A stretch of DNA of 64,000 nt from Candidatus Eiseniibacteriota bacterium (GTDB lineage Bacteria; Joyebacterota; Joyebacteria; Joyebacterales; Joyebacteraceae). The stretch spans positions 41 to 64,040 of the forward strand of contig JAUWCJ010000002.1 in the NCBI GenBank assembly GCA_030609365.1, given 5' to 3'. A program made the translations under genes and the position numbers. Positions 1-64,000 of this stretch are shown piece by piece; positions within the stretch are counted from its first letter, which is position 1, and each line of letters begins with the position of its first letter. The notes beneath the pieces are model-generated. The model was given only the letters and a program-made list of their open reading frames with translations, had not been told where the DNA came from and searched no databases.

Positions 1-279
1 TTCATGCGATGCGACAAGCCGTTGCCGATGGGAGTGGTGTACCGGTTCCTGCGCCAAGAAGCCGTGGGGAACCGCGGCCACCAAGCCCCACGTCGTGATG
101 GATTGCCGGATGCTCCTAATCCTCCGGATCACGTGGCGAGAGCGATGGCGGCGGGAACGAACCCATAAGAGAAGGACCTCCTCCGCCGGATGGTGAAGAA
201 GGTCCTCGTCCACAGCCGCCGAACCATCGAGATCTGGTACGCGTTACCGAACCCTCAACGGTTCGAAGACTGGAACAAT

Positions 280-355
280 TGGCTCCTCGGGTAGGACTTG
301 AACCTACAACCCTCCGGTTAACAGCCGGATGCTCTACCATTGAGCTACCGAGGAG
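280..355 (-). tRNA. tRNA-Asn (anticodon GTT)
   Basis: Reverse complement folds as a cloverleaf. Acceptor stem TCCTCGG/CCGAGGA, D-arm TAGCTCAATGGTAGAGC, anticodon stem CCGG/CCGG with loop CTGTTAA (GTT), T-arm GGTTCAAGTCC, discriminator G plus encoded CCA. The shadow ORFs here translate the typical 'GLEPTT' tRNA artefact. Confidence 0.9.
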
Positions 356-468
356 AATATTGAACTGTGTTCAAGAGGGCGCGGCCCCGGACCATTCTGC
401 CCGGAATCCCGCGCCCGTCCAAACACAGATTCTAGCAACGAGAAGACCTCCTGTCAAACCGAATCGGC

Positions 469-1866
469 TCAGCCCTGGGCGCCGGCCACGGCGGGCCACC
501 GCCTGGCCTCGCCGCTATCCGTGTCCCCCGCTCCCCGCTGCGCCGCCAGCTCCGCGACGCTGATTACGGCCACGTCCATTCCGGCCTGCGCGAGCATGTC
601 CGAGAGCTGCATCACACACGCCTGGCACTCGGTGGTCACGATATCCACATCGGCGTCTCGGATGGCCTCCACCTTCCGTCGCCCGACAGCCTTCGAGAGG
701 TCGTAGTGCGACAGAGAGAAGGACCCGCCCCCTCCACAGCACCGGTCGGCGTCCCTCATCTCCACGAACTCCACCCAGGGTATGGCACGCAGGATCTGCC
801 GCGGCTCCTCGTAGACACCCTGGCCGCGCACGAGATGACACGGGTCGTGGTACGTGACCCGGACCCGCGTAGACGATGGAGCTACCTCCGAGGGCTCAGC
901 TGACGCAGAGAACCCGGCCGACTCAGAGGGTTCGGCTACCTCACGCGACTCGGATGCCGCCCCTCCCCTGAGAACAAGATACTCCGTGAGATCGTAGACG
1001 GGCATGCCCACCCCGTCCTCAAATCCGAGCAGCTCCGCATACTCACGCTTGAGCGTGAGGCCGCACGACGCGCACGCGGTCACAACGGCCTCCGCGCCGC
1101 TCGCGCGCAGTGCCTCGATATTGCGTGTGGCCATCTCCCTCGCCGTGACGAAATCGCCCGCGTTGAAGACCGGAGTCCCGCAGCAACCCTGCGACTTCGG
1201 GACAACCACGTCGACCCCCGCGCGGTTCAACATCTCGATGGCGGCGCGGGCGCTCTCCGGGTAGATGAGATTGGCGGCGCAGCCGACGAAGTAGGCGACG
1301 CGGGGGCGGCCGTCGGATGCCGCAACGGTGTCGGGCGCCGGAATAACCTCAGGGACAGTCTCCATGAACGTGGCGCGCGCGAACTGGGGGAACACCCTGT
1401 CACGGTCGATGCCCACGGCCGGGAGCAGCAGTCTGAAGGGGCTGTTCTTCGGCAGCCCTCTCAGCACGAATCGCTGAAAGAACGCTGCCGTCTTCCCCAC
1501 CGGAGGAAGCAGCCTGCCGCGGCGAAGCAGATGGCGGAAGATGAAACGCTTGATGAACGGGAGCCGTCCGGCCTCGACGAGGCCGCTCCTGGCGGACAGG
1601 ATCAGGTCGTCGACGCGCACGTCGTTCGGGCACACATCGATGCACGCCTTGCAGTTGAGGCAGAGCTGTATCCGCTCGTCGAAGATCTCGGTGAGACCGA
1701 GCTCCCCATCGAGCACGGCACGAATCAGCGCGACCTTACCGCGCGCGACGGAGTCCTCCCGCCCGATCTCCGCGAAGATGGGACACACAGCCCGACAGTT
1801 GCCGCAACTCCGGCACTTGTCCGCGATGTCCCGCCGTCGGCTGAGTTCCGTACCGGGCTCTCTCAT
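469..1866 (-). CDS. (Fe-S)-binding oxidoreductase, GlcF/LutA-like (two 4Fe-4S ferredoxin motifs plus Cys-rich CCG domains)
   Basis: 465-aa ORF. CxxCxxCxxxCP motifs (CRSCGNCRAVCP, CLNCKACIDVCP) and C-terminal CCG-type cysteine clusters (DPCH, TTECQAC). 4-nt ATGA overlap with the upstream FAD subunit. Confidence 0.8.
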   Translation of the reverse strand: MREPGTELSRRRDIADKCRSCGNCRAVCPIFAEIGREDSVARGKVALIRAVLDGELGLTEIFDERIQLCLNCKACIDVCPNDVRVDDLILSARSGLVEAGRLPFIKRFIFRHLLRRGRLLPPVGKTAAFFQRFVLRGLPKNSPFRLLLPAVGIDRDRVFPQFARATFMETVPEVIPAPDTVAASDGRPRVAYFVGCAANLIYPESARAAIEMLNRAGVDVVVPKSQGCCGTPVFNAGDFVTAREMATRNIEALRASGAEAVVTACASCGLTLKREYAELLGFEDGVGMPVYDLTEYLVLRGGAASESREVAEPSESAGFSASAEPSEVAPSSTRVRVTYHDPCHLVRGQGVYEEPRQILRAIPWVEFVEMRDADRCCGGGGSFSLSHYDLSKAVGRRKVEAIRDADVDIVTTECQACVMQLSDMLAQAGMDVAVISVAELAAQRGAGDTDSGEARRWPAVAGAQG

Positions 1867-2747
1867 AACCGCGCCTCGCTGGGCAAGAGAGATGTCACGT
1901 CAGGGAACACACCGTCGGGGTCGAGCTCACGTTTGAGGCGTTCGAGCAGGAGGAGCGCGCCGTCCGCGCCGCTGGCGGTTCCGGACGCACCGGCGCTGTC
2001 AGTCGCGCCGTCCACGCCGCTGCCGGTCTCAGCCGCTCCGTCGCCACTGCCCGTTCGTGCGCCCGAGTCGGCCACGGGCGCCATCCCCTCGAAGTCTTTC
2101 CGGTAGCGCTCAAGAACCGACTCGCGATTGGCCGCCGCCTCCAGGCGCAGCGTCAGCGACGTCACGATACCAAGGACACCGCACGAACCCACCATCAGCT
2201 GCTTGAGATCGTATCCGGTCACGCACTTGACCGTCCTGGAACCCGCGCGAAGCAGAGACCCGTCCGCCATCACGGCCGCAAGCGCGAGCAGATACCGTCG
2301 CGTGAGGTTCCCCTCCATCGTCCAGCCGCCAGGCAGACGCGCGATGATGTCGCCGATCATGTCGTCGGGAGCACAGAAGGAGGAAGGAGGCCAGCAGAGC
2401 CCGTCGGCAGCGACGCGCTCCTCGAGGGCCGCGACCGTCACGCCGGCCCCGACCACGGCCATGAGGTCAGCGGGTGCGACTTCGTCTACGTCGCACAGCC
2501 GCTCAGGAGAGAGGTGAAGCACGGAGCCACCGTCCCCGGTCTCAGCCCAGTGCGGCGTCACGACCCAGCCCTCGTCCCTGGCCAGGTTGACGACCGCGGC
2601 GACTTCCTGCGCACTTGCGGGCAGAGCTGTCGCCCTGCCCGTCTCTTCTCTCAACTGGACACCGATGGCAGAGAGCCTGTCTCGCATGCATCTCCCCGTG
2701 AGCCACGGACGCCCGCGATGGGCACCGCCGACGCCCGTGACGAACAA
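1863..2747 (-). CDS. FAD-binding oxidoreductase, GlcE-like (PCMH-type FAD-binding domain)
   Basis: 294-aa ORF with an FAD-binding PCMH fold pattern (AAVVNLARDEGWVVTPHW..GGS; GVLGIVTSLTLRL). Translationally coupled to the downstream Fe-S subunit. The true start may lie a little downstream. Confidence 0.7.
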   Translation of the reverse strand: MFVTGVGGAHRGRPWLTGRCMRDRLSAIGVQLREETGRATALPASAQEVAAVVNLARDEGWVVTPHWAETGDGGSVLHLSPERLCDVDEVAPADLMAVVGAGVTVAALEERVAADGLCWPPSSFCAPDDMIGDIIARLPGGWTMEGNLTRRYLLALAAVMADGSLLRAGSRTVKCVTGYDLKQLMVGSCGVLGIVTSLTLRLEAAANRESVLERYRKDFEGMAPVADSGARTGSGDGAAETGSGVDGATDSAGASGTASGADGALLLLERLKRELDPDGVFPDVTSLLPSEARL

Positions 2748-2753
2748 CCCACG

Positions 2754-5700
2754 CTACCTGTTGACGCGAGGCCCCCTAGCCACGACCATGCGGCCGACGT
2801 TGCTGGCCGCCGTCGTGCCGTCCTCGCCGCGCGCTTCCACGACGTAGAGGTAGAGCCCGTTGGCCACGAGATCTCCGTCCGCGTCGACGGCATCCCACTC
2901 GACCTCGTTGTAGTTGAGGTCTCCCGTAGCGTAGTCAATGGTCCTGATGAGGCGCCCGCCGACCGTGTAGATGTCGATGCGCACGTCGGCGCCGCTCTGG
3001 TTCAGCCAATAGATGATCTTCGTCGTGTCGTGGAAGGGATTCGGGTAATTGATGACTTTCTCAAGCGTGATCTTCTCCTGCCCGACAACGTGGACGACGA
3101 AGACTCCCGTATGACCGTTGACATCGGTCGCGGATATCTTGATGTCGTACGATTCAAACACTATCGTCGTCTCGTATGTCAGTCGGTACCACCTGCCGAG
3201 TTCGCCCAGTGTGTCGCCGACGGCCTCGACCGTGTAGAAGTCAGGATCAACGACGCCGTCGAGGTCCTCCACGACGATGCTCGCCGGGTCGATTTCCACC
3301 TCGTCGATGATATCGGCGACGAACGTCACGGGCTGTCCGTCGCTCGCTTCGAGATACTCCCCGCTCAGGATCGGCACGCCATCGGCCGTGACCTGCATGG
3401 TCGGCGGGCTCATCTCCACGTGCAGGAGCGGGTCACCGAGAAGGACGTAGGTTCGCGCGGGTCGCGAGCTTCCCGCGGCCGTGATGTAGTTCACCGTGCC
3501 CGTGCCCAGGATCGAACCCAGCGTCCAACGAGGCCAGAAGTAGTCCGACGGCGGTCCGGCGGGGGTCTCGGCCTCGAAGAACGCCTCGAAGATGGCACGG
3601 TTGAACTTCGCGTTGCTGCTGAGCTGGGCCGCTCCCGCGCACGCAAAACCGGCCACGGCGCCGCGGCCGGCCGGGAGGTTCATCAGCTGCTCAACGATGC
3701 ATTCGTAGCCGTTGGTCGTTCCCTCCTTGTAGCTGTGGAACTCCGCCAGATGACAGGAGAACCCGAGGAAGATGAACGGCATGCCGTCGTTGCGAAGGTC
3801 ACCGAGGTCGTTCTGGATCGCCCTCCCTGCCTCGATCACCTGCTCGTGTGCCATCAGCGAGCGGTTGCCGTGTCCCTGGAAATTGACAATCACCGCTCCC
3901 TCACTGAGTTCGCTCAGCAGGTAGGGCGTCAGAGTGCCTCGGACGTACGGGTAGACTTCATAGAAGAAGTAGTCCCACGGCTGCGGATCGTGCGTCACAC
4001 CGTTGGACTCGTGGAACTCATCCGTGTAGCGCCTGAGCATGAAGAGCGTCGTGTCGATGCCCGCGGGGGACGCAGCGACCATCTCCGAAAGCTCGACGCA
4101 GATGTCTGTGAACTCGTGCCAGCTCCACCCCCACGAGTAGCTGCTCCCGTACGTCGCGTAGTGCCACTGGTCGTCGCCGATGAAGTAGACATTGTTGCGC
4201 CACCGCTCGTTCGGCGCATAGTTCTCGTAGGAGAGGATCTTCGAGACGAGGTTGTCCAGCTGCGTTGTGCCACCGACCGACAGCCGTCCTATGAACATCC
4301 GCGGGAAGTAGAAGGAACCCTCGTCCGAAGAGACGAACCACTGGTCACTAGCGGTCATCTGTGGGTAGCCGGAGCTTCCATGTCCAAGGACGGTCGGGAT
4401 GAAATCCGGCTGGCTCGAGGACTCCGTCCCTTTGGGGTCCGTGGTGGCGTCGCCCACCAGCATCACGAACTGCGGCGTCCTGGTCCAGTTGGTGAACGCG
4501 TGATCGAAGTAGTTCTTGATGGCCTGGAGCGACTTGAGGCCGCCGCCGAACTCGTCATACACGTCGCTCACACGCGCGTGCGCCACGATCCACCCTTCGG
4601 ACTCGCGATGCGAGATCAGGCGCTCGGCACCGCTCGAGAAGTCGTCGTGAGAGACGACGATGAGGTCGGCCTCGTCTGCCCACAGGTTCGCGGGCTCGCG
4701 CCGCTCGACCTCCGTTACCGCGTGATAGCTTCCGCCCTCCGCCGACTCGTAGCGAGTGAACCCGGCCACGTCGTCCTGGAACGTCAGAGAGTAGTCGCTG
4801 CCCCCTCCGTCGATGTTCTCAGGGCCGAGGGTCAGCTCCGCGGTCGCGAACGGGTCCGTCACATCGAAGAGCCGGAGTTGGTCCGAACCGAAGTTCCCGA
4901 CCTCGAACTGCGCCACGCCGGTCTCCCCGGCGTTCGTGAAACCCAGCCTCCCGCCGCGCGCCGTGAACTCTCTGTCGTAGCCAAACTCGAACCAGTCGAG
5001 ATTCGCGCCGGAGTCCCCGCTGCCCGTCGCCCGGAGCGTGTGATCCCCGTCCGTGAAGTACGAGGTCGGGATCGGGCCGCCCTGATAGATGTCCTCGTCC
5101 ATGGTCTCGCTGATCCCGCTGAACGAGAACTGCCCAATGTAGTTGTCCTCGGTAGCGCCGTAGGCGATGCGGAAGTCGATGATGTGGAAACCGCTGGTCA
5201 GGCCCTGGTATCTCGCCCGCATGCGCGCGTCACCTGCGGCGTACACGTCGTAGAGCGTGAACGGGAGCGTGTAGTTGTCGCCGAAGTACAGGTACTTCGT
5301 CCAGTGGTAGAGATCCAGATCATCGTCGTCCGGCGCCACATCGAAGTAGGTGTCCTCCTCGAACCTCACCGTGTCCCGAAAGCTCGGAGGCGTCTCGAGG
5401 CCGATCTCGTCGAGCCACGCGGGCCTCGTGTCCATGCGGACGGCAAGATCCGCGTCCTGGGCGAACCAATAGGCGTTCTCGGAACCGTAGCGATCCTCAT
5501 ATCCGACGGGCATGTGCTGCTGTTCAAAGCTGAGCGCGTGGAAGAGAACGTAGTCCGCATCGTCGAAGAGTCCGTCCTCATCCGCGTCAATGACCGCTAT
5601 GGCAAGCCGCGTCTCCACGAACGGGTCGGGCTCGCCGGCGTCGTACGAGCGCTGGTAGACCGCAACCTCATCCACCGGAACGGTCGCGCCCAGTCCCTCC

Positions 5701-6491
5701 GACGAGAGCTCGGCGAACTCGAGACGGTGCATCCCGGACTCCGTGGTCAGAATTCTGTACGCCTCGTGGTCCCGCCTGACCCTCATCGCCGCGCGCCCAG
5801 GCTCGCTACGCGCCCGCCACTTCGCCGCCTGTCGGTGGTTCAGGACGGTCCTCGCGTAGGTCCTGTCCCATTCGGGCGCAGGGCTGACCGCATTCGTGAG
5901 GCCCGAGGGACGTTTCGTCTCGACGATGGAGATCCGGACGACGACCCTCCGATGAAGCGTCAGCGCGCCGGTCCGCGCGGAGTACTGGAAGGGATTGAGG
6001 ACGACACGGACGACCCGCTGATGCCGGAGCGTGCCCTGATCGCCGAGCTCCGCGACGGCTGCGGGGTACGTTCCTCCGCGGCTGTAGTACTCCTCATCGA
6101 TGGTGAACCGCTGAATCGGAGTGGCGAAATCGCCGTCCCCGAGTATCTCTTCCGCGGGCGACGGCTCGACACGATGCGACCCCAGGTCCTCTGTCTCGGC
6201 CGAGACGACCTCCAGGTGGAGCCGCGCGCCAAACGGTATTCCTACGAGGACGGCCTTCCTGGGAAGCAACGGCAGTCCAGCTACGTCGGTGTGGTCGTAC
6301 CGCGGCGCACCAACGCGTACATAGGACTCGCCACCGACCGCTATCTCCTCGAGGGAGAAGTCATCGGTGGCGAGCTCTATCAGTATCTCGTTGTCCTCGG
6401 AGTCGAGTACGCGCGCCTCGTTCACTGAAGCCGCGGGAACCGCCGTGAGAACGACAAACGCCACGGCCGCCCAGGTAGACCTGTGAAGCAT
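2754..6491 (-). CDS. Peptidase C25 (gingipain-family) protein with T9SS C-terminal sorting domain
   Basis: The ORF-track start (6818) is trimmed to the ATG at 6491, which begins a signal peptide (MLHRSTWAAVAFVVLTAVPAASV). C25 hallmark block LIVVSHDDFSSGAERLISHRESEGW...VYDEFGGG...AIKNYF...FVMLVGDATTDPKG. C-terminus YPNPFHDTTKIIYWL...VRIDIYTVGGRLIRTI...GLYLYVV is a Por_Secre_tail (T9SS CTD). Confidence 0.85.
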   Translation of the reverse strand: MLHRSTWAAVAFVVLTAVPAASVNEARVLDSEDNEILIELATDDFSLEEIAVGGESYVRVGAPRYDHTDVAGLPLLPRKAVLVGIPFGARLHLEVVSAETEDLGSHRVEPSPAEEILGDGDFATPIQRFTIDEEYYSRGGTYPAAVAELGDQGTLRHQRVVRVVLNPFQYSARTGALTLHRRVVVRISIVETKRPSGLTNAVSPAPEWDRTYARTVLNHRQAAKWRARSEPGRAAMRVRRDHEAYRILTTESGMHRLEFAELSSEGLGATVPVDEVAVYQRSYDAGEPDPFVETRLAIAVIDADEDGLFDDADYVLFHALSFEQQHMPVGYEDRYGSENAYWFAQDADLAVRMDTRPAWLDEIGLETPPSFRDTVRFEEDTYFDVAPDDDDLDLYHWTKYLYFGDNYTLPFTLYDVYAAGDARMRARYQGLTSGFHIIDFRIAYGATEDNYIGQFSFSGISETMDEDIYQGGPIPTSYFTDGDHTLRATGSGDSGANLDWFEFGYDREFTARGGRLGFTNAGETGVAQFEVGNFGSDQLRLFDVTDPFATAELTLGPENIDGGGSDYSLTFQDDVAGFTRYESAEGGSYHAVTEVERREPANLWADEADLIVVSHDDFSSGAERLISHRESEGWIVAHARVSDVYDEFGGGLKSLQAIKNYFDHAFTNWTRTPQFVMLVGDATTDPKGTESSSQPDFIPTVLGHGSSGYPQMTASDQWFVSSDEGSFYFPRMFIGRLSVGGTTQLDNLVSKILSYENYAPNERWRNNVYFIGDDQWHYATYGSSYSWGWSWHEFTDICVELSEMVAASPAGIDTTLFMLRRYTDEFHESNGVTHDPQPWDYFFYEVYPYVRGTLTPYLLSELSEGAVIVNFQGHGNRSLMAHEQVIEAGRAIQNDLGDLRNDGMPFIFLGFSCHLAEFHSYKEGTTNGYECIVEQLMNLPAGRGAVAGFACAGAAQLSSNAKFNRAIFEAFFEAETPAGPPSDYFWPRWTLGSILGTGTVNYITAAGSSRPARTYVLLGDPLLHVEMSPPTMQVTADGVPILSGEYLEASDGQPVTFVADIIDEVEIDPASIVVEDLDGVVDPDFYTVEAVGDTLGELGRWYRLTYETTIVFESYDIKISATDVNGHTGVFVVHVVGQEKITLEKVINYPNPFHDTTKIIYWLNQSGADVRIDIYTVGGRLIRTIDYATGDLNYNEVEWDAVDADGDLVANGLYLYVVEARGEDGTTAASNVGRMVVARGPRVNR

Positions 6492-6586
6492 CGTCTTGAA
6501 CCCCCCGTCAGCACGCCTTCCTCGCCATCCACGTCGGGTTCGCAAGCTCGTCTGAGCGACGGCGCAGTGTGCGCGCTCTCTCGCGC

Positions 6587-7948
6587 CTAGTGAGTGATCT
6601 GCGGCAGGTACACCGCGAAGTCGAAGTCCTCGCTGTTCTCGTCGTCGTGACAGCGCAGACACGTCGCGACCGTTACCTTCCCATACGAACCATCTCGAGC
6701 ATGGTCCGTGGCCTTCCCGTGACAGACCTCGCACTGGACGTTCCTCATGTTGCTCTGCACCCTGGCAGAGCCGTCGAGCGGAAGGTCCATGGAGCAGGTC
6801 GTGTGACATCTCAGACACGCGGGATTGGTGGATTGGTTCGCACGTTCCAGCGTCGCGAACGCCTTAGCATGTCTGGTCTGCGTCCACTGGTCCATCTGAG
6901 GCTGGTGACATCTCTGGCACGTCGCCCCCACGCCGAGGCAGTCCTCCGTGTACGGAACTGCCGCCTGCTCAGCGTCGGCGGCGGGTCTCCTCGCGGCCGC
7001 CCGACGCTTGTTCGCATCCTCTATGGCGACCTTGTGCTCTTTCAGAAGGAGCGCGACGGCCGCGTCCGACGGGACCTTGTCCCCGAGGTCGAACGTGTGA
7101 CCCGAGTACCCGAGGTAGGCGCTCTCCTCGTCGAACTGAAGGCGGTAGTCGCACATGCGCTGACCTTTGTATCCGGGCTGCATCAGGACCGTAGTGCCGA
7201 TCTCGAAAGACTTCGCGGAGTACTGGGCCGCGACCCCGATCAGCATGAAATCGATGCCCGGCATCTCCTCGGCCAGGAGCTTCGACTGCGCGAGTCCCAA
7301 CTGGCTCAGGAGAACGACGTAGTCCGCCTTTTTGTGGAGCTCCTCCACGACTGCCGGGAGGGTCTCCATGGGCTCACCGATGGTCACGCCGAGCTGCTCG
7401 ACCGTGTTGTGAGTCCTGATGTCCGCCTCGGGATCGAGCACTCCAGTGATACCGAACTTCACGCCGCCCCGCTCCAGGATCATGTAGGGTTCGACGAAAA
7501 GCTCGCCTGTCAATTCATCGTAGACGTTGGCCGACACGACCGGCAGGCCGTGGTCGGCGATCAGCCTCTTCAGGTACTCACCGCCCCTGAAGAGGTCGAA
7601 AGCTCCGATGGTCGTCGCCGCACACCCCGACTCCATCATGCCCTTCGCGGTCATCGCGTCGACAAGCTCGGACTCATACGACCTGCGCGTGACGAAACTG
7701 CCTCCGTCGAGATGAAGTATGTATGGGGTCTCCTGTGCTGTCTGGTTGATGTAGCCGGCCCTCCGGACCAGCCCGCCTTTCTGGCCCCCGTGTCAGCCAC
7801 ACGGCTCAAGTTCGCCGCGAGTGTCGGAGACCGCGAGAATGGCGATCTCGAACGGTCCGTCAGGCCGCTCGGCTCGCTGGATCACAGCGCAGCCTGCGGC
7901 GAGCATGACCAACAGCACTACGAGAAGAAGATTTCTGGTGAGAAACAC
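6587..7948 (-). CDS. Lipoprotein fusing a degenerate 5'-nucleotidase/metallophosphatase-like N-domain to a tetraheme cytochrome c C-domain; interrupted by one in-frame TGA at 7793-7795
   Basis: GTG at 7948 with GGAGG 6 nt upstream. It opens a lipoprotein signal (VFLTRNLLLVVLLVMLAAGC) then FEIAILAVSDTRGELEPCG-TGA-HGGQKGGLVRRAGYINQ..., in the same frame as the 355-aa ORF 6587..7654. The whole span is 1362 nt, exactly 454 codons. C-domain has four CxxCH motifs (CQRCH, CLRCH, CEVCH, CLRCH). The N-domain resembles the UshA/5'-NT fold but has lost its metal ligands (DTR for DxH, LDGG for GDxxD, GMME for GNHE). Confidence 0.5.
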
Positions 7949-8167
7949 GGCTGCCTCCTGAAGCCTCCACAGCTGGATGAGAGGGGTACCAACGCAATTT
8001 CCACATACAGATGCTATATGCTAACACGGTCCTCAGGGAGGCGCAAGACAGCTCTCCCCCCACGGGCTCTCCCCCCACGCTCTGCGGCCTCCTGCCACAA
8101 AACGACGGGACCCCGTGGACTTGCCAAGGGGTCCCGTTGAGCGTTCTTTCGTAGCTCGTGCTGCGAA

Positions 8168-8740
8168 CTACCTGTACAGGGCCTTGATGCCGCCCCAGGT
8201 CGCGTCCTCGGTCGGCGAGGCGCCGCAGTCACCGTCGGGGCAAAGACCGCCACCGACACTGCCGTGCGACAGCACGCAGTAGAAGTCGTAGTCCACCGGC
8301 TCGTTGCAGTCCGTGATCCAACGAGGATAGTCCGGGTGGTCCAGAATCTCGATGCAGCACTCACCACCAATGTAGAACAGCGTCAGGTAACCGACGCAAA
8401 CGTCCGGCGGCGCTTCGCAGCCGGTCGACGATACCGTGATACCCGTGAAGATGTCGCCGATCGCCAGACCGCCAGGAAGGATGTTCGTGAAGCTCGGCGG
8501 GGCGAAGACGCCCGGACAACTAACCCCCGGGTCCTGAATCGCAAACGATGCCGACGTAAGACCCTGGTCCAGATCGCCGAAGCAGATGTAGGCGTCGAAG
8601 GTCTCGTACGGAGCCGGCACGTACGCGTGCACCTTGTCCGGCGGATTGAAATCAATGTAAGCACTAACGTTGGGGTTGCCGCCGGCCAGGGCCGGAACCG
8701 CGACCGCCGCGATCATAAGCAGCGTAAGAAAAGTCCTCAT
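8168..8740 (-). CDS. Secreted Cys-rich hypothetical protein, paralog A, ending ...TWGGIKALYR
   Basis: ATG at 8740 with AAGGAG 8 nt upstream (the ORF-track start 8776 lies further 5'). Signal peptide MRTFLTLLMIAAVAVPALAGG. About 45% identical to the protein at 10186..10791 (shared FTN(I/L)LPG.LAIG, LDHP.Y.RW...C.EPVDYD..CV..HG). Conserved C-terminal tail. Confidence 0.7.
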   Translation of the reverse strand: MRTFLTLLMIAAVAVPALAGGNPNVSAYIDFNPPDKVHAYVPAPYETFDAYICFGDLDQGLTSASFAIQDPGVSCPGVFAPPSFTNILPGGLAIGDIFTGITVSSTGCEAPPDVCVGYLTLFYIGGECCIEILDHPDYPRWITDCNEPVDYDFYCVLSHGSVGGGLCPDGDCGASPTEDATWGGIKALYR

Positions 8741-8964
8741 CTGTGCAACTCCTTGCTCTCGACTGATGCGATGCATGATGTCTCACCAACACTCGTCATC
8801 CGAAACAGTAGTGTGGTGCTAACGTGCCATCCTTCCTACTTCTTCCTTCCTACTTCTTGCATTGACCACACGCTCTATCTCAAGTTTGAGTCGGGAAATA
8901 GAACGAAAGCCTCAATGCGTGCACATCAACCTCATCACGACGCCCGTGCAATCCAACTCGGCCG

Positions 8965-9534
8965 CTAGTGACCGAAGTGACCCGCAAACGTAACGAAATC
9001 GAGCGGATTGATCGTTCCGTTCCAGTCGAAGTCGCTGCGCTCGTTCGTGCCGCCAAAGTCGCTGGCGAACGTAACGAAGTCGAGCGGGTCTATCGTGCCG
9101 TCGTCATTGTAGTCGAACGTGTTGCACCACAGCGTATCACTGTCGGTCAGCACGACCGTGTAGATCTGGACGTCGACTGTCAGGGAACCGTACATAATGG
9201 CACCTGTGCCCTGCGCCTCAAACCTAATGGCGCCGCCAGCGTCCGTCTCGGCGTCTACGGCGTTGATCGAGACATTGCCGCTCCCGGCGCCCGTGACCGT
9301 GAAGAAGAAGTTCCCCGACGAGATCCCCTGGATCGGAGTCAGGTCGGTGCGAAGCGCGGTCACAGTGATATACCGGTACGCGGGTCCATCGCCGGCCGGG
9401 CACGTGCTCAGTCCCTTGCCGCCGTTGTCCATCGCTACGTACGAGTTATCTGCATCGGGAATACCAGCTCCAGCGACGGTCGCCATGACCAAGACCAGGC
9501 AACCTGCCAGAACGCCCACCAGTGTTCTTGACAT
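8965..9534 (-). CDS. Secreted protein with two C-terminal dockerin-type calcium-binding repeats
   Basis: Signal peptide (MSRTLVGVLAGCLVLVMATVAGA). Two repeats, DYNDDGTIDPLDFVTFASDFG and DFDWNGTINPLDFVTFAGHFG, match the dockerin motif DxNxDGxIxxxD...F. GGAGG lies 7 nt before the ATG. Confidence 0.7.
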   Translation of the reverse strand: MSRTLVGVLAGCLVLVMATVAGAGIPDADNSYVAMDNGGKGLSTCPAGDGPAYRYITVTALRTDLTPIQGISSGNFFFTVTGAGSGNVSINAVDAETDAGGAIRFEAQGTGAIMYGSLTVDVQIYTVVLTDSDTLWCNTFDYNDDGTIDPLDFVTFASDFGGTNERSDFDWNGTINPLDFVTFAGHFGH

Positions 9535-9697
9535 TTCTTTACCTCCTTCGTACCACTAAACGCGCTGGGATTGCACGCACTTCAGGGCCCATCAATGACA
9601 GACCCACAAAAAGACCTGCGAGGCGTCATCTACCTCCTTTCGAGATAGTCCTGCCCACGGTTGATAATGTCAGTTACCACTTCAGAAACTAGTGCTA

Positions 9698-9726
9698 ATC
9701 TTAGCACAGCTTGGACTTCTTTGCAA
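9698..9726 (-). promoter_or_regulatory. Putative sigma70-type promoter for the dockerin-protein gene; a 16-bp perfect palindrome overlaps the -10
   Basis: On the minus strand: TTGCAA, a 17-nt spacer, then TAAGAT. The palindrome GTGCTAATCTTAGCAC (9692-9707) overlaps the -10, in an AT-richer stretch about 160 nt upstream of the ATG. Confidence 0.35.
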
Positions 9727-10103
9727 GCACATTCTGGAGAGCCGCCTGCGGCCTTCTCCCGGCCCCCGGACTCACAGGCCCCCGAAATCCAGGCTGAGGA
9801 GGGCTGTTTTACCGGATTGCTCCCCGGCTGGCCACCTGGCGATCCCTCCGGATCCACCGTCCACATCCTGTTGGACAGGCCTGGCACGCCCATGGTTGCA
9901 ATAAGTACTCCCACAGACCGGCCACAGTGACCAAACCGGGCCCACCCAAGGGGCGGGCCCGATTCCTCATCCGGTACACCCATTATATCACACTGTGCGC
10001 CCAAGCGCAAGACCTTGAGGCTCCAGCATAGCCCGCACGGCGAACCTCCCGGCAGCTACGCCGCCCAAACTACCCAGCCTGCATCGCTCCGGTCGGTACA
10101 TGC

Positions 10104-10133
10104 CACGGGCCCGCTCACTTGAGCGGACCCGTG
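10104..10133 (-). terminator. GC-rich stem-loop downstream of the paralog-B gene (putative intrinsic terminator without a clear U-tract)
   Basis: CACGGGCCCGCTCA-ctt-TGAGCGGACCCGTG: a 13/14-bp inverted repeat with a 3-nt loop, about 55 nt past the stop at 10186. Confidence 0.4.
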
Positions 10134-10185
10134 CTACAAAATCAATTCGGTCGCATACAGCGCAGAGCCACCTTCGATGGATAGC

Positions 10186-10791
10186 CTACCTGTACAGCGA
10201 CTTGATGGCGCCCCACGTCTGCGACTCGATCGGCGTGTTCGCGTCACAGCCTTCGTCGCCGGGCTCCGCGTCCTTGCCGATCCCGCCGTGGGTCCACACG
10301 CAGAAGAGGTCATAATCCACGGGCTCGGCGCAGTTCACTACCCAACGAGCGTACTCGGGGTGATCGAGGAACGTCACGTCACCAGCGCCGCCCAGGTAGA
10401 ACAGATCCAGCGTCCCGAAGATCACCGGGTCGATGTACACCCTGCCCGCGTCGGCGTTGATGCACTCGGTCGACGCAAGCGTTATGCCTGTGTTCCAGCT
10501 GCCGATGGCCAGGTCGCCAGGAAGCAGGTTCGTGAAGGCGGGCGGCGAGCTGACGCCCTCCGTGACCGACATCATGAACGAGACACTGGTCATGCCGACA
10601 CCGATGTCCGTGATCCCCAGATACGCGGTGAAGGCCGTGTACGGATCGGGGTCGATACGACTGACTACGCTCGCGTTGTCCGGAGTCGGAGTGGTGAAGG
10701 TGACGAACACTTTCGCCCCTTCGTTCCCGGCCTGCGCGAACGCAGGCACGCAGAACGCGACCATGGCGATTGCTATCAGAACATACCTCAT
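10186..10791 (-). CDS. Secreted Cys-rich hypothetical protein, paralog B, ending ...TWGAIKSLYR
   Basis: Signal peptide MRYVLIAIAMVAFCVPAFAQA. SD GGAAGGGAG upstream. Paralog of 8168..8740 with the same C-terminal tail. Confidence 0.75.
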   Translation of the reverse strand: MRYVLIAIAMVAFCVPAFAQAGNEGAKVFVTFTTPTPDNASVVSRIDPDPYTAFTAYLGITDIGVGMTSVSFMMSVTEGVSSPPAFTNLLPGDLAIGSWNTGITLASTECINADAGRVYIDPVIFGTLDLFYLGGAGDVTFLDHPEYARWVVNCAEPVDYDLFCVWTHGGIGKDAEPGDEGCDANTPIESQTWGAIKSLYR

Positions 10792-10943
10792 CGTCTTGCT
10801 CCCTTCCGGTTACTCACACGTGATCCATTCCATGAAATCGCTCATCGTCACAACGTTCTCAGTTGGACAGTCTTCCTCACCTCCTTGGCGCAACCGTCAA
10901 CGCCCTCATTCTCAAGTCTATGTCCGGTCGGTCTTGTCAGCTG

Positions 10944-11020
10944 TGGTGGGCGAAACAGGACTCGAACCTGTGACCCCCTGCGTGTAAGGCAGGTGCTCTA
11001 ACCAGCTGAGCTATTCGCCC
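10944..11020 (-). tRNA. tRNA-Val (anticodon TAC)
   Basis: Reverse complement GGGCGAATAGCTCAGCTGGTTAGAGCACCTGCCTTACACGCAGGGGGTCACAGGTTCGAGTCCTGTTTCGCCCACCA. Acceptor GGGCGAA/TTCGCCC, anticodon loop CTTACAC (TAC), T-arm GGTTCGAGTCC, encoded CCA. Confidence 0.9.
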
Positions 11021-11216
11021 GTGTCTCGCCGGTCTTCCGCGACGGCCGTTCGTGTCTCTTCACCCCCACCATGATACCGATCGGGATGACCACGCAGTAG
11101 CCCGCGACCAGGAGAACGGGAGCCAGCGTTATCGACCCGGCGGCCAGAGACACAAAGCCGAGCGCGATGAGCACCAGACCACACGCTATGACGATCAGAT
11201 TTCTGACTCCTGACAC
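10998..11216 (-). CDS. Small hypothetical membrane protein (two predicted TM helices)
   Basis: 72-aa ORF with a GTG start; hydrophobic LIVIACGLVLIALGFVSLAAG...LAPVLLVAGYCVVIPIGIMVGV. Weak SD. Its 3' end overlaps tRNA-Val by 23 nt, so it may be spurious. Confidence 0.3.
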   Translation of the reverse strand: MSGVRNLIVIACGLVLIALGFVSLAAGSITLAPVLLVAGYCVVIPIGIMVGVKRHERPSRKTGETRANSSAG

Positions 11217-11298
11217 GGTCCCTCACAGGTATAGAAAGCCCGCAGCCGATACGTTTTCCGCGTTTCGGCCACCGATGCCCGCCCGAGGCTGGACGCTA

Positions 11299-12414
11299 TC
11301 ACCCACCCCCGGGACTGTCAAGCGAAAACTCCCCGCCTGTAGGCCGTTCCTGAGCACGAGCCGCCCTGTTTCGCGCCTTTATGTGCTCATCGAAGGTCCG
11401 GGTGAATGTGTGGGTCCCGTCGCCGTTCGAGACGAAGAAGAAGTCCTCGGTGCCCGTAAGAGGATTCAGGACGGCGTCGATCGAGGCTACGCCCGGACTG
11501 CAGATGGGGCCCGGGGGCAATCCAGTGTTTCTGTAGGTGTTGTACGGCGAATCGACATCCAGGTCGCTGTAGTACACCTTCCGGCGGTACTTGCCGATCG
11601 CGTATCTCACGGTCGGGTCGGCCTCCAGCCGCCATCCGTGCTCGAGCCGGTTGTGGTAGACGGCGGCGATCCGGGGACGCTCCCGGTCGAGCATGGCCTC
11701 GGACTCCACGATGGACGCCAGCGTCAGAACTTCGAGCACGCTCATGTCGATACTGTCGGCGCGTGCCCTTCTGCGCTGGTCGAAGACGCGCCTGCTCTCA
11801 CTGACCATCTGCACGATGGCTTCACGCGCCGTCGTGCCGATCCGGAACCTGTATGTGTCAGGGTGAAGGAAGCCCTCGAGTGACGGAGCGGACACTCCCA
11901 GCTCCGCCATGAGTTCGGGGTCGTGAACGAGATCCATGAACTCGGCGGGGTCGATGTCGAGCGCGCCCTTGAGGAGCGCCGCGATCTGCGACGCGCGGTA
12001 GCCCTCGGGCACGGTCAGATGTCTCCCGGCCACCTCGCCGTACTTCAGGACGAGGATCACCTCCAGTTCTGAGAACTCGGGGCCGAACTCGTAGGTTCCC
12101 GCCTGCAGGCTCTGGGTCTGTCCCAGGAACCGAGTCGCGAGGACGAACTTGTCGGGATCGCGGACGAGTCCGATCTCCTCGAGGATTGAGGCGATGCGCC
12201 TGACGCTGGCCCCTTCCGGGATCTTGACCAGTACGCGCTCGTCCAGCTCGTGCACGGCTAAGAACCAGAAGGCCTGCGTCAGCACACCGAACACGGTGAG
12301 TGCGATCACCGACACCAGGACGAGGTCGCGCACGAACCACTTCGCCCGTATGCGGCTCCACAGTGACCTGTCCCGCGGCTCGCGCGGTGTCGCTTCAACG
12401 AACTTGCCCTTCAT
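11299..12414 (-). CDS. mltG: Endolytic murein transglycosylase MltG (YceG family)
   Basis: 371 aa. N-terminal TM segment then a YceG-like domain (…LATRFLGQTQSLQAGTYEF…YNTYRNTGLPPGPICSPG…). Sits next to ruvX, the conserved ruvX-mltG neighbourhood. Confidence 0.85.
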   Translation of the reverse strand: MKGKFVEATPREPRDRSLWSRIRAKWFVRDLVLVSVIALTVFGVLTQAFWFLAVHELDERVLVKIPEGASVRRIASILEEIGLVRDPDKFVLATRFLGQTQSLQAGTYEFGPEFSELEVILVLKYGEVAGRHLTVPEGYRASQIAALLKGALDIDPAEFMDLVHDPELMAELGVSAPSLEGFLHPDTYRFRIGTTAREAIVQMVSESRRVFDQRRRARADSIDMSVLEVLTLASIVESEAMLDRERPRIAAVYHNRLEHGWRLEADPTVRYAIGKYRRKVYYSDLDVDSPYNTYRNTGLPPGPICSPGVASIDAVLNPLTGTEDFFFVSNGDGTHTFTRTFDEHIKARNRAARAQERPTGGEFSLDSPGGG

Positions 12415-12415
12415 G

Positions 12416-13809
<1,394 letters not shown>

Positions 13810-13813
<4 letters not shown>

Positions 13814-14349
13814 TGACCGTCTCCCGCACCATCGGGCTCGGCCTCACGACCGTTGGCCGCGCCGCCGAGGAAAACGAGGCTTATGGCCAGGAGAGTTACA
13901 CCGATGGTAATCGCACTGTCGGCGACGTTGAAGGCCGGCCACCTGTAGCCGCTGCCGCCGATGTCTATGAAATCGACGACCGCTCCGATGCGGATGCGGT
14001 CGATCAGGTTCCCCACCGCCCCACCCAGGATCAGACTGAAGGCGAGTCTCTCGACTCTCCGTACCCTGGCGAGTTGCTTCGCGAGCACCGCTATCGCCAG
14101 CGCCGCAATGATGGAGACCACGATGAACCAGTTGCCGCGTCCGCGGAGCAGACCGAAGGCGCCGCCGGTGTTGGACGTTCTCGTCAGCCGGACGACCGAG
14201 CCGACAACGTCAATCGACTGGCCCATCTGCATGGCATGCACAACCACCCTCTTCACCACCTGATCCAGAGCGGTGATGACGAGGGCGGTCGAGAAGAACC
14301 ACAACTGAGCCCGGGGCGACGCTCCCCGGCTACTGCCCGAGAGACCCAT
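13810..14349 (-). CDS. lspA: Lipoprotein signal peptidase II
   Basis: ATG at 14349 (MGLSGSS…). LspA motifs ...NTGGAFG...FNVADSAI.... The ORF-track N-terminal extension is Arg-rich shadow sequence. The ileS-lspA arrangement is conserved. Confidence 0.85.
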
Positions 14350-14713
14350 TCTCCTCAGCCTTCTTACATTCGATGCACAGACGCGCGTGAGGTACGACCT
14401 CCAGCCGGGCCTTCTTGATCTTCGTCCCGCAGGCACAGCAGACGCCGTACGTCCCGCCCTTGAGACGCGCCAGGGCCTCGTCGATGTGGTAGAGCAACCT
14501 GCCCTCAGACGAGGCCATGTGATACGCCTTCTCCCGCTCTTCCGCGTCACTGGCCTGGTCGGCCATATGGACGGAGTAGGCGGACAGGTCACCCGCCGCG
14601 TCGCGTTGGGAGTCACTGAAGATCTTGTCCTCGAAGTAGCCGAGCTCCTTCAGAAGCTTCAGGCGCTCTTCGATCAGTCTCTCTTCAAAGTGCTGGGTAT
14701 CCTTCTTGTTCAA
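14330..14713 (-). CDS. DksA/TraR-family C4-type zinc-finger protein
   Basis: 127 aa with CCACGTKI…CIEC (CxxC-x17-CxxC) and a coiled-coil N-region. Confidence 0.8.
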   Translation of the reverse strand: MNKKDTQHFEERLIEERLKLLKELGYFEDKIFSDSQRDAAGDLSAYSVHMADQASDAEEREKAYHMASSEGRLLYHIDEALARLKGGTYGVCCACGTKIKKARLEVVPHARLCIECKKAEENGSLGQ

Positions 14714-14742
14714 CTGTCACCTCCGGCATACGAACTCCGGGA

Positions 14743-17700
14743 TCACCCCGAGCTGCCACGTTCGACTCGCTCGACGGCAATCCGTGCCAACTCGCCGTTC
14801 ACGTCCCACTCCTTCTCGAACTCCCCCGCTCCCGCTCCCTCCGTGATGCTAACGGCAAGTGTCTCCGCGGCAACTCGGGACAGGAAGCGCTCCATTGCTG
14901 CCTTCAGTCTGTCGCCGGCCTCGTACGTGACGTTGATCCTGTCCGTCACGTCGAAGCCCGCTTCCTTGCGCATGAACTGGATCTTGTTGATCATCTCGCG
15001 GGCAAACCCCTCGTCCACGAGATCGTCCGTGAGTGTGGTGTCGAGCGCGGCCGCAAGCGTACCGTCGCTCTGTACCGCGAACCCCTCTCGCCCCTTCGTA
15101 CCTATCTCAACGTCGTCCGGCTCGACGACAGCCGCGTCGTCACCGACGCTGACACTGACGTTCTCTCCTGCCGAGAGCCTCGCCACGTCGTCCGCCGGCA
15201 TGCTGCGGATCGCCTCCGCAACCTGGTTGACGTTCTTCCCGTGCTTCGGGCCGAGCGCCGGGAAGATGGGCGAAGCCGTGAGACTCGTCAGCTCCTCGGC
15301 GACCGCCCATTCCATCTCCTTGACGTTCAGCTCCGCCAGAACAAGTTCGCCAAGCGCGATCACGCCGGCGCGGTCGGCCTCCGCAACACCGGCAACCAGG
15401 AGTCTGCCGAGTGGCTGACGGATCTTGATGTTCGACACGTTCCTGGCGGCGCGCCCCAGCACGACCACCGAGCGCGCGATGTCCATCGACGACTCGAGTT
15501 CGCTGTCGATGGCGGATGGCTCCGACTCCGGGAACGCGCACATGTGCACGCTCGAAGGCAGGTCGCCACCTCCGCCGCCGCGCAACCGGCCGTAGATGGC
15601 TTCGGACAGGAAGGGCGCGACCGGCGCCATCGCCGTCATCGTGGCAAGCAGCACCTCGCGCAGCGTCGAATAGGCGGCCTTCTTGTCCTCGTCCATCTCG
15701 CCCCTCCAGAACCTGGCGCGCGACAGACGCACGTACCAGTTGGAGAGGTCCTCAAGGACGAACTGCTGCAGCTTCCTGACCGCCTTCGTGATGTCGTAGC
15801 CTTCCATGTCGGCGGTGACAGCGGCGATCGTTGAGTTACAGCGTGAGACTACCCACCTGTCGATGGTCGGCCTGTCCGCAAGAGGAGCGAAGTGCTCCTC
15901 CGGGTCGTAGCCGTCTATGTTCGCGTAGAGCGCGAAGAAACCGTACGTGTTCCTGAGCGTGTCGAGCACCTTGCTCGCCACTTCCTTGACGCCGCCCACG
16001 TCGAACCTTGTCGGGACCCACGGCGGACTCGTCGACATCAGATACCAGCGGAGCGCGTCGGCGCCCTGTTCCGCCATGATCTCAAAGCTGTCGACGGTGT
16101 TGCCGACCGACTTGCTCATCTTCTTGCCGTGCTCGTCCAGGATCATGTCGTTGACGACGCAACGCTTGAAGGACGACGTCCCGGATATGATGGTCGAGAT
16201 CGCCAGCAGCGAGTAGAACCATCCCCTGGTCTGGTCGACGCCCTCCGCAATGAAGTCCGCCGGGAAGCTCCGTTCGAACTGCTCCACATTCTCGAAGGGC
16301 CAGTGCCACTGCGCGTACGGCATGCTGCCGGTGTCGAACCAGCAGTCTATGACCTCCGGCGTGCGCGTCATTACGCCCCCGCACTCGCCGCACGTGAGCT
16401 TCACATCGTCGACGGAGGGCTTGTGAAGGTCGACCTCGTCGGGAACCGTGCTCCCGCCGCGCTCGCGTAGCTCCGCGATGCTGCCGATGGCGTCCTGCTG
16501 CTCGCACTTCTCGCAGATCCAGATGTTCAGAGGCGTGCCCCAGTAGCGGTCGCGCGAAACGGCCCAGTCGACGTTGTTCTCGAGCCAGTCGCCGAGCCTG
16601 TTGGCGCCGATCTCCTTGGGATGCCACTTGATCTTTGCGTTATTCTCGATCATCTCACTCTTGAACTGCGTCGTCCGCACGTACCACGAATGCCGCGCGT
16701 AGTACACGAGCGGCGAGTCGCACCGCCAGCAGAACGGATAGGTGTGCGTGATGGTGGCGCTCTTGTAGAGGAGGCCGCGCTTCTCCAGGTCCTCGGTGAT
16801 GAGCGGGTCGGCGTCCTTGATGAACATCCCGGCCCACGGCTTCACATCGGACGTGAAGCTGCCCGTGTCGTCGACGGGCTGGACGAATGGCAGGTCGTGC
16901 TCGACGCCAACGCGGTAGTCGTCCTCGCCGAAGGCCGGCGCCGTGTGGACGATGCCCGTGCCGTCCTCAAGCGTGACGAAGTCCCCGCCGATCACGCACC
17001 AGGCCTTCTTGTCGACCGGAACGTATGTGTAGAGCGGCTCGTACTCCTTGCCGATGAGGTCGAGGCCCATGTAGCTCTCCAGGATCTCATACTCCTCTTC
17101 CAGCACGGACAGGAGCGCCTCGGCCAGTATGAGGTTCTCGCCCCCCGACTTCACCTTGACGTAGCTCTCGGTGGGCGCGACGGCAAGCGCCACGTTGGAT
17201 ATCAGCGTCCAGGGCGTCGTCGTCCACACGAGGAAGGACGTGTCCGGGTCTTCCTTGAGCTTCATCCTGATGAAGACCGACGGATCGACCGCGTCCCTGT
17301 AGCCTTGGGCGACCTCGTGGCTCGACAGCGGCGTCCCGCAGCGCGGGCAGTACGGCAGGATCTTGTGACCCTTGTAGATGAGGTCGCGGTCCCACATCAG
17401 CTTGAGGATGTGCCAGACGGATTCTACGTAGTCGTTGGTGCACGTGACGTAAGGGTCGGACATGTCGACCCAGTAGCCCATGCGGCGGGTCAGCTGCTCC
17501 CACTCGTCCTTGTACGTGAACACGCTGTGCAGGCACTTCTCGGTGAACTCGGCGACGCCGTACTTCTCGATGTCTTCCTTGCTCTCGAGGTTGAGCTGCT
17601 TCTCGACCCCGATCTCGACCGGCAGGCCGTGCGTGTCCCACCCGGCCTTCCGCTCGACGAGGAAACCCCTCATCGTCTTGTAGCGGCAGATGGCGTCCTT

Positions 17701-17895
17701 CACGGTGCGCGCGAGCACGTGATGCGTTCCCGGATGGCCGTTCGCCGTGGGAGGACCCTCGAAGAAGACGAACCTCGGGGCCTCCGCACGCTCGTCCGTG
17801 CTCCTCCGGAACGTATCGTCACTGTCCCAGAACTCGAGGACTTCCTGCTCGATGTCCGGTAGCGACTGGCTCTTCTGTAGTTCCCTGAAGCTCAT
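14743..17895 (-). CDS. ileS: Isoleucine--tRNA ligase
   Basis: ATG at 17895 with AAGAGGAGAAC upstream. Class I aaRS signature HMGHAL-equivalent (GTHHVLARTVKD), KMSKS (KMSKSVGN), an editing domain and a C-terminal Zn-binding CxxC pair. Confidence 0.9.
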   Translation of the reverse strand: MSFRELQKSQSLPDIEQEVLEFWDSDDTFRRSTDERAEAPRFVFFEGPPTANGHPGTHHVLARTVKDAICRYKTMRGFLVERKAGWDTHGLPVEIGVEKQLNLESKEDIEKYGVAEFTEKCLHSVFTYKDEWEQLTRRMGYWVDMSDPYVTCTNDYVESVWHILKLMWDRDLIYKGHKILPYCPRCGTPLSSHEVAQGYRDAVDPSVFIRMKLKEDPDTSFLVWTTTPWTLISNVALAVAPTESYVKVKSGGENLILAEALLSVLEEEYEILESYMGLDLIGKEYEPLYTYVPVDKKAWCVIGGDFVTLEDGTGIVHTAPAFGEDDYRVGVEHDLPFVQPVDDTGSFTSDVKPWAGMFIKDADPLITEDLEKRGLLYKSATITHTYPFCWRCDSPLVYYARHSWYVRTTQFKSEMIENNAKIKWHPKEIGANRLGDWLENNVDWAVSRDRYWGTPLNIWICEKCEQQDAIGSIAELRERGGSTVPDEVDLHKPSVDDVKLTCGECGGVMTRTPEVIDCWFDTGSMPYAQWHWPFENVEQFERSFPADFIAEGVDQTRGWFYSLLAISTIISGTSSFKRCVVNDMILDEHGKKMSKSVGNTVDSFEIMAEQGADALRWYLMSTSPPWVPTRFDVGGVKEVASKVLDTLRNTYGFFALYANIDGYDPEEHFAPLADRPTIDRWVVSRCNSTIAAVTADMEGYDITKAVRKLQQFVLEDLSNWYVRLSRARFWRGEMDEDKKAAYSTLREVLLATMTAMAPVAPFLSEAIYGRLRGGGGGDLPSSVHMCAFPESEPSAIDSELESSMDIARSVVVLGRAARNVSNIKIRQPLGRLLVAGVAEADRAGVIALGELVLAELNVKEMEWAVAEELTSLTASPIFPALGPKHGKNVNQVAEAIRSMPADDVARLSAGENVSVSVGDDAAVVEPDDVEIGTKGREGFAVQSDGTLAAALDTTLTDDLVDEGFAREMINKIQFMRKEAGFDVTDRINVTYEAGDRLKAAMERFLSRVAAETLAVSITEGAGAGEFEKEWDVNGELARIAVERVERGSSG

Positions 17896-17954
17896 GTTCT
17901 CCTCTTGCGTCGCCCCCGCGCCGTGTGCCAACGCGTTGTGCGTCAACGCGGTCC

Positions 17955-18020
17955 CCTGGGCGCGTGGCCCTAGGCGCGTGGCCCTGGGCGCGTGGCCCTA
18001 GGCGCGTGGCCCTGGGCGCG
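17955..18020. repeat. Tandem repeat, 14-nt unit GCGCGTGGCCCT(A/G)G x ~4.4, in the ileS 5' leader
   Basis: Copies at 17960, 17974, 17988 and 18002, alternating TAG/TGG. Next to a 7-bp hairpin CAACGCG-ttgtg-CGTCAACGCG (17929-17950), between the PNP stop and the ileS start. Confidence 0.8.
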
Positions 18021-18022
18021 TT

Positions 18023-18853
18023 CTACATCTCTTTGATCAGGCGGAAGACCAGCTGGGTCAGCTTCGGCTCGGCGCCGGCGGCGACCTTGAGTATCTCCTC
18101 GTGGCTCGCGGGCTTGAGAGCGTCCGCCAGGCATATGTCGGTGATCACGGCCAGACCCACAACTCGCATCCCACCGTGTATGGCCACGATGTTCTCGGCG
18201 ACCATCGACATGCTGACGACGTCCCCGCCGATGGTGGTCAGGTAGCGGTACTCCGCCGCCGTCTCGAGGTTCGGTCCGGCCACGCCCACGAAGACACCCT
18301 TCCTCAGGCGGATCTTCTCGTCGAGTGCGATGTCCTCAGCGAGTCGGACGAACTCACGGTCATAGGGCTGCGACATATCGGGGAAACGGGGTCCCAGCGA
18401 CTCGTCGTTGGGGCCGATGAGCGGGTTGTCGCCCGTCAGGTTGATCTGGTCGACGATGGCGACGATGTCGCCCTTCTCGTAGAGCGGGTTCATACCGCCC
18501 GAGGCGCAGGTCAGGATGAGCTTCCCCGCGCCCAGCGCGCGCAGCACGCGGGTCGGGAAGGTCACCTCCTGCATCGTGTAGCCTTCGTAGTAGTGGACGC
18601 GCCCGTTCATCAGCGCCACGGGCTTGCCGCTGACGGTCCCGAGCACCAGCTCGCCGGCGTGGCCCGCAACCCCCGACTGAGGGAAGTGCGGGATGTCACC
18701 GAACGGAATGGTGGCGTCCTCTTCCATGCGGCTCGAGAGATTGCCCAGACCGCTCCCCAGAACAACGGCGACCTCGGGCACGACCGCGGACTGCTTGCGT
18801 ATGAACGCGACGGCCTCGTCTATCTTCTGTGTCAGCTTGAGTGTGTCTGCCAT
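18023..18853 (-). CDS. Purine nucleoside phosphorylase (PNP/MTAP family I, trimeric PunA-like)
   Basis: 276 aa; VLGSGLG phosphate-binding motif and family-wide similarity. Confidence 0.85.
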   Translation of the reverse strand: MADTLKLTQKIDEAVAFIRKQSAVVPEVAVVLGSGLGNLSSRMEEDATIPFGDIPHFPQSGVAGHAGELVLGTVSGKPVALMNGRVHYYEGYTMQEVTFPTRVLRALGAGKLILTCASGGMNPLYEKGDIVAIVDQINLTGDNPLIGPNDESLGPRFPDMSQPYDREFVRLAEDIALDEKIRLRKGVFVGVAGPNLETAAEYRYLTTIGGDVVSMSMVAENIVAIHGGMRVVGLAVITDICLADALKPASHEEILKVAAGAEPKLTQLVFRLIKEM

Positions 18854-18951
18854 GAGTTTCTCGGTCCTCCGGTATTGGTTACGTTCTTATTGCCCGCGCC
18901 GCTGGTTGCACGGCGCCGCGCGGCGCCGTCCGCTCCTACGCCTGCCCGCGT

Positions 18952-19254
18952 CTACTTGAGGCGAGCTGCCAGCTGGTAGAGCGTCGCCACCAGGAACCTC
19001 TGAATGAAGTAGATGGCGAAGAACGCCAGCATCGGCGAAAGATCGAATCCTCCCTGAACGACGAAAGGCAGCTTCCTCCTGAGCCAGGCCAGGAGCGGGT
19101 GCGTTATCTGCCTCAGGAACATCACTGCCGGGTGCACGGATCGCGGCGCAAACCACGAGACGATCACCACGACAAAAAGCGCTATCATATAGAGGAGCAG
19201 CGCGATGTCGATAATGGTAGCGATGGCGCCTATGAGATTGCCAACTGCGAACAT
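18952..19254 (-). CDS. yggT: YggT-family membrane protein
   Basis: 100 aa, hydrophobic, YggT pattern; immediately downstream of yggS. Confidence 0.8.
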   Translation of the reverse strand: MFAVGNLIGAIATIIDIALLLYMIALFVVVIVSWFAPRSVHPAVMFLRQITHPLLAWLRRKLPFVVQGGFDLSPMLAFFAIYFIQRFLVATLYQLAARLK

Positions 19255-19259
19255 GGTCT

Positions 19260-19946
19260 CTATCCCCGCTCCCCGAAGATCGCTCTGCCTACCCGCACGA
19301 TCGTGGCGCCTTCCTCGATGGCCACCTCAAAGTCGTTGGTCATGCCCATCGAGAGGTGATCCATCGAGACGCCCGGGATAACGCTCTCCTCTATGATGTT
19401 TCTCAGCTCCCGAAGTCGCCTGAAGCACGGGCGGACGTCCTCGGGGTCCGGCAGGAACGCACCGATAGTCATTAGCCCAAGGATCCGAAGCCCCGGCAGG
19501 TCGGCCATCCCCTCGATGGCCTCGACCGTCTCATCGGGCTCAAGCCCGAACTTCGTCTCCTCGCCGGACGTGTTCACTTCGACCAGCACGTCGATCTCAC
19601 TGCCTGTCGACTCGCAGGCGGTGGAGATCTCGCGCGCCAGCCGGATGCTGTCCACCGACTGGATCATATCGAAGAGCGGCAGCGCCTTCCTGACCTTGTT
19701 GGTCTGAAGATGCCCCACCAGGTGCTTCTCGACGGGTGGAAGCTCGTCTGTGAACTTCCGCTCAGCCTCCTGAACCCGGTTCTCTCCGATGCAGGTGGCC
19801 CCCGCCTCGATGGCCTCGACGATGCGAGCCGGCTCTACCGTCTTCGTGACGGTCACCAGCTTGACGTCACCCGGGTCTCTGAACGCCCGGGACGCTGCGG
19901 CTTCGATGCGGCCGAGGACCTCCCTGACGTTGTCGGCGATGGCCAT
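19260..19946 (-). CDS. yggS: YggS-family pyridoxal-phosphate homeostasis protein (alanine racemase N-domain fold)
   Basis: 228 aa; LVTVTKT...GENRVQE...LQTNK... conserved blocks. Confidence 0.85.
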   Translation of the reverse strand: MAIADNVREVLGRIEAAASRAFRDPGDVKLVTVTKTVEPARIVEAIEAGATCIGENRVQEAERKFTDELPPVEKHLVGHLQTNKVRKALPLFDMIQSVDSIRLAREISTACESTGSEIDVLVEVNTSGEETKFGLEPDETVEAIEGMADLPGLRILGLMTIGAFLPDPEDVRPCFRRLRELRNIIEESVIPGVSMDHLSMGMTNDFEVAIEEGATIVRVGRAIFGERG

Positions 19947-20192
19947 GATGCTGTCTCCGGCACGAGTTCACTAGAACCATGTATTATAGCCTCCGATCTG
20001 GGGCTCGGCAACGCAAAACGGCCGCCGCGGCACTCCCCGGAACACGCAGGTGGGCCCTGGACAGCCTGAAAACACCCGCTGTGCGGGCTTTTGCACTTGC
20101 CGGGTCACAGCGGGAATGGTAGCCTCTTGGGACTGATAGCTCATCTGTGACGATGTCGAGATACGCACCTCAGGGACCTGGAGGAGAACCGA

Positions 20193-20666
20193 ATGGGCAA
20201 GACGGTTGCAAGCGACTTCAAACCACGGGTTCTGGTCTTCTGCTGCAACTGGTGCGCGTACGCCGGCGCCGATCTGGCAGGCGTCTCCAGGCTCAAGATA
20301 ACGCCACATTTCCGGGTTATCAGAACCATGTGCTCGGGCCGCGTCGATCCGGAGCTGATTCTCGAGGCCTTCGCCGAGGGAGCGGACGGGGTCATGGTGG
20401 CGGGATGCCACCCCGGTGACTGCCACTACATGGAAGGCAACTACAAGGCCATGCGGCGCATGGCCTTCCTGAAGAAACTGGTCGCGGACCTCGGTCTCGA
20501 ACCGGACAGGCTTGCGCTCGAGTGGGTCTCGGCCGGCGAGGGAGGCAGGTTCCGCGAGGTCATCAACGGGTTCGTCGAGCAGATCATCGAGCTTGGGCCC
20601 AGCCCGATCGGGAAGAGGGCCGAGGCGAGAACCCGCAAGGCGGAGCCGACCGCGGCGAATCAGTAG
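20193..20666 (+). CDS. mvhD: Methyl-viologen-reducing hydrogenase delta subunit MvhD-like (hydrogenase iron-sulfur subunit, PF02662)
   Basis: 157 aa; VLVFCCNWCAYAGADLAG...MVAGCHPGDCHYMEGN is the MvhD/FlpD Cys pattern. SD GGAGGAG upstream. The only unambiguous plus-strand gene in the first 58 kb. Confidence 0.8.
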   Translation: MGKTVASDFKPRVLVFCCNWCAYAGADLAGVSRLKITPHFRVIRTMCSGRVDPELILEAFAEGADGVMVAGCHPGDCHYMEGNYKAMRRMAFLKKLVADLGLEPDRLALEWVSAGEGGRFREVINGFVEQIIELGPSPIGKRAEARTRKAEPTAANQ

Positions 20667-20750
20667 GCGGCGCGTCGGCAGTCGCGAGCCCGCACCGAAC
20701 TGGCGGGCGGCGGCGGCGCACCAGTAATCGGGTGACCGAAGGACAACGGG

Positions 20751-20778
20751 AACGGCGGCAGCGAAAGCTGCCGCCGTT
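20751..20778. terminator. Bidirectional stem-loop between the convergent mvhD and Pmp-like genes
   Basis: AACGGCGGCAGC-gaaa-GCTGCCGCCGTT: a perfect 12-bp stem with a GAAA loop, about 85 nt after the mvhD stop and 30 nt after the minus-strand stop at 20807. Confidence 0.55.
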
Positions 20779-20806
20779 CTCCGCGTCAGGCAATGGCCCT
20801 GTCCCT

Positions 20807-22444
20807 CTATCTGAACATCGACTTGATCTCGCCCCAGCTCGCGGGCCTCACGACGGTGGTCTCGCATCCGACGTCGAGCGCTCCGATGAGCCCGCACTCG
20901 GGGGCATTCGCGGGCGCGCACGGGGACGCGGCATCGATCGAGAAGTCGCCGGTGGCGGCCCCGCAGAACAGCGGGTCCTCACAGAGGTTTCCGTCAATCC
21001 CCGCGAAACCCGCGACGCAGCCGACCCAGTCGCCGCCCCAGTTCCCGTAGAGGTCGCAGCACGAGAGCGTCAAGGGCCCGACGTCTTCATTGCATTGAAC
21101 CGCGCCACCGAATGTGTTCAGGGCGATGATGGAGTTCCCGATATACGGCGCCGCGTCCGTGGAACAGAACACCCCACCTCCGGTGGGCGCCGCGTTCAGG
21201 ACAACGGTGGCGTTAGTGACAGAGCTCGTACCTGATCTGAGGTAGAGCCCGCCGCCGTGCGTCTCGGCCACGTTCTCCGCGACGACGCAGTCCCTGAACG
21301 GCCCCGTGTAATGGGTGAGAGACGCACCACCTCCCGTCCGTGCCTCGTTGCCGAGGAACGTGCATTGCCTGATCGGAGCCGCGGTGTTCTGGCAGCTCAT
21401 GCCTCCGCCCTGGTCCCCCCGGTTCCCGACGAACGTACAGTCATCGAACGACGCGGGCGGACCCCAGTTGTCATCCTCGTTGTAGCAGTACACGCCCCCG
21501 CCGACGCCGACCTCCTCGCCCGTCGCCGTATTCGAGGAGAACACACACGACGTCACGGTCGCCTTAGCCATGTCCACGGCCAGCCCCCCGCCGAATCCCA
21601 CCCAGCCGTGGATCGCGTTCCCCTCGAAGACGCAGTCGGTGATCACCGCGTAGTTGCTGTTCATGATGCAGACTGCCCCCCCGAACCGGTAGTTGGTTGG
21701 GCCGTGGCCCCAGTTGTCCGTGAAGGTCGAGCCCGTGATCGACGGCGACGAACCGTAGTCGAAGATCGCGCCGCCCGTGAGCGCCGAATTCCCGGTGAAG
21801 TCGCACGCGTCTACGTAGACGTACATGTCGTAGTCCAGCATGAGCGCGCCCCCGTACAGCGCCGAGTTGCCCGTGAAGGAGCAGTCGTTCAGCACCGTGC
21901 GCCCGTGGGCCGTGCAGATGGCGCCGCCTCTGACCCCGGACTCGTTCGCGTCGAAGATCACGTTCTCCAGAAACGGTCCGGCCGACGAGATCACGCTGAG
22001 CGCGCCGCCATCATTCGTGGCCCAGTTCGCCGTGAGCACGCAGTCGTCGATCGTCGGCCTTGAGATGCTACGACAGAATATCGCGCCGCCGTTGTCGGCG
22101 GATCCGTTTGTAATGGTGAAACCGCTCAGCCGCGCTGCCATGGGCTCGGCGGAGTGGAAGTCGAAGGCGCGCGCCGCGGACTCGCAATCGATCACCGTGT
22201 CCTCGGGCCCGCACTCCGACACCACGACGATCGCCTTGCCGGCGAAGTCGAGGTCGCGGTTGTGTGGCCCGGTGTAGGTGCCGGGGGCGACGCGGACCGT
22301 GTCCCCGATGACGGCGGCCTCGATGCCATCACGGAGAGTGAGATAGTCACCGCCGCCCGAGCAATCGACGACGATCACGGATCCGAGGGAGACGCTGGCT
22401 GTCATGAGGAGCGCGAGAGCGGCTAGCGGGAGCAGACGCTTCAT
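20807..22444 (-). CDS. Secreted right-handed beta-helix protein with Pmp-type (FxxN / GGA[ILV]) repeats, ending ...SWGEIKSMFR
   Basis: Signal peptide MKRLLPLAALALLMTASVSLG, AAGGAGG SD. About 13 repeats of F(T/S)xN...GGA(I/L/V) (e.g. NGSADNGGAIFC, FTGNSALYGGALML, FVGNRGDQGGGMSC). C-terminal tail shared with three other proteins in the window. Confidence 0.75.
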   Translation of the reverse strand: MKRLLPLAALALLMTASVSLGSVIVVDCSGGGDYLTLRDGIEAAVIGDTVRVAPGTYTGPHNRDLDFAGKAIVVVSECGPEDTVIDCESAARAFDFHSAEPMAARLSGFTITNGSADNGGAIFCRSISRPTIDDCVLTANWATNDGGALSVISSAGPFLENVIFDANESGVRGGAICTAHGRTVLNDCSFTGNSALYGGALMLDYDMYVYVDACDFTGNSALTGGAIFDYGSSPSITGSTFTDNWGHGPTNYRFGGAVCIMNSNYAVITDCVFEGNAIHGWVGFGGGLAVDMAKATVTSCVFSSNTATGEEVGVGGGVYCYNEDDNWGPPASFDDCTFVGNRGDQGGGMSCQNTAAPIRQCTFLGNEARTGGGASLTHYTGPFRDCVVAENVAETHGGGLYLRSGTSSVTNATVVLNAAPTGGGVFCSTDAAPYIGNSIIALNTFGGAVQCNEDVGPLTLSCCDLYGNWGGDWVGCVAGFAGIDGNLCEDPLFCGAATGDFSIDAASPCAPANAPECGLIGALDVGCETTVVRPASWGEIKSMFR

Positions 22445-22537
22445 GGAACACCTCCTTTGTTCCGCAGGGGGTGTCGCCAGAGGTGGGTACTTTCATCGTA
22501 GCGGAGGCCTAACTCCCGGTCAACATCCGATATTCGG

Positions 22538-22576
22538 TCTAAAAGACAGGGGGAACCCGGGCAACCGGCTTCCCCC
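22538..22576 (-). terminator. Rho-independent terminator after the thiolase-like gene
   Basis: Minus strand reads GGGGGAAGCCGGTTGCCCGGGTTCCCCC followed by TGTCTTTTAG (U-tract), right after the stop at 22611. Confidence 0.55.
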
Positions 22577-22610
22577 TGAGCACACAATCACACTGCGCGA
22601 CCTGCAGCGC

Positions 22611-23858
22611 CTAGCTCGCCCTTTTGAACACGCACGACACGACCGTGCGGTCGTTCCCGCCCATCGACACCATGAGGCCGTAGGGCTTGTTCGCGTCCTG
22701 CACGAGCTTCTGGCCGTCGGGCTTCCCGGTGAACTGCATGACGATGTCCGCCGCCTGCCTGACGCCGGTCCCGCCCGTGTAGTGGCCGTAGCCCACGAGT
22801 CCGCCGGACAGGTTGGTCGGCATCGCTCCCGTGGGAGCCGTCCCGCCCTCGCGAACGAAGTCGAACGCCTCGCCGTATCCGCAGATCCCTATCGCCTCGA
22901 GCGACAGGATCCCACCGATGGTGAAGCAGTCGTGGACCTCGAGCATCCCGATGTCCGAGGGCTTGATGCCGGCCATCTCCATCGCGGCCTTGGCGGCACG
23001 CGCGCTCGTCGTGAGCTTCGTCTGGTCCTCGGGGTCCTTCGAGATATCGGCGACGACCTGGCCGAAGCCGAGGAGCTCCACGGCGTCCTTCTTGTCCACG
23101 CCGAGCTTCGAAAGCCCCTCCTCCGACGCGAACACAACGGCGGACCCTCCGTCCGAGACCTTCGAGCAGTCGTAGACGTTGATGTAGTCGCAGAACGTCT
23201 TGCCGTTCGGCTTCGTCATGCCGGTCGCCAAGAGATCCTCGGTGCTGTTGTGATGCTCCTGTGCCTTCGGGCACTCGCGGGCGTTCAGCACCGCTCGCTC
23301 GTACCACCTGGCCATCGCCTCACGCACCTTGTCGTACCCGAACTTCTCGTACGCCGCACCGGCTCTGTCCGAGAACTTCGCGGGGAAGAAATAGGCGTGG
23401 CCCGACTTCCTCTGTGACGCGTAGTGGCCCGCGCCTCCCAGAATGTCCGCGCCGTAGATGGCCTTGACCGTATTCTGGACCTCGAATCCGACCGTCAGAA
23501 CGGTGTCCGCCATGTCCGAGAGGATGGATTTCGCGGCGGTCGTGAGCCCCAGCCCGCCGGACCCGCACGCGCCCTCGACACTGACGAGAGGCTTGTACTC
23601 GAGCGTTGCATCGATGAGCGGCATGAGAGCCGGGAGGTTCCCCTGACGATTGAATCGCGGCGCCATGAAGTTCGCGATGACACCCTCGTCGATGTTCGCC
23701 GCGTCGTTGATCTGTGCGAGCGCCCCCCGCCCCGCCTCGGTGATGTAGTGTTCGATGCCGGGACGTGGTTTCTTGGGGTGGAACTCCTTCCTGCCGGTTC
23801 CGAGAGACACGGTGTTGTACGCCGCCGTGGCGTAGATGGGCTTCCTGAGTGACTTCAT
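22611..23858 (-). CDS. Thiolase-family protein (SCP-x / nonspecific lipid-transfer-type 3-ketoacyl-CoA thiolase)
   Basis: 415 aa; thiolase-like fold blocks (…VEGACGSGG…, …HDCFTIGGILSLEAIG…, …NLSGGLVGYGHYTGGTG…). Confidence 0.75.
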   Translation of the reverse strand: MKSLRKPIYATAAYNTVSLGTGRKEFHPKKPRPGIEHYITEAGRGALAQINDAANIDEGVIANFMAPRFNRQGNLPALMPLIDATLEYKPLVSVEGACGSGGLGLTTAAKSILSDMADTVLTVGFEVQNTVKAIYGADILGGAGHYASQRKSGHAYFFPAKFSDRAGAAYEKFGYDKVREAMARWYERAVLNARECPKAQEHHNSTEDLLATGMTKPNGKTFCDYINVYDCSKVSDGGSAVVFASEEGLSKLGVDKKDAVELLGFGQVVADISKDPEDQTKLTTSARAAKAAMEMAGIKPSDIGMLEVHDCFTIGGILSLEAIGICGYGEAFDFVREGGTAPTGAMPTNLSGGLVGYGHYTGGTGVRQAADIVMQFTGKPDGQKLVQDANKPYGLMVSMGGNDRTVVSCVFKRAS

Positions 23859-23868
23859 CGCTTCCCTC

Positions 23869-25227
23869 CTACCGCACCGCGTCGACCATCAGGTCGACGT
23901 GCTTGTTGATGGGCCCGTAGAGATGGTAGAAACCGTTCATCATCACGCCGTTGACGTCGTCGGCCGAGTTGGCGACTCCGTCGGACACGAGCTTCTCCCC
24001 TATCTCCCTCGAACGGACGAGGTATGCCTTCGCCAGGTTGGAACCGAGAGCGCCGGAGTTCGCCAGATTCCCGAAGTAGACCTCCAGCTTCTCGTCCTTC
24101 TTCGGATCCATGAGAAGCGCGCGCCAGGGCGCGTGGCCGTCGGGCAGACTCCCGAGCTTCTTGTCGAGCGTCGCCGCCCAGTCGCCGTCCGCGAACATCA
24201 CGTAGCCGCCCTTCGACAGGTCGTAGATGCCCGCCGGCCGCCCACCCTCGTACTTGAGGAAGCCGTCCTTCTGGCTGCCGTCGGCGTGCTGTCCACCCAT
24301 CACGCCTGCTTCCGCCATCCGGTTCAGGAGGTCGTCACTGAGCGTCTCGCCCTCAATGTGCTCGGTCATGACGTTCATTATGAACCGGCAGACGTCGATG
24401 CCGACGTAGTCGATGAGCTGGAAGATGCCCATCGGCCGGATCATGAACTCCTGGCTGACCCTGTTCATCATGTAGGCGGCCTCGGCCTCGCCGGCATCCT
24501 GTGCGAGCTTCTTCACCTCGGACGTCGCGTGGAGGATGTCCCTCATGAAGTGGCCGTTCCCGATGAACCCGGCTATGTCGTTCGCCAGGAAGACCTTCTT
24601 GCGAAGCTTGCCGGCCAGTTCCTGACCCGCCTCGACCAGCTCCGGTTTGACGCCCTCGGGCGAGATGAGCTCCAGGAGCTTCTGCACCGCCGGCGGATTG
24701 TAGAAGTGGTAGCCGATGATGCGGCCGTTCAGGGGAACGCCCTTGTCGATGACGCCGATGGGAATCGATGATGTGTTCGTCAGGTAGTAGGCATCGGGAC
24801 ACAGCGCGTCGATTTTCTTGAGCACGTCGAGCTTGATGTTCTTGTCCTCGATGATGGCCTCGAAGATGAGCGTCGAGCCCTTGATCGCCTCGAGGGACGT
24901 CGTGGGCCGGCAGAACGACAGCGCGTCCTCGACGAAGGCGTTGATGATCTCCCCGTTCTCCACGAGGTCCGCGCGGTCCGCGTAGGCAGCTCTGAGAGCG
25001 ATCGTGCTCTTCTCACCCAGCTTCGTCAGCTGTGCCCGGAGGTACGACATGAGGCCCGTGAGGGCACCCTGATCAACGTCCATCAGCGTGAGGACGTAGC
25101 TCTTGTCGCCCCCCGACGCTATCTTCTGTCTTGCCATCTCCTGGGCGAGAAGAAGAGCGATGCCGCTCCCCATCTTGCCCGCCGCGCCAAGCACGGCCAC
25201 GTTCTCTAGTCTGGCATCAAGATCCAT
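23869..25227 (-). CDS. 3-hydroxyacyl-CoA dehydrogenase family protein (long form with C-terminal domain)
   Basis: Rossmann motif VAVLGAAGKMGSGIA. Start placed at the ATG 25227 (MDLDARL), which has AAGGGAG 6 nt upstream. The ORF-track start 25275 has no SD and would overlap tdk by 59 nt. Confidence 0.8.
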   Translation of the reverse strand: MDLDARLENVAVLGAAGKMGSGIALLLAQEMARQKIASGGDKSYVLTLMDVDQGALTGLMSYLRAQLTKLGEKSTIALRAAYADRADLVENGEIINAFVEDALSFCRPTTSLEAIKGSTLIFEAIIEDKNIKLDVLKKIDALCPDAYYLTNTSSIPIGVIDKGVPLNGRIIGYHFYNPPAVQKLLELISPEGVKPELVEAGQELAGKLRKKVFLANDIAGFIGNGHFMRDILHATSEVKKLAQDAGEAEAAYMMNRVSQEFMIRPMGIFQLIDYVGIDVCRFIMNVMTEHIEGETLSDDLLNRMAEAGVMGGQHADGSQKDGFLKYEGGRPAGIYDLSKGGYVMFADGDWAATLDKKLGSLPDGHAPWRALLMDPKKDEKLEVYFGNLANSGALGSNLAKAYLVRSREIGEKLVSDGVANSADDVNGVMMNGFYHLYGPINKHVDLMVDAVR

Positions 25228-25846
25228 CCATAACTCCCTTCCGTTTGATTGTGTCTCCAGCGTCTGCAGTTCCATGTTCAGCAGGCTCCGATGGGTCGAA
25301 GCAGTGGCGGCACCGCGCCTCGTAGACCTCCGAGGCGCCCACCACCACGCGCTCCGTGGACTGCGTGATGCGCTGCGTCCTGTTCGCGGGCTTCCCGCAC
25401 TGCATGCACACGGCGAGCGTCTTGGTTATGTACTCCGCTACCGCCAGAAGCGCGGGCATGGGCTCGAACGGACGTCCCATGAAGTCCTGGTCAAGCCCGG
25501 CAACGATGACCCGGACGCCGCGGTTCGCGAGTTCCTCGCACACCTCGGGCAGCTTCGGGCCGAGAAACTGGCCCTCGTCGATGCCCACAACCTGGATGTC
25601 CGGCCCGACGTAGCCCGGGATCTCAGATGCGTCCTCGATACGAATCGACTCGATGCACCTGTCGTCGTGCGAGACGATGTCATCTTCGTCGTAGCGGTCG
25701 TCGATACGCGGCTTGAACGCCACGATCTTCTGCTTCGCGATCTTCGCCCGTCTCAGGCGGCGTATGAGCTCCTCGCTCTTGCCCGAGAACATGCTGCCAC
25801 AGATGACCTCGAGCCAGCCCGTGTCGTCGCATCTTCCGTGAGTCAT
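25217..25846 (-). CDS. tdk: Thymidine kinase
   Basis: P-loop GSMFSGKSEEL, a C-terminal Zn ribbon (CMQCG…CRHC), AGAGGAA SD. Confidence 0.85.
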   Translation of the reverse strand: MTHGRCDDTGWLEVICGSMFSGKSEELIRRLRRAKIAKQKIVAFKPRIDDRYDEDDIVSHDDRCIESIRIEDASEIPGYVGPDIQVVGIDEGQFLGPKLPEVCEELANRGVRVIVAGLDQDFMGRPFEPMPALLAVAEYITKTLAVCMQCGKPANRTQRITQSTERVVVGASEVYEARCRHCFDPSEPAEHGTADAGDTIKRKGVMDGS

Positions 25847-25873
25847 CGTCGGTTCCTCTAATCTCAGTGTGTT

Positions 25874-26821
25874 TCAGCCGGTCCCTGTGTGTCTCAGCGA
25901 GATGTCCCCGAACCAGATCTCGCGCGTGGCGCCCGTTTCGTCCTGGATGACGAGCGCGCCCGACTCGGCGAGGTCTGTCACAACCCCTGTGGCACGCTGG
26001 TCGAGTCGTTCGCCGTCGGCGCCTTGCTCCTGCGGCGTGTTCGCTGCTCGCGGCGTGACGGCCACCTTCCGCCCAAGCGTGCTCGAGAGCTCGCGCCAAC
26101 GCTCCCGGAACCCCGCGATCCCCTCACGTTCGTACCGCTCGAAGCACTGCTCCAGCGCGAGCAGTGTCGCTCTCAGCACATCGAGCCGCGCGACGGGCCG
26201 GTGCCGCGCCAGTTGCAGCGACGTCGCGGCGCCAGCCAGCTCGGCGGGTAGATCGTCCTCGGAGAGGCCGACGTTCAGGCCGATACCCAGCACCGCGCTC
26301 ACGACCCTCTCCCCCGCGGTCTGCATCGACTCGACGAGGAGTCCTCCCAGCTTCCGGCCGCCAACGAGCAGGTCGTTCGGCCACTTGACCCGCACGTCGA
26401 GCCCGGTGAGTTCCCGCAGAGCGTCCGCGACCGAGACCGCCGCCGCTACGCTGAGCGGAGCGAGTCTCTCCGCCGACGCACCGCTCTCGAGCAGAACTGA
26501 CATCCATACGCCCATACGATCTGGCGAGAACCACGTGCGCCCGGACCGACCCCTGCCCCCGGTCTGCTCGTCGGCCAGCACCACCGTGCCGACCGCAGCG
26601 CCTTCCAGCGCCAGCGCCTTGAGCCTGTTGCTTGTCGAGTCCACCGTCCGCAGGTAATGGACGGTGCGCCCGACACGGGCCGTAGCGAGACCGAGATCAC
26701 ACGGGCCGTCGAGCACGGTCCCGGGCTCGACGCCGAGGTCGGCGGCTCCTCCACCGGCTCGCTCCCCTGCATCACCGGCGCGGGGCACGCCCTCGCCGCC
26801 TTCTCCGGGCGGCGCCGTCAC
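25874..26821 (-). CDS. birA: Biotin--[acetyl-CoA-carboxylase] ligase (BirA/BPL)
   Basis: GRGRSGRTW motif (GRGRxGRxW), a KWPND block and a C-terminal SH3-like domain. 4-nt overlap with the upstream gene. Confidence 0.85.
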   Translation of the reverse strand: MTAPPGEGGEGVPRAGDAGERAGGGAADLGVEPGTVLDGPCDLGLATARVGRTVHYLRTVDSTSNRLKALALEGAAVGTVVLADEQTGGRGRSGRTWFSPDRMGVWMSVLLESGASAERLAPLSVAAAVSVADALRELTGLDVRVKWPNDLLVGGRKLGGLLVESMQTAGERVVSAVLGIGLNVGLSEDDLPAELAGAATSLQLARHRPVARLDVLRATLLALEQCFERYEREGIAGFRERWRELSSTLGRKVAVTPRAANTPQEQGADGERLDQRATGVVTDLAESGALVIQDETGATREIWFGDISLRHTGTG

Positions 26822-27888
26822 CTGCTCCGGACCTGTCCGGAGAGGTCACCCACGTTGCGAATCCGTTCCTCCGCGAGGACGTTCGCCGCCTCGGCGGTGC
26901 TGATCCCGCGATCGTGCGCGACCCGGAATACCTTCTTGAGCATCAAGTAGATGCCCTCGGCGCACCGCATTGCACGCTCCATCGAGAACCCGGCGATCTC
27001 CTCGGTGACCGCGATCAGGGCGCCTGAATTGAATACAAAGTCCGGGGCGTAGAGAATGCCCCTGTCCGCCAGAAGCGTCACGTGCTCGGGTTCGGCGAGC
27101 TGGTTGTTCGCCAGGCCCGCGACGACGCGGCAGGAGAGCCGCGGGATAGTCTCGGGATTGAGCACCTCGCCTACGGCGCATGGACACCAGATGTCGCACT
27201 CGACATCGTAGATGTCATCCGGATCCACGATGGTGATGCCCAGCTCGTCGTGAGAGCGCTGAGCGACTCTGGAATCGAAATCGCAGGCAATGACCTTCAC
27301 GCCGGACGCGACGAGCGCCTTCGCAAGTCCGGCACCCGCCCTGCCAAGACCCTGCACCGCCATCGTGAGTCCGGACAGCCCCGGGCCCGCGCCCACCTCC
27401 TCGAGACACGCCAGGAGGCCGGCGATGGCGCCGTGAGCGGCGATCGGCGCCGGGTCCCCGCATCCGCCGTACGCGGTGTGCAGGCCGACGACGTGTTCCG
27501 TCTCGACACGGACGCGCTGCATGTCCTCGACGTCAGTACCCAGACCCTGCGACGTGATGTAGCGCCCGTTCAGGCTCGCTATGTGTCTCCCGAGCGCCCG
27601 GAACAACAGCTCCGTCTTGTCCTTCTCCGGATCGCCCATGATGACGGCGGAACCGCCGCCGAAGTTGAGACCGGCCGCCGCGGCCTTGTAGGTCATAGAG
27701 AAGGACAGTCGGAGCGCGTCCTCGAGCGCGTCCTCTTCGCTCTCGTAGACACGCATGGTCGTCCCGCCGATGGCGGGACCCAGGACCGTGCTGTGTATAG
27801 CGACGATCGCGCGGAGACCCGCGACCTCGTCGAACGCGAAGCTCACCTGCTCGTGCTCGGCGTGCTCCAGAGCCTTGAAGACTTCCAT
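26818..27888 (-). CDS. Leucine dehydrogenase-type Glu/Leu/Phe/Val dehydrogenase (paralog 1)
   Basis: 356 aa; GLRAIVAIHSTVLGPAIGGTTM dimerisation/catalytic region and the NAD-binding GLGRAGAGLAKAL. Confidence 0.85.
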   Translation of the reverse strand: MEVFKALEHAEHEQVSFAFDEVAGLRAIVAIHSTVLGPAIGGTTMRVYESEEDALEDALRLSFSMTYKAAAAGLNFGGGSAVIMGDPEKDKTELLFRALGRHIASLNGRYITSQGLGTDVEDMQRVRVETEHVVGLHTAYGGCGDPAPIAAHGAIAGLLACLEEVGAGPGLSGLTMAVQGLGRAGAGLAKALVASGVKVIACDFDSRVAQRSHDELGITIVDPDDIYDVECDIWCPCAVGEVLNPETIPRLSCRVVAGLANNQLAEPEHVTLLADRGILYAPDFVFNSGALIAVTEEIAGFSMERAMRCAEGIYLMLKKVFRVAHDRGISTAEAANVLAEERIRNVGDLSGQVRSR

Positions 27889-27938
27889 TTGGGACCTCCG
27901 CCCGCGCGCGACCGAATCATGCCGCGCGGCGCCTGCCG

Positions 27939-28727
27939 CTATTCCGGCTGCTTCTTAATCCAACTCGCGGGACGCTTCTCGAAGAACGCGGTGATACCCT
28001 CTCGCGCCTCGCCGCTGGCGAAGCAGAGCCCGAACGCGTCGGACTCGTGGGTGCCGCCGGCGTCCACGTCGGTGCTGGTGCCCTTGTTGACGCACGCCTT
28101 CACCAGTCCGACGGCCGCCGGACCGTTTCTTGCGATTCGCACCGCCATCTCCTTCGCGGCGTCCAGGAGCTCGTCGGGCTCCACGACCTTGTTGACGAGA
28201 CCCCACGAGAGCGCGGTCGCAGCATCAATCGGAGCGCCGGTCAGGAGCATCTCCTTGGCGCGACCGAATCCAACGAGCCTCGGGAGCCGCTGGGTGCCCG
28301 CGAACCCGGGCACGATACCGAGCGTGACCTCGGGCTGACCCATCTTGGCCTTCGTGGACGCGATCCGAACATCGCACGCCATTGCCAGTTCGAGCCCGCC
28401 GCCCAGCGCGAACCCGTTGATGGCCGCGATGACGGGCTTCGGGAGATTCTCCACGATCGAGAACGTCCGCTGGCCGTGCTGCGAGATGCCCCTGGACTGC
28501 ATGCCGTCTTTGGCCTGGAGCTCCGAGATGTCCGCGCCCGCGACGAACGCCTTCCCGGCGCCCGTAACGATGATCACCCTGACGTCCGCATCTCCACCCA
28601 GCTCGAGCATCGCGTGGCCGATCTCGGTCATGGTCTCGATGTTGATGGCGTTCAGAGCATTCGGACGATTCATCGTGACGACCGCGATCTGTCCGTCCTT
28701 CTCAACCGTGAGGTTCTTGAGGTTCAT
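27939..28727 (-). CDS. Enoyl-CoA hydratase/isomerase (crotonase) family
   Basis: ATG 28727 with GGAGGAG 3 nt upstream. GAGKAFVAGADI motif and a C-terminal EGI.AF.EKR block. Confidence 0.85.
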   Translation of the reverse strand: MNLKNLTVEKDGQIAVVTMNRPNALNAINIETMTEIGHAMLELGGDADVRVIIVTGAGKAFVAGADISELQAKDGMQSRGISQHGQRTFSIVENLPKPVIAAINGFALGGGLELAMACDVRIASTKAKMGQPEVTLGIVPGFAGTQRLPRLVGFGRAKEMLLTGAPIDAATALSWGLVNKVVEPDELLDAAKEMAVRIARNGPAAVGLVKACVNKGTSTDVDAGGTHESDAFGLCFASGEAREGITAFFEKRPASWIKKQPE

Positions 28728-29872
28728 CTCTCCTCCGCTTCGTTGCACGACGCCGGCCCGCCCTCGACCGTCTGGGGGTAGGTCTTCGCCGTCTCTTTAC
28801 CCCTGAGCACCCTCAGGCACCCAAGCGCGAGCGCCTTGAGTTCGTCCTCGCCTGGCACAATGACCGTCTTCCCGAGGAAGGCGATCTTCGCCTGGAGTCT
28901 CTCTATTATGTACTCGTTGTTGGCCAGCCCTCCGGTGAGCACCACCGCGTCCAGCTCTCCGTCCATCGCCACGACCATGGCCCCTATCTCTTTCGCGATC
29001 TGATGGACCATCGCCGCGACGACGCGCGCGGCTTCCTCGTCGCCGGATTCGATCCGGGCGACTATGGCGTCCGCGTCGGTCGTGCCAAGATAGGCCACCA
29101 ACCCGCCGCCGCCGACCAGCTTGCACTCGATCTCATCCCGGGTGTACTCACCCGAGAAGCACATGTTCGCAAGGCCGCCCGTCTGGACCGCGCCCGCCCT
29201 CTCCGGGGTAAACGGCCCCGCATAGAGTCCGTTCGTGACATCGACCATCCGTCCCTTCTTGAGAGCGCAGATGCTGATGCCGCCGCCAAGATGCGCGATC
29301 ACGAGATTGATCTTGTGGTAGTTGCCGCCCAGCTTCTCCGCGACGATTCGCGCGGTCGCCTTGACGTTGAGCGCGTGAACCAGGCTGGTCCTGGGGACCT
29401 CCGGCAGGCCGGAGTAGCGCGCGACGGAGTCCAGCTCGTCGACGCACGGTGGATCGACGATGAAGGCCGGAATCCCTACGTCCCACGCGATGCCGTATGA
29501 AAGCACCGCGCCCAGGTTGGACGCGTGCTCTCCCCTCTCGGCCGTCCTCGCGTCGTCTATCATCTGCTGGTTGACGGCGTACGTGCCGCTGACCGTAGGT
29601 GCGAAGACACCGCCCCGTCCGACGACCGCCGCGAGCGTGTTCAGCGCGATGCCCCTGTCGTCCAGGAACTCAAGGATCATCGCCTTCCGATACTCGTACT
29701 CGTCCCATATGCGTTCGAAATTCGACAGGTCGAGCGGCGTGTGACTGATCTTGTCCTCGAACGCACATTCCTCGCCGTCGAAGACCGCGAGCTTCGTGGA
29801 CGTGGACCCAGGGTTCAGTGCCAGTATCCGCTCGCTCGCGGCGCCTTTTGTTTTCTCTGCCGACATCTCCAC
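28724..29872 (-). CDS. buk: Butyrate kinase (acetate/butyrate kinase family)
   Basis: 382 aa; ILALNPGSTSTKLAVF start block typical of Buk and ASKHA-fold motifs. ATGA overlap with the downstream crotonase. Confidence 0.85.
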   Translation of the reverse strand: MEMSAEKTKGAASERILALNPGSTSTKLAVFDGEECAFEDKISHTPLDLSNFERIWDEYEYRKAMILEFLDDRGIALNTLAAVVGRGGVFAPTVSGTYAVNQQMIDDARTAERGEHASNLGAVLSYGIAWDVGIPAFIVDPPCVDELDSVARYSGLPEVPRTSLVHALNVKATARIVAEKLGGNYHKINLVIAHLGGGISICALKKGRMVDVTNGLYAGPFTPERAGAVQTGGLANMCFSGEYTRDEIECKLVGGGGLVAYLGTTDADAIVARIESGDEEAARVVAAMVHQIAKEIGAMVVAMDGELDAVVLTGGLANNEYIIERLQAKIAFLGKTVIVPGEDELKALALGCLRVLRGKETAKTYPQTVEGGPASCNEAEER

Positions 29873-29963
29873 CTCTTTCGCGCGTGTGCGCGCAGGTCTG
29901 CTTCGACGCGAGGGTCCGCACGCGCGGTGTTTCCCGCGCTCGGCCTCCGCTGCAACCGAGAAC

Positions 29964-31121
29964 CTAGTAGCCTCTCTCCTTGTACACCTCGCGCTGGATG
30001 ATGTACTTCATGATCTCGGTCGTCCCGCCGCCGATGGTCATGAGCCGCGCGTCGCGGAAGAGCTGCTCGGTCTTGCAGTCCTTCGTGTAACCGATACCGC
30101 CCGTCACCTGCAGGGCCGCCGTCGCTATTTCCTGAGCGGACGCGCAGGCCAAGAGCTTCGCCGAAGCGCCCTGCCGTGTCGCCGAAAGGCCCGAGTCGAT
30201 GCGCCGTGCGGCCTGAAGTGTCATCAGCCGTGCCGCGTCCAGCTTGACCGCCATATCGGCGATCTTGAAACTGACGCCTTCGAATCCCCTAATCTCTCTC
30301 CCGAACTGCTCGCGCTCCGTCGAGTACTGGAGGGCGTACTCGAAGGCCGCCCGGGCGTAACCCACGGCGCCCGCCGCCAGCGAGGTGCGTTCTGTGTCCA
30401 GCTCGTCCATGAGGATCCTGAAACCCTTATTTTCCTCGCCGACCATGCTGGACGCGGGCACGCGCGCGTTGTCTATCTTGAGGTGAGAGACCTTGAGACC
30501 CCGGAGCCCCATCAGGTCGTAGTCCTTGACCACGCTGAACGCGGGGTTGTCCGTCTCGAAAATGAACGTGCTCATGCCCTTGCGCGCCTTGACCGAGGGA
30601 TCTGTCACGGCGAACAGGAGCATGTAGTCGGCGAGACTTCCGTTCGTGATGAAGCGCTTCTCGCCGTTGATGACGAACTCGTCGCTGTCACGGACCGCGG
30701 TGGTCTTCATCCCGGCCGTGTCGGAGCCGACGTCCGGTTCGGTGATGCCGATGGCGCCCATCTTCTCGCCCGTGACGATCGGAGGCAGGTACCTGCCCTT
30801 CTGCTCGTCGTTGCCGAACTTGTAGACGGGCGGCGCGAAGTAGACCGACGTCACGCCGCGCGTCACGTCGAGCATCGCGCAGACGGCCGAGATCTCCTCG
30901 GCGATTATGGTCTCGGCGACCATCCCCAGCCCCGTCCCGCCGAACTCCTCGGGAATGAGGGCGCCCATGTAGCCGGCCTTGCCCAACTCGAATAGAAGAT
31001 CGCGCGGGTACTCCGCCGTGTCCTCGATCTCCTGGGCCCGGGGCGCCACGACCCTCTCGGCGAACTCGCGCACCTGCTCGCGATACTCGTTCTCTTCTTC
31101 CGTGTAGAGTACACTGAGCAT
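29964..31121 (-). CDS. Acyl-CoA dehydrogenase
   Basis: 385 aa; ACAD N/M/C domains (…[10 protein letters not shown]…, …QIHGGIGYT-like [11 protein letters not shown]…). AAAGGAA SD. Confidence 0.9.
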
Positions 31122-31203
31122 GTTGGTTCCTTTCAGAAGTCACTCCGTTGTGCGGTCGCCGCGTCCGGCGGTCGCTCCGTTGTGCCGTCACCGCGTCCAG
31201 CGA

Positions 31204-31707
31204 TTACTCCGCCGGTTCGATCTCGATCATCGCTTCCGTGGTCCCTACTGAATCCCCGGCCGCGACGTTTACCTTCTTGACGACGCCGTCGACGGGAGAC
31301 TTGACCTCGTTCTCCATCTTCATCGCTTCCACGACAACGAGACTGGTCCCAACCGTAACCTCGTCGCCCTCGGCGACCATGACCTTGACCACGTTGCCCG
31401 GCATCGGCGCCTTGATGGTGCCGCCGGCCCCCGCGGATGCGCCGGCCGCCACCGCGCTGTCGTCATCACGTGAACCGGTGCCGAACGAGAACTGACGCCC
31501 TTCCAGCTGGACGTCCACCCCACCGTCGCGCCGCGCCACCTGCACCGTGTGCGAGCGCCCGTCGATCACCAGTGAAATGACGCCGTCTCTGACGCGCGCC
31601 CAATCGACGTCATAGGAGGTCCCGTCGATCGTGACCTCCGTCCGGGGAGACCTGGCATCGGTCTTGACCCGCCGCTTCTCGCCGTCTGTCGTGAACTCGA
31701 ATTCCAA
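31204..31707 (-). CDS. Biotin carboxyl carrier / biotin-requiring domain protein (small stand-alone BCCP)
   Basis: C-terminal biotinyl domain ending ...EAMKMENEV... Start placed at TTG 31707, which has GGAGGA 5 nt upstream. That gives 167 aa, matching the paralog at 41920..42426 and avoiding a 77-nt overlap with the upstream BC gene. The ORF-track start is 31854. Confidence 0.7.
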   Translation of the reverse strand: MEFEFTTDGEKRRVKTDARSPRTEVTIDGTSYDVDWARVRDGVISLVIDGRSHTVQVARRDGGVDVQLEGRQFSFGTGSRDDDSAVAAGASAGAGGTIKAPMPGNVVKVMVAEGDEVTVGTSLVVVEAMKMENEVKSPVDGVVKKVNVAAGDSVGTTEAMIEIEPAE

Positions 31708-31777
31708 GTCGTTCCTCCGAATGGGTCGTCCGTCCAAAGCCGTCGATACGACGACGCCGGCCGGGCATCCGTGCGGG

Positions 31778-33283
31778 TCAGCGGCCGCCGCCCGCCCCGA
31801 TCCGCCAGCTGCCGAGCGTGTCCCACGGGGACGGCGCCTTCTCGCGCACCGCACCGCCGGTCGAGCTCTCCGTCGAGAGCGAGAGCGCCGCCGCTATGAG
31901 CGCCAGATGCTCCGTCTCATCTGAGGCCGTGCTGGTCGGCCAGTCTGACATGTGCTTCTCGATGAAATCGGTCTGCGTCTCGCCGGCCGCGTAGGCCTCG
32001 CTGTCGATGATCGACCAGAGGTACTCGAGGCAGGTAGCGATCCCGAGGATGCTCATGTCCCCAAGCGCTCGCTTCATGCGCGCCCGCGCGGCGTCTCTGT
32101 CCTCGGCGTGAACGATGAGCTTCGAGAGGATCGGGTCGTAGTGAACCGGTACCTCCCACCCCTCGTATATGCCGCAGTCGTGGCGGATACCGGGCCCCTG
32201 CGGCTCGCGGAAGAGGCTGATTCTCCCCGAACTCGGGAGAAAGTTGTTCTTGGGATCCTCGGCGTAGATGCGACACTCGATGGCGTGGCCCGTCTGCGAC
32301 AGGTCGCCCTGCGTGAACTCGAGCTTCTCTCCCCTCGCTATCAGTATCTGCTGACGCACCAGGTCAACGCCGGTCACCATCTCGGTAACCGGGTGCTCGA
32401 CCTGGATACGCGCGTTGACCTCCAGGAAGTAGAAGCTGGTGCCGTCCTCGTCGAGCAGGAATTCGACCGTGCCCGCGTTGGTGTAGCCGCAGGCCTTCGC
32501 CGCAAGGATGGCCGTGGCGCCCATCTTCGCCCTGAGCTCGCTACCTACCACCGGCGAGGGCGACTCCTCGACTATCTTCTGGTGCCTCCTCTGTATCGAG
32601 CACTCGCGCTCGAACAGGTGGACGCAGTTTCCGTGCATGTCCGCAAGTATCTGAAACTCGATGTGGCGTGGGCGCTCGATGAGCTTCTCGATGTAGACCG
32701 TGTCGTCACCGAACGCGGAGCCCGCCACCCTGCTCGAGGTCTCGATGGCCGCCTCGAGGCCTTCCTCCTCGCGCACGATCTGCATGCCCTTACCACCGCC
32801 GCCCGCGGATGCCTTGACCAGAACCGGATATCCCATCTCCGCGGCCTTCTCGCGATAGTCCTTCATGTCCTTACCGCTCGACATCATGCCCGGAATGATG
32901 GGCACGTTCTGCGCGAGCATCGTCTCGCGCGAGCGGATCTTGTCTGCGACGAGCTGTAAGGCGTCCGAGGTCGGGCCGATGAACGTCAGCCCCTCGTCCT
33001 CGCAGCGCTTGGCGAACCGCCAGTTCTCAGCCAGGAACCCGTAGCCCGGATGGATGGCGTCTGCGCCGACCTCGCGTGCGGCCGCTATGACCGCGTCGAT
33101 ATTGAGGTAGCTCTCGAGCGCCGGCGCCGGACCGATGCGCACGGCCTCGTCCGCCTCGAGCACGTGCAGCGAAGCACGGTCGGCGTCCGAGTAGACGACC
33201 GCCGACGGGATGCCCATGTCGCGACACGCCCTGACCACCCGGACAGCGATCTCGCCCCTGTTGACTATGAGGATCTTCTTCAC
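31778..33283 (-). CDS. Biotin carboxylase subunit of an acyl-CoA (methylcrotonyl/propionyl-type) carboxylase
   Basis: MKKILIVNRGEIAVRVVRA start, ATP-grasp motifs, about 500 aa with no fused BCCP. Confidence 0.9.
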   Translation of the reverse strand: MKKILIVNRGEIAVRVVRACRDMGIPSAVVYSDADRASLHVLEADEAVRIGPAPALESYLNIDAVIAAAREVGADAIHPGYGFLAENWRFAKRCEDEGLTFIGPTSDALQLVADKIRSRETMLAQNVPIIPGMMSSGKDMKDYREKAAEMGYPVLVKASAGGGGKGMQIVREEEGLEAAIETSSRVAGSAFGDDTVYIEKLIERPRHIEFQILADMHGNCVHLFERECSIQRRHQKIVEESPSPVVGSELRAKMGATAILAAKACGYTNAGTVEFLLDEDGTSFYFLEVNARIQVEHPVTEMVTGVDLVRQQILIARGEKLEFTQGDLSQTGHAIECRIYAEDPKNNFLPSSGRISLFREPQGPGIRHDCGIYEGWEVPVHYDPILSKLIVHAEDRDAARARMKRALGDMSILGIATCLEYLWSIIDSEAYAAGETQTDFIEKHMSDWPTSTASDETEHLALIAAALSLSTESSTGGAVREKAPSPWDTLGSWRIGAGGGR

Positions 33284-33310
33284 GTGGTGACCTGCTCCCA
33301 GGTTCTTGGC

Positions 33311-34102
33311 CTACTTTTTCGACTCAAGCCACGCGGGCTTGCGCTTCTCGAGGAACGCCGACATGCCTTCCTGACCTTCATCCGAGATTCTCACCTCGGC
33401 GATGACCTTCGCGGTGTAGCCCTTGGCATCCTCGAGGGGCATGCCGTAGACGTTGTCCAGAAGCTCCTTGCAGACACGCAGGGCCTCGGGGCCGCTCGAG
33501 ATAAGACGGCCGGTGAAATCCGCGACGCACGTGTCCAGCTCGTCGGGCGCACAGACCGCGTTGACCAGCCCCAGTCGGAACGCCTTGTCGGCGCTCATGC
33601 GCTCTCCGGAGAGAAAGAACTCCCGGCACGCGGCGGGTCCGGCGCGCATCACGACGTAGGGTGAGATGCACGCGGGGATCAGACCTATCTTGACCTCGGA
33701 CAGGCTGATGACGGCCGTATCGGCCGCGACGACGATATCGTTCGCCGCCATGAGTCCCGCGCCGCCGCCTATGGCGTAACCGTTGACTCGTCCGACCGTC
33801 GGCTTGGTCAACCTGTGTATCTTCTCCATCACGTTGGAGATCTTCATGCCGTCCGCGACGTTTTCCTCGAACGTGTAGTTGATGGTGTTCTTCATGTAGT
33901 TGAGATCGGCGCCCGCGCAGAACGAGTTGCCCTCTCCCGTCAGGACCACTACCCGGACGGCGGAATCGGACTCGAACTTGCCGTAGGCGTCGAAGAGCTC
34001 GTCCAGCATCACGTCGTTGAACGCGTTCTTCACCTCGGGCCGCGTCAGCGTGATGGTCGCGACCTGATTGGCGACGTCCGTTCTGATTGTCGTGTAGGCC
34101 AT
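33311..34102 (-). CDS. Enoyl-CoA hydratase (methylglutaconyl-CoA hydratase-like crotonase)
   Basis: ATG 34102 (MAYTTIRTD) with GGAGGAA upstream; GEGNSFCAGADL motif. Confidence 0.8.
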   Translation of the reverse strand: MAYTTIRTDVANQVATITLTRPEVKNAFNDVMLDELFDAYGKFESDSAVRVVVLTGEGNSFCAGADLNYMKNTINYTFEENVADGMKISNVMEKIHRLTKPTVGRVNGYAIGGGAGLMAANDIVVAADTAVISLSEVKIGLIPACISPYVVMRAGPAACREFFLSGERMSADKAFRLGLVNAVCAPDELDTCVADFTGRLISSGPEALRVCKELLDNVYGMPLEDAKGYTAKVIAEVRISDEGQEGMSAFLEKRKPAWLESKK

Positions 34103-34119
34103 GTCTGCCGATTCCTCCG

Positions 34120-35727
<1,608 letters not shown>

Positions 35728-35880
35728 CGGGTGCCTTTCGTGCCTGTGGTAGTGCCGGCGCCCCGGCGGCGTGTCCCCGCAGGCGGCGTCGGAGCCGCGA
35801 TGCGCCATTTCCGGCGCATCGCGAGTGACGCAAGCGAAGCGGGCCGCCCAAGGGGACGCGCCACCGGGGGCGCAGCAGCA

Positions 35881-36276
35881 CTACCTGACTGGAACGAACT
35901 TGTATCCGTAACAGATGATCCCGGCTTCGCCCTCATCCCGGACCTTCCGGAACTCCAGCTTGACCGGCATACCGACCTTCAGCTCCTCGAAGTCTACGTC
36001 GGCGATCATCGCCGTCATGCGCACGCCGTCATCGAGTTCCGCGACGCCGACGGCGTACGGAGTCTGGTCCGCGAACTGCGAGGGGCCGACCCTGATGACC
36101 GTGTGAGTCAGGAGCTTGCCCTGCTTCGCAAGCTCTACCTTCTCGAACTCGCGACCACCGCAGCTCTTGCACACGACACGCGGCGGGAAGCTGATCTTGC
36201 CGCAGCTCTTGCACTTGGCGCCTTCGTACCTGTAGCGCTGTGGTATCTCTCTCCAGTAACGTGCTGATGTTGACAT
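35881..36276 (-). CDS. DUF35 Zn-ribbon/OB-fold protein (thiolase/HMG-CoA-synthase-associated)
   Basis: 131 aa; CKSCGKISFPPRVVCKSCGG (rubredoxin-like Zn ribbon) plus an OB fold. Adjacent to thiolase and HMGCS, as in archaea. Confidence 0.8.
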   Translation of the reverse strand: MSTSARYWREIPQRYRYEGAKCKSCGKISFPPRVVCKSCGGREFEKVELAKQGKLLTHTVIRVGPSQFADQTPYAVGVAELDDGVRMTAMIADVDFEELKVGMPVKLEFRKVRDEGEAGIICYGYKFVPVR

Positions 36277-36384
36277 CTCAATACCTCCGGAACGAAAAGG
36301 AATCGTGTCAGTTGCGTCTCAGAGCGGTGGTCCCGCGGTGGGACCCATCCGCGCTCTCGATCGCGCGGCGCATATCCGTGACGG

Positions 36385-37542
36385 CTACTCCGCCCCAAGT
36401 ATGTGCACCACGCACGATCCGCCCGTCCCACCCATGTTCTGGGTCATTCCGATCCTGGCGCCCTCGACCTGACGCTTGTCGGCCTCACCTCTCAACTGCT
36501 TCGTCACCTCGATGATCTGTGCGATGCCGGTCGCGCCAACCGGGTGGCCCTTTGACTTGAGTCCACCGCTCGCGTTGACCGGGATGCGCCCGCCGATGGC
36601 GGTCTCACCGCTCTCGGCGCTCGCGCCGCCCTTGCCCCTCTCGAAGAAGCCGAGCGCCTCGATCGCGCAGACCTCTGCGATCGTGAAGCAGTCGTGAACC
36701 TCGGCGAGGTCGATGTCGGACGGTGAGAGCCCCGCCTGCGCATATGCCAGTTCGCCCGCCTTCGCGACCGCGCCGAGCCACGCGATGTCCTCTCGCGAAT
36801 GCAGAGCGATCGTGTCGGTCGCGTGCGTCGAGGCGAGAACCTTGATCGGCTTGTTCTTCGTCAGGTCCTTCGCCATGTCGAGCGGACAGACAATGACCGC
36901 GGCCGCGCCGTCCGTGATCGGCGAGCAATCGAGAATGGTCAGCGGGTCCGCGATCATAACCGAGTTGAGAACCCGGTCGACCGTCAGCTCGAACGGATAC
37001 TGCGCGTGTGGGTTCTTCGCGCCGTTGGCGTGGTTCTTGACCGACACGGCGGCCAGCTGCTCCCGTGTCGTGCCGTAGGCGTCCATGTGCGCCACGGCCA
37101 TCATGGCGTACAGACCCGGGAAGGTCACACCATTGTAGACCTCGTACTCCGCGTCGGCAGCCGTCGCGAGCGCAAACGTGGCCCCGTCGCCACCGATGTC
37201 CGTCATCTTCTCGACCCCGCCGGCGAGCACGATGTCGCTCATGCCCGAACCAACCTCCATCACGGCCTGCTTGAAGGCCGCTCCGCCGGCCGCGCATGCC
37301 GTCTCTACCCTCAGCGCGGGGATCGGCCCCATGCCGAGGTAGTCCGCCAAAAGCGAACCCAGGTGCTCCTGTCCAACAAACAGGCCGCTGCTCATGCAGC
37401 CCACGTACATCGAATCTATTCTGTCGACTCCGGCGTCTTTGACCGCCTCGAGAGCGCTCTCGACAAAGATGTCGCGCAGCGACTTCTCCCAGAGCTCGCC
37501 CCACTTCATCATCCCGACGCCAATGACTGCTACATCCCTCAT
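36385..37542 (-). CDS. Thiolase (archaeal-type acetyl-CoA C-acetyltransferase)
   Basis: ATG 37542 ([16 protein letters not shown]) with AGGAGAA upstream; active-site Cys block (…CAAGGAAF…) and C-terminal GHPVGATG. Confidence 0.85.
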
Positions 37543-37601
37543 ATCGTGTTCTCCTGTCAGCAAGTCCTCGTTCACAAGATCGTGGCGTTCCACACGATGG
37601 C

Positions 37602-38648
37602 CTATTCGCCCTTGCGGATCTTCCCGCGGTACTTCGTGTAGGTGCCGTAGTCGATGTACACCTTGTGCTCGTCAAGCAGCGTACGCGTGAACGGCGCCTT
37701 CACGCGCATCTTCGGCAGCTCGTCCGTTGCTTCAAAGACGAAGCCGTCGCTGCCGGCGCCCGAGCCGTAGGAGACCATGAAGATCTTGTCGCCGGGCTCT
37801 GCAATGTCGAGCGTCGCCGTGAGACCCATCGGCGAGCTGCCCGAGTACGTGTTGCCCAAGGTCGGCGCGAGCCACCCGGGCTCTATCTGCTCTTTCGTGA
37901 ACCCGAGCTGCTGCCCGACTCTCATCGGAAACTTGCCGTTCGGCTGATGGAAGACCGCGTAGGCGTAGTCCGACGGCTTCGAGTTGGTCTTCTCGAGCAT
38001 CGCCTTGGCGCAGCCCGTCACGTGCTTGAAGTAGGCGGGCTCGCCCGTGAACCGCCCGGCGTGGCGCGGGTAGTGCATGTACTCCCTGCGCCAGAAGTCG
38101 GGCGTGTCGGTCATGAACGAATGAGTGGCGAGCATCTTCGCGACGCCGTCGCCTGGACCTATGATGTACGCTGCAGCGCCCGCCGCCGCCGAGTACTCCA
38201 GCGCGTCGCCGGGCGCACCCTGCGACGTGTCGGCGCCAATGGCCAGCCCGTATTCGATAGCGCCCGCATCCACGAGCCCCATGCACACGAACATCGCCTC
38301 CGAACCCGCCTTGCATGCGAACTCGAAGTCAACGCAGTGACAGTCCGGCGTGGCGCCTATGGCCTCCGCCACCACGGTGCCGGACGGCTTGACCGCATAC
38401 GGGTGCGATTCCGAGCCGATGTACACCGCACCGATCTTCTGCGGGTCGATCCCGCAGCGCGTCAGTGCGTGTCTTGTGGCCTCCACCGACATTGTGATGA
38501 CGTCCTGATCCGGTGACGGAACGGACTTCTCACGCAGCATGAGGCCTTTCTTGTAGCTTGGTGCGTCGGCGCCCCAGACCTTGGCGATTTCCTCAACCTT
38601 GATCCGATTCCTCGGGACGTAAGCGCCGTAACCGATGATTCCTGCCAT
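37602..38648 (-). CDS. Hydroxymethylglutaryl-CoA synthase (archaeal/bacterial HMGCS type)
   Basis: ATG 38648 ([13 protein letters not shown]) with AAGAGAGG upstream; catalytic Cys block (…[13 protein letters not shown]…) and …YGSGAGS…. Confidence 0.85.
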
Positions 38649-38692
38649 GTAAACCTCTCTTCCCGCCAGCGCGTGTTGCCGTTGACCTTCCG

Positions 38693-39739
38693 CTAGCACA
38701 TTATGTTGCGCACCATACGTATGCGACCCACGCGCCTCGCCGCCGCGGCCACGGCGACCCGGTACGGGGTCGTCCCCTCTTTTTTCGCTCTCGACACGAT
38801 TTCCGCCACGACATCATAGACCCGCCGTGCCTCCTCGAACAGCCGCTCCCTCGGAGCGTCCGCGAACTCCGGCTCGGTCTGGTACAGTTCGGCCCCGCCA
38901 ATGACAAAATCGGGCGCGTAGAGGATGCCGCGCTCCTTCAGCGCGTCGGCGTGCCGCGCCGCCTCGAGCATATCGGAGGCTGCGCCCGCGACGATCTTGC
39001 ACTTGAGCTTGGGAATGGTCTCGTCGTTCAGGATCCGCCCCACCGCGCAGGGCGACAGGACGAGACAGTCCAGCCCGAGTATTTCCTCCGGCCTCACGAT
39101 CCCGACGTTGGGATGGCGGTCCTGGAGCACCTTGATCGCGTCGTACCTGATGTCCGTGACCGTGATCCGTGCCTCCTCCCGGACCAGTTCGTCGACCAGA
39201 AGCTGCCCGACGTCACCCACGCCCTGGACGGCAACGTGGTGACCCTTCAGACTCGCGCTCCCGGTCACCTCGCGCACGCAGGCCTTCATCCCCCACAGAA
39301 CACCCACCGCCGTGATCTCGTGGCTGCCCTCCATGGGGACAATGCTCGTCGTCTCCCGACGCACGTACCGGAAGTCCCTGTCGGCCGTCCCGAGCGCCGG
39401 GTAGGCGACGAAGAGCCCCTTGAGCCCCTCCACGAACCTGCCGAACGCCCTGAAGTACGCCTCGTCGGTCTCCTGCCCCTCCCGGGTCATGAGCACCGCC
39501 GCTCCCCCACCCATGTCGCTGTCGAACGAGGCGCTCTGGAACGTCGATATCTCCGAGAGCCTCAGCGCATCGATAACGGCATCTTCCTCGCGCTCGTACT
39601 CCATGAGCCTGGTGCCGCCCACCGACGTACCGAGCGTCGTGTCATGGATCGCGATGATCGCCCGAAGCCCCGTGGGTTTGTTCAGGCAGAAGATGAGCTG
39701 CTCGTGCCCTCTGTTCTTCATCCGGTCGAAGATTCTCAT
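38693..39739 (-). CDS. Leucine dehydrogenase-type Glu/Leu/Phe/Val dehydrogenase (paralog 2)
   Basis: ATG 39739 (MRIFDRMKNRGHEQL…) with AAGGAG upstream. The ORF-track N-terminal 161 aa are Arg-rich shadow sequence overlapping the epimerase gene. GLRAIIAIHDTTLGTSVGGTRL and GVGDVGQLLVDEL motifs. Confidence 0.8.
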   Translation of the reverse strand: MRIFDRMKNRGHEQLIFCLNKPTGLRAIIAIHDTTLGTSVGGTRLMEYEREEDAVIDALRLSEISTFQSASFDSDMGGGAAVLMTREGQETDEAYFRAFGRFVEGLKGLFVAYPALGTADRDFRYVRRETTSIVPMEGSHEITAVGVLWGMKACVREVTGSASLKGHHVAVQGVGDVGQLLVDELVREEARITVTDIRYDAIKVLQDRHPNVGIVRPEEILGLDCLVLSPCAVGRILNDETIPKLKCKIVAGAASDMLEAARHADALKERGILYAPDFVIGGAELYQTEPEFADAPRERLFEEARRVYDVVAEIVSRAKKEGTTPYRVAVAAAARRVGRIRMVRNIMC

Positions 39740-40164
39740 GAGTCCTCGGGCTCCTTCGTGTCGCACAACTCGACCATCGTGCCCTGCGTATCCTTCGGGT
39801 GCAGGAATGATATACGGCCACCGTGGATGCCAGGCTTGGGCTCGCCCAGAACGCGGATGCCGGCGCCGGCCACCTCGTCTAGCGCCTCCGGGAGATCGGG
39901 CACCTCGAACGCGACGTGATGGAACCCCGGGCCGCGCTTCGCGAGGAAATCCGCGATCGGTCCCTCCCCGAGCGGACGGATGATCTCGATCATCATGTCG
40001 CCGATCTTCAGGAATGCGGCCTTCACGCCATGAAGCTCCGACTCCTCGACCTTGAGCACCTCCAGGCCGAGCTGGTTGGCGTAGAAGTCGTACGCACGAT
40101 CGAAGTCCTCGACGACGATCGAGATGTGGTCTACCCGCGTCGCCTTTGCTCTGCTCTCGCTCAT
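39736..40164 (-). CDS. Methylmalonyl-CoA epimerase (VOC/glyoxalase-fold)
   Basis: ATG 40164 (MSESRAKATRVDHISIVVEDFDRA…) with GAGGAA upstream; 142 aa, VOC-fold metal ligands H…E…H…E. Confidence 0.8.
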   Translation of the reverse strand: MSESRAKATRVDHISIVVEDFDRAYDFYANQLGLEVLKVEESELHGVKAAFLKIGDMMIEIIRPLGEGPIADFLAKRGPGFHHVAFEVPDLPEALDEVAGAGIRVLGEPKPGIHGGRISFLHPKDTQGTMVELCDTKEPEDS

Positions 40165-40187
40165 CGGTTCCTCGCGCACCGCCCTCT

Positions 40188-41870
40188 CTACCACGCGGTC
40201 TGGGACGGCCTGTACCTGCCAAACACCTGCTCCAGCGCCCTCGACATCTCGCCCAGCGTCGCGCGCCGTCGCGCGCACTCCAGCGCGGCCTCCATCGTGG
40301 GCAGTCCTCCGGCCGCGTCCTCTCCGAGCCGCTTCAGCGCCACTTCCACGGCCGATGAGTCGCGCGAGTCGCGCAGCCTCGCCAGAGCCTCAATCTTGTC
40401 CTCTCTGATGGAGGGGTCCACGCGCAGGACCTCCATACGCGCGGGCTCGTCCACGGTGTATCTGTTGACGCCGACGACGATGCGCTCCTCGTCCTCGACT
40501 TCCTTCTGCTGTCGGTACGCGCTCTTGGCGATGGCGCGCTGGAAGTGGCCGTTCTCTATGGCCGCGGTCGCCCCACCCATCCCGTCTATCTTGTCGAGCT
40601 CGGCCGCAGCCTCGCTCTCGATGCGGTCCGTGAGCGCCTCCACGTAGTAAGAGCCGCCGAGCGGGTCGGTCACGCTTGCGACGCCGCTCTCCTCCGCTAT
40701 CACCTGCTGCGTGCGGAGGGCGATACGCGCGCTCTGTTCGGTCGGAAGCGCCAGCGCCTCATCTCGGGAGTTGGTGTGCAGCGACTGCGTCCCGCCCAGC
40801 ACGGCTGCCAGAGCCTGCAGCGTCACGCGAACGACGTTGAGTTCGGGCTGCTGGGCCGTCAGCGTACAGCCGGCCGTCTGCGTGTGGAACCTGAGCATCT
40901 GCGCGCGGGGCGAGTCGATGCCGAAGCGTTCCTTCACGATGCCCGCCCACATCCGGCGCGCCGCTCGGAGCTTTGCGACCTCCTCGAAGAGGTCGTTGTG
41001 CGCGTCGAAGAAGAACGACAGCCGCGCCGCGAACACCTCGACGTCCAACCCGCGTTCCTTCGCCGCCTCGATGTAGGCGATCCCGTCGGCGAGCGTGAAC
41101 GCCAGCTCCTCGACCGCGGTCGCGCCCGCCTCGCGTATGTGGTATCCGCTGATCGATATCGTGTTCCACTTAGGGACGTGCTCGGTGCAGTAGGCGCACA
41201 GGTCCATCGCGAATCCCACCGAGGGCTTCGGCGGATAGATATGTGTGCCGCGCGCCGCGTACTCCTTCAAGATGTCGTTCTGGACCGTGCCCCTTAAGCC
41301 CCCGAAGTCGACTCCGGTCTCTTCCGCGGCGACCAGATACATCGCCATCACGAAGGGCGCGGTCGCGTTTATCGTCATCGAGGTGCTAACCTCGCCGAGC
41401 GGAATGCCGTCGAAGAGCACCTTCATGTCCTCGACCGAACAGATGGAGACTCCGACGCGCCCCACCTCGCCCTCGGCCATCTCGTCGTCGGCATCGTAGC
41501 CCATCTGCGTGGGCAGGTCGAAGGCCACCGACAGGCCGGTCTGTCCCTGCTCGAGCAGGTAGCGGAAGCGCTCGTTGGTCTCGGCGGCGGTGCCGAACCC
41601 CGCGTACTGCCGCATGGTCCAGAGACGGCCGCGATACATCGTCGGCTGGACGCCGCGCGTGAACGGGTACTCGCCCGGGAGGCCGAGCACGTCCCGCGGA
41701 CTTCCGTCCGAGCCGTGAGCCAATCCGGGCACGTCGTCCGGGATGTAGACACCGTCCACGGGAAGACCCGAGCCCGTCATGAACTCGTCCTTCCGCTCCG
41801 GGAAGCGCTCCAAGGTCCTCCGGAGCGTCGTCTTCTCCCAGCGTTTTCTGTTGTCGCCGCTTCCGCTCAA
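40188..41870 (-). CDS. Methylmalonyl-CoA mutase-family large (catalytic) subunit, split type without a fused B12 domain
   Basis: 560 aa, TTG start. The N-terminus RKRWEKTTL…FMTGSGLPVDGVYIPDD…GEYPFTRG aligns with the second mutase here (AWDEKV…[17 protein letters not shown]…GEFPYTRG), so the start must precede the internal ATG at 41780. Confidence 0.85.
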   Translation of the reverse strand: MSGSGDNRKRWEKTTLRRTLERFPERKDEFMTGSGLPVDGVYIPDDVPGLAHGSDGSPRDVLGLPGEYPFTRGVQPTMYRGRLWTMRQYAGFGTAAETNERFRYLLEQGQTGLSVAFDLPTQMGYDADDEMAEGEVGRVGVSICSVEDMKVLFDGIPLGEVSTSMTINATAPFVMAMYLVAAEETGVDFGGLRGTVQNDILKEYAARGTHIYPPKPSVGFAMDLCAYCTEHVPKWNTISISGYHIREAGATAVEELAFTLADGIAYIEAAKERGLDVEVFAARLSFFFDAHNDLFEEVAKLRAARRMWAGIVKERFGIDSPRAQMLRFHTQTAGCTLTAQQPELNVVRVTLQALAAVLGGTQSLHTNSRDEALALPTEQSARIALRTQQVIAEESGVASVTDPLGGSYYVEALTDRIESEAAAELDKIDGMGGATAAIENGHFQRAIAKSAYRQQKEVEDEERIVVGVNRYTVDEPARMEVLRVDPSIREDKIEALARLRDSRDSSAVEVALKRLGEDAAGGLPTMEAALECARRRATLGEMSRALEQVFGRYRPSQTAW

Positions 41871-41919
41871 CCGCGCTCCAAACCGAGGTCAGAGAATGCC
41901 ACCCGGCGATGTCTCACCG

Positions 41920-42426
41920 CTACTCTATCACCACAAGAGGCTCGCCCTGGGCCACGCCCTGACCGACCTCTACCTTGATCTCTGTGACCACGCCCTCGAC
42001 CGCGCTCTTGAGTTCGTTCTCCATCTTCATGGCCTCGAGCGTCACGACGCCCTGCCCGGGCGCCACGGTGTCGCCGACGGCAACGCCTATACCTATAACC
42101 ACGCCGGGCATCGGCGAGAGCACCGTCTCGCCGGACTGTTTCGCCCCGACGTCTCCGGTCGCCTCGGCTATCCGCATCGCGCGCTCGTCCATGACGTCGG
42201 CATCGTAGCTTTCCCCGCCGACGACAAGCTCGAACCGTCCGCCGCGACGGTGCACGGAGACCTCGTGGGACCTGCCGTCGAGCACGAGCGAGTAGACGGG
42301 CGAGCCCGCTATCCGGACGAGGTCTGCCGCAAGCACGCGGTCGCCCACTACCACCTCGGTCGCGTCTCCAGAGTGCCCGACCTCGAGTTCGATGTCTTCT
42401 TCGGCTATGCGGACCTTGTACTTCAT
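41920..42426 (-). CDS. Biotin carboxyl carrier / biotin-requiring domain protein (small stand-alone BCCP, set 2)
   Basis: ATG 42426 (MKYKVRIAEEDIELEV…) with AGAGGGAA upstream; 168 aa ending …LEAMKMENELKS…. Confidence 0.8.
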   Translation of the reverse strand: MKYKVRIAEEDIELEVGHSGDATEVVVGDRVLAADLVRIAGSPVYSLVLDGRSHEVSVHRRGGRFELVVGGESYDADVMDERAMRIAEATGDVGAKQSGETVLSPMPGVVIGIGVAVGDTVAPGQGVVTLEAMKMENELKSAVEGVVTEIKVEVGQGVAQGEPLVVIE

Positions 42427-42534
42427 GATGTTCCCTCTGTGTTCGTTGCTTCTGCGTTCGTCACTTCTGCGTTCTTCACTCCGATGCGCGGTCACGTCCT
42501 TGTGATGCGCTGCCGCGGCCACAGAACACGCGCG

Positions 42535-44061
42535 TCACTTCTGGTGGAGCTGCCATCCTCCCCACGTCGCTCTGCCGGGCGGCTGCTTCCAGCCGCTCCG
42601 CCCGGAGCCGCCGGTCCCTGCGCCACCCACCGGCTTGTGAAGTGACCTCTCCGCATCTGCGACCAGCGCGGCGGCGACCGCTGCCACCTCAGGATCGGAC
42701 GGCTTCTTGCCGGCGTACGTCGGGAAGAACACGTCATCGACGAAGCCCGTGTCGAACTCACCGTTGCGGAACGCGTCGCTCTCCATCACGGCCTTGTGGA
42801 ACGGAATGGTCGTCCTTATGCCCTCGATGTCGTACTCGGACAGCGCGCGCTGCATGCGCTCGATGGCCTCTTCCCTGGTCTTGCCCCACGTGAGGAGCTT
42901 CGAGATGAGCGGATCGTAGTAGACGGGGACCTCGTAACCACCGTGTATGCCGCTCTCGACGCGCACGCCGGGACCGGACGGCTCCCGCAGGCGCTCGATG
43001 AGCCCGGTCGACGGGAAGAAGCTGTTCTCGGGATCCTCGGCGCATATCCGGCACTCGATGGCCGCGCCCCTGTTTGTGATGTCGAGCTGATTGAATGACA
43101 GCTTCTCGCCCGCCGCGACGCGCAGCTGCTCGCGGACGAGGTCTATGCCAGTCACGAGCTCGGTCACGGGGTGCTCGACCTGCAGCCTGGCGTTGACCTC
43201 CAGGAAGAAGAACTCTTTGCTTCCGTCGAGCAGGAACTCGACCGTTCCCGCGTTGACGTATCCGGACGCCCGCGTGGCCGCAACGGCCGCCTCCCCCATC
43301 TTCGCGCGAAGCGACGGCGTGAGCGCCACCGACGGCGATTCCTCGACGAGTTTCTGATGACGACGCTGGATCGAGCACTCGCGCTCGCCCAGGTGGACGA
43401 TGTTGCCGTGTGAATCGGCGATGATCTGGAACTCGACGTGGCGCGGGTTCTCGATGAGCTTCTCGAGGTAGATGCGGTCGTCTGCGAACGCCGACCCCGC
43501 CTCGGAGCGTGAGGCCTTCGCCGCGGATTCCAACCCGGCCTTCTCGCGGACGACGCGCATGCCCTTCCCACCGCCGCCGGCCGCGGCCTTCATCATGACG
43601 GGGAAACCGATGCGCTCGGCCTCGGCCTCTATCTCTGCCAGGTTAGAGAGCGGTCTGTCGCCGCCGGGAACCACCGGGATACCGGCGGCCACCATTGTCT
43701 TGCGCGCCTGCATCTTGTCGCCCACGAGCGAGATGGTCTCGCTCGAGGGTCCGATGAACGCGATCCCGGCCTTCTCGCACGCGGCCGCGAACCCCGCGTT
43801 CTCGGCGAGGAAGCCGTAGCCGGGATGGATGGCCTCCGCTCCGATCTTCGTCGCCAGCTCCACGATCGCATCTATCTTGAGGTAGCTCTCGCTCGGCAGC
43901 GGCGGGCCGATGAGGTAGGCCTCGTCGGCGTAGCGGACGTGCCTGCAGGTGCGGTCGACCTCGGAGTAGATGGCGGCCGAGGTAATACCCATCTCGCGCA
44001 GGGCCCTCACGACCCTGATGGCGATCTCGCCCCGGTTGGCTATGAGCACCTTCTTGAACAT
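42535..44061 (-). CDS. Biotin carboxylase subunit (set 2; propionyl-CoA carboxylase-type)
   Basis: ATG 44061 (MFKKVLIANRGEIAIRVVRA…); ATP-grasp. Confidence 0.9.
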   Translation of the reverse strand: MFKKVLIANRGEIAIRVVRALREMGITSAAIYSEVDRTCRHVRYADEAYLIGPPLPSESYLKIDAIVELATKIGAEAIHPGYGFLAENAGFAAACEKAGIAFIGPSSETISLVGDKMQARKTMVAAGIPVVPGGDRPLSNLAEIEAEAERIGFPVMMKAAAGGGGKGMRVVREKAGLESAAKASRSEAGSAFADDRIYLEKLIENPRHVEFQIIADSHGNIVHLGERECSIQRRHQKLVEESPSVALTPSLRAKMGEAAVAATRASGYVNAGTVEFLLDGSKEFFFLEVNARLQVEHPVTELVTGIDLVREQLRVAAGEKLSFNQLDITNRGAAIECRICAEDPENSFFPSTGLIERLREPSGPGVRVESGIHGGYEVPVYYDPLISKLLTWGKTREEAIERMQRALSEYDIEGIRTTIPFHKAVMESDAFRNGEFDTGFVDDVFFPTYAGKKPSDPEVAAVAAALVADAERSLHKPVGGAGTGGSGRSGWKQPPGRATWGGWQLHQK

Positions 44062-44332
44062 CGTGTCTCCGTGTCTCCTCAGGTTCGCGACCCACGGGGG
44101 CGTCCCCTTGGGCGGGGCGCTCCGCTCCATCACCTTCGTCGCGCCGGATTGGCGCGACTTGGTTCTGAGCCCGCCTGCGGGGACACCGCCGCGGGCCTCG
44201 GGTCAGGCGTCGGGCCGTGGGTCCGCCCGTAGGCGGCGTCGGAGCCACGATGCGACATCTCCGTCGCATCGTGAGTGACGCAAGCGAAGCGGGCCGCCCT
44301 CGGGCGCGCCCACGGCCCGACGTCCAGCCCGG

Positions 44333-45883
<1,551 letters not shown>

Positions 45884-45899
45884 GGCTTCGGTGGCCTCT

Positions 45900-46745
45900 C
45901 TAGTCTCTGAAGGCGAACCTGCCCTTCGCGTCCTGCTCAATGTGGCCGATGTTACCGGCGACGTCGTGGTCAAGAATGACGACCCAGTTCTCGGCGACGG
46001 CCTGCGTCAGCATCTTCTTCTTACTCTCGATCACATCGAGGGGAAACAGGTCTATGCCGGCGATGTACGGCACCCGGACATGATGTCTGGTAGGAATGAG
46101 ATCGGCCGGGTAGACGGCCTTGCCCGCGTCGGTCTCTATGTAGACCGCCATGTGGCCGGCCGTGTGTCCACCCGTGCGCCCGACACTCACGCCGTCGCCG
46201 AGCTCGTGCGAGTCGCCGACCAGGTCCAGAAGCCCGGCGCGCTCGAGCGGCATGAAATCGTCGGGTTTGTACGCGGCCGCGCTCCGTGCGTCGGGGTTGT
46301 TCGCGGCCTCCCATTCGGTCTCGTTCACGATGTAGCGCGCGTTCGGGAACGTCGGCTCGATGCCGTCCGCCCCGTCGCTCGTCGAGCCCGCGGCGTGGTC
46401 GGCGTGCAGGTGCGTGAGAATCACGGTGTCGATATCGGCGGGCTTGAGCCCCTCCCCCTCGAGCGCCGTGACGACCGTGACCGCCGGGTCGAAGCCCCAG
46501 ATCTGGAGGTCCTTCTTCGTGTGTCTGCTCCCGTATCCGACGTCAACGACGATGTTCCTCGAGCCCGCGCGAATGAGAAGCGGTGAGAGCGCGAGAATGA
46601 TGCGGTTGGACTCGTCGACCGGGGTCAGGTTGCCCCAGATGACCTTGGGAACGCCACCGAACATCGCTCCACCGTCGTAGGGGAACTGCCCCGCGTCGAG
46701 GCTCACAAGCTCCGTATCGTCCAGCATGGTTCTGACGTTCGCCAT
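45900..46745 (-). CDS. MBL-fold metallo-hydrolase
   Basis: 281 aa; [10 protein letters not shown] (HxHxDH) motif. Confidence 0.8.
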
Positions 46746-46815
46746 TGACTCCTCTTGCGTTCCGTCGGCCGTCCGACAGTGCGGCGACCGCGGCGGTATC
46801 CCGGTGGTCGCGACG

Positions 46816-47964
46816 CTACCCCTTCAGCTCGTGCCCCGCCACCACCAGCTTCTGGATCTCTGACGTGCCCTCGATGATCTCCATCACCCTCGCGTCGCGG
46901 AAGTAGCGCTCGACGGGGTGCAGCTCCCGCACCAGACCTGAGCCGCCGTGCACCTGCAGCGCCTTCGACGCCACGAACGAGGCGGTCTCGGACGCGAAGA
47001 GCTTCGCCATCGCGGCGAGTTCCGAGATCGGCTCCCCGCGATCCGCGGCGGAAGCCGCCTGATACGTCAGTGCGCGGGCCGCCTCGAGTCTCGTCGCCGA
47101 CTCGGCGACCATGAGCTGAACGGCCTGGAACTTCGCTATGGGACGCCCTCCCGTCACGCGTGTCGTGGCGTACGATCGCGCGGCTTCCAGCGCGGCCTGT
47201 CCGATACCGACCGCCATGGCCGCCGCGCCTATCCTCCCCACGTTCAACATGCTCATGGCCATCCTTAACCCTTCGCCCCTCTCACCGACGAGGCGCGACG
47301 CCGGGATGGACACGTCGCGGAAGACCATCCGTCCTACGGGGGCCGCGGTCAGCCCCATCTTGCCGTCGATCTGCGTGCACGTGAGGCCGGCAGCATCGGC
47401 ATCGACCAGAAGCGCGCTCACCTCGTCGCGCTGCCTCACCTTCCCGTCACGCTCTGTCTCTGTCACACCGGTCACGGCGAAGAGCACGATGAGATCGGCC
47501 ACCGGGCCGTTCGTGATGTACATCTTCGTGCCGTTGGCCGTGAACGCGTCTCCCGCAGGATCGGCCTTCGTCGGGACGGAAGGGTCTTCCTCGGTCAGGG
47601 CGAACGCCCCGACCTTGCTGGAAGCAAGACCGGGAAGCACCGCGTCCTTCATCTCGTCGGACGCGAACTCCGCAATGAGGGCAGCCACGAGCGAACTGTG
47701 GATGGACATGACGAGCGCGGTGCTCGCGTCACAGCGCGCCAGCTCTTCGACGGCCGTCGCGTGCTCGAGCGCGCTCAGACCCCGCCCGCCGTACTGCTCG
47801 GGCACGAGCAGTCCCATGAGCCCGGCCTTGAACATCGCCTCGATGACGGCGCGGTCGTAGGTGGCGGACCGGTCCATCTCGGCCGCTCGCGGGAGCACCT
47901 CGCGCTCAGCGAACTCACGCGCCCAGGCGCGGGTCTCTTTCTGCTGATCGTTCAAATCGAACAT
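46816..47964 (-). CDS. Acyl-CoA dehydrogenase
   Basis: 382 aa, ACAD fold, AGAGGGAA SD. Confidence 0.9.
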   Translation of the reverse strand: MFDLNDQQKETRAWAREFAEREVLPRAAEMDRSATYDRAVIEAMFKAGLMGLLVPEQYGGRGLSALEHATAVEELARCDASTALVMSIHSSLVAALIAEFASDEMKDAVLPGLASSKVGAFALTEEDPSVPTKADPAGDAFTANGTKMYITNGPVADLIVLFAVTGVTETERDGKVRQRDEVSALLVDADAAGLTCTQIDGKMGLTAAPVGRMVFRDVSIPASRLVGERGEGLRMAMSMLNVGRIGAAAMAVGIGQAALEAARSYATTRVTGGRPIAKFQAVQLMVAESATRLEAARALTYQAASAADRGEPISELAAMAKLFASETASFVASKALQVHGGSGLVRELHPVERYFRDARVMEIIEGTSEIQKLVVAGHELKG

Positions 47965-47993
47965 CGTTCCCTCTGGACATGAGGTTGGCTCCG

Positions 47994-48398
47994 CTAGCCG
48001 CGCTTCGTGGCGACGATCTCGCGGATGTATGCGGCGATCTCACGCGTGTCACTGCCGGGTCCGAAGAGCCTGTCGACGCCCATCTTCGCGAGTTCGGCCA
48101 TGTCCTCGGCCGGAATAACACCACCCCCGGTCACGACGACATCGTCCGCGCCCGCCTCCTTCAGGAGCTTGAGGACACGCGGGAACATCGTCATGTGCGC
48201 ACCGGAGAGGATGCTCAGCGCGACGACGTCGACGTCTTCCTGAATGGCGGCGTTGACTATCATCTCGGGCGTCTGGTGAAGGCCCGTATAGATGACCTCC
48301 ATGCCCGCGTCCCTGAGGGCGCTCGCGACCACCTTGGCGCCGCGGTCGTGGCCGTCAAGCCCGGGCTTCGCTACCAGAACACGGATTCGGTCTGCCAT
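47994..48398 (-). CDS. Cobalamin (B12)-binding small subunit of an acyl-CoA mutase
   Basis: 134 aa; DxHxxG motif ([13 protein letters not shown]) and a Rossmann-like B12-binding domain. Directly downstream of the mutase large subunit. Confidence 0.85.
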
Positions 48399-48480
48399 AC
48401 GTCTCTCGTCTCCTTGCGCTTGTTCGCGGAGGACTCAGGCGCCGCATCGATCGATAGGATCCTGCCTCCGGCACTGCCTT

Positions 48481-50157
48481 CTACCAATAGATGGGCGGTT
48501 CGCGGTACTCCCCGAACACCTCCCTCAACACGTCTATCATCTCGCCCTCGGTGGCATAAACGCGGCAGCAATCGATGAAGTGCGGCATGAGATTGTCGGT
48601 GCCCTCTGCCGCCGCGCGCAGACCTGCCAGCGCTGCCGTGACACCAGCATCGTCGCGGTCGCGCCTGACGTCACTCAGGACCTTCTTCTGCCGCACCTCA
48701 ACCTCGGGGCCGATCCTGAGAAGGTCTATCTTGATCTCCTCGCCCTCGTCGACGTAGTCGTTCACGCCGACGACGATCCTCTTCTTCTCTTCGATCTCGC
48801 GCTGATACCTGAAGGCGGCCCTCGCGATCTCGCGCTGGAAGAAACCCTTCTCGATCGCAGGGATGACGCCGCCCAGCTTCTCGATCTGCTCGAAGTACTC
48901 GCGGCAACCCTTCTCCATCTTGTCGGTCAGCGCCTCGACGTAGTAGGAACCTCCCAGCGGATCGATGACGTTCGCAACGCCGGATTCAAACGCGATGACC
49001 TGCTGAGTCCGGAGCGCTACGTGCACGGCCTCCTCCGACGGGAGCGCCAGTGTCTCGTCCATCGAGTTCGTGTGCAGGCTCTGCGTGCCGCCCATTACCG
49101 CCGCCAGGCCCTCGAGGGCGGTCCGGACCACGTTGTTGAACGGCTGCTGGGCCGTCAGACTGCACCCGGCGGTCTGCGTGTGGAACCGCATGAGCCATGA
49201 CTTCGGGTTCTTCGCGCCGTACTTCTCGCGCATGTCGGTCGCCCAGATGCGGCGCGCCGCGCGGAACTTCGCCACTTCCTCGAAGAAGTCCAAGTGCGAG
49301 TTGAAAAAATGCGAGAGCCTGGGCGCGAACTCGTCGACGTCCATGCCGGCCGCTATCCCCGCCTCCACGTACGCGAACCCGTCCGCGAGCGTGAACGCGA
49401 GTTCCTGCAGCGCGGTGGACCCGGCCTCGCGGATGTGATAGCCGCTGATGGAGATGGTGTTCCACTGCGGCACGTGCTCGGCACAGTAGGACATGATGTC
49501 GGTGATGATGCGCATCGATGGGTTCGGCGGGAAGATCCACGTCTTCTGAGCGATGTACTCCTTCAGGAGGTCGTTCTGAAGAGTCCCCCGGAGCGTCTCG
49601 GACGGCACGCCCTGTTTCTCGCCCACGCAGATGTACATCGCGAGCAGCACGGCCGCCGGCGCGTTGATGGTCATCGACGTGCTGACCTTGTCCAGCGGGA
49701 TGCCGTCGAACAGGGTCTCCATGTCGCGGAGCGAGTCGATGGCCACGCCGCACACTCCGACCTCGCCCTCGGCGCGCTCGTGGTCCGAGTCGTACCCCAT
49801 GATGGTCGGGAGATCGAACGCTACCGACAGACCCGTCTGTCCATGGTCAAGCAGGAATTTATTCCGCCGGTTCGAATCCTCGGGCGTGCCGAAGCCGGAG
49901 AACTGCCGCATCGTCCACAGACGCCCCCGGTACATGTTGCTCCGCACGCCGCGCGTGTAGGGAAACTCGCCCGGGAAGCTGAGGTCGCGCTCGTAGTCCA
50001 GGTCGGCGATGTCCTCGGGCGTGTAAAGGAGATCGACCTCCTCACCCGAGATGGAGGTGAAGAGAGCGTCGCGCTGCCTGGCGGACGAGGACACCTTCTC
50101 GTCCCAGGCCCTCCGGGCATCCGTTGCCGTGGCGCCCTTCTTCTTTGCATCAGTCAT
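48481..50157 (-). CDS. Acyl-CoA mutase large (catalytic) subunit, paralog 2 (methylmalonyl-/isobutyryl-CoA mutase family)
   Basis: ATG 50157 ([21 protein letters not shown]…) with GGAGG 5 nt upstream; 558 aa, roughly 55-60% identical to 40188..41870. Confidence 0.85.
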
Positions 50158-52132
50158 CACTGCCTCCGATGAGCGCGAGCACCTGCGCCCGCATCTGCCC
50201 AGAGGTGAAGTGTATCGTCGACATGGCACCGGACGGGCAGGCCGCCCCGCAGGTCCCACACCCTTTGCACAGTGCCTCGTTGACGCGCGAGACCTTGTCC
50301 TTCTCGTCGTATGTGATGGCCTCGTACGGACAGACGCTCACGCAGATCCTGCACCCGGAGCACATGTCCTCGTCGACCTTCGCGGATATCGCCTCCATCC
50401 GGACCGTGCCTCGCGCCATGGGGGCGATCGCCGACGACGACGCGGCCTTGGCCTGCGCTACTGCGTCCGGAATATCCTTGGGGCCCTGGCAGCACCCGGC
50501 AACGAAAACGCCCTCGACGGCCGTGTCGACAGGACGAAGCTTCGGGTGCGCCTCCATGAGGAACCGGTCGGATGACTTCGAGAGTTTGAGAAAAGAAGCG
50601 ACGCCGTCGGTCTCCGGCCGCGGCACGAGCCCCACGGCAAGAACGACCATGTCGGCCTCGATCTCGACCGGTTCGCCCATGAGCGTGTCGTCGCCCCGAA
50701 CGATCAGCCGACCCTTTCGCCTGTAGATCTCCGAGACGCTTCCGCGCCGGTAGATGACCCTCTCTTTGCGGACCCGGTCGTAGAACTCCTCGAAGCCCTT
50801 GCCGAAGGCCCGGATGTCCGTGTAGAAAACGGTGATCTCGGCGTCGGGGAGTTTCTCCCTGACCAGATGAGCCTGCTTCGCGGTGTACATGCAGCAGACG
50901 CGTGAGCAGTACTCGTTGCCGACTGTCGCGTCCCTGGAGCCTACGCACTGAAGGAACACCACCGACTTCGGCGCCTCACGGTCAGAGAACCTGACCAGCT
51001 CGCCGCCGGTCGGCCCCCCGGCGCTGACCAACCGCTCGAACTCCAGCGACGTGAGTATGTCGTCGTATCTTCCGTACCCCAGCGCGCCGATCTCGGTCGC
51101 GTCGAATATGTCCATCCCTGTCGCAACAATGATGGTCCCGACCTTGATCTCGACCACCTCATCCTTCGCGTCGTAGTCGATGCACTGCTTGTCGCAGGCC
51201 TCGAGACACTTGCCGCACGCGATGGGGTTGGTCCCCAGGCACTCATCCATGTTGAGAACGTAGGCCGCCGGCACGGCCTGTGGGAACGACTGGTAGATCG
51301 CCTTCCTCGTGGCCAGACCCTCGTCGAACTCGTTGGGTACCGCCACGGGACACACATCAACACAGTCACCGCACGCGGTACATTCGTCCACGTCGACGTA
51401 CCGCGCTCTCTTCCGAATGGTGACAGTGAAACTTCCCACGTAGCCCGAGATGTCCTCGATATCACTGTAGGTCATCAGGTTGATGTTCGGGTGACGGGAG
51501 ACGTCGACCATCTTCGGCGTCAGGATGCACGCCGAGCAGTCGAGCGTGGGGAACGTCTTGTCGAGCTGCGCCATGCGCCCACCAATGGACGGCTCCTTCT
51601 CGACCAGGTGCACCTTGAATCCGGCCTCGGCGATATCGAGCGCAGCCTGTATGCCGGCGATGCCGCCGCCTATGACCAGCGCCTCCGGAGTCACGTCGAT
51701 CTCACGTTCGGTGAGACCCTCCAGGTACCCCGCCCTCGCCACCGCGGAACGCATCAGGTCGATGGCCTTCTCGGTCCCGGCCTCTTTGTCGTCGTGAATC
51801 CACGAGCACTGCTCCCGTATGTTCGCCATCTCAAACATGTAGGGATTCACGCCGGCGGAGACCAGTGCGGCTCGGAACGTCGGCTCATGCATCCTCGGCG
51901 AACACGCTGCGACGACGACGCCCGTGAGGTCGTGCTCCTTGATGTCCGCGCAGATGAGATTCTGCCCGGGGTCGGAGCACATGTACGGGTAGGTCTTGGC
52001 GAGTGCGACGCCGGGGAGCGTTGCGGCCACCTCGGCCACCCTCTCGACATCGACGGTGTGCGAGATGTTGACCCCGCAATGACAGACGTAGACGCCGAGT
52101 CTCTGCTCGCGCGATGTGCTCTTCTCCGCCAC
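50150..52132 (-). CDS. hdrA: Heterodisulfide reductase subunit A (HdrA)-like FAD/Fe-S flavoprotein
   Basis: 660 aa, GTG start with GGAGGAA upstream. N-terminal 4-Cys cluster ([10 protein letters not shown]), FAD motif [16 protein letters not shown], inserted ferredoxin domains ([12 protein letters not shown]; CGKCLEACD) and a C-terminal 2x[4Fe-4S] ([12 protein letters not shown]…[12 protein letters not shown]). Confidence 0.8.
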
Positions 52133-52171
52133 GCATTTCCTCCGGTTCGTGCCGTCTCTGAAGGCCTGCGC

Positions 52172-53146
52172 CTAAGCGCGTGCCTCCGCTATCTTCTCCT
52201 TGAGCGCCGGGACGATCTTGAACAGGTCTCCGACGATGCCGTAGTCGGCCTCTGAGAAGATGGGGGCCTTGGGATCCTTGTTTATGGCGACGATGGTCTC
52301 GGCCGCCTTCATTCCGCTCATGTGCTGGAACTGCCCGCTGATGCCGATCGCGACGTAGAGCTTCGGCTTCACGGTCTTGCCCGAAGACCCGACCTGCCGG
52401 TCCTTCGGGAGCCACCCGGCGTCCACAACGGGTCGCGAGCAACCGACGACTCCGCCCAGGAGACCAGCGAGCTCCTCGACGAGCGCCAGGTTCTCTTCCT
52501 CCTTGATGCCACGCCCCACGGCAATGATGACGTCGGACTTCGTGATGTCCACGTCACCGATGGCGGCCTCCACGTACTGGACAAACCTGCGGAAAGCGGG
52601 CTCGTCGGACACGGGCGTATCGAGTTCGGTCACGCTACCGCTCCGTGCGCCGTCCTCGACCGGGAACGCCGCGGCGCGCACGGTCACGAGGGCGGTTGCC
52701 GAGTCGCGGAAGCTCAACCGCGCGTCGACCTTGCCACCGTAGATCTGCCTGGTAACGGAGACGGCGCCTCCGTCCAGGACGACATCGATGCAGTCGCTCG
52801 CGAGCGGAAGCCCTAGGGCGACGGCGAGGCTCGGCGCCAGGTCGACGCCGAACGCCGTGTGGCCGACCATGACGAGCGAAGGCTCACGCGACTTCACGAC
52901 CTCAGCTATGACCGGCTGGTAGACGGCCGAGTTGAAATCGGTGAGGTTGCCGTGATCGACGACCAGGACCTCGTCCGCGTAGCTCGTGAGCCTGCTCGCC
53001 ATGTCCCTCACTCCCGCGCCCAGCAGCAGCGCGGTCACCGCCCCACCCGAGGCCCCGGCCAGCGCTCCGGCCTTGCCCAGCATCTCGAAGGTGACGTCCC
53101 TGAGTTCGCCTCCTCTGTGTTCCGCAAGAACAAGAATCTCGTTCAT
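52172..53146 (-). CDS. etfA: Electron transfer flavoprotein alpha subunit (EtfA/FixB)
   Basis: 324 aa; C-terminal FAD-binding block …AIGISGQFQHMSGMKAAETIVAINKD…. Confidence 0.9.
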   Translation of the reverse strand: MNEILVLAEHRGGELRDVTFEMLGKAGALAGASGGAVTALLLGAGVRDMASRLTSYADEVLVVDHGNLTDFNSAVYQPVIAEVVKSREPSLVMVGHTAFGVDLAPSLAVALGLPLASDCIDVVLDGGAVSVTRQIYGGKVDARLSFRDSATALVTVRAAAFPVEDGARSGSVTELDTPVSDEPAFRRFVQYVEAAIGDVDITKSDVIIAVGRGIKEEENLALVEELAGLLGGVVGCSRPVVDAGWLPKDRQVGSSGKTVKPKLYVAIGISGQFQHMSGMKAAETIVAINKDPKAPIFSEADYGIVGDLFKIVPALKEKIAEARA

Positions 53147-53935
53147 CTAGACGAACCCTTTCTCCTTCAGAATGTCGGCGAGTTTCCCGGACGCCTCAGA
53201 CGGCGTTCCCTCGAGGATATCCGCGCCCTCACCCACGGGCGGGAACGTAAGCTCCTCGAGCACGGTCCCGGACCCGGCAGCACCGACGGACGACGCATCG
53301 AGACCCATGTCTCCCGCGCTCTTCAGTTCTATCTCTCGTTTCGAGGCCCTGGCGATACCCATGATGGACGCGTAGCGCGGCTCGTTGATGCCGGTCTGGA
53401 TACCCAGCACACACGGCAGCTTGATGGTCAGCTTCTCTATGAGTCCGCCCTCGAGCTCGCGCCCGACCGTCACCTCTCCACTCCCGACCTCGACCTCCGT
53501 AACGTACGTCGCGTGCGGGATGTCCAGAAGCTCGGCCAGGGCGACGCCAACCTGCGTCGCGCCGTCGTCCGAGGCCATGCAGCCCGTGAGGACCAGGTCG
53601 TACTCCACGTCCTTGAGGGCCGCCGCAAGCGCCGTCGCGGTCGCGATGGCGTCGCCGCCGTCGAACGCCGGATCGGCGACACGGACCGCGGTCCCCGCGC
53701 CCTTGGCCATGCTCATGCGGAGGACCTCCTCCGACGACTCGTGGCCGAGGGTCATGATGGTGATGTCACCATCGTGCTCCTCCGTAATGAGGAGCGCCTC
53801 CTCGAGGGCGTAGTTGTCCGACTCGTTTATCTGAAGAGCCAGGCCCTCCTCGACGATGCCCTTCCCGCCGGCCGCGATCTTGAGATCAGCCTCGGCCGTC
53901 TCGGGCACTTGCTTCACACAGACAACGATGTTCAT
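53147..53935 (-). CDS. etfB: Electron transfer flavoprotein beta subunit (EtfB/FixA)
   Basis: ATG 53935 (MNIVVCVKQVPE…) with GGAGAGAG upstream. The ORF-track 5' extension translates a tandem DNA repeat as 'ARRSRV' x4 and is judged non-coding. Confidence 0.85.
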   Translation of the reverse strand: MNIVVCVKQVPETAEADLKIAAGGKGIVEEGLALQINESDNYALEEALLITEEHDGDITIMTLGHESSEEVLRMSMAKGAGTAVRVADPAFDGGDAIATATALAAALKDVEYDLVLTGCMASDDGATQVGVALAELLDIPHATYVTEVEVGSGEVTVGRELEGGLIEKLTIKLPCVLGIQTGINEPRYASIMGIARASKREIELKSAGDMGLDASSVGAAGSGTVLEELTFPPVGEGADILEGTPSEASGKLADILKEKGFV

Positions 53936-53997
53936 GTCTTGGTCTCTCTCCATTACTTCGGTTGCGCGCCTGACCGTGGTCTCCGTCGTGCGCGGCG

Positions 53998-54081
53998 GTG
54001 CCACCCGGGCCCGCCGTGCCACCCGGGATTGTCGTGCCACCCGGGATCGTCGTGCCACCCGGGATCGTCGTGCCACCCGGC
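53998..54081. repeat. Tandem repeat, 18-nt unit GTGCCACCCGGGATCGTC x ~4.7, in the HdrD-like to etfB intergenic leader
   Basis: Copies begin at 53998, 54016, 54034, 54052 and 54070. Each carries the CCCGGG palindrome. Located between the stop at 54086 and the etfB ATG at 53935. Confidence 0.8.
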
Positions 54082-54085
54082 TACG

Positions 54086-55210
54086 CTACAGCGCCATCGC
54101 CGCTAGTTCGGCGAGATCGATTATCTCTATTTTCCCCTCGTTGCCGCTGGTCTTGACCGCATCCTCGAGCGTCATGAGGCAGAACGGACAGGCGGTAACA
54201 AGGTAGTCCGCGCCCAGCTCGACCGCGTCCTTGACGCGGGTCTCTGCCAGCCGTTCTCCCCGCTCCTCCGTCGCCTCCAGCCACATGCGACCGCCGCCAC
54301 CCTCGCAGCAGAGCGCACGCTCACGCGAGCGGTCCATCTCCTCGAACGTCACGCCCGGGATCTGCTCGAGCACCTCACGCGGTTCATCGTAGATGCCGTT
54401 GTGCTTACCCAGGAAGCACGCGTCGTGGAAGGTCACCTTCTTTTCAACTTTCCCCTTGAACGTCAGTTTCCCGGCCTCCAGAAGTGAGGCGAGAAGCTGC
54501 GAGTAGTGAACGACGTCCGGCGTCGGCTCACCGTACTCGTTCTTGAACGTGTTCATGCAGTGCGGTGACGCCGTGACGATCGTGCCGACCTCGTGACCGC
54601 CGAACAGTTCCCGATTCCCCTCGACCAGCATCTCGAAGAGACCGTCCTCTCCCATCCGCCGGATCTCGTTCCCGCAGCACGACTCATCGGTTCCCAGCGT
54701 CGAGTACTCGACGCCCGCGGCGGCAAAGAGCGCGACCAGCGCCTTCGCAATGGACTGCGCCCTCGGATCGTAGGCCGGTGTGCAGCCGACGTAGAACAGA
54801 AACGGCACGGCCTCGCCCTCTGCGGCGACGGGCACGGAAAGCTCGTCCGCCCACTCCGTACGCTTGTCGCGTATCCGCCCCCAGGGGTTGCCGTGCTTGA
54901 ACGTGCTCTCGAGCGCGTCACGGATCGTCGGCTCGATCCGCCCCTTCTCAATGGCCGCCGAGCGGAGGCCGATGATGAGCTCCATCGGCTTCACCCCCTT
55001 CGGACAACGCTCCGTACAGTTCGAGCACGTCGTGCAGTTCCACGCCTCCGGGCGTCCCTTGGCATCCGTTGGACCGACGCCGGTCATGCCGTCGTACACC
55101 ACCCTGCGCACGTTCAGGTACGTCCGCATGGAAACGGGACAGCCGGCCGTGCAGCGTCCGCACTGGATGCACCCGAGGAGTTCGTACTTCTCCTGCAGTG
55201 AAACAGCCAT
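54086..55210 (-). CDS. HdrD/GlcF/LutA-like soluble Fe-S oxidoreductase (two 4Fe-4S motifs plus two CCG domains)
   Basis: ATG 55210 (MAVSLQEKYELLGCIQCGRCTAGCP…). Second ferredoxin motif CTTCSNCTERCP. CCG domains (…SCCG…, …PHC…, …LCCEGGGG…, …TACPFC…). No TM segments. Confidence 0.8.
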   Translation of the reverse strand: MAVSLQEKYELLGCIQCGRCTAGCPVSMRTYLNVRRVVYDGMTGVGPTDAKGRPEAWNCTTCSNCTERCPKGVKPMELIIGLRSAAIEKGRIEPTIRDALESTFKHGNPWGRIRDKRTEWADELSVPVAAEGEAVPFLFYVGCTPAYDPRAQSIAKALVALFAAAGVEYSTLGTDESCCGNEIRRMGEDGLFEMLVEGNRELFGGHEVGTIVTASPHCMNTFKNEYGEPTPDVVHYSQLLASLLEAGKLTFKGKVEKKVTFHDACFLGKHNGIYDEPREVLEQIPGVTFEEMDRSRERALCCEGGGGRMWLEATEERGERLAETRVKDAVELGADYLVTACPFCLMTLEDAVKTSGNEGKIEIIDLAELAAMAL

Positions 55211-55304
55211 GCTAGTTTCTTCTCCCGTCCGACCCACTCGGGGCGCCGCCTCACACCACGCCTTCCGGCTGGCGCCCGTCCGTAATCTCGTGCCTCGCTG
55301 CGGC

Positions 55305-56447
55305 CTACCTCAGCGCGTTGCGGGCGATGACTATCTTCTGGATCTCGCTCGTGCCCTCGTAGATTTCGATAATCTTGGCGTCGCGATACATCCGCTCGAC
55401 CGCATACTCCTTGGAGTAGCCGTTCCCGCCGTGTATCTGCACGGCCATGCGCGCGACCGCGACCACCGTCTCGGCGGCGAAGTACTTCGCGATCGCCGCC
55501 TCGCGCGTGAACCTCTTGGCGCCCGCGTCCTTCATCGACCCGGCCCGATAGACGAGCAGCCTAGCCGCATCGGTCTGCGCCGACATCTGGGCGATCATGT
55601 CCTGGATCATCTCGAACTCTGCGATAGGCTTCCCGAACTGGACGCGCTCCTTGGCGTACTTGATGGAGGCGTCGAGAGCGCCCTGTGAGATACCGACGCC
55701 CTGCGCGCCGATGTCGATGCGGGAAACGTCGAGCGTATGCATGACGACCTTGAAACCGCCGCCCTCCTCACCCAGGAGATTCTCCTTGGGAACGATGCAC
55801 TCGTCCATGATGAGCTCGCAGTTACCGGTCGCGCGGATGCCCATGAGGTTCTCGTGCTTACCGACGCTGAAGCCCTCGAAGTCCTTGTCGACGATGAACG
55901 CGCTCATGCCCTTGTGGCGCTGCTCGGGGTCGGTGTACGCAAAGATGACGAACGTCCCGGCATCGGTCCCGTTCGTGATCCACGCCTTGGTTCCGTTCAG
56001 CACGTAGTGGTCGCCCTTGTCGACGGCCGTCGTCTCCATGCCCGCGGGGTCGGAGCCCGCATTCGCTTCCGTGATACCGATGGCGCCGAACTTCTTCCCT
56101 GAACAGAGGTCGGGCAGGTACTGCCTGCGCTGCTCCTCGGTTCCGAAGTGATAGATGGGATAGGCACACAAGGAGTTGTTGACCGCGGTGATGACGCCGT
56201 GCGAGGCGCACACGCGAGAGATCTCCTCGCAGATGATAGCGAGGGTCGTGAAGTCCAGGCCCGCCCCGCCGTACTTCTCGGGAATAACGACACCCATGAG
56301 TCCGAGCCCGGCCATCTTCTTGAGCGAGGCCGTCGGAAACTCGCGACTCTCGTCTATCTCAGCAGCGATAGGCTCGAGCTCCTTCTCCGCGAATTCGCGC
56401 ACCATGTCGCGGACCATCTTCTGATCCTGGGTGAGTGCGAAGTCCAT
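55305..56447 (-). CDS. Acyl-CoA dehydrogenase
   Basis: 380 aa, ACAD fold (…GITEANAGSD…, …QIHGGNGYSKEY…). GGAAGGGAG SD. Confidence 0.9.
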   Translation of the reverse strand: MDFALTQDQKMVRDMVREFAEKELEPIAAEIDESREFPTASLKKMAGLGLMGVVIPEKYGGAGLDFTTLAIICEEISRVCASHGVITAVNNSLCAYPIYHFGTEEQRRQYLPDLCSGKKFGAIGITEANAGSDPAGMETTAVDKGDHYVLNGTKAWITNGTDAGTFVIFAYTDPEQRHKGMSAFIVDKDFEGFSVGKHENLMGIRATGNCELIMDECIVPKENLLGEEGGGFKVVMHTLDVSRIDIGAQGVGISQGALDASIKYAKERVQFGKPIAEFEMIQDMIAQMSAQTDAARLLVYRAGSMKDAGAKRFTREAAIAKYFAAETVVAVARMAVQIHGGNGYSKEYAVERMYRDAKIIEIYEGTSEIQKIVIARNALR

Positions 56448-56487
56448 GCAGTCTGCTCCCTTCCGAAACGTGTGACCTGCCGATTCC

Positions 56488-57453
56488 CTAGGACGTCCTT
56501 CCGTCCATGCTGTCTATCACTTCCCTGGCAACCTGATAAGGGGATCTGTGCCCCCTGGTTACGTCTCCGATCATCGAGTCGAGCCCTGACTCGCCGCCGA
56601 GCCGCTCGTAGAGCTCCCGCTCGAGCGAATCGACCACGATGCCCCGAACCTGCGACTTGAAGTGGTCGCGCCTGCGTTTCTGAAGGAGTTCGTGCTCGGT
56701 CAGAAACGCCCTGTGTTCGTCGATCGTCCCGGCGATCTCAGCCACACCCTCGCCGGTCGTCGCGACGGACCTGAGTACCGGCGGCATCCACCCGAGCGAC
56801 GGATCTCTGAGCAGGAGCATCGACTTGATCTCCTCCACCGTCATGTCGCCGCCATCCCTGTCGGCCTTGTTGACCACGAAGATCTCACCGATCTCCATGA
56901 GTCCGGCCTTCATTGCCTGGATGCTGTCGCCGGATTCAGGCACGAGCACTATGACCGTGGTGTCGGCGGTCCCCGCGATATCCAGTTCCGACTGTCCGAC
57001 GCCGACCGTCTCGAAGATGACGTAGTCGAAACCCGCCGCGTCCATCACCGCCGCGACGCTCGGAGCGGAGCGCGACAGTCCGCCCAGACCGCCACGGGTC
57101 GCCATGCTGCGAATGAAGACGCCTTCCCTGATCCCCAGCCGCTGCATACGGACGCGGTCGCCCAGAAGCGCGCCGCCCGTGAAGGGGCTGGTCGGGTCGA
57201 CCGCGATGATACCGACGGTGCTCCCTTCATCCAGAAGGTGCTCGGTCAGGCCATCGACAAGCGTGCTCTTCCCCGCACCTGGCGGCCCTGAGATCCCTAT
57301 CCGGTAGGACCTCCCGATGTCCGGATAGACGACATCGAGGAGTTCCAGACCGCGCGGGTCCTCGTTCTCTATCCAGGAAATGGCCCGCGCCAGCGCGAGC
57401 GCGTCGCCATTCTTCAGTCTCTCGACCAGCTCCGGGACACTTGCGCTCCTCAA
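56488..57453 (-). CDS. meaB: Methylmalonyl-CoA mutase-associated GTPase MeaB/ArgK (G3E family)
   Basis: TTG start; P-loop GISGPPGAGKST, a VNKADRDGGD block (NKxD-like) and G3E-family similarity. Confidence 0.85.
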   Translation of the reverse strand: MRSASVPELVERLKNGDALALARAISWIENEDPRGLELLDVVYPDIGRSYRIGISGPPGAGKSTLVDGLTEHLLDEGSTVGIIAVDPTSPFTGGALLGDRVRMQRLGIREGVFIRSMATRGGLGGLSRSAPSVAAVMDAAGFDYVIFETVGVGQSELDIAGTADTTVIVLVPESGDSIQAMKAGLMEIGEIFVVNKADRDGGDMTVEEIKSMLLLRDPSLGWMPPVLRSVATTGEGVAEIAGTIDEHRAFLTEHELLQKRRRDHFKSQVRGIVVDSLERELYERLGGESGLDSMIGDVTRGHRSPYQVAREVIDSMDGRTS

Positions 57454-57486
57454 TGCTCCCCCATGTCGGCTGATACCGGGCGCCCT

Positions 57487-58014
57487 CTAGAACTCGATGC
57501 CCTCTCGCGCCTCGACCCCGGCGTCGTAGTGATGCTTGATATTCAGCACCTCACTGACAAGGTCCGCCGCCCTCACGATACTCGGGTGAGCGGAGCGGCC
57601 TGTCAGAACGAGCTCGACGTGCGGGGGTCTCGTCTCGATAAGAGAAAGGACGTCCTCGATACGTATCAGCGCGAAGTCGAGCGCCACGTTGACTTCATCG
57701 AGGATGACGATATCGTACTCGCCGCTTGCGACGGCCACGCGGGCCTTCTCGAGGCCCTGGACGGCAAGGTCGATGTCAACCTGCGCCGGGCTCTTCTTGT
57801 CGACGAACTCGTCGCGGCCGGACTGTTCGATGATGAAGCCCGGGAGCTTCGCGGCGGACGTCAGCTCGCCGTAGTTCGAGCTGCCCTTCATGAACTGCAG
57901 CATGTAGACGGAGAGCCCGTGTCCAACGGCGCGGAGAGCCAGGCCGAGCGCGGCGGTCGTCTTGCCCTTCCCGTCTCCGGTGTAGACCTGTACGGTACCA
58001 TGCCTCTTGGGCAC
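57487..58014 (-). CDS. cobO: Cob(I)yrinic acid a,c-diamide (ATP:corrinoid) adenosyltransferase CobO/BtuR
   Basis: GTG 58014 with GGAGG 5 nt upstream. HGTVQVYTGDGKGKTTAALGLALRA is the CobA/CobO P-loop signature; 176 aa. The ORF-track 5' extension is unsupported. Confidence 0.8.
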   Translation of the reverse strand: MPKRHGTVQVYTGDGKGKTTAALGLALRAVGHGLSVYMLQFMKGSSNYGELTSAAKLPGFIIEQSGRDEFVDKKSPAQVDIDLAVQGLEKARVAVASGEYDIVILDEVNVALDFALIRIEDVLSLIETRPPHVELVLTGRSAHPSIVRAADLVSEVLNIKHHYDAGVEAREGIEF

Positions 58015-58477
58015 TGGGGCCTCCGCAGGATTGCTGGAGCGCCGACTGTACGTAGACCAACGCTTCGACGCTTGAGCCTCGAATCTCAAATTGCGCGGGC
58101 GTCGGCGGGCGCCCGCGCAGGCTGGAACTGCCAAATCCCGCAAATGTTAGCATGCAGTGGGCCTAGCGTCAAGAACGGTTCAGCGAGCACGCTCCGGGTT
58201 CGCCGCCGCCGGGCGTCGAAATCGTTCCCCGAGCACGCGTGGTGGCTGGCGCGGGCATACCGACCGTTGCCCCAGGCCGGAGGTGCCTCCGGATACGCCA
58301 ATCCGGACTGACTCTGAATTCAGGGATCAGCCGCGTTGCCAACTCGGGGAAACCCGACTCGCCCTCAGATTATTCTTGACGACCTGTCCCACATTTGATA
58401 CCGTTCCGTTGTTTCCAACATTCACTTGGTCTGCCGTGAGTTTTGGTGCACCGTCACGTACTATAGGAGGTAGAGGG

Positions 58478-59002
58478 ATGAGGAACCTGCTAATCGTTGT
58501 GCTGGTTCTGGCCGTCGCCGTCTCTGCTGGCGCGCGGAGCATTGCGGACTCGTACGTTGAGCTCGTGTCGCCCACGGCCATCAGCCCCGGCGAGACCCAC
58601 ACGTTCACGTTCGGCGTCTACAACGCATCGACGGATGCCGAGTGGATTACCGATGTGCTCATCACGTTCCCCGATGGCTGGGTCGCTGACGAGGGTTCGA
58701 TGTCATACGTGCCGATCGTCCCCGATCCCATCCGTCCGAGCTGGGACATGCTGGTTCCGGACGGCCCGACGGCCATGTGGCTCGACAACGACGGCGGCTA
58801 CGGCGAGCTCTGGGGTGACGAGTACACGACAGTCTCGGTCGACGTCGCGGTTGCCACGCAGCTCTACGGCATCCCGATCTACTGGTGCCTGTACGGTGAC
58901 ATCTGGGGCGACCCGCCGCACGAGCTCTGCGGCTGCATCGACTTCGAGGTGTCGCCGGTCGAGGAGCAGTCCTGGGCCAGCATCAAGGCGCTCTACCGCT
59001 AA
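58478..59002 (+). CDS. Small secreted hypothetical protein ending ...SWASIKALYR
   Basis: ATG 58478 with TAGGAGG 8 nt upstream. Signal peptide MRNLLIVVLVLAVAVSAGA. C-terminal …LCGCIDFEVSPVEEQSWASIKALYR matches the tail shared with three other proteins. A strong terminator follows. Confidence 0.75.
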   Translation: MRNLLIVVLVLAVAVSAGARSIADSYVELVSPTAISPGETHTFTFGVYNASTDAEWITDVLITFPDGWVADEGSMSYVPIVPDPIRPSWDMLVPDGPTAMWLDNDGGYGELWGDEYTTVSVDVAVATQLYGIPIYWCLYGDIWGDPPHELCGCIDFEVSPVEEQSWASIKALYR

Positions 59003-59028
59003 GGTGGAGCACCATAAGCTTTCCGGAA

Positions 59029-59060
59029 GGGCGGTGACGTAAGTCACCGCCCTTTCCTTT
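59029..59060 (+). terminator. Rho-independent terminator
   Basis: GGGCGGTGAC-gtaa-GTCACCGCCC (10-bp perfect stem) followed by TTTCCTTT. Confidence 0.75.
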
Positions 59061-59201
59061 GCCCGCCCGGCACCCCGCGTCATGACACCCGCCACGCACC
59101 CTGGCACCCCGGCCAGCAGACGCGGGAGACGCGCCGCACAGCCTGCCACCCCGGCCCGCAGACGTCCGAGACCCGCCGCGCATCCTTGACGCACTGTGCC
59201 G

Positions 59202-59230
59202 TTTCAAGCGCGTCCTGCCTGTGGTATAAT
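59202..59230 (+). promoter_or_regulatory. Sigma70-type promoter with extended -10 for the beta-propeller gene
   Basis: TTTCAA, a 17-nt spacer, then TGgTATAAT (59222-59230). SD GGTGGAGG sits 6 nt before the ATG at 59250. A roughly 35-nt imperfect direct repeat (CACCCCGGCC.GCAGACG.C.GAGAC.CGCCGC) occurs twice upstream (59105-59190). Confidence 0.55.
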
Positions 59231-59249
59231 GGCTGGTGGAGGTAACAGA

Positions 59250-60725
59250 ATGAAAAGCGTAGTCATCATACTGTGTGGAATGCTGCTCGCGGGCGCCGCC
59301 GCCGCAGAGACCCCGCCGGACACCCTGTGGGCCAGGGAGTTCGGGGGCGGTCAGTTCGAATGGGGCAGATCGGTCCAGGAAACGCAGGACGGGGGATTCA
59401 TCACCGTCGGTGACACCTACTCCTACGGCACGGGCGGCTTCGACGTGTGGCTTATCAAGACCGACGGGGGTGGCAACAAGACCTGGGCAAAGACGTACGG
59501 TGGCATCTATGAGGACCGCGGCTACTCGGTCCGCCAGACCGCCGACGGCGGCTATGTCATCGCAGGCGTGACGGGCTCCTACGGAGCCGGTACCTACGAT
59601 ATCTGGCTGATCAAGACCGATGGCGCCGGCCACGTTTCGTGGTCCAAGACCTTCGGCGGAAGCGCCTGGGACTGGGGCTACTCCGTTGAGCAGACCGCGG
59701 ACGGGGGCTACGTGCTCGTGGGCTACACGGAGTCCTTCGGGCCGGGGGACAGCGCTCTCTGGCTCATCCGGACCGACAGCGCGGGCGACACGCTGTGGAC
59801 CAGGACCGTCGGAGGAGAAAGCTCCGACTGGGGCGAATCTGTTCAGGTGTGCTCGGACGGGGGATACCTCGTCGCGGGAAGCACATACTCCTTCGGCGCG
59901 GGAAGCCGCGACGTGTGGCTCGTCAGGACAGACAGTGCCGGCGATACGCTGTGGACGAGAGCCTTCGGCGGCGGCGCTTCCGACGGCGGCCTCGACGTCA
60001 CGCAAACGCCGGACGGAGGATGCCTCCTCACCGGGTACACGAAGTCCTTCGGGGCGGGGCTGGACGATGTCTGGCTCATCCGCACCGACAGCAGCGGCGA
60101 CACGCTGTGGACGCGAACATACGGAGGGGCGCAGTCTGACGGGGGCGAGTCCATCGATCTGTGCTACGAGGGCGGCTGCATAGTTGCCGGTCACACGAAG
60201 TCGTTCGGCGCCGGCGGTGACGACTTCTGGCTTATCAGGGTGCTCGACAACGGCGACACCCTCTGGACGAAGACACTCGGAGGAAGCGACCACGACTGGG
60301 CAAGATCGGTGCGCCAGTGCTCGGACGGTGGGTACGTCGTCGCTGGCGACACATACTCGTTCACCGAGGGCGAATACGACATCTGGCTGGCCCGGCTCGC
60401 TCCCGGGACGGGTGTGCAGGCGACGGCCGAACTCAGATCTGCTCTGCGCGACCTTCGGAGCTACCCGAACCCGTTCGGTCCCTCCGCCACGACTGCCACG
60501 ATCGAGTTTGAGACGGTCACACCGGGTATCGTCTCGGTGAACGTATATGACGTCTGCGGACGGATGGTCAGAAGCATCGTTCGCTCGGAGCTGCCCGCCC
60601 AGCAGTACCGCCTCTCCTGGGACGGCACCGACGACGCCGGCAGAAGGATGCCCTCCGGGACCTACTTCTGCAAAGTCGAACTTGCCGGCGACACCATTGC
60701 AGAGAAGATGACATTCCTGAGATAG
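59250..60725 (+). CDS. Secreted 8-bladed beta-propeller repeat protein with T9SS C-terminal sorting domain
   Basis: Signal peptide MKSVVIILCGMLLAGAAAA. Eight ~47-aa repeats (WxxTxGGxxxDxGxSVxQTxDGGYxxxGxTxSFGAG..DxWLI(K/R)TDxxGDTLW). C-terminus YPNPFGPSATTATIEFET…VNVYDVCGRMVRSI…GTYFCKV…MTFLR is a Por_Secre_tail. Confidence 0.85.
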   Translation: MKSVVIILCGMLLAGAAAAETPPDTLWAREFGGGQFEWGRSVQETQDGGFITVGDTYSYGTGGFDVWLIKTDGGGNKTWAKTYGGIYEDRGYSVRQTADGGYVIAGVTGSYGAGTYDIWLIKTDGAGHVSWSKTFGGSAWDWGYSVEQTADGGYVLVGYTESFGPGDSALWLIRTDSAGDTLWTRTVGGESSDWGESVQVCSDGGYLVAGSTYSFGAGSRDVWLVRTDSAGDTLWTRAFGGGASDGGLDVTQTPDGGCLLTGYTKSFGAGLDDVWLIRTDSSGDTLWTRTYGGAQSDGGESIDLCYEGGCIVAGHTKSFGAGGDDFWLIRVLDNGDTLWTKTLGGSDHDWARSVRQCSDGGYVVAGDTYSFTEGEYDIWLARLAPGTGVQATAELRSALRDLRSYPNPFGPSATTATIEFETVTPGIVSVNVYDVCGRMVRSIVRSELPAQQYRLSWDGTDDAGRRMPSGTYFCKVELAGDTIAEKMTFLR

Positions 60726-60747
60726 CCCGCGCCCTTCCACAAATGCA

Positions 60748-60779
60748 GAGGCTCCCGCCGCACTAGCCGCGGGAGCCTC
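60748..60779. terminator. Bidirectional stem-loop between convergent T9SS cargo genes
   Basis: GAGGCTCCCGC-(10 nt)-GCGGGAGCCTC, an 11-bp perfect stem, 23 nt after the plus-strand stop and about 40 nt after the minus-strand stop at 60819. Confidence 0.55.
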
Positions 60780-60818
60780 GCGTCACACCTCTCGATCGTA
60801 GTCCTGCTACTGATACCG

Positions 60819-63395
60819 CTACTTCAGCAGGATCATCTTCCTGCTGGAACTGAACTCTCCGACCGTGATGCGGTAGAAGTATATGCCGCTTCCGACGGGC
60901 TCTCCGCTGTCGCTCCTCCCCCGCCACAACACCTCGTGAGCTCCGGCGTCCATGTCTTCATCGACCAGCGTGGCGGTCCTCTGCCCACTGACGTTGTAGA
61001 CCTCGACGGTCACGTGTCCCGCCGTGGGGATGCTGTACGCGATCGTCGTCACGGGATTGAAGGGGTTCGGGCAGTTCTGCGCCAGTGTGACAGCGCCGGC
61101 AACTACCTCATCGCCGGGGTCATCGATGCCGGTCGGGACGCCGAACCAGTCCACCGCGTCCTGGATGAGCATATGCCTGTCAGCTTCGTTAGTGAACTGT
61201 GACAGATCGAACGTCAGGTAGAACGATTTGTAGATGAGGTTGTCGAGCCAGATGCCCGCGCCCAGCTCGTAACCGTATGCGTACCCACCGATGGGTCCGT
61301 CCTCGAAAGCGAATGACGCCCACGACCAGAGCTCGGGGTTCGAAACCTCGCCCCAGTAGGACTCTGGGCAGTCATCGTTGACGATGACGTCCGGGCTGTT
61401 GGAGTAGACGGGCAACTCAACACCGGCATCGCCGATGGGAGAGACGGGAGAACCGGTCCACCCGATGATGCTGCCGTAGGAGTAGTCGTACGTGTACGGA
61501 CCGCCGATCCCGTCGGTACCTCCGTTCGGCGGAACGCCCACGGTACCGTCAGGGACATACAGGGCTCTCAAGTATCCCCTGTAGAACTTCTTCATCGGCC
61601 TCAAGTACGAGAGGGCGTGCTGAGAGTTCCCGAAGTTGTCCGACGCGAGGAACAGGTTCGTGGGACTCCCTGTTGTGCCGCTGTTGAGGAAGTCGATGAG
61701 AGCAGCCGAAAGCGTGTCTGTCTCGGCGCCCGACCCGGTGCTGTTGGAGTAGACGAAGATCGTGCTGTAGTTCTCCGTGAAGCGGTATGTCTCGTACTCG
61801 GCCCAGTTGTAGATATCGTAGACGACATCAGCGGCGTCCAGTGCCGCGACGAACTCCGGAAACTCGATGTTCTGATAGTCTTCGTAGCCGGGAACCGTGC
61901 CCGGATGGGCCAGCAGCACTTCGATGCCGTTCGTGGGAAGCATCCGGATGGAATAGCACTCGGCCGGAGCGCCCGCCGGCAGCGTCGCCCTGTTACCCGC
62001 CGGCGCGCCGTCGGTCGCAGCAAAGTAGTACTGGAGTTCCGTGCTGATGGGGATCTCCGGTAGCACGTAGTTAAAGATGTTCGGCGCCTCGAAGCTGGCG
62101 TGGGTCACGGCAGCCCAGCCCTCGCCGAAGTTGTAGTAGAGAGAGTCGGTCGACACACCGGACGCATCGGTGATCGTCAGGGATACCCCGGGCGTCGTGT
62201 CGAACGTGTTACCGATCTCCTTATCGTACACGAACGCGGGCGCCTGCTCATCGGTCTCTATGAACAGGCGAATCGCAAGCCCGTCGCTGAGGAGGTTGCC
62301 GGGCGGCTCGACACCGTAGTACACGCCGCCTGACGAGAGCTCTCTCAGGTAGCACAGACCTATGTCGGCATCATCGTTCTGGATGGCGACGGTCGAACTC
62401 CCGCCGTTGTCGTGGCTCGTCACGCTGCCGCTCTGTCCGATCTCGACGTCCTGGTACTGGAAGACGATGTCACCGTTCTCGTGGAGAATGGCCTGGAACG
62501 TAAGCGTTGTGTCCTCTGTAACCCCGGCGCTGTACCCGAAGTCGTGCCACTCGACGACGCAGTAGCGGTCGGGCGCCTCCCCGAAGGTCTGAAAGTAGAC
62601 ATCGCTTATGCCCTCAAAACCGTCCAGGTTGTCCCAGTACGGAGCTATCAGGGCGGGCACATGACTGAAGCCCGGAATCGGGTAGACGTAGTTGAAGTAG
62701 AAACCGTCGTCGTCCCAACCCGTGTCCGGGTAGGGCTCGTACCAGGTGTTCTCTGCCAGCAGGATCTCGCCATTCGTGTCCACGTACATGTGCGTGCGGT
62801 CTATCCCGTAGAAGGGGAACGTGAATCCGATCGGGATCGGCTCCGAGAAGTTGTCGTCACCGAAGAAGGTGGGCACACCGTACATGATCGTCGACGTGCC
62901 CGTCTCACTGATCTCGATCCAGTCGTACACGGGACCACCCGGCTCCCAGCTGTCGATCCATTCGTATCCCATCGCGTCCGGTCCGCCGGTCCCGAAGTGC
63001 TCGACGATCTCGGTCTCGGTCTCGAGCGAGTCATTCGCGGGGTTCGCGTCACCGGCAAGAGCGGTGGCCATGGTGACCGTGTACGTGCCCAGCTCGGTCG
63101 GCAGCCACGTGTCCACGAAGGTAACTGCGACCGTAGCACCCGGCGCGATCGTGCCCGAATGGACCACTGTGTCCAGATACACGGTAGCCAACGACTCATC
63201 GACGATCTCACACATTACTTCGAAGCTCGCCGTCACCTCGGAGCCACTGAAGTTCTGCACGATTCCCGACGGCGTGATGGCCCTGTCCACGACCTCGGAC
63301 GTACCCGGCTTGCCGATCGAGAGCACGCCGACGTCGGCCAGGGCCGACACGACCGTGAGAAGCGCGATCACGACAACCACCGCTGCTGTTCTCAT
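60819..63395 (-). CDS. Large secreted hypothetical protein with T9SS C-terminal sorting domain (paralog 1 of a tandem pair)
   Basis: ATG 63395 (MRTAAVVVVIALLTVVSALA) with AAGGAGA 8 nt upstream; 859 aa. C-terminus QNCPNPFNPVTTIAYSIPTAGHVTVEVYNVSGQRTATLVDE…GIYFYRITVGEF…KMILLK is a canonical Por_Secre_tail. No recognisable catalytic domain. Confidence 0.8.
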   Translation of the reverse strand: MRTAAVVVVIALLTVVSALADVGVLSIGKPGTSEVVDRAITPSGIVQNFSGSEVTASFEVMCEIVDESLATVYLDTVVHSGTIAPGATVAVTFVDTWLPTELGTYTVTMATALAGDANPANDSLETETEIVEHFGTGGPDAMGYEWIDSWEPGGPVYDWIEISETGTSTIMYGVPTFFGDDNFSEPIPIGFTFPFYGIDRTHMYVDTNGEILLAENTWYEPYPDTGWDDDGFYFNYVYPIPGFSHVPALIAPYWDNLDGFEGISDVYFQTFGEAPDRYCVVEWHDFGYSAGVTEDTTLTFQAILHENGDIVFQYQDVEIGQSGSVTSHDNGGSSTVAIQNDDADIGLCYLRELSSGGVYYGVEPPGNLLSDGLAIRLFIETDEQAPAFVYDKEIGNTFDTTPGVSLTITDASGVSTDSLYYNFGEGWAAVTHASFEAPNIFNYVLPEIPISTELQYYFAATDGAPAGNRATLPAGAPAECYSIRMLPTNGIEVLLAHPGTVPGYEDYQNIEFPEFVAALDAADVVYDIYNWAEYETYRFTENYSTIFVYSNSTGSGAETDTLSAALIDFLNSGTTGSPTNLFLASDNFGNSQHALSYLRPMKKFYRGYLRALYVPDGTVGVPPNGGTDGIGGPYTYDYSYGSIIGWTGSPVSPIGDAGVELPVYSNSPDVIVNDDCPESYWGEVSNPELWSWASFAFEDGPIGGYAYGYELGAGIWLDNLIYKSFYLTFDLSQFTNEADRHMLIQDAVDWFGVPTGIDDPGDEVVAGAVTLAQNCPNPFNPVTTIAYSIPTAGHVTVEVYNVSGQRTATLVDEDMDAGAHEVLWRGRSDSGEPVGSGIYFYRITVGEFSSSRKMILLK

Positions 63396-63415
63396 CCGTG
63401 TTTCTCCTTGTTGTG

Positions 63416-64000
63416 CTATTTCAGCAGGATCATCTTCCTCGCGGACGTGAATCCACCGGAACTGATCCGATAGAAGTAGATTCCGCTTCCCACTGGCTCG
63501 CCGTCGTCGCTCTTCCCGCGCCACACAACCTCGTGTGCTCCAGCCGACCTGTGCTCGTCGACCAGCGTAGCCGTCCTCTGACCACACACGTTGTAGACCT
63601 CGACGGTCACGTGTCCCGCCGTGGGGATGCTGTACGCGATGGTCGTCACAGGGTTGAACGGGTTCGGGTGGTTCTGCGACAGTGTGACGACACCCGGGAC
63701 GACATCGTCACAGGGGTCGTCGACACCGGTCGCGACGCCGAACCAGTCAACCGCGTCCTGGATGAGCATCCTTCTGTCCGCCTCGCTGGTAAACTGCGAC
63801 AGATCGAACGTCATGAAAAACGACTTGTAGATGAGGTTGTCCAGCCAGATGCCGGCGCCCAACTCGTACGCGTATGCGTAGCCACCGATCGGACCGTCCT
63901 CGAACGCGAAGGAAGCCCACGACCAGAGTTCGGGGTTCGAGACCTGGTCGGCGTACCAGTCCGGGCAGTCATCATTGACAATGACATCGGGGCTGTTGGA
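63416..64000 (-). CDS. Large secreted T9SS-tailed protein, tandem paralog 2 (3' end only; the gene continues past the window end)
   Basis: DNA from 63416 to 64000 is about 85% identical to 60819-61400. Encodes …YAYGYELGAGIWLDNLIYKSFFMTFDLSQFTSEADRRMLIQDAVDWFG…NHPNPFNPVTTIAYSIPTAGHVTVEVYNVCGQRTATLVDE…GIYFYRISSGGFTSARKMILLK. The reading frame is open to position 64000. Confidence 0.75.
   Translation of the reverse strand, partial: SNSPDVIVNDDCPDWYADQVSNPELWSWASFAFEDGPIGGYAYAYELGAGIWLDNLIYKSFFMTFDLSQFTSEADRRMLIQDAVDWFGVATGVDDPCDDVVPGVVTLSQNHPNPFNPVTTIAYSIPTAGHVTVEVYNVCGQRTATLVDEHRSAGAHEVVWRGKSDDGEPVGSGIYFYRISSGGFTSARKMILLK

Follow-up and report, generated by a model that had tools for sequence, protein, structure and literature searches.

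Whether an in-frame TGA marks a broken gene, an erroneous base call or a selenocysteine codon is the question raised by one locus on the minus strand of the DNA analysed here, a stretch of 64,000 nucleotides referred to below as the window. A GTG at 7948-7946 opens a frame that runs to a TAG at 6589-6587 and comprises exactly 454 codons (7948..6587), the terminal stop included, with a single internal stop in the context ...GELEPCG-TGA-HGGQKGGLVRRAGYINQ, that is, EPCG-TGA-HGG. This reading of the frame bears out the first-pass annotation, in which 454 codons with the TGA as the sole lesion had been described. Taken together, the evidence set out below indicates that the TGA at 7795-7793 encodes selenocysteine (Sec) and that the protein belongs to the known UshA-like 'PCGU' (CxU) family, a reading that can be given a probability of about 0.93 and that rests on comparative sequence analysis. 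A selenocysteine in a CxU arrangement is also what the first-pass annotation had leaned to, and the literature gives the family exactly this motif (PMC2398784, PMC13188914).

The features of the locus are collected in Table 1. The GTG start is preceded by the GGAGG reported earlier (7958-7954), while the spacer between the two is 5 nt by coordinates and not 6 nt as had been stated. The N-terminus of the encoded protein, VFLTRNLLLVVLLVMLAAGC, contains a hydrophobic stretch followed by the lipobox-like LAAGC, of which Cys20 (codon 7891-7889), judged by eye, is the predicted lipidation site. The same LAAGC, or IAAGC, is present in two orthologs (L001 and L002) whose architecture and TGA are identical to those of the window gene, and some family members, for example P0071, are devoid of a lipobox. 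The description of the product as a putative lipoprotein that joins a degenerate 5'-nucleotidase-like domain to a tetraheme cytochrome c agrees with the profile, PDB and Foldseek matches obtained here.

Table 1. Coordinates of the features discussed in the text (positions are those of the window).
Feature	Position	Strand	Description
Predicted complete selenoprotein gene	6587..7948	minus	453 codons plus TAG stop, read through UGA at codon 52
Shine-Dalgarno-like GGAGG	7954..7958	minus	5 nt upstream of GTG; read directly off the sequence
Putative signal peptide	7889..7948	minus	Lipobox-like LAAGC; sequence inspection by eye; same in orthologs
UshA/SoxB-like domain (calcineurin-type metallophosphatase fold)	6959..7858	minus	Residues ~31-330; degenerate dimetal site; NCBIfam, PDB and Foldseek matches
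Cys50 codon TGT	7799..7801	minus	First residue of the C-G-U motif; invariant in 139/139 distinct family members
Predicted selenocysteine codon UGA, residue 52	7793..7795	minus	TGA in 100 and TGC/TGT in 39 at this column (n=139 distinct full-length homologs)
SECIS-type hairpin GGCUGGUCC-GGA-GGGCCGGCU	7753..7773	minus	9 bp stem; loop 7764-7762; 28 nt after UGA
Tetraheme c-type cytochrome domain	6590..6931	minus	Residues ~340-453; Pfam PF13435; four CxxCH motifs
Peptidase_C25 with propeptide and FlgD_ig domains	2757..6491	minus	Downstream neighbour; syntenic in L001, L002 and L086

The family to which the gene belongs has already been catalogued, and the window gene is a further member of it. The protein matches the NCBIfam model NF041198 ('UshA_like_PCGU') with an E-value of 1.6e-81, scoring 282.2 bits when Cys is placed at residue 52 and 274.5 bits when X is placed there (curated cutoff 275), while the next-best NCBIfam family reaches 61 bits and the ortholog L002, with X at residue 52, reaches 300.8 bits. 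The protein matches this 519-position profile in two stretches, residues 14-274 aligning to positions 3-269 and the C-terminal CxxCH region to positions ~349-518 (~347-518 in relatives), and the two-part architecture of the model, a UshA-like N-domain followed by a C-terminal CxxCH-rich region, is present in the window protein. Shared with the family are the P-C-G-U motif, which follows beta-strand 1 of the UshA-like domain, and a column that can be occupied by either Sec or Cys; what sets the window protein apart is its Eisenbacteria-like host lineage, together with a score around the curated cutoff. The entry 'COG0737 UshA-like, CxU' has been listed in selenoproteome surveys since 2008 (PMC2398784, PMC9312934, PMC13188914), so that the family has stood on selenoprotein lists since at least that year without an assigned function, and, within the library that was searched, no paper deals with selenocysteine in Eisenbacteria. 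Public orthologs are annotated as a truncated 'multiheme c-type cytochrome' or as a 'hypothetical protein'. The window gene and about 70 public orthologs are split into a fragment of ~50 aa and a truncated 'multiheme cytochrome', and they should be joined as one selenoprotein.

These split annotations bear on the most resilient of the alternative explanations, according to which the TGA terminates translation and yields a 51-residue lipopeptide next to a separately initiated cytochrome, or Sec insertion works too poorly to prevail over termination. Sec insertion in bacteria is known to compete with termination, and GTG, ATG and TTG codons occur downstream of the TGA, so that gene callers find ORFs of 350-386 aa; all of the ~70 database orthologs have been called in this way, as N-terminally truncated proteins that start after the TGA column. 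However, the called starts differ between orthologs (hence the range of lengths), and the Cys-form homologs are single continuous ORFs of the same architecture. Moreover, a product initiated after the TGA would lack a signal peptide, and a c-type cytochrome of this kind could not be exported and matured, while the invariant C50-G51 would be cut off from the rest of its domain. Both forms of this explanation are accordingly regarded as very improbable.

A first line of evidence for selenocysteine comes from the TGA column itself. C50, G51 and U/C52 are kept in 100% of 139 distinct full-length sequences from many phyla, the homology of the relatives spans both flanks of the column, and the 165 loci retrieved from collections of genomes and metagenomes have TGA or TGC/TGT at this position. 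The first-pass annotation had proposed a comparison of homologous codons, and this comparison returned Cys codons or TGA in every case, with no homolog carrying TGG or any other ordinary codon. The context ELEPCG-TGA-HGGQ is identical in two orthologs (75% and 53% identity). Switches between Sec and Cys occur among close relatives: one group combines five U forms (L104, L106, L108, L111 and L120) with two C forms (L116 and L125), and a second group combines three U forms (L024, L028 and L107) with one C form (L004). A second profile search, directed at full-length Cys forms, added only P0107 and P0108. The Cys forms of the family are concentrated in Nitrospinota and Gammaproteobacteria. Since the same TGA recurs in 100 distinct homologous sequences, its conservation lies far beyond chance.

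This conservation also decides against a nonsense mutation, in which case the gene would be a pseudogene or would have been broken recently. Such an origin would agree with the presence of only one in-frame stop, located after 51 codons, and with the fact that gene callers split all orthologs at the TGA; it is refuted because the TGA column is conserved and homologous TGAs come from many independent sources, the same codon being found in 100 distinct sequences of many phyla down to ~25% identity. Furthermore, both protein flanks are conserved, the remaining sequences carry Cys codons at the column, and a structured downstream element co-occurs with the TGA, all of which makes a nonsense mutation very improbable. 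No better placed is the explanation by sequencing or assembly error, in which a base of TGC, TGT or TGG would have been miscalled: a related contig (L001) does have split genes suggestive of long-read indel errors, but independent assemblies from JGI, ENA, NCBI and Logan agree on both codon and column, which makes a recurrent miscall impossible, and no other gene of the window is seen to be interrupted by a TGA. Neither a further TGA-split gene nor a second selenoprotein was found in the window, where the same-frame ORF junctions are those of unrelated adjacent genes. A reassigned genetic code such as code 4 or 25, with TGA read as Trp or Gly, has nothing but the in-frame TGA itself to recommend it and is the least probable explanation of all, being refuted by stop-codon usage (TGA ends 11 of the 33 high-GC3 ORFs of the window, conserved genes such as that for IleRS included, and serves as a normal stop in the rest of the window) and opposed by homologs with Cys, not Trp or Gly, at the column.

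The machinery for Sec insertion is assumed to be encoded in the genome outside the window. ARAGORN found no tRNA-Sec in the 64-kb window or in related loci (1.74 Mb), and tblastn with E. coli queries returned no match to SelA, SelB or SelD in the window and the same 1.74 Mb of related loci.

A second line of evidence for selenocysteine is an RNA hairpin downstream of the TGA (7773-7753), made of the codons for G-L-V-R-R-A-G, for which computed folding gives an MFE of -13.7 kcal/mol and a z of -2.75. In the bSECIS model a bacterial element has a loop of 3-9 nt, a stem of 4-16 bp, a spacing of 16-37 nt, G in the first two loop positions and an MFE of -7.5 or lower (PMC13188914), and the hairpin agrees with all four criteria of that work. 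It also resembles the bacterial SECIS consensus (the bSECISearch model; E. coli fdhF type) in its 3-nt loop beginning with GG, its 9-bp stem and its 28-nt spacing; it differs in lying wholly inside the codons of a conserved peptide, GGLARRA, which pre-exists in Sec-less relatives.

The association between this hairpin and the TGA extends across the family. Perfect stems of 7 bp or more are found in 69 of 88 TGA forms versus 6 of 29 Cys forms, and in the Cys forms of the switch groups (L116 and L125 in one, L004 in the other) the hairpin has decayed. The mean perfect stem measures 7.5 bp and falls to 5.9 bp after synonymous recoding, 79.6% of the hairpin alignment cells are paired versus 30-51% in slid registers, and the observed covariation was reached by none of 500 shuffles. 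Compensatory changes fall at synonymous codon positions, as in pair 15-27, where GC (36 sequences) alternates with CG (21 sequences) and the third positions of Leu and Ala codons covary. On the other hand, the bulk MFE of the 63-nt downstream region is barely better than that of synonymous-recoded controls (mean z -0.55), and for this reason position-specific stem statistics were relied on: the hairpin signal is one of position and shape rather than of bulk stability. The hairpin is also a clear-cut case in which the codons of an older conserved peptide have come to hold an RNA signal, with covariation at synonymous sites.

Other structures in this region were also considered. The first-pass annotation had pointed to a stem between GGCCAG and CUGGUC as a possible SECIS; this stem exists (7786-7781 with 7771-7766, -6.4 kcal/mol), while the role proposed for it does not hold, given that it departs from three of the four bSECIS criteria, with a loop that starts with AA, a distance of 12 nt from the UGA and an MFE of -6.4 against the required -7.5. 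Its 5' arm is kept among the closest orthologs only, and its 3' arm is reused by the hairpin at 7773-7753. A second clade has a GGUCUG loop at +22, a design that is weakly supported as a family-wide structure over all TGA sequences (65.6% paired) and that applies to a subset only. No SECIS or other Rfam model matched, either in a scan of the window with gathering thresholds or in a permissive scan of 7650-7850.

With respect to the protein, the N-domain has NCBIfam and PDB sequence matches to SoxB and 5'-nucleotidases, those in the PDB with E-values of 5e-7 to 1e-5. As a structural proxy, an AF2 model of P0071 was used, a Cys form that is 28% identical to the window protein (pLDDT 82.7, pTM 0.83); its Foldseek matches reach E ~1e-20 for 3ive, 2z1a and CD73, and 1.4e-16 for SoxB (2wdc). 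The calcineurin-type fold and the long linker helix of the UshA/5'-nucleotidase/CD73 proteins (1ush, 2z1a, 3ive) can be aligned with a TM of ~0.5 over ~330 columns, and the window protein still has the GG(L)ARRA motif that follows motif I. In contrast, four of the five metal-ligand motifs of these enzymes are destroyed in the window protein: relative to the Thermus thermophilus 5'-nucleotidase 2z1a, NDTH is changed to SDTR, DAGD to DGGS, GNHEF to GAFDL and SHLG to SQLG, so that the dimetal-ligand motifs (DxH, GD, GNHE, H, GH) fail and D42 alone is kept. The earlier statement that all metal ligands had been lost is therefore nearly correct, the first Asp (D42) surviving in the alignment with 2z1a. 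Across the family, the His residues of the metal motifs are conserved at just 53-55%. Pfam gave no match in the window protein to PF02872, the C-terminal substrate-binding domain of the UshA/5'-nucleotidases, which is replaced here by the cytochrome domain; since the metal motifs are destroyed and this domain is replaced, phosphoesterase activity is not expected.

Among characterised proteins, SoxB (TIGR04486; 2wdc) comes closest to the N-domain by profile, at 61 bits in NCBIfam, and SoxB proteins in turn match the family profile at E ~1e-27. The two share their fold and are both periplasmic proteins of a sulfur-cycle type. Nevertheless, the window protein lies far under the TIGR04486 cutoff (61 versus 550), and it has neither the dimanganese ligands nor the 5'-nucleotidase C-terminal domain of SoxB, which for its part lacks the C-G-U motif and the four hemes. 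Within the N-domain, invariance is confined to C50, G51, U/C52, G58, G59 and G83 (n=139), and it follows from this set that the domain most likely carries the catalytic centre, which makes the binding or scaffold role previously proposed for it unlikely.

The C-terminal domain is assigned to PF13435 (Cytochrome_C554) with an E-value of 2.6e-12 and 47.9 bits against a cutoff of 20.8. Its CxxCH motifs, at 6919-6905, 6817-6803, 6733-6719 and 6661-6647 on the minus strand, are all invariant across the family, and four such motifs are likewise found in the cytochrome c554-type domain; unlike cytochrome c554, the window domain is fused to a UshA-like domain, and the protein scores 15.6 bits against a cutoff of 400 with the Nitrosomonas c554/CycA model NF043010. 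In cytochrome c554 itself one heme is five-coordinate. Of other multiheme selenoprotein families, neither ExtKL (NF040886) nor octaheme tetrathionate reductase (TIGR04315) is among the NCBIfam matches at E up to 0.01. Beyond the CxxCH motifs, the family alignment has only three conserved His residues to serve the four hemes, and a conserved Met is absent; one heme would therefore find no conserved sixth ligand within its own domain. Elsewhere in the protein, C50 and U52 are the only invariant residues that could act as heme ligands.

With regard to the genomic context, synteny with the C25 peptidase is found in Eisenbacteria-type loci only, so that this neighbour probably has no functional part. 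No partner gene is shared family-wide, synteny being lineage-specific (LptD, RNase_T exonuclease, C25 peptidase, DsbA-like).

A mechanism can be proposed on this basis. Hairpin-directed insertion of Sec at UGA52 is strongly supported by the comparative evidence: with the ribosome at UGA52, the hairpin at 7773-7753 would recruit SelB-GTP-Sec-tRNA(Sec), and, once Sec had been inserted, it would be unwound and translated as G-L-V-R-R-A-G, so that this stretch would be constrained both as RNA and as protein. Judging from its sequence, the protein would then be exported, lipidated at Cys20 and anchored to the membrane facing the periplasm. Its N-domain would keep the 5'-nucleotidase/SoxB fold without the dimetal centre, with the C50-G51-U52 loop placed directly after the former metal-binding motif I; the equivalent loop of true 5'-nucleotidases faces the C-terminal substrate-binding domain, where the four-heme c domain would stand instead. 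The Cys/Sec pair would most likely cycle between its selenolate/thiol form and either a selenenylsulfide or a Se-S adduct bridged by the substrate, with electrons passing one at a time along the heme chain. As regards this general type of chemistry, the chances are roughly even that the protein works as a periplasmic oxidoreductase coupled to heme, its substrate being a sulfur or selenium compound, for example a polysulfide, persulfide, thiosulfonate or disulfide.

A precedent for heme-coupled Se/S chemistry is provided by MccSep of Geobacter sulfurreducens (GSU2937-2936), a pentaheme selenoprotein polysulfide reductase (PDB 9WT8-9WTC) (PMC13510729), which is the first heme-selenium polysulfide reductase and has only just been characterised. 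Like the window protein, it is a periplasmic multiheme c-type cytochrome with one Sec and an essential partner Cys, it has Sec/Cys variants, and it is mis-annotated as split genes. The differences are that MccSep belongs to another family, that it has five hemes rather than four CxxCH motifs and no UshA-like domain, and that its Cys and Sec lie far apart (C239, U325), whereas those of the window protein form a C-x-U in the N-terminal UshA-like domain. PDB searches gave no sequence or fold match to MccSep, whose entries may postdate the PDB copies searched. The invariant C-G-U loop, the exchange of the C-terminal domain for four hemes and the heme without a sixth ligand of its own together provide a concrete functional hypothesis. 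In a speculative and rather unlikely version of it, C50 would ligate that heme or lie against it with Sec52 alongside, forming a His/Cys-heme plus Sec catalytic centre. If true, such a centre would have arisen by convergence as a counterpart to the MccSep polysulfide-reductase site, on a gutted scaffold of the SoxB/5'-nucleotidase type. The family would then represent a new, widely distributed class of periplasmic heme-selenium chalcogen reductases, spanning Eisenbacteria, Krumholzibacteriota, Acidobacteriota, Latescibacterota, Myxococcota and Desulfobacterota.

The in-frame TGA of the window gene is, on sequence evidence, a genuine selenocysteine (Sec) codon in a member of a known selenoprotein family. 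The first-pass annotation had raised selenocysteine beside a nonsense mutation or an assembly error, and its main reading is supported by the presence of TGA or a Cys codon at this column in 139 distinct translations. The frame, the TGA, the lipoprotein-like N-terminus and the four CxxCH motifs that it described were all recovered in place. The TGA is embedded in ...SDTRGELEPCG-TGA-HGGQKGGLVRRAGYINQ, the protein opens with an apparent lipoprotein signal (VFLTRNLLLVVLLVMLAAGC), and the C-terminus, with its four CxxCH motifs, matches Pfam Cytochrome_C554 (E 2.6e-12).

Features of the TGA-containing gene and of the genes downstream of it (window coordinates)
Feature	Position	Strand	Remark
Shine-Dalgarno-like GGAGG	7958-7954	minus	5-nt spacer to GTG
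Start codon GTG	7948	minus	opens 454-codon frame, read from sequence
Internal TGA, codon 52	7795-7793	minus	sole internal stop of frame
Stop codon TAG	6589-6587	minus	end of 454-codon frame
Peptidase_C25, 1245-aa, with propeptide and FlgD_ig domains	2757-6491	minus	downstream gene
FAD_binding_4 protein (GlcD/GlcF-like pair)	1866-2747	minus	downstream gene
Fer4/CCG iron-sulfur protein (GlcD/GlcF-like pair)	472-1866	minus	downstream gene

A search of 5.8 billion proteins returned about 70 homologs of 50-91% identity, and because each covers only 78-85% of the query, their gene calls all begin after the TGA column. In the DNA of two of these orthologs (L001 and L002, 75% and 53% identity) a 'gene' of about 50 aa abuts the cytochrome gene, and both read through as ELEPCG-TGA-HGGQ[KR]GGLVRRAGYINQ, with the TGA at the same position as in the window; distant full-length homologs (P0071, P0073, P0074) carry PCGC at this column. 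Scanning one-genome-per-species and metagenome collections added 160 further loci from many phyla, across which a motif script read the column codon as TGA in 89 hits and as TGC/TGT in 30, while a relaxed pattern regained the motif in 34 of the leftover loci, every one C-G-(TGA/TGC/TGT). Among 139 distinct full-length translations aligned with MAFFT, 100 have TGA and 39 have Cys, a 72% Sec share that is no family-wide estimate in a sample skewed to the query's relatives, and C50, G51 and position 52 are 100% conserved. The roughly 70 public orthologs (P0001-P0070) are annotated as truncated proteins of 350-386 aa, with a mini-gene of its own called for the N-terminal 50 residues (L001 9791-9946, L002 9797-9949); this annotation is a systematic selenoprotein mis-annotation.

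It is unlikely that the TGA terminates the first of two separate products, given that Cys forms are single ORFs and that a cytochrome initiated downstream of the TGA would lack the signal peptide needed for its export and for attaching heme. Reassignment of TGA in the genetic code is excluded, both by its use to end 11 of the 33 high-GC3 ORFs in the window and by the homologs, which, in a check proposed by the first-pass annotation, carry Cys codons or TGA at the column and not Trp or Gly. A nonsense mutation or base-call error cannot account for one column that recurs as TGA across independent JGI, ENA, NCBI and Logan assemblies. The remaining same-frame TGA junctions of the window lie between unrelated neighbours, biotin ligase beside thymidine kinase, which speaks against an assembly that is broken throughout. 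Searches of the window and of related loci totalling 1.74 Mb found no tRNA-Sec, SelA, SelB or SelD, and this negative is the chief weakness of the Sec case.

A Sec insertion sequence (SECIS) at the window TGA is well supported. The sequence downstream of the UGA folds into a 9-bp hairpin, GGCUGGUCC-GGA-GGGCCGGCU, at 7773-7753 (MFE -13.7 kcal/mol, z -2.75), which is composed of G-L-V-R-R-A-G codons and agrees on 4 of 4 counts with the bSECIS model (loop 3-9 nt on a stem of 4-16 bp, G within the first two loop positions, UGA-to-loop 16-37 nt, MFE -7.5 kcal/mol or lower; PMC13188914). The hairpin put forward by the first-pass annotation (7786-7766) fails on three counts, its loop beginning with AA, 12 nt from the UGA, at -6.4 kcal/mol; it was rejected as SECIS and shares the CUGGUC arm with the true hairpin, so that the two compete. 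Perfect stems of at least 7 bp occur in 69 of 88 distinct TGA sequences versus 6 of 29 Cys forms, and the longest stem averages 7.5 bp in TGA forms, against 5.9 bp with synonymous recoding and 5.5 bp among Cys forms. Loops in the 88 TGA sequences include GGA (32), GGC (18) and GGUCUG/GUCU (18), starting at +32 in 46 and at +22 or +23 in 25, and 56 of the sequences write Arg-Arg as CGG-AGG or CGG-CGG. When covariation was tested in an ungapped alignment anchored on these codons, 79.6% of hairpin cells were paired versus 30-51% in slid registers; column shuffles gave 71.8 ± 0.9, with 0 of 500 attaining the observed value, and the hairpin holds 63 double-sided changes. At pair 15-27, 36 sequences have GC and 21 have CG, a covariation between the third positions of the Leu and Ala codons, and in the window's clade a change of Ala to Val (GCC to GUC) preserves the pair as G·U. 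Rfam holds no family matching the hairpin. A second SECIS design, GCUUGGC-GGUCUG-GCCAGGC, occupies the same gene position with its loop at +22 on Gly-Leu codons (e.g. L032, L052, L121, L138, L152), in contrast to the GGA/GGC loop at +32 on Arg-Arg codons; we take its GGUCUG loop to resemble the E. coli fdhF apical loop.

The window gene adds a new member to a kind of protein that is already known. Its top NCBIfam match is NF041198 ('UshA_like_PCGU, UshA-like (seleno)protein', E 1.6e-81), a profile of 519 positions that spans the UshA-like and CxxCH parts, with 282.2 bits when residue 52 is given as Cys and 274.5 when given as X (cutoff 275); the L002 ortholog scores 300.8. The family appeared in the 2008 GOS selenoproteome as 'COG0737, UshA-like, CxU' with 76 Sec sequences (PMC2398784) and is also listed in reviews of 2022 and 2026, all three naming it without a function. 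The window gene scores at the borderline of this family and comes from an Eisenbacteria-like lineage; its public orthologs are wrongly annotated as truncated.

SoxB is the next-best NCBIfam family (61 bits), the family profile in turn picks up SoxB proteins at about 1e-27, and the PDB sequence matches of the window protein are 5'-nucleotidases and SoxB. An AF2 model of P0071, a Cys-form proxy of 28% identity (pLDDT 82.7, pTM 0.83), matches 5'-nucleotidases (E about 1e-20) and SoxB 2wdc (1.4e-16, over about 330 columns). In the window protein the 5'-nucleotidase metal-ligand motifs NDTH, AGD, GNHE and SHLG have become SDTR, GGS, GAFD and SQLG, and the PF02872 domain is absent, its place being occupied by the tetraheme domain. 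Across the 139-sequence alignment the only N-domain invariants are C50, G51, U/C52, G58, G59 and G83 (R62, R63 and N141 are near-invariant); with the C-G-U/C residues among so few, the earlier idea of a scaffold domain is corrected. The heme domain conserves the four CxxCH, a VQCExCHG block around heme 3, H360, H416 and H453, with no further conserved His or any conserved Met in this alignment.

Records of the TGA form are labelled Eisenbacteria, Krumholzibacteriia, Acidobacteriota, Latescibacterota, Rokuibacteriota, Myxococcales and Desulfobacterota-type lineages; Cys forms predominate in Nitrospinota, Nitrospirota, Gammaproteobacteria and Gemmatimonadota. Repeated Sec/Cys switching is shown by close pairs, for example SPCG-U-HTPKGG (L104, L106, L108, L111, L120) versus SPCGCHTPKGG (L116, L125), and YYRPCG-U-H (L024, L028, L107) versus YYRPCGC (L004). 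Tandem family copies lie on one contig in L023 (2831, 3986; one Cys and one Sec form) and in L090 (3148, 4570; both Sec forms). Some Cys-form relatives are longer: they extend by about 500 aa at the N-terminus, or far past the tetraheme domain at the C-terminus (L045, L051 and L079, about 930 aa; L046, L058, L061, L128).

The C-G-U loop comes immediately after what was motif I, a position that in 5'-nucleotidases lies in the inter-domain cleft and faces the C-domain, as in UshA structures. The simplest reading would be a membrane-anchored periplasmic oxidoreductase whose C-domain has been swapped for a heme wire, in which the Cys/Sec pair may form a selenenylsulfide or a substrate-bridged adduct that could then be reduced or oxidised via the hemes. 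We put the chance of such heme-coupled Cys/Sec redox catalysis at about even, and that of any particular substrate much lower. A substrate containing sulfur or selenium is suggested by the SoxB ancestry of the N-domain, by the MccSep precedent and by the fact that other multiheme selenoproteins exist; MccSep is a Sec enzyme with five hemes, and its polysulfide reduction takes place at a His/Cys heme (PMC13510729). A testable hypothesis is that the sole heme without its own sixth ligand would pair with the C-G-U loop.

The gene neighbourhood is uninformative on function because synteny is lineage-specific. LptD lies upstream in 24 loci, a C25 peptidase occurs in the loci of Eisenbacteria type, and a gene for a DsbA-like thiol:disulfide oxidoreductase with a CGHC motif directly follows 9 Cys forms in Nitrospinota-type loci (e.g. 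L081 5054-5677), which fits a periplasmic thiol redox role. The downstream order C25, FAD_binding_4, Fer4/CCG is kept in L001, L002 and L086 and not in more distant family members. Directly upstream of the window gene lie three minus-strand ORFs with no Pfam match (8171-8776, 8968-9534, 9633-10010), and at the matching position L001 and L002 have between four and six genes of about this size that carry no annotation. Several genes seem split in L001 (ENA contig_24556, 2.2-Mb), e.g. RuvX and a Fer4/CCG protein (e.g. 450-1255, 15837-17295), a sign of probable indel errors from long-read assembly that have nothing to do with the conserved TGA. In the window, of 64% GC, the 33 high-GC3 ORFs end in TAG (21), TGA (11) or TAA (1), and TAG as the commonest stop codon is unusual for a GC-rich bacterium.

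Follow-up and report, generated by a model that had tools for sequence, protein, structure and literature searches.

A five-gene string in an uncultured anaerobe, Candidatus Eisenbacteria, probably encodes a soluble HdrA-based coupling of fatty-acyl-CoA oxidation to ferredoxin. More specifically, we put at roughly 60% the probability that an acyl-CoA dehydrogenase (ACAD), EtfAB, a soluble HdrD-like Fe-S protein and HdrA make up one cytoplasmic electron-transfer unit in which bifurcation or confurcation takes place at HdrA and not at the ETF. A soluble complex linking the acyl-CoA/enoyl-CoA couple to ferredoxin via HdrA had been suggested in the original prediction and is, in our analysis, still the best reading of the locus. 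The module sits within a branched-chain amino-acid degradation operon (Table 1; the window is the whole 64-kb stretch of DNA that was analysed).

All five ORFs are present on the minus strand and co-directional, and ORF calls and Pfam matches agree with the gene identities and coordinates first proposed. The string looks like one operon, with an SD-like sequence ahead of each start, small gaps and no terminator-like site within it. The start of the HdrD-like gene was placed at ATG 55210 because 374-aa homologues align at 100% coverage, and that of EtfB at ATG 53935 because PDB homologues begin MNIVVC. The predicted overlap between the HdrA stop and the mutase start was found to be 8 nt (ATGACTGA), the mutase beginning at ATG 50157. 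Since this mutase has Gln at the position where a second mutase (40188-41870) has Arg, it is probably of the isobutyryl-CoA type. MeaB and CobO are the operon's first genes, and both also lie ahead of the ACAD in other Eisenbacteria contigs (L004-L006); a promoter scan returned a promoter-like site at 58172-58144, and the true start of CobO is probably further downstream than annotated. In the spacer between the HdrD-like and EtfB genes, the 18-nt repeat gave 4 matches against 0.25 expected; the corresponding spacer measures just 64 nt in L004 and 16 nt in L006, far less than here. The 35 kb around the module code for an oxidative pathway of branched-chain amino acids (Leu/Val dehydrogenases, methylcrotonyl- and propionyl-CoA carboxylases, mutases, hydratases, 3-hydroxyacyl-CoA dehydrogenase and thiolases). 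Multihaem cytochrome genes are also present in the window.

Table 1. Features of the module and related genes in the window.
Feature	Coordinates	Strand	Basis and remarks
MvhD, 157 aa	20193..20666	+	PF02662, E 7.6e-55
Acyl-CoA dehydrogenase 3, 385 aa	29964..31121	-	Pfam; adjoins methylcrotonyl-CoA carboxylase-type genes
Acyl-CoA dehydrogenase 2, 382 aa	46816..47964	-	Pfam; position kept in L004-L006
Mutase small subunit, B12-binding	47994..48398	-	Pfam B12-binding
Acyl-CoA mutase large subunit	48481..50157	-	Pfam MM_CoA_mutase; translationally coupled to HdrA
HdrA, 660 aa, four-domain architecture	50150..52132	-	Pfam FAD/Pyr_redox_2 and two ferredoxin-type regions
EtfA, 324 aa	52172..53146	-	Pfam ETF and ETF_alpha; alpha-FAD domain; FAD motif PKLYVAIGISGQFQHMSG
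EtfB, 262 aa	53147..53935	-	Pfam ETF (beta subunit); best PDB match W3A1 ETF 1O94_C
18-nt tandem repeat	53998..54080	.	4.6 copies; coding-strand unit CCGGGTGGCACGACGATC; in 150-nt HdrD-like/EtfB spacer
Soluble HdrD-like (BamD/EMO-like) Fe-S protein, 374 aa	54086..55210	-	Pfam Fer4_8 (4Fe-4S dicluster) and two CCG
Acyl-CoA dehydrogenase 1 (ACAD1), 380 aa, short-chain/Bcd-like	55305..56447	-	Pfam Acyl-CoA_dh_N/M/1, three ACAD domains
MeaB GTPase	56488-57453	-	Pfam
Corrinoid adenosyltransferase CobO	57487-58143	-	Pfam

The HdrD-like protein combines an HdrC-like domain, which holds two CxxCxxCxxxCP motifs, with two CCG (non-cubane-cluster) domains. It was expected to be soluble, and no transmembrane segment is predicted (19-residue Kyte-Doolittle mean, maximum 1.44). 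Against M. smegmatis EtfD (9OJN) it scores 224 bits over EtfD residues 409-741, with 38% identity across about 320 residues, compared with 25-28 bits against HdrB; 9ojn is also its top Foldseek match (E 1.5e-20). These matches make it homologous to the cytoplasmic portion of mycobacterial EtfD/EMO, in soluble form. Its motifs are C143, C178-C179, S215-P-H217-C218, C265, C301-C302, W310 and C341-P-F343-C344, giving 9 Cys and 1 His in total. The protein departs from catalytic HdrB in a Cys to Ser change in the first CxxC, in H217 and in a Trp-bearing insertion (W310): where genuine HdrB reads CPAC and lacks a Trp insertion, this protein reads SPHC and carries one. The combination of Ser-Pro-His-Cys with a Trp insertion is the published signature of the ETF-docking modules BamD and EMO. 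By its motif pattern, then, the protein lacks the catalytic HdrB arrangement and carries a blocked, non-catalytic signature, and it is predicted to dock ETF and to pass the electrons on to HdrA.

HdrA is complete and full-length by alignment, as had been claimed: residues 9-652 align with M. thermolithotrophicus HdrA (5ODC_A) at 830 bits and about 58% identity. The cysteine ligands, singled out earlier for checking, all align with those of 5ODC_A in their cluster-binding motifs, and the GxGxxG motif, the DCSxC pair and a Lys matching K409 are likewise conserved. HdrA is predicted to provide the bifurcating or confurcating FAD and the ferredoxin site. Against the NCBIfam HdrA2 model it scores 929 bits (under the cut-off) over positions 1-641 of 777; MvhD covers positions 645-774, so that HdrA and the separate MvhD together span the model. 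The lone mvhD noted in the original prediction is indeed present, although it is unlinked in this genome, 30 kb from the module on the opposite strand and amid unrelated genes; in many relatives it adjoins HdrA. We regard MvhD as a candidate adaptor from HdrA to a mid-potential partner.

The ETF had been likened to the classical Bcd-Etf arrangement, a comparison that its sequence does not support. EtfB has an Asp at the site of the invariant Gly123 (ASDDGATQVG here versus AIDGDTAQVG) that marks bifurcating EtfB (PMC12630350), and its nearest solved homologue is the AMP-containing W3A1 ETF. On these two grounds the ETF is predicted to be of the canonical AMP-binding, non-bifurcating type. The same is predicted for the EtfBs found beside relatives of the HdrD-like protein, where the bifurcating Gly is absent in 45 of 45. 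EtfA has no N-terminal ferredoxin domain. A non-bifurcating ETF had been named in the original prediction as a refutation; it would speak only against Etf-sited bifurcation and leaves the HdrA-sited reading unharmed, since BamD and EMO, the homologous modules, are docked by just such a canonical ETF.

The best NCBIfam models for ACAD1 are AcrC and Acd, both scoring under their cut-offs. ACAD1 occupies the same position in the Eisenbacteria loci (88-91% identity) and in L010, L014 and L023 (59-66%), and is predicted to be the electron donor to ETF, or its acceptor in reverse. Acyl-CoA dehydrogenase 2 is likely a further ETF client, and acyl-CoA dehydrogenase 3 is likely an isovaleryl-CoA dehydrogenase and ETF client.

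To assess conservation, we scored neighbours within 6 kb of relatives of the HdrD-like gene. Enough flanking sequence was available at 43 related loci, which belong to Eisenbacteria, Chloroflexota, Thermodesulfobacteriota, Bathyarchaeia and Bacillota. HdrA-type genes were found in 41/43 loci, MvhD in 27/43, EtfAB in 22/43 and ACAD in 17/43. HdrA, Etf and ACAD occur jointly in 16 of the 43, across at least five phyla including Bathyarchaeia, and EtfAB is the commonest non-Hdr neighbour across phyla. Gene order is identical in L004-L006; in this lineage the HdrD-like gene lies between ACAD and EtfB, an order kept at 73-78% protein identity. The survey bears out the linkage in relatives, archaea included. 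Chance is a poor explanation for this gene order, which is identical in these contigs and recurs in several phyla. HdrA-MvhD is followed by Pfam-confirmed FlxC-, FlxB- and FlxA-like genes in L032 and L068, and by Flx-like genes recognized through weak tblastn matches after HdrA-MvhD(FlxD) in L046, L050 and L074; L002 has a NuoF-like gene.

From these observations we infer a complex that would operate as follows. In the catabolic direction, the acyl-CoA dehydrogenases of the operon would reduce the canonical (AMP-type) EtfAB. Its FAD domain would dock at the two non-cubane clusters of the HdrD-like protein, in the same way that ETF docks on EMO and BamD. The two cubane clusters would then carry electrons into HdrA, at whose FAD one high-potential electron from ETF and one low-potential electron from reduced ferredoxin would combine, ETF/ACAD being the high-potential branch. 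The electron pair would exit to a mid-potential acceptor, probably via MvhD; in relatives this acceptor would be NAD(P)+, reached through FlxABC-like or NuoF-like subunits, and neither the operon nor the 64-kb window as a whole encodes such a third partner. Estimated from standard potentials, the oxidative direction with NAD+ as acceptor would run the exergonic Bcd-Etf reaction backwards and would need low NADH/NAD+ or low H2/formate, together with highly reduced ferredoxin. The unit should be reversible, NAD(P)H then reducing ferredoxin and enoyl-CoA. Given the multihaem cytochrome genes, ETF may have a respiratory sink encoded elsewhere in the genome.

The same complex might run in the opposite direction. 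Electrons from a mid-potential donor (NAD(P)H, H2 or formate), entering through MvhD, would be split at HdrA between ferredoxin and ETF, the latter reducing enoyl-CoA via ACAD or, as happens with benzoyl-CoA reductase, feeding a membrane EMO/quinone; this would make the module an electron sink or an enoyl-CoA reductase that generates ferredoxin. By analogy with Bcd-Etf, this direction is the thermodynamically favourable one, and the best match of ACAD1 is the acryloyl-CoA reductase model AcrC, under its cut-off as noted. The direction itself has been demonstrated for BamDEF-ETF (bioRxiv 10.64898/2026.04.10.717634). We nevertheless consider it unlikely here, as the neighbouring 35 kb encode an oxidative route, in which ACADs work as dehydrogenases, and genes of a reductive branch, such as one for a 2-hydroxyacyl-CoA dehydratase, were not found. 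Ranked next, and likewise doubtful, is that the genes are neighbours of separate function, HdrA and the HdrD-like protein forming an Hdr/Flox-type enzyme for another acceptor (disulfide, DsrC-like protein or methylene-THF). Consistent with this, 20 of the 43 loci have HdrA and the HdrD-like gene with no EtfAB within 6 kb, Chloroflexi have clusters of HdrA with an HdrBC fusion, MvhD and MetVF, and the cytochrome genes hint at respiration; the blocked Ser/His/Trp signature of the HdrD-like protein, its being far nearer to ETF-accepting EtfD than to HdrB, the conserved ACAD/HdrD-like/EtfB order within one operon and the frequency of EtfAB as a neighbour all argue for a joint function.

Two further readings have much lower probability. 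That EtfAB itself bifurcates with a second FAD handling NAD(H), as in Bcd-Etf, leaving HdrA accessory, is very improbable: for EtfB and EtfA the scores to W3A1 ETF are only slightly above those to bifurcating CarDE and C. difficile Etf, and the EtfB motif keeps ...TQVG, but the Asp at Gly123, the lack of Gly in all neighbouring EtfBs, the AMP-binding nearest homologue and the AMP type of the ETFs that dock on EMO and BamD speak against it. Least probable of all is a role in cofactor repair, in which HdrA and the HdrD-like protein, together with CobO and MeaB, would deliver electrons of very low potential to (re)activate the B12 of the co-transcribed mutase by reduction. The HdrA/mutase overlap, the CobO and MeaB genes opening the operon and a mutase after the module in L004-L006, L009, L010, L013 and L080 fit such a role; most related loci, all those of Bathyarchaeia included, have the module with no mutase, and a six-cluster bifurcating flavoprotein would be out of proportion to occasional repair.

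The original prediction saw no characterised precedent. We, too, found no description of an HdrA-linked ACAD/ETF/HdrD-like module in such literature as could be searched, but it is a variant with precedent: the chain of HdrA-type BamE, BamD and canonical ETF of class II benzoyl-CoA reductase, described in a 2026 preprint. In Geobacter metallireducens, cryo-ET and assays place a non-bifurcating ETF on BamD as the high-potential output of BamE (bioRxiv 10.64898/2026.04.10.717634). BamD is, as our protein is predicted to be, a soluble HdrBC-fusion with two cubane, one His-ligated non-cubane and one modified distal cluster; by its published description it shares the 9 Cys and 1 His, the Cys to Ser change and the His/Trp/aromatic spacing. 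As in the proposed module, BamD partners an HdrA-type bifurcating flavoprotein and has a non-bifurcating ETF on its non-cubane clusters, and BamDEF is connected to an NAD(P)H module by an adaptor of the MvhD type. In contrast, neither the BamBC tungsten subunits nor BamGHI occur in the window, HdrA is a single methanogen-like 660-aa protein where the Bam system has a selenocysteine-containing fusion of two HdrA units, the ETF would be wired to acyl-CoA dehydrogenases of amino-acid catabolism, and the likely direction is from ETF to HdrA (confurcation).

The closest solved relative of the HdrD-like protein is EMO/EtfD, the ETF:(methyl)menaquinone oxidoreductase (S. aciditrophicus SYN_02638, M. 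smegmatis 9OJN), which takes electrons from an AMP-type ETF fed by acyl-CoA dehydrogenases; the ETF in the EMO:EtfAB cryo-EM complex is of this type. Both share the HdrC-like plus NCB-domain architecture and the His of the PH(C/G) motif. The HdrD-like protein lacks the N-terminal five-helix haem b membrane domain, and hence a quinone site and proton-motive-force coupling; its first CCG motif retains both Cys, whereas MsEMO has a Thr there, and its partner would be HdrA instead of the quinone pool. With methanogen HdrABC-MvhAGD and HdrA2B2C2 the module shares the HdrA domains, all cofactor ligands and an HdrBC-like partner, yet its HdrB-like domains have no open catalytic site, there is no CoM/CoB metabolism, and the predicted high-potential substrate is ETF, not heterodisulfide. 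The loci with Flx-like genes beside the HdrD-like gene resemble FlxABCD-HdrABC of sulfate reducers and syntrophs, with an ETF-type HdrD-like protein in place of HdrBC; this window has no flxABC genes. Finally, as in the bifurcating ETF complexes Bcd-EtfAB, CarCDE and Ldh-EtfAB, an ACAD adjoins EtfBA and the predicted overall chemistry joins acyl-CoA/enoyl-CoA, ferredoxin and pyridine nucleotide. Run in reverse, the unit would be an HdrA-based functional analogue of Bcd-EtfAB. Here the ETF lacks the beta-FAD signature and the bifurcating flavin is predicted in HdrA.

Pfam annotation recovered all five genes of the module, each where it was originally predicted. They lie within a single long minus-strand gene string that extends from ~58.1 kb down to ~22.6 kb of the window (G+C 64%), with a promoter-like site directly upstream of its first gene, CobO, and no terminator-like site within it. 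According to Pfam, the string begins with CobO, MeaB, the five-gene module, a mutase (large and B12 subunits), a second acyl-CoA dehydrogenase (ACAD2) and an MBL-fold protein. Propionyl-CoA carboxylase-type genes, a second mutase, a Leu/Val dehydrogenase and an HMG-CoA-synthase-like/thiolase/DUF35 trio follow, and then methylcrotonyl-CoA carboxylase-type genes, an enoyl-CoA hydratase, a third acyl-CoA dehydrogenase (ACAD3), a butyrate-kinase-like gene, a hydratase and a second Leu dehydrogenase; BirA, thymidine kinase, 3-hydroxyacyl-CoA dehydrogenase and thiolase form the end. The string is a branched-chain amino-acid/short acyl-CoA catabolic supercluster. The best homologues assign the organism to Candidatus Eisenbacteria.

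Features of the window discussed in the text
Feature	Position	Strand	Basis or remark
ACAD (ACAD1)	55305-56447	-	Pfam
4Fe-4S-dicluster + 2x CCG protein (HdrD-like)	54086-55210	-	Pfam
EtfB	53147-53935	-	Pfam
EtfA	52172-53146	-	Pfam
HdrA, 660 aa	50150-52132	-	Pfam
MvhD	20193-20666	+	Real gene; unrelated genes on both sides
18-nt tandem repeat	53998-54080		
Acyl-CoA mutase large subunit	48481-50157		Coupled to HdrA
Acyl-CoA mutase large subunit	40188-41870		Beside propionyl-CoA carboxylase genes
HMG-CoA-synthase-like, thiolase, DUF35 genes	35881-38699		
ORF with multihaem domain	6587-7654		
Secreted-type proteins with FlgD-Ig-like tail	2754-6818, 59196-60725, 60819-63587		
Fer4 + 2x CCG protein and FAD_binding_4 protein	469-1866 and 1863-2747		

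Within the module, a purine-rich Shine-Dalgarno-like sequence precedes each start, and the EtfB and EtfA genes abut. The start chosen for the HdrD-like protein is backed by relatives of 374 aa at 100% coverage and that of EtfB by solved EtfBs, which open with MNIVVC. The reported overlap between HdrA and the mutase gene exists and measures 8 nt, the only correction being that the mutase ATG is at 50157; the lone mvhD also proved real, set among unrelated genes. Exact-sequence look-ups of HdrA and MvhD gave only contigs 1.6-4.5 kb long. Genes for a hydrogenase, a formate dehydrogenase, Flx or NuoF-like proteins did not turn up in a Pfam scan of essentially all predicted ORFs of the window.

Several other features of the window were recorded. 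A tandem repeat (CCGGGTGGCACGACGATC on the coding strand; 4.6 copies, 92% matches) takes up most of the 150 nt that separate the HdrD-like and EtfB genes and gives the EtfB ORF a spurious N-terminal extension of ARRSRV repeats; no further copies occur in the window, and the spacer is far shorter at two related loci in other genomes, L004 (64 nt) and L006 (16 nt). Of the two mutase large subunits, the one beside the propionyl-CoA carboxylase genes reads KEYAARGTHIY at the site where methylmalonyl-CoA mutase has its carboxylate-binding Arg207 and isobutyryl-CoA-type mutases have Gln; the one coupled to HdrA has Gln in place of this Arg. The two genes suggest an isobutyryl-/butyryl-CoA mutase beside ACAD1, with methylmalonyl-CoA mutase encoded separately. 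The HMG-CoA-synthase-like, thiolase and DUF35 (ChsH2 OB-fold/zinc-ribbon) genes stand in a row within a leucine degradation cluster; such a trio makes up the acetoacetyl-CoA thiolase/HMG-CoA synthase complex of archaeal type. Respiratory electron sinks may exist in this organism as well, as hinted by an ORF for a multihaem domain of the cytochrome c554/c-prime type. Three large secreted-type proteins share a C-terminal FlgD-Ig-like domain resembling a sorting tail; one, of 1354 aa, is a gingipain-like Peptidase_C25, and a secreted protease would be consistent with a protein- and amino-acid-degrading lifestyle.

The identity of the HdrD-like protein is central to the reading of the module. By both sequence and fold, its closest solved relative is M. 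smegmatis EtfD (9OJN), with 224 bits over EtfD residues 409-741 of 1042 aa and a Foldseek E of 1.5e-20 at 38% identity, HdrC and HdrB being well behind; the N-terminal ferredoxin domain of the structure model has a pLDDT < 50, and from this model the fold match alone was used. The protein opens with an HdrC-like dicluster domain whose first ferredoxin Cys lies 13 residues after the start. Its description as a soluble subunit holds, as it contains no hydrophobic or transmembrane segment and the haem b membrane domain is absent; with no HdrE-like gene either, membrane anchoring is ruled out. Invariant among its relatives are eight Cys in two CxxCxxCxxxCP motifs, C143, C178-C179 and S215-P-H217-C218 in the first CCG domain (CPHG instead in two relatives), and C265, C301-C302, W310 (in a CCEGGGGRMW insertion) and C341-P-F343-C344 in the second. 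In genuine HdrB proteins, taken from L002, L011, L048 and L062 and compared in a local MAFFT alignment, the first site reads CPAC, the Trp insertion is missing and the last site reads CGMC or CPLC. This comparison, together with the closeness to EtfD, contradicts a catalytic heterodisulfide reductase role. The window also encodes a second soluble Fer4 plus 2x CCG protein (465 aa, GlcF/HdrD-like), directly downstream of a FAD_binding_4 protein; the pair looks like a GlcEF of the glycolate oxidase or D-lactate dehydrogenase type, unrelated to the Etf module.

HdrA residues 9-652 align end to end with residues 3-647 of M. thermolithotrophicus HdrA (5ODC_A) at 830 bits, and the four-domain architecture is present: N-terminal Cys-cluster, TrxR-like FAD, inserted ferredoxin and C-terminal ferredoxin. 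The conserved Cys ligands singled out for checking are all there. None of the Cys motifs of 5ODC_A lacks a counterpart: C17/C19/C52/C77/C109, C199/C202, the two CxxCxxCxxxC sets of the inserted ferredoxin domain, C396/C409/C413/C414 (the C...C...CC set) and both C-terminal ferredoxin motifs. The GxGxxG FAD motif and the DCSxC pair are kept, and K419 aligns with K409 of 5ODC_A, which Wagner et al. in 2017 reportedly placed beside flavin N5; a conserved Lys near the flavin belongs to the HdrA hallmarks in the literature. The protein scores 929 bits with NCBIfam HdrA2 (cut-off 1100) and 662 with NCBIfam HdrA (cut-off 1400). HdrA2 is its best-fitting model, matched over positions 1-641 of 777, and positions 645-774 match the separate MvhD, so that HdrA and MvhD together correspond to a split HdrA2-like protein. 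Judged from its sequence, HdrA is a bona fide member of the family and not an equivalog of the methanogen enzymes; it is neither a truncated nor a GltD-like flavoprotein.

An ETF of the bifurcating type was implied by the original prediction, and here the evidence points the other way. EtfA has the alpha-FAD motif and lacks the ferredoxin extension, and the best solved match of EtfB is the AMP-containing ETF of Methylophilus W3A1. EtfB reads ASDDGATQVG, with Asp in place of the invariant Gly123 of bifurcating EtfBs, which have DGDT(A/G)QVG (CarD and the EtfBs of C. difficile, A. fermentans and T. maritima; structures 6FAH_B, 5OL2_B, 4KPU_B and 7KOE_A). This Gly makes room for beta-FAD, and an experimentally canonical ETF carries a bulky residue at the position (PMC12630350). 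None of the 45 EtfBs encoded beside HdrD-like relatives has Gly there, and the ETFs that dock on EMO (ETF:menaquinone oxidoreductase) and BamD are AMP-type or non-bifurcating. The window ETF is therefore predicted to be canonical (AMP-type, one FAD and one AMP), and the EtfB motif speaks against the bifurcating alternative.

The proposed survey of relatives bore out the gene order. Scanning one genome per species with a sequence pattern yielded at least 588 HdrD-like relatives, of which the best 80 were used; these belong to Eisenbacteria, Chloroflexota/Anaerolineae, Thermodesulfobacteriota (including Syntrophaceae and Syntrophorhabdus), Bathyarchaeia, Bacillota, Acetothermia and Deferrisomatales. 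Neighbours within 6 kb of the HdrD-like gene were counted by tblastn with the window proteins at the 43 loci having at least 4 kb on each side. An HdrA-type gene was present at 41 of the 43 loci (full-length at 26), MvhD at 27, EtfAB at 22 and ACAD at 17, with HdrA, EtfAB and ACAD together at 16. By group, this combination was found in 2/2 Eisenbacteria, 10/23 Thermodesulfobacteriota/delta, 3/22 Bathyarchaeia and 4/5 unclassified loci, and in only 1/28 from Chloroflexota, where the usual neighbours of the HdrD-like gene (HdrD') are HdrA paralogues. The order CobO-MeaB-ACAD-HdrD'-EtfB-EtfA-HdrA-mutase-B12-ACAD-MBL is exactly preserved in Eisenbacteria contigs, and variants occur at other loci. 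L010 and L023 have ACAD-HdrD'-EtfB-EtfA-HdrA-MvhD, followed in L010 by CobO-MeaB-mutase, and in three Bathyarchaeia loci (L019, L020, L026) HdrD' is divergent from an HdrA-MvhD-EtfB-EtfA-ACAD string. Downstream of HdrA-MvhD, L032 (Bacillota) and L068 (Thermodesulfobacteriota) carry two genes of ferredoxin type and a NAD_binding_1/DHODB_Fe-S gene, which make up a FlxCBA-like NAD(P)H module; a NuoF-like gene, with additional Hdr genes upstream, is present in L002. About half of the related loci have no EtfAB nearby, and HdrA with HdrBC fusions is also found with MetVF in Chloroflexi. The HdrA/HdrD' pair is therefore a general module whose high-potential partners are exchangeable.

Two further arrangements were observed. 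At ten Anaerolineae loci (L011, L018, L022, L033, L034, L042, L054, L058, L062, L064) the HdrD-like gene lies between genes for a ~430-aa N-terminal HdrA fragment and a 560-aa HdrA-like protein; most add a 1000-aa HdrA-like gene, MvhD and a 375-aa Fer4 protein, some have HdrBC nearby, and none has EtfAB within 6 kb. Here the same HdrD-like module seems to underlie another kind of multi-HdrA assembly. In L068, from a Thermodesulfobacteriota MAG, a tungsten AOR-family (aldehyde:ferredoxin oxidoreductase) gene (L068:16661-18490) directly follows HdrD'-HdrA-MvhD-FlxCBA, a layout resembling the BamB-containing benzoyl-CoA reductase arrangement.

In the mechanism we propose, the ACADs of the operon would reduce the ETF, which would act as a one-flavin carrier; these steps draw on established family knowledge and the motif test. 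The FAD domain of the ETF would then dock onto the HdrD-like protein at its non-cubane clusters, as suggested by homology to two structurally characterised ETF-docking modules. From HdrA homology and synteny, the HdrD-like protein would be attached to HdrA in the manner of HdrBC and BamD, and a high-potential electron from the ETF would be confurcated with a low-potential one from ferredoxin at the HdrA FAD, the pair leaving through MvhD towards NAD(P)+ (by Flx-like subunits in relatives) or another acceptor. The whole path would be reversible. Of the original interpretation, the predicted coupling through HdrA is retained and the bifurcating ETF is given up. Ferredoxin lies at about -450 to -500 mV, the acyl-CoA couple at about -10 mV and NAD+ at -320 mV. 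From these textbook potentials, ferredoxin and the acyl-CoA couple are estimated to average about -230 to -255 mV, so that reducing NAD+ or H+/CO2 would need low NADH/NAD+ or low H2/formate together with enoyl-CoA removal; on this estimate confurcation would have little energy to spare, as is typical of such organisms. With the ferredoxin supplied by 2-oxoacid:ferredoxin oxidoreductases, the stoichiometry would be 1:1 per amino acid.

A bolder reading than this mechanism is tentative, with a probability of roughly 0.35: ACAD-EtfAB-(soluble EMO/BamD-like)-HdrA(-MvhD-Flx) may be a widespread, undescribed thirteenth flavin-based bifurcating system, letting quinone-independent anaerobes oxidise acyl-CoA to enoyl-CoA by confurcation, in which electrons from the ETF and from reduced ferredoxin would together reach NAD(P)+ or H+/CO2. 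No redox step of anaerobic fatty-acid and amino-acid degradation is harder than passing the electrons of acyl-CoA oxidation (about -10 mV) to H+, CO2 or NAD+, and the membrane-bound EMO/menaquinone reverse redox loop is, to our knowledge, its only established solution. If this reading is right, a soluble HdrA-built module would be a second solution, driven by ferredoxin in place of proton-motive force, and would offer quinone-independent anaerobes of Eisenbacteria, Anaerolineae, Bathyarchaeia, some Syntrophaceae and Bacillota an alternative to the loop of classical syntrophs. It would explain the beta-oxidation genes of abundant uncultured lineages, including Bathyarchaeia and Anaerolineae. 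A canonical ETF as the high-potential arm of HdrA-type bifurcation was found in 2026 for benzoyl-CoA reductase only, and the module would widen that finding from one specialised enzyme to mainstream catabolism. The set of four or five genes is defined and open to expression and assay.

HdrA modules are said to have been reviewed by Appel et al. in 2021. Full-text searches of the open literature revealed no description of an ACAD-EtfAB-soluble-HdrD-HdrA unit, and the twelve systems of a 2018 census of bifurcating enzymes include none of this kind. Unlike bifurcating ETFs (Bcd-Etf, CarDE, LctBC, FixAB), the window EtfB lacks Gly123; unlike FlxABCD-HdrABC, the window has no flxA, flxB or flxC, which are present in L032 and L068. 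Its HdrA falls within the HdrA family. The nearest functional precedent is the BamDEF-ETF branch of the Geobacter metallireducens class II benzoyl-CoA reductase (bioRxiv 10.64898/2026.04.10.717634), although AOR-family, BamC, BamG, BamH and BamI genes are absent among the window ORFs. BamD holds its proximal non-cubane cluster on five Cys and one His, a Cys to Ser change remodels its distal cluster (four Cys), and His230, Trp325 and Tyr356 occupy the heterodisulfide pocket. Set against the published description of BamD, the HdrD-like protein shows a compatible pattern of nine Cys plus H217, with S215, W310 and F343, at spacings of +93/+33 against +95/+31 in BamD. Its nearest sequence relative is the cytoplasmic half of EMO/EtfD, which has a His blocking the CoM site and a variable distal cluster. 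These descriptions of BamD and EMO/EtfD come from two preprints and one paper, all of 2026; in both BamD and EMO/EtfD the clusters swap electrons with ETF and cleave no disulfide. Like EMO/EtfD, the HdrD-like protein has an HdrC-like two-cubane domain, two CCG/NCB domains and the His of the PH(C/G) motif. It is not an EMO, because it lacks the N-terminal five-helix haem b membrane domain with the quinone site, and it is predicted to work like the cytoplasmic half of one.
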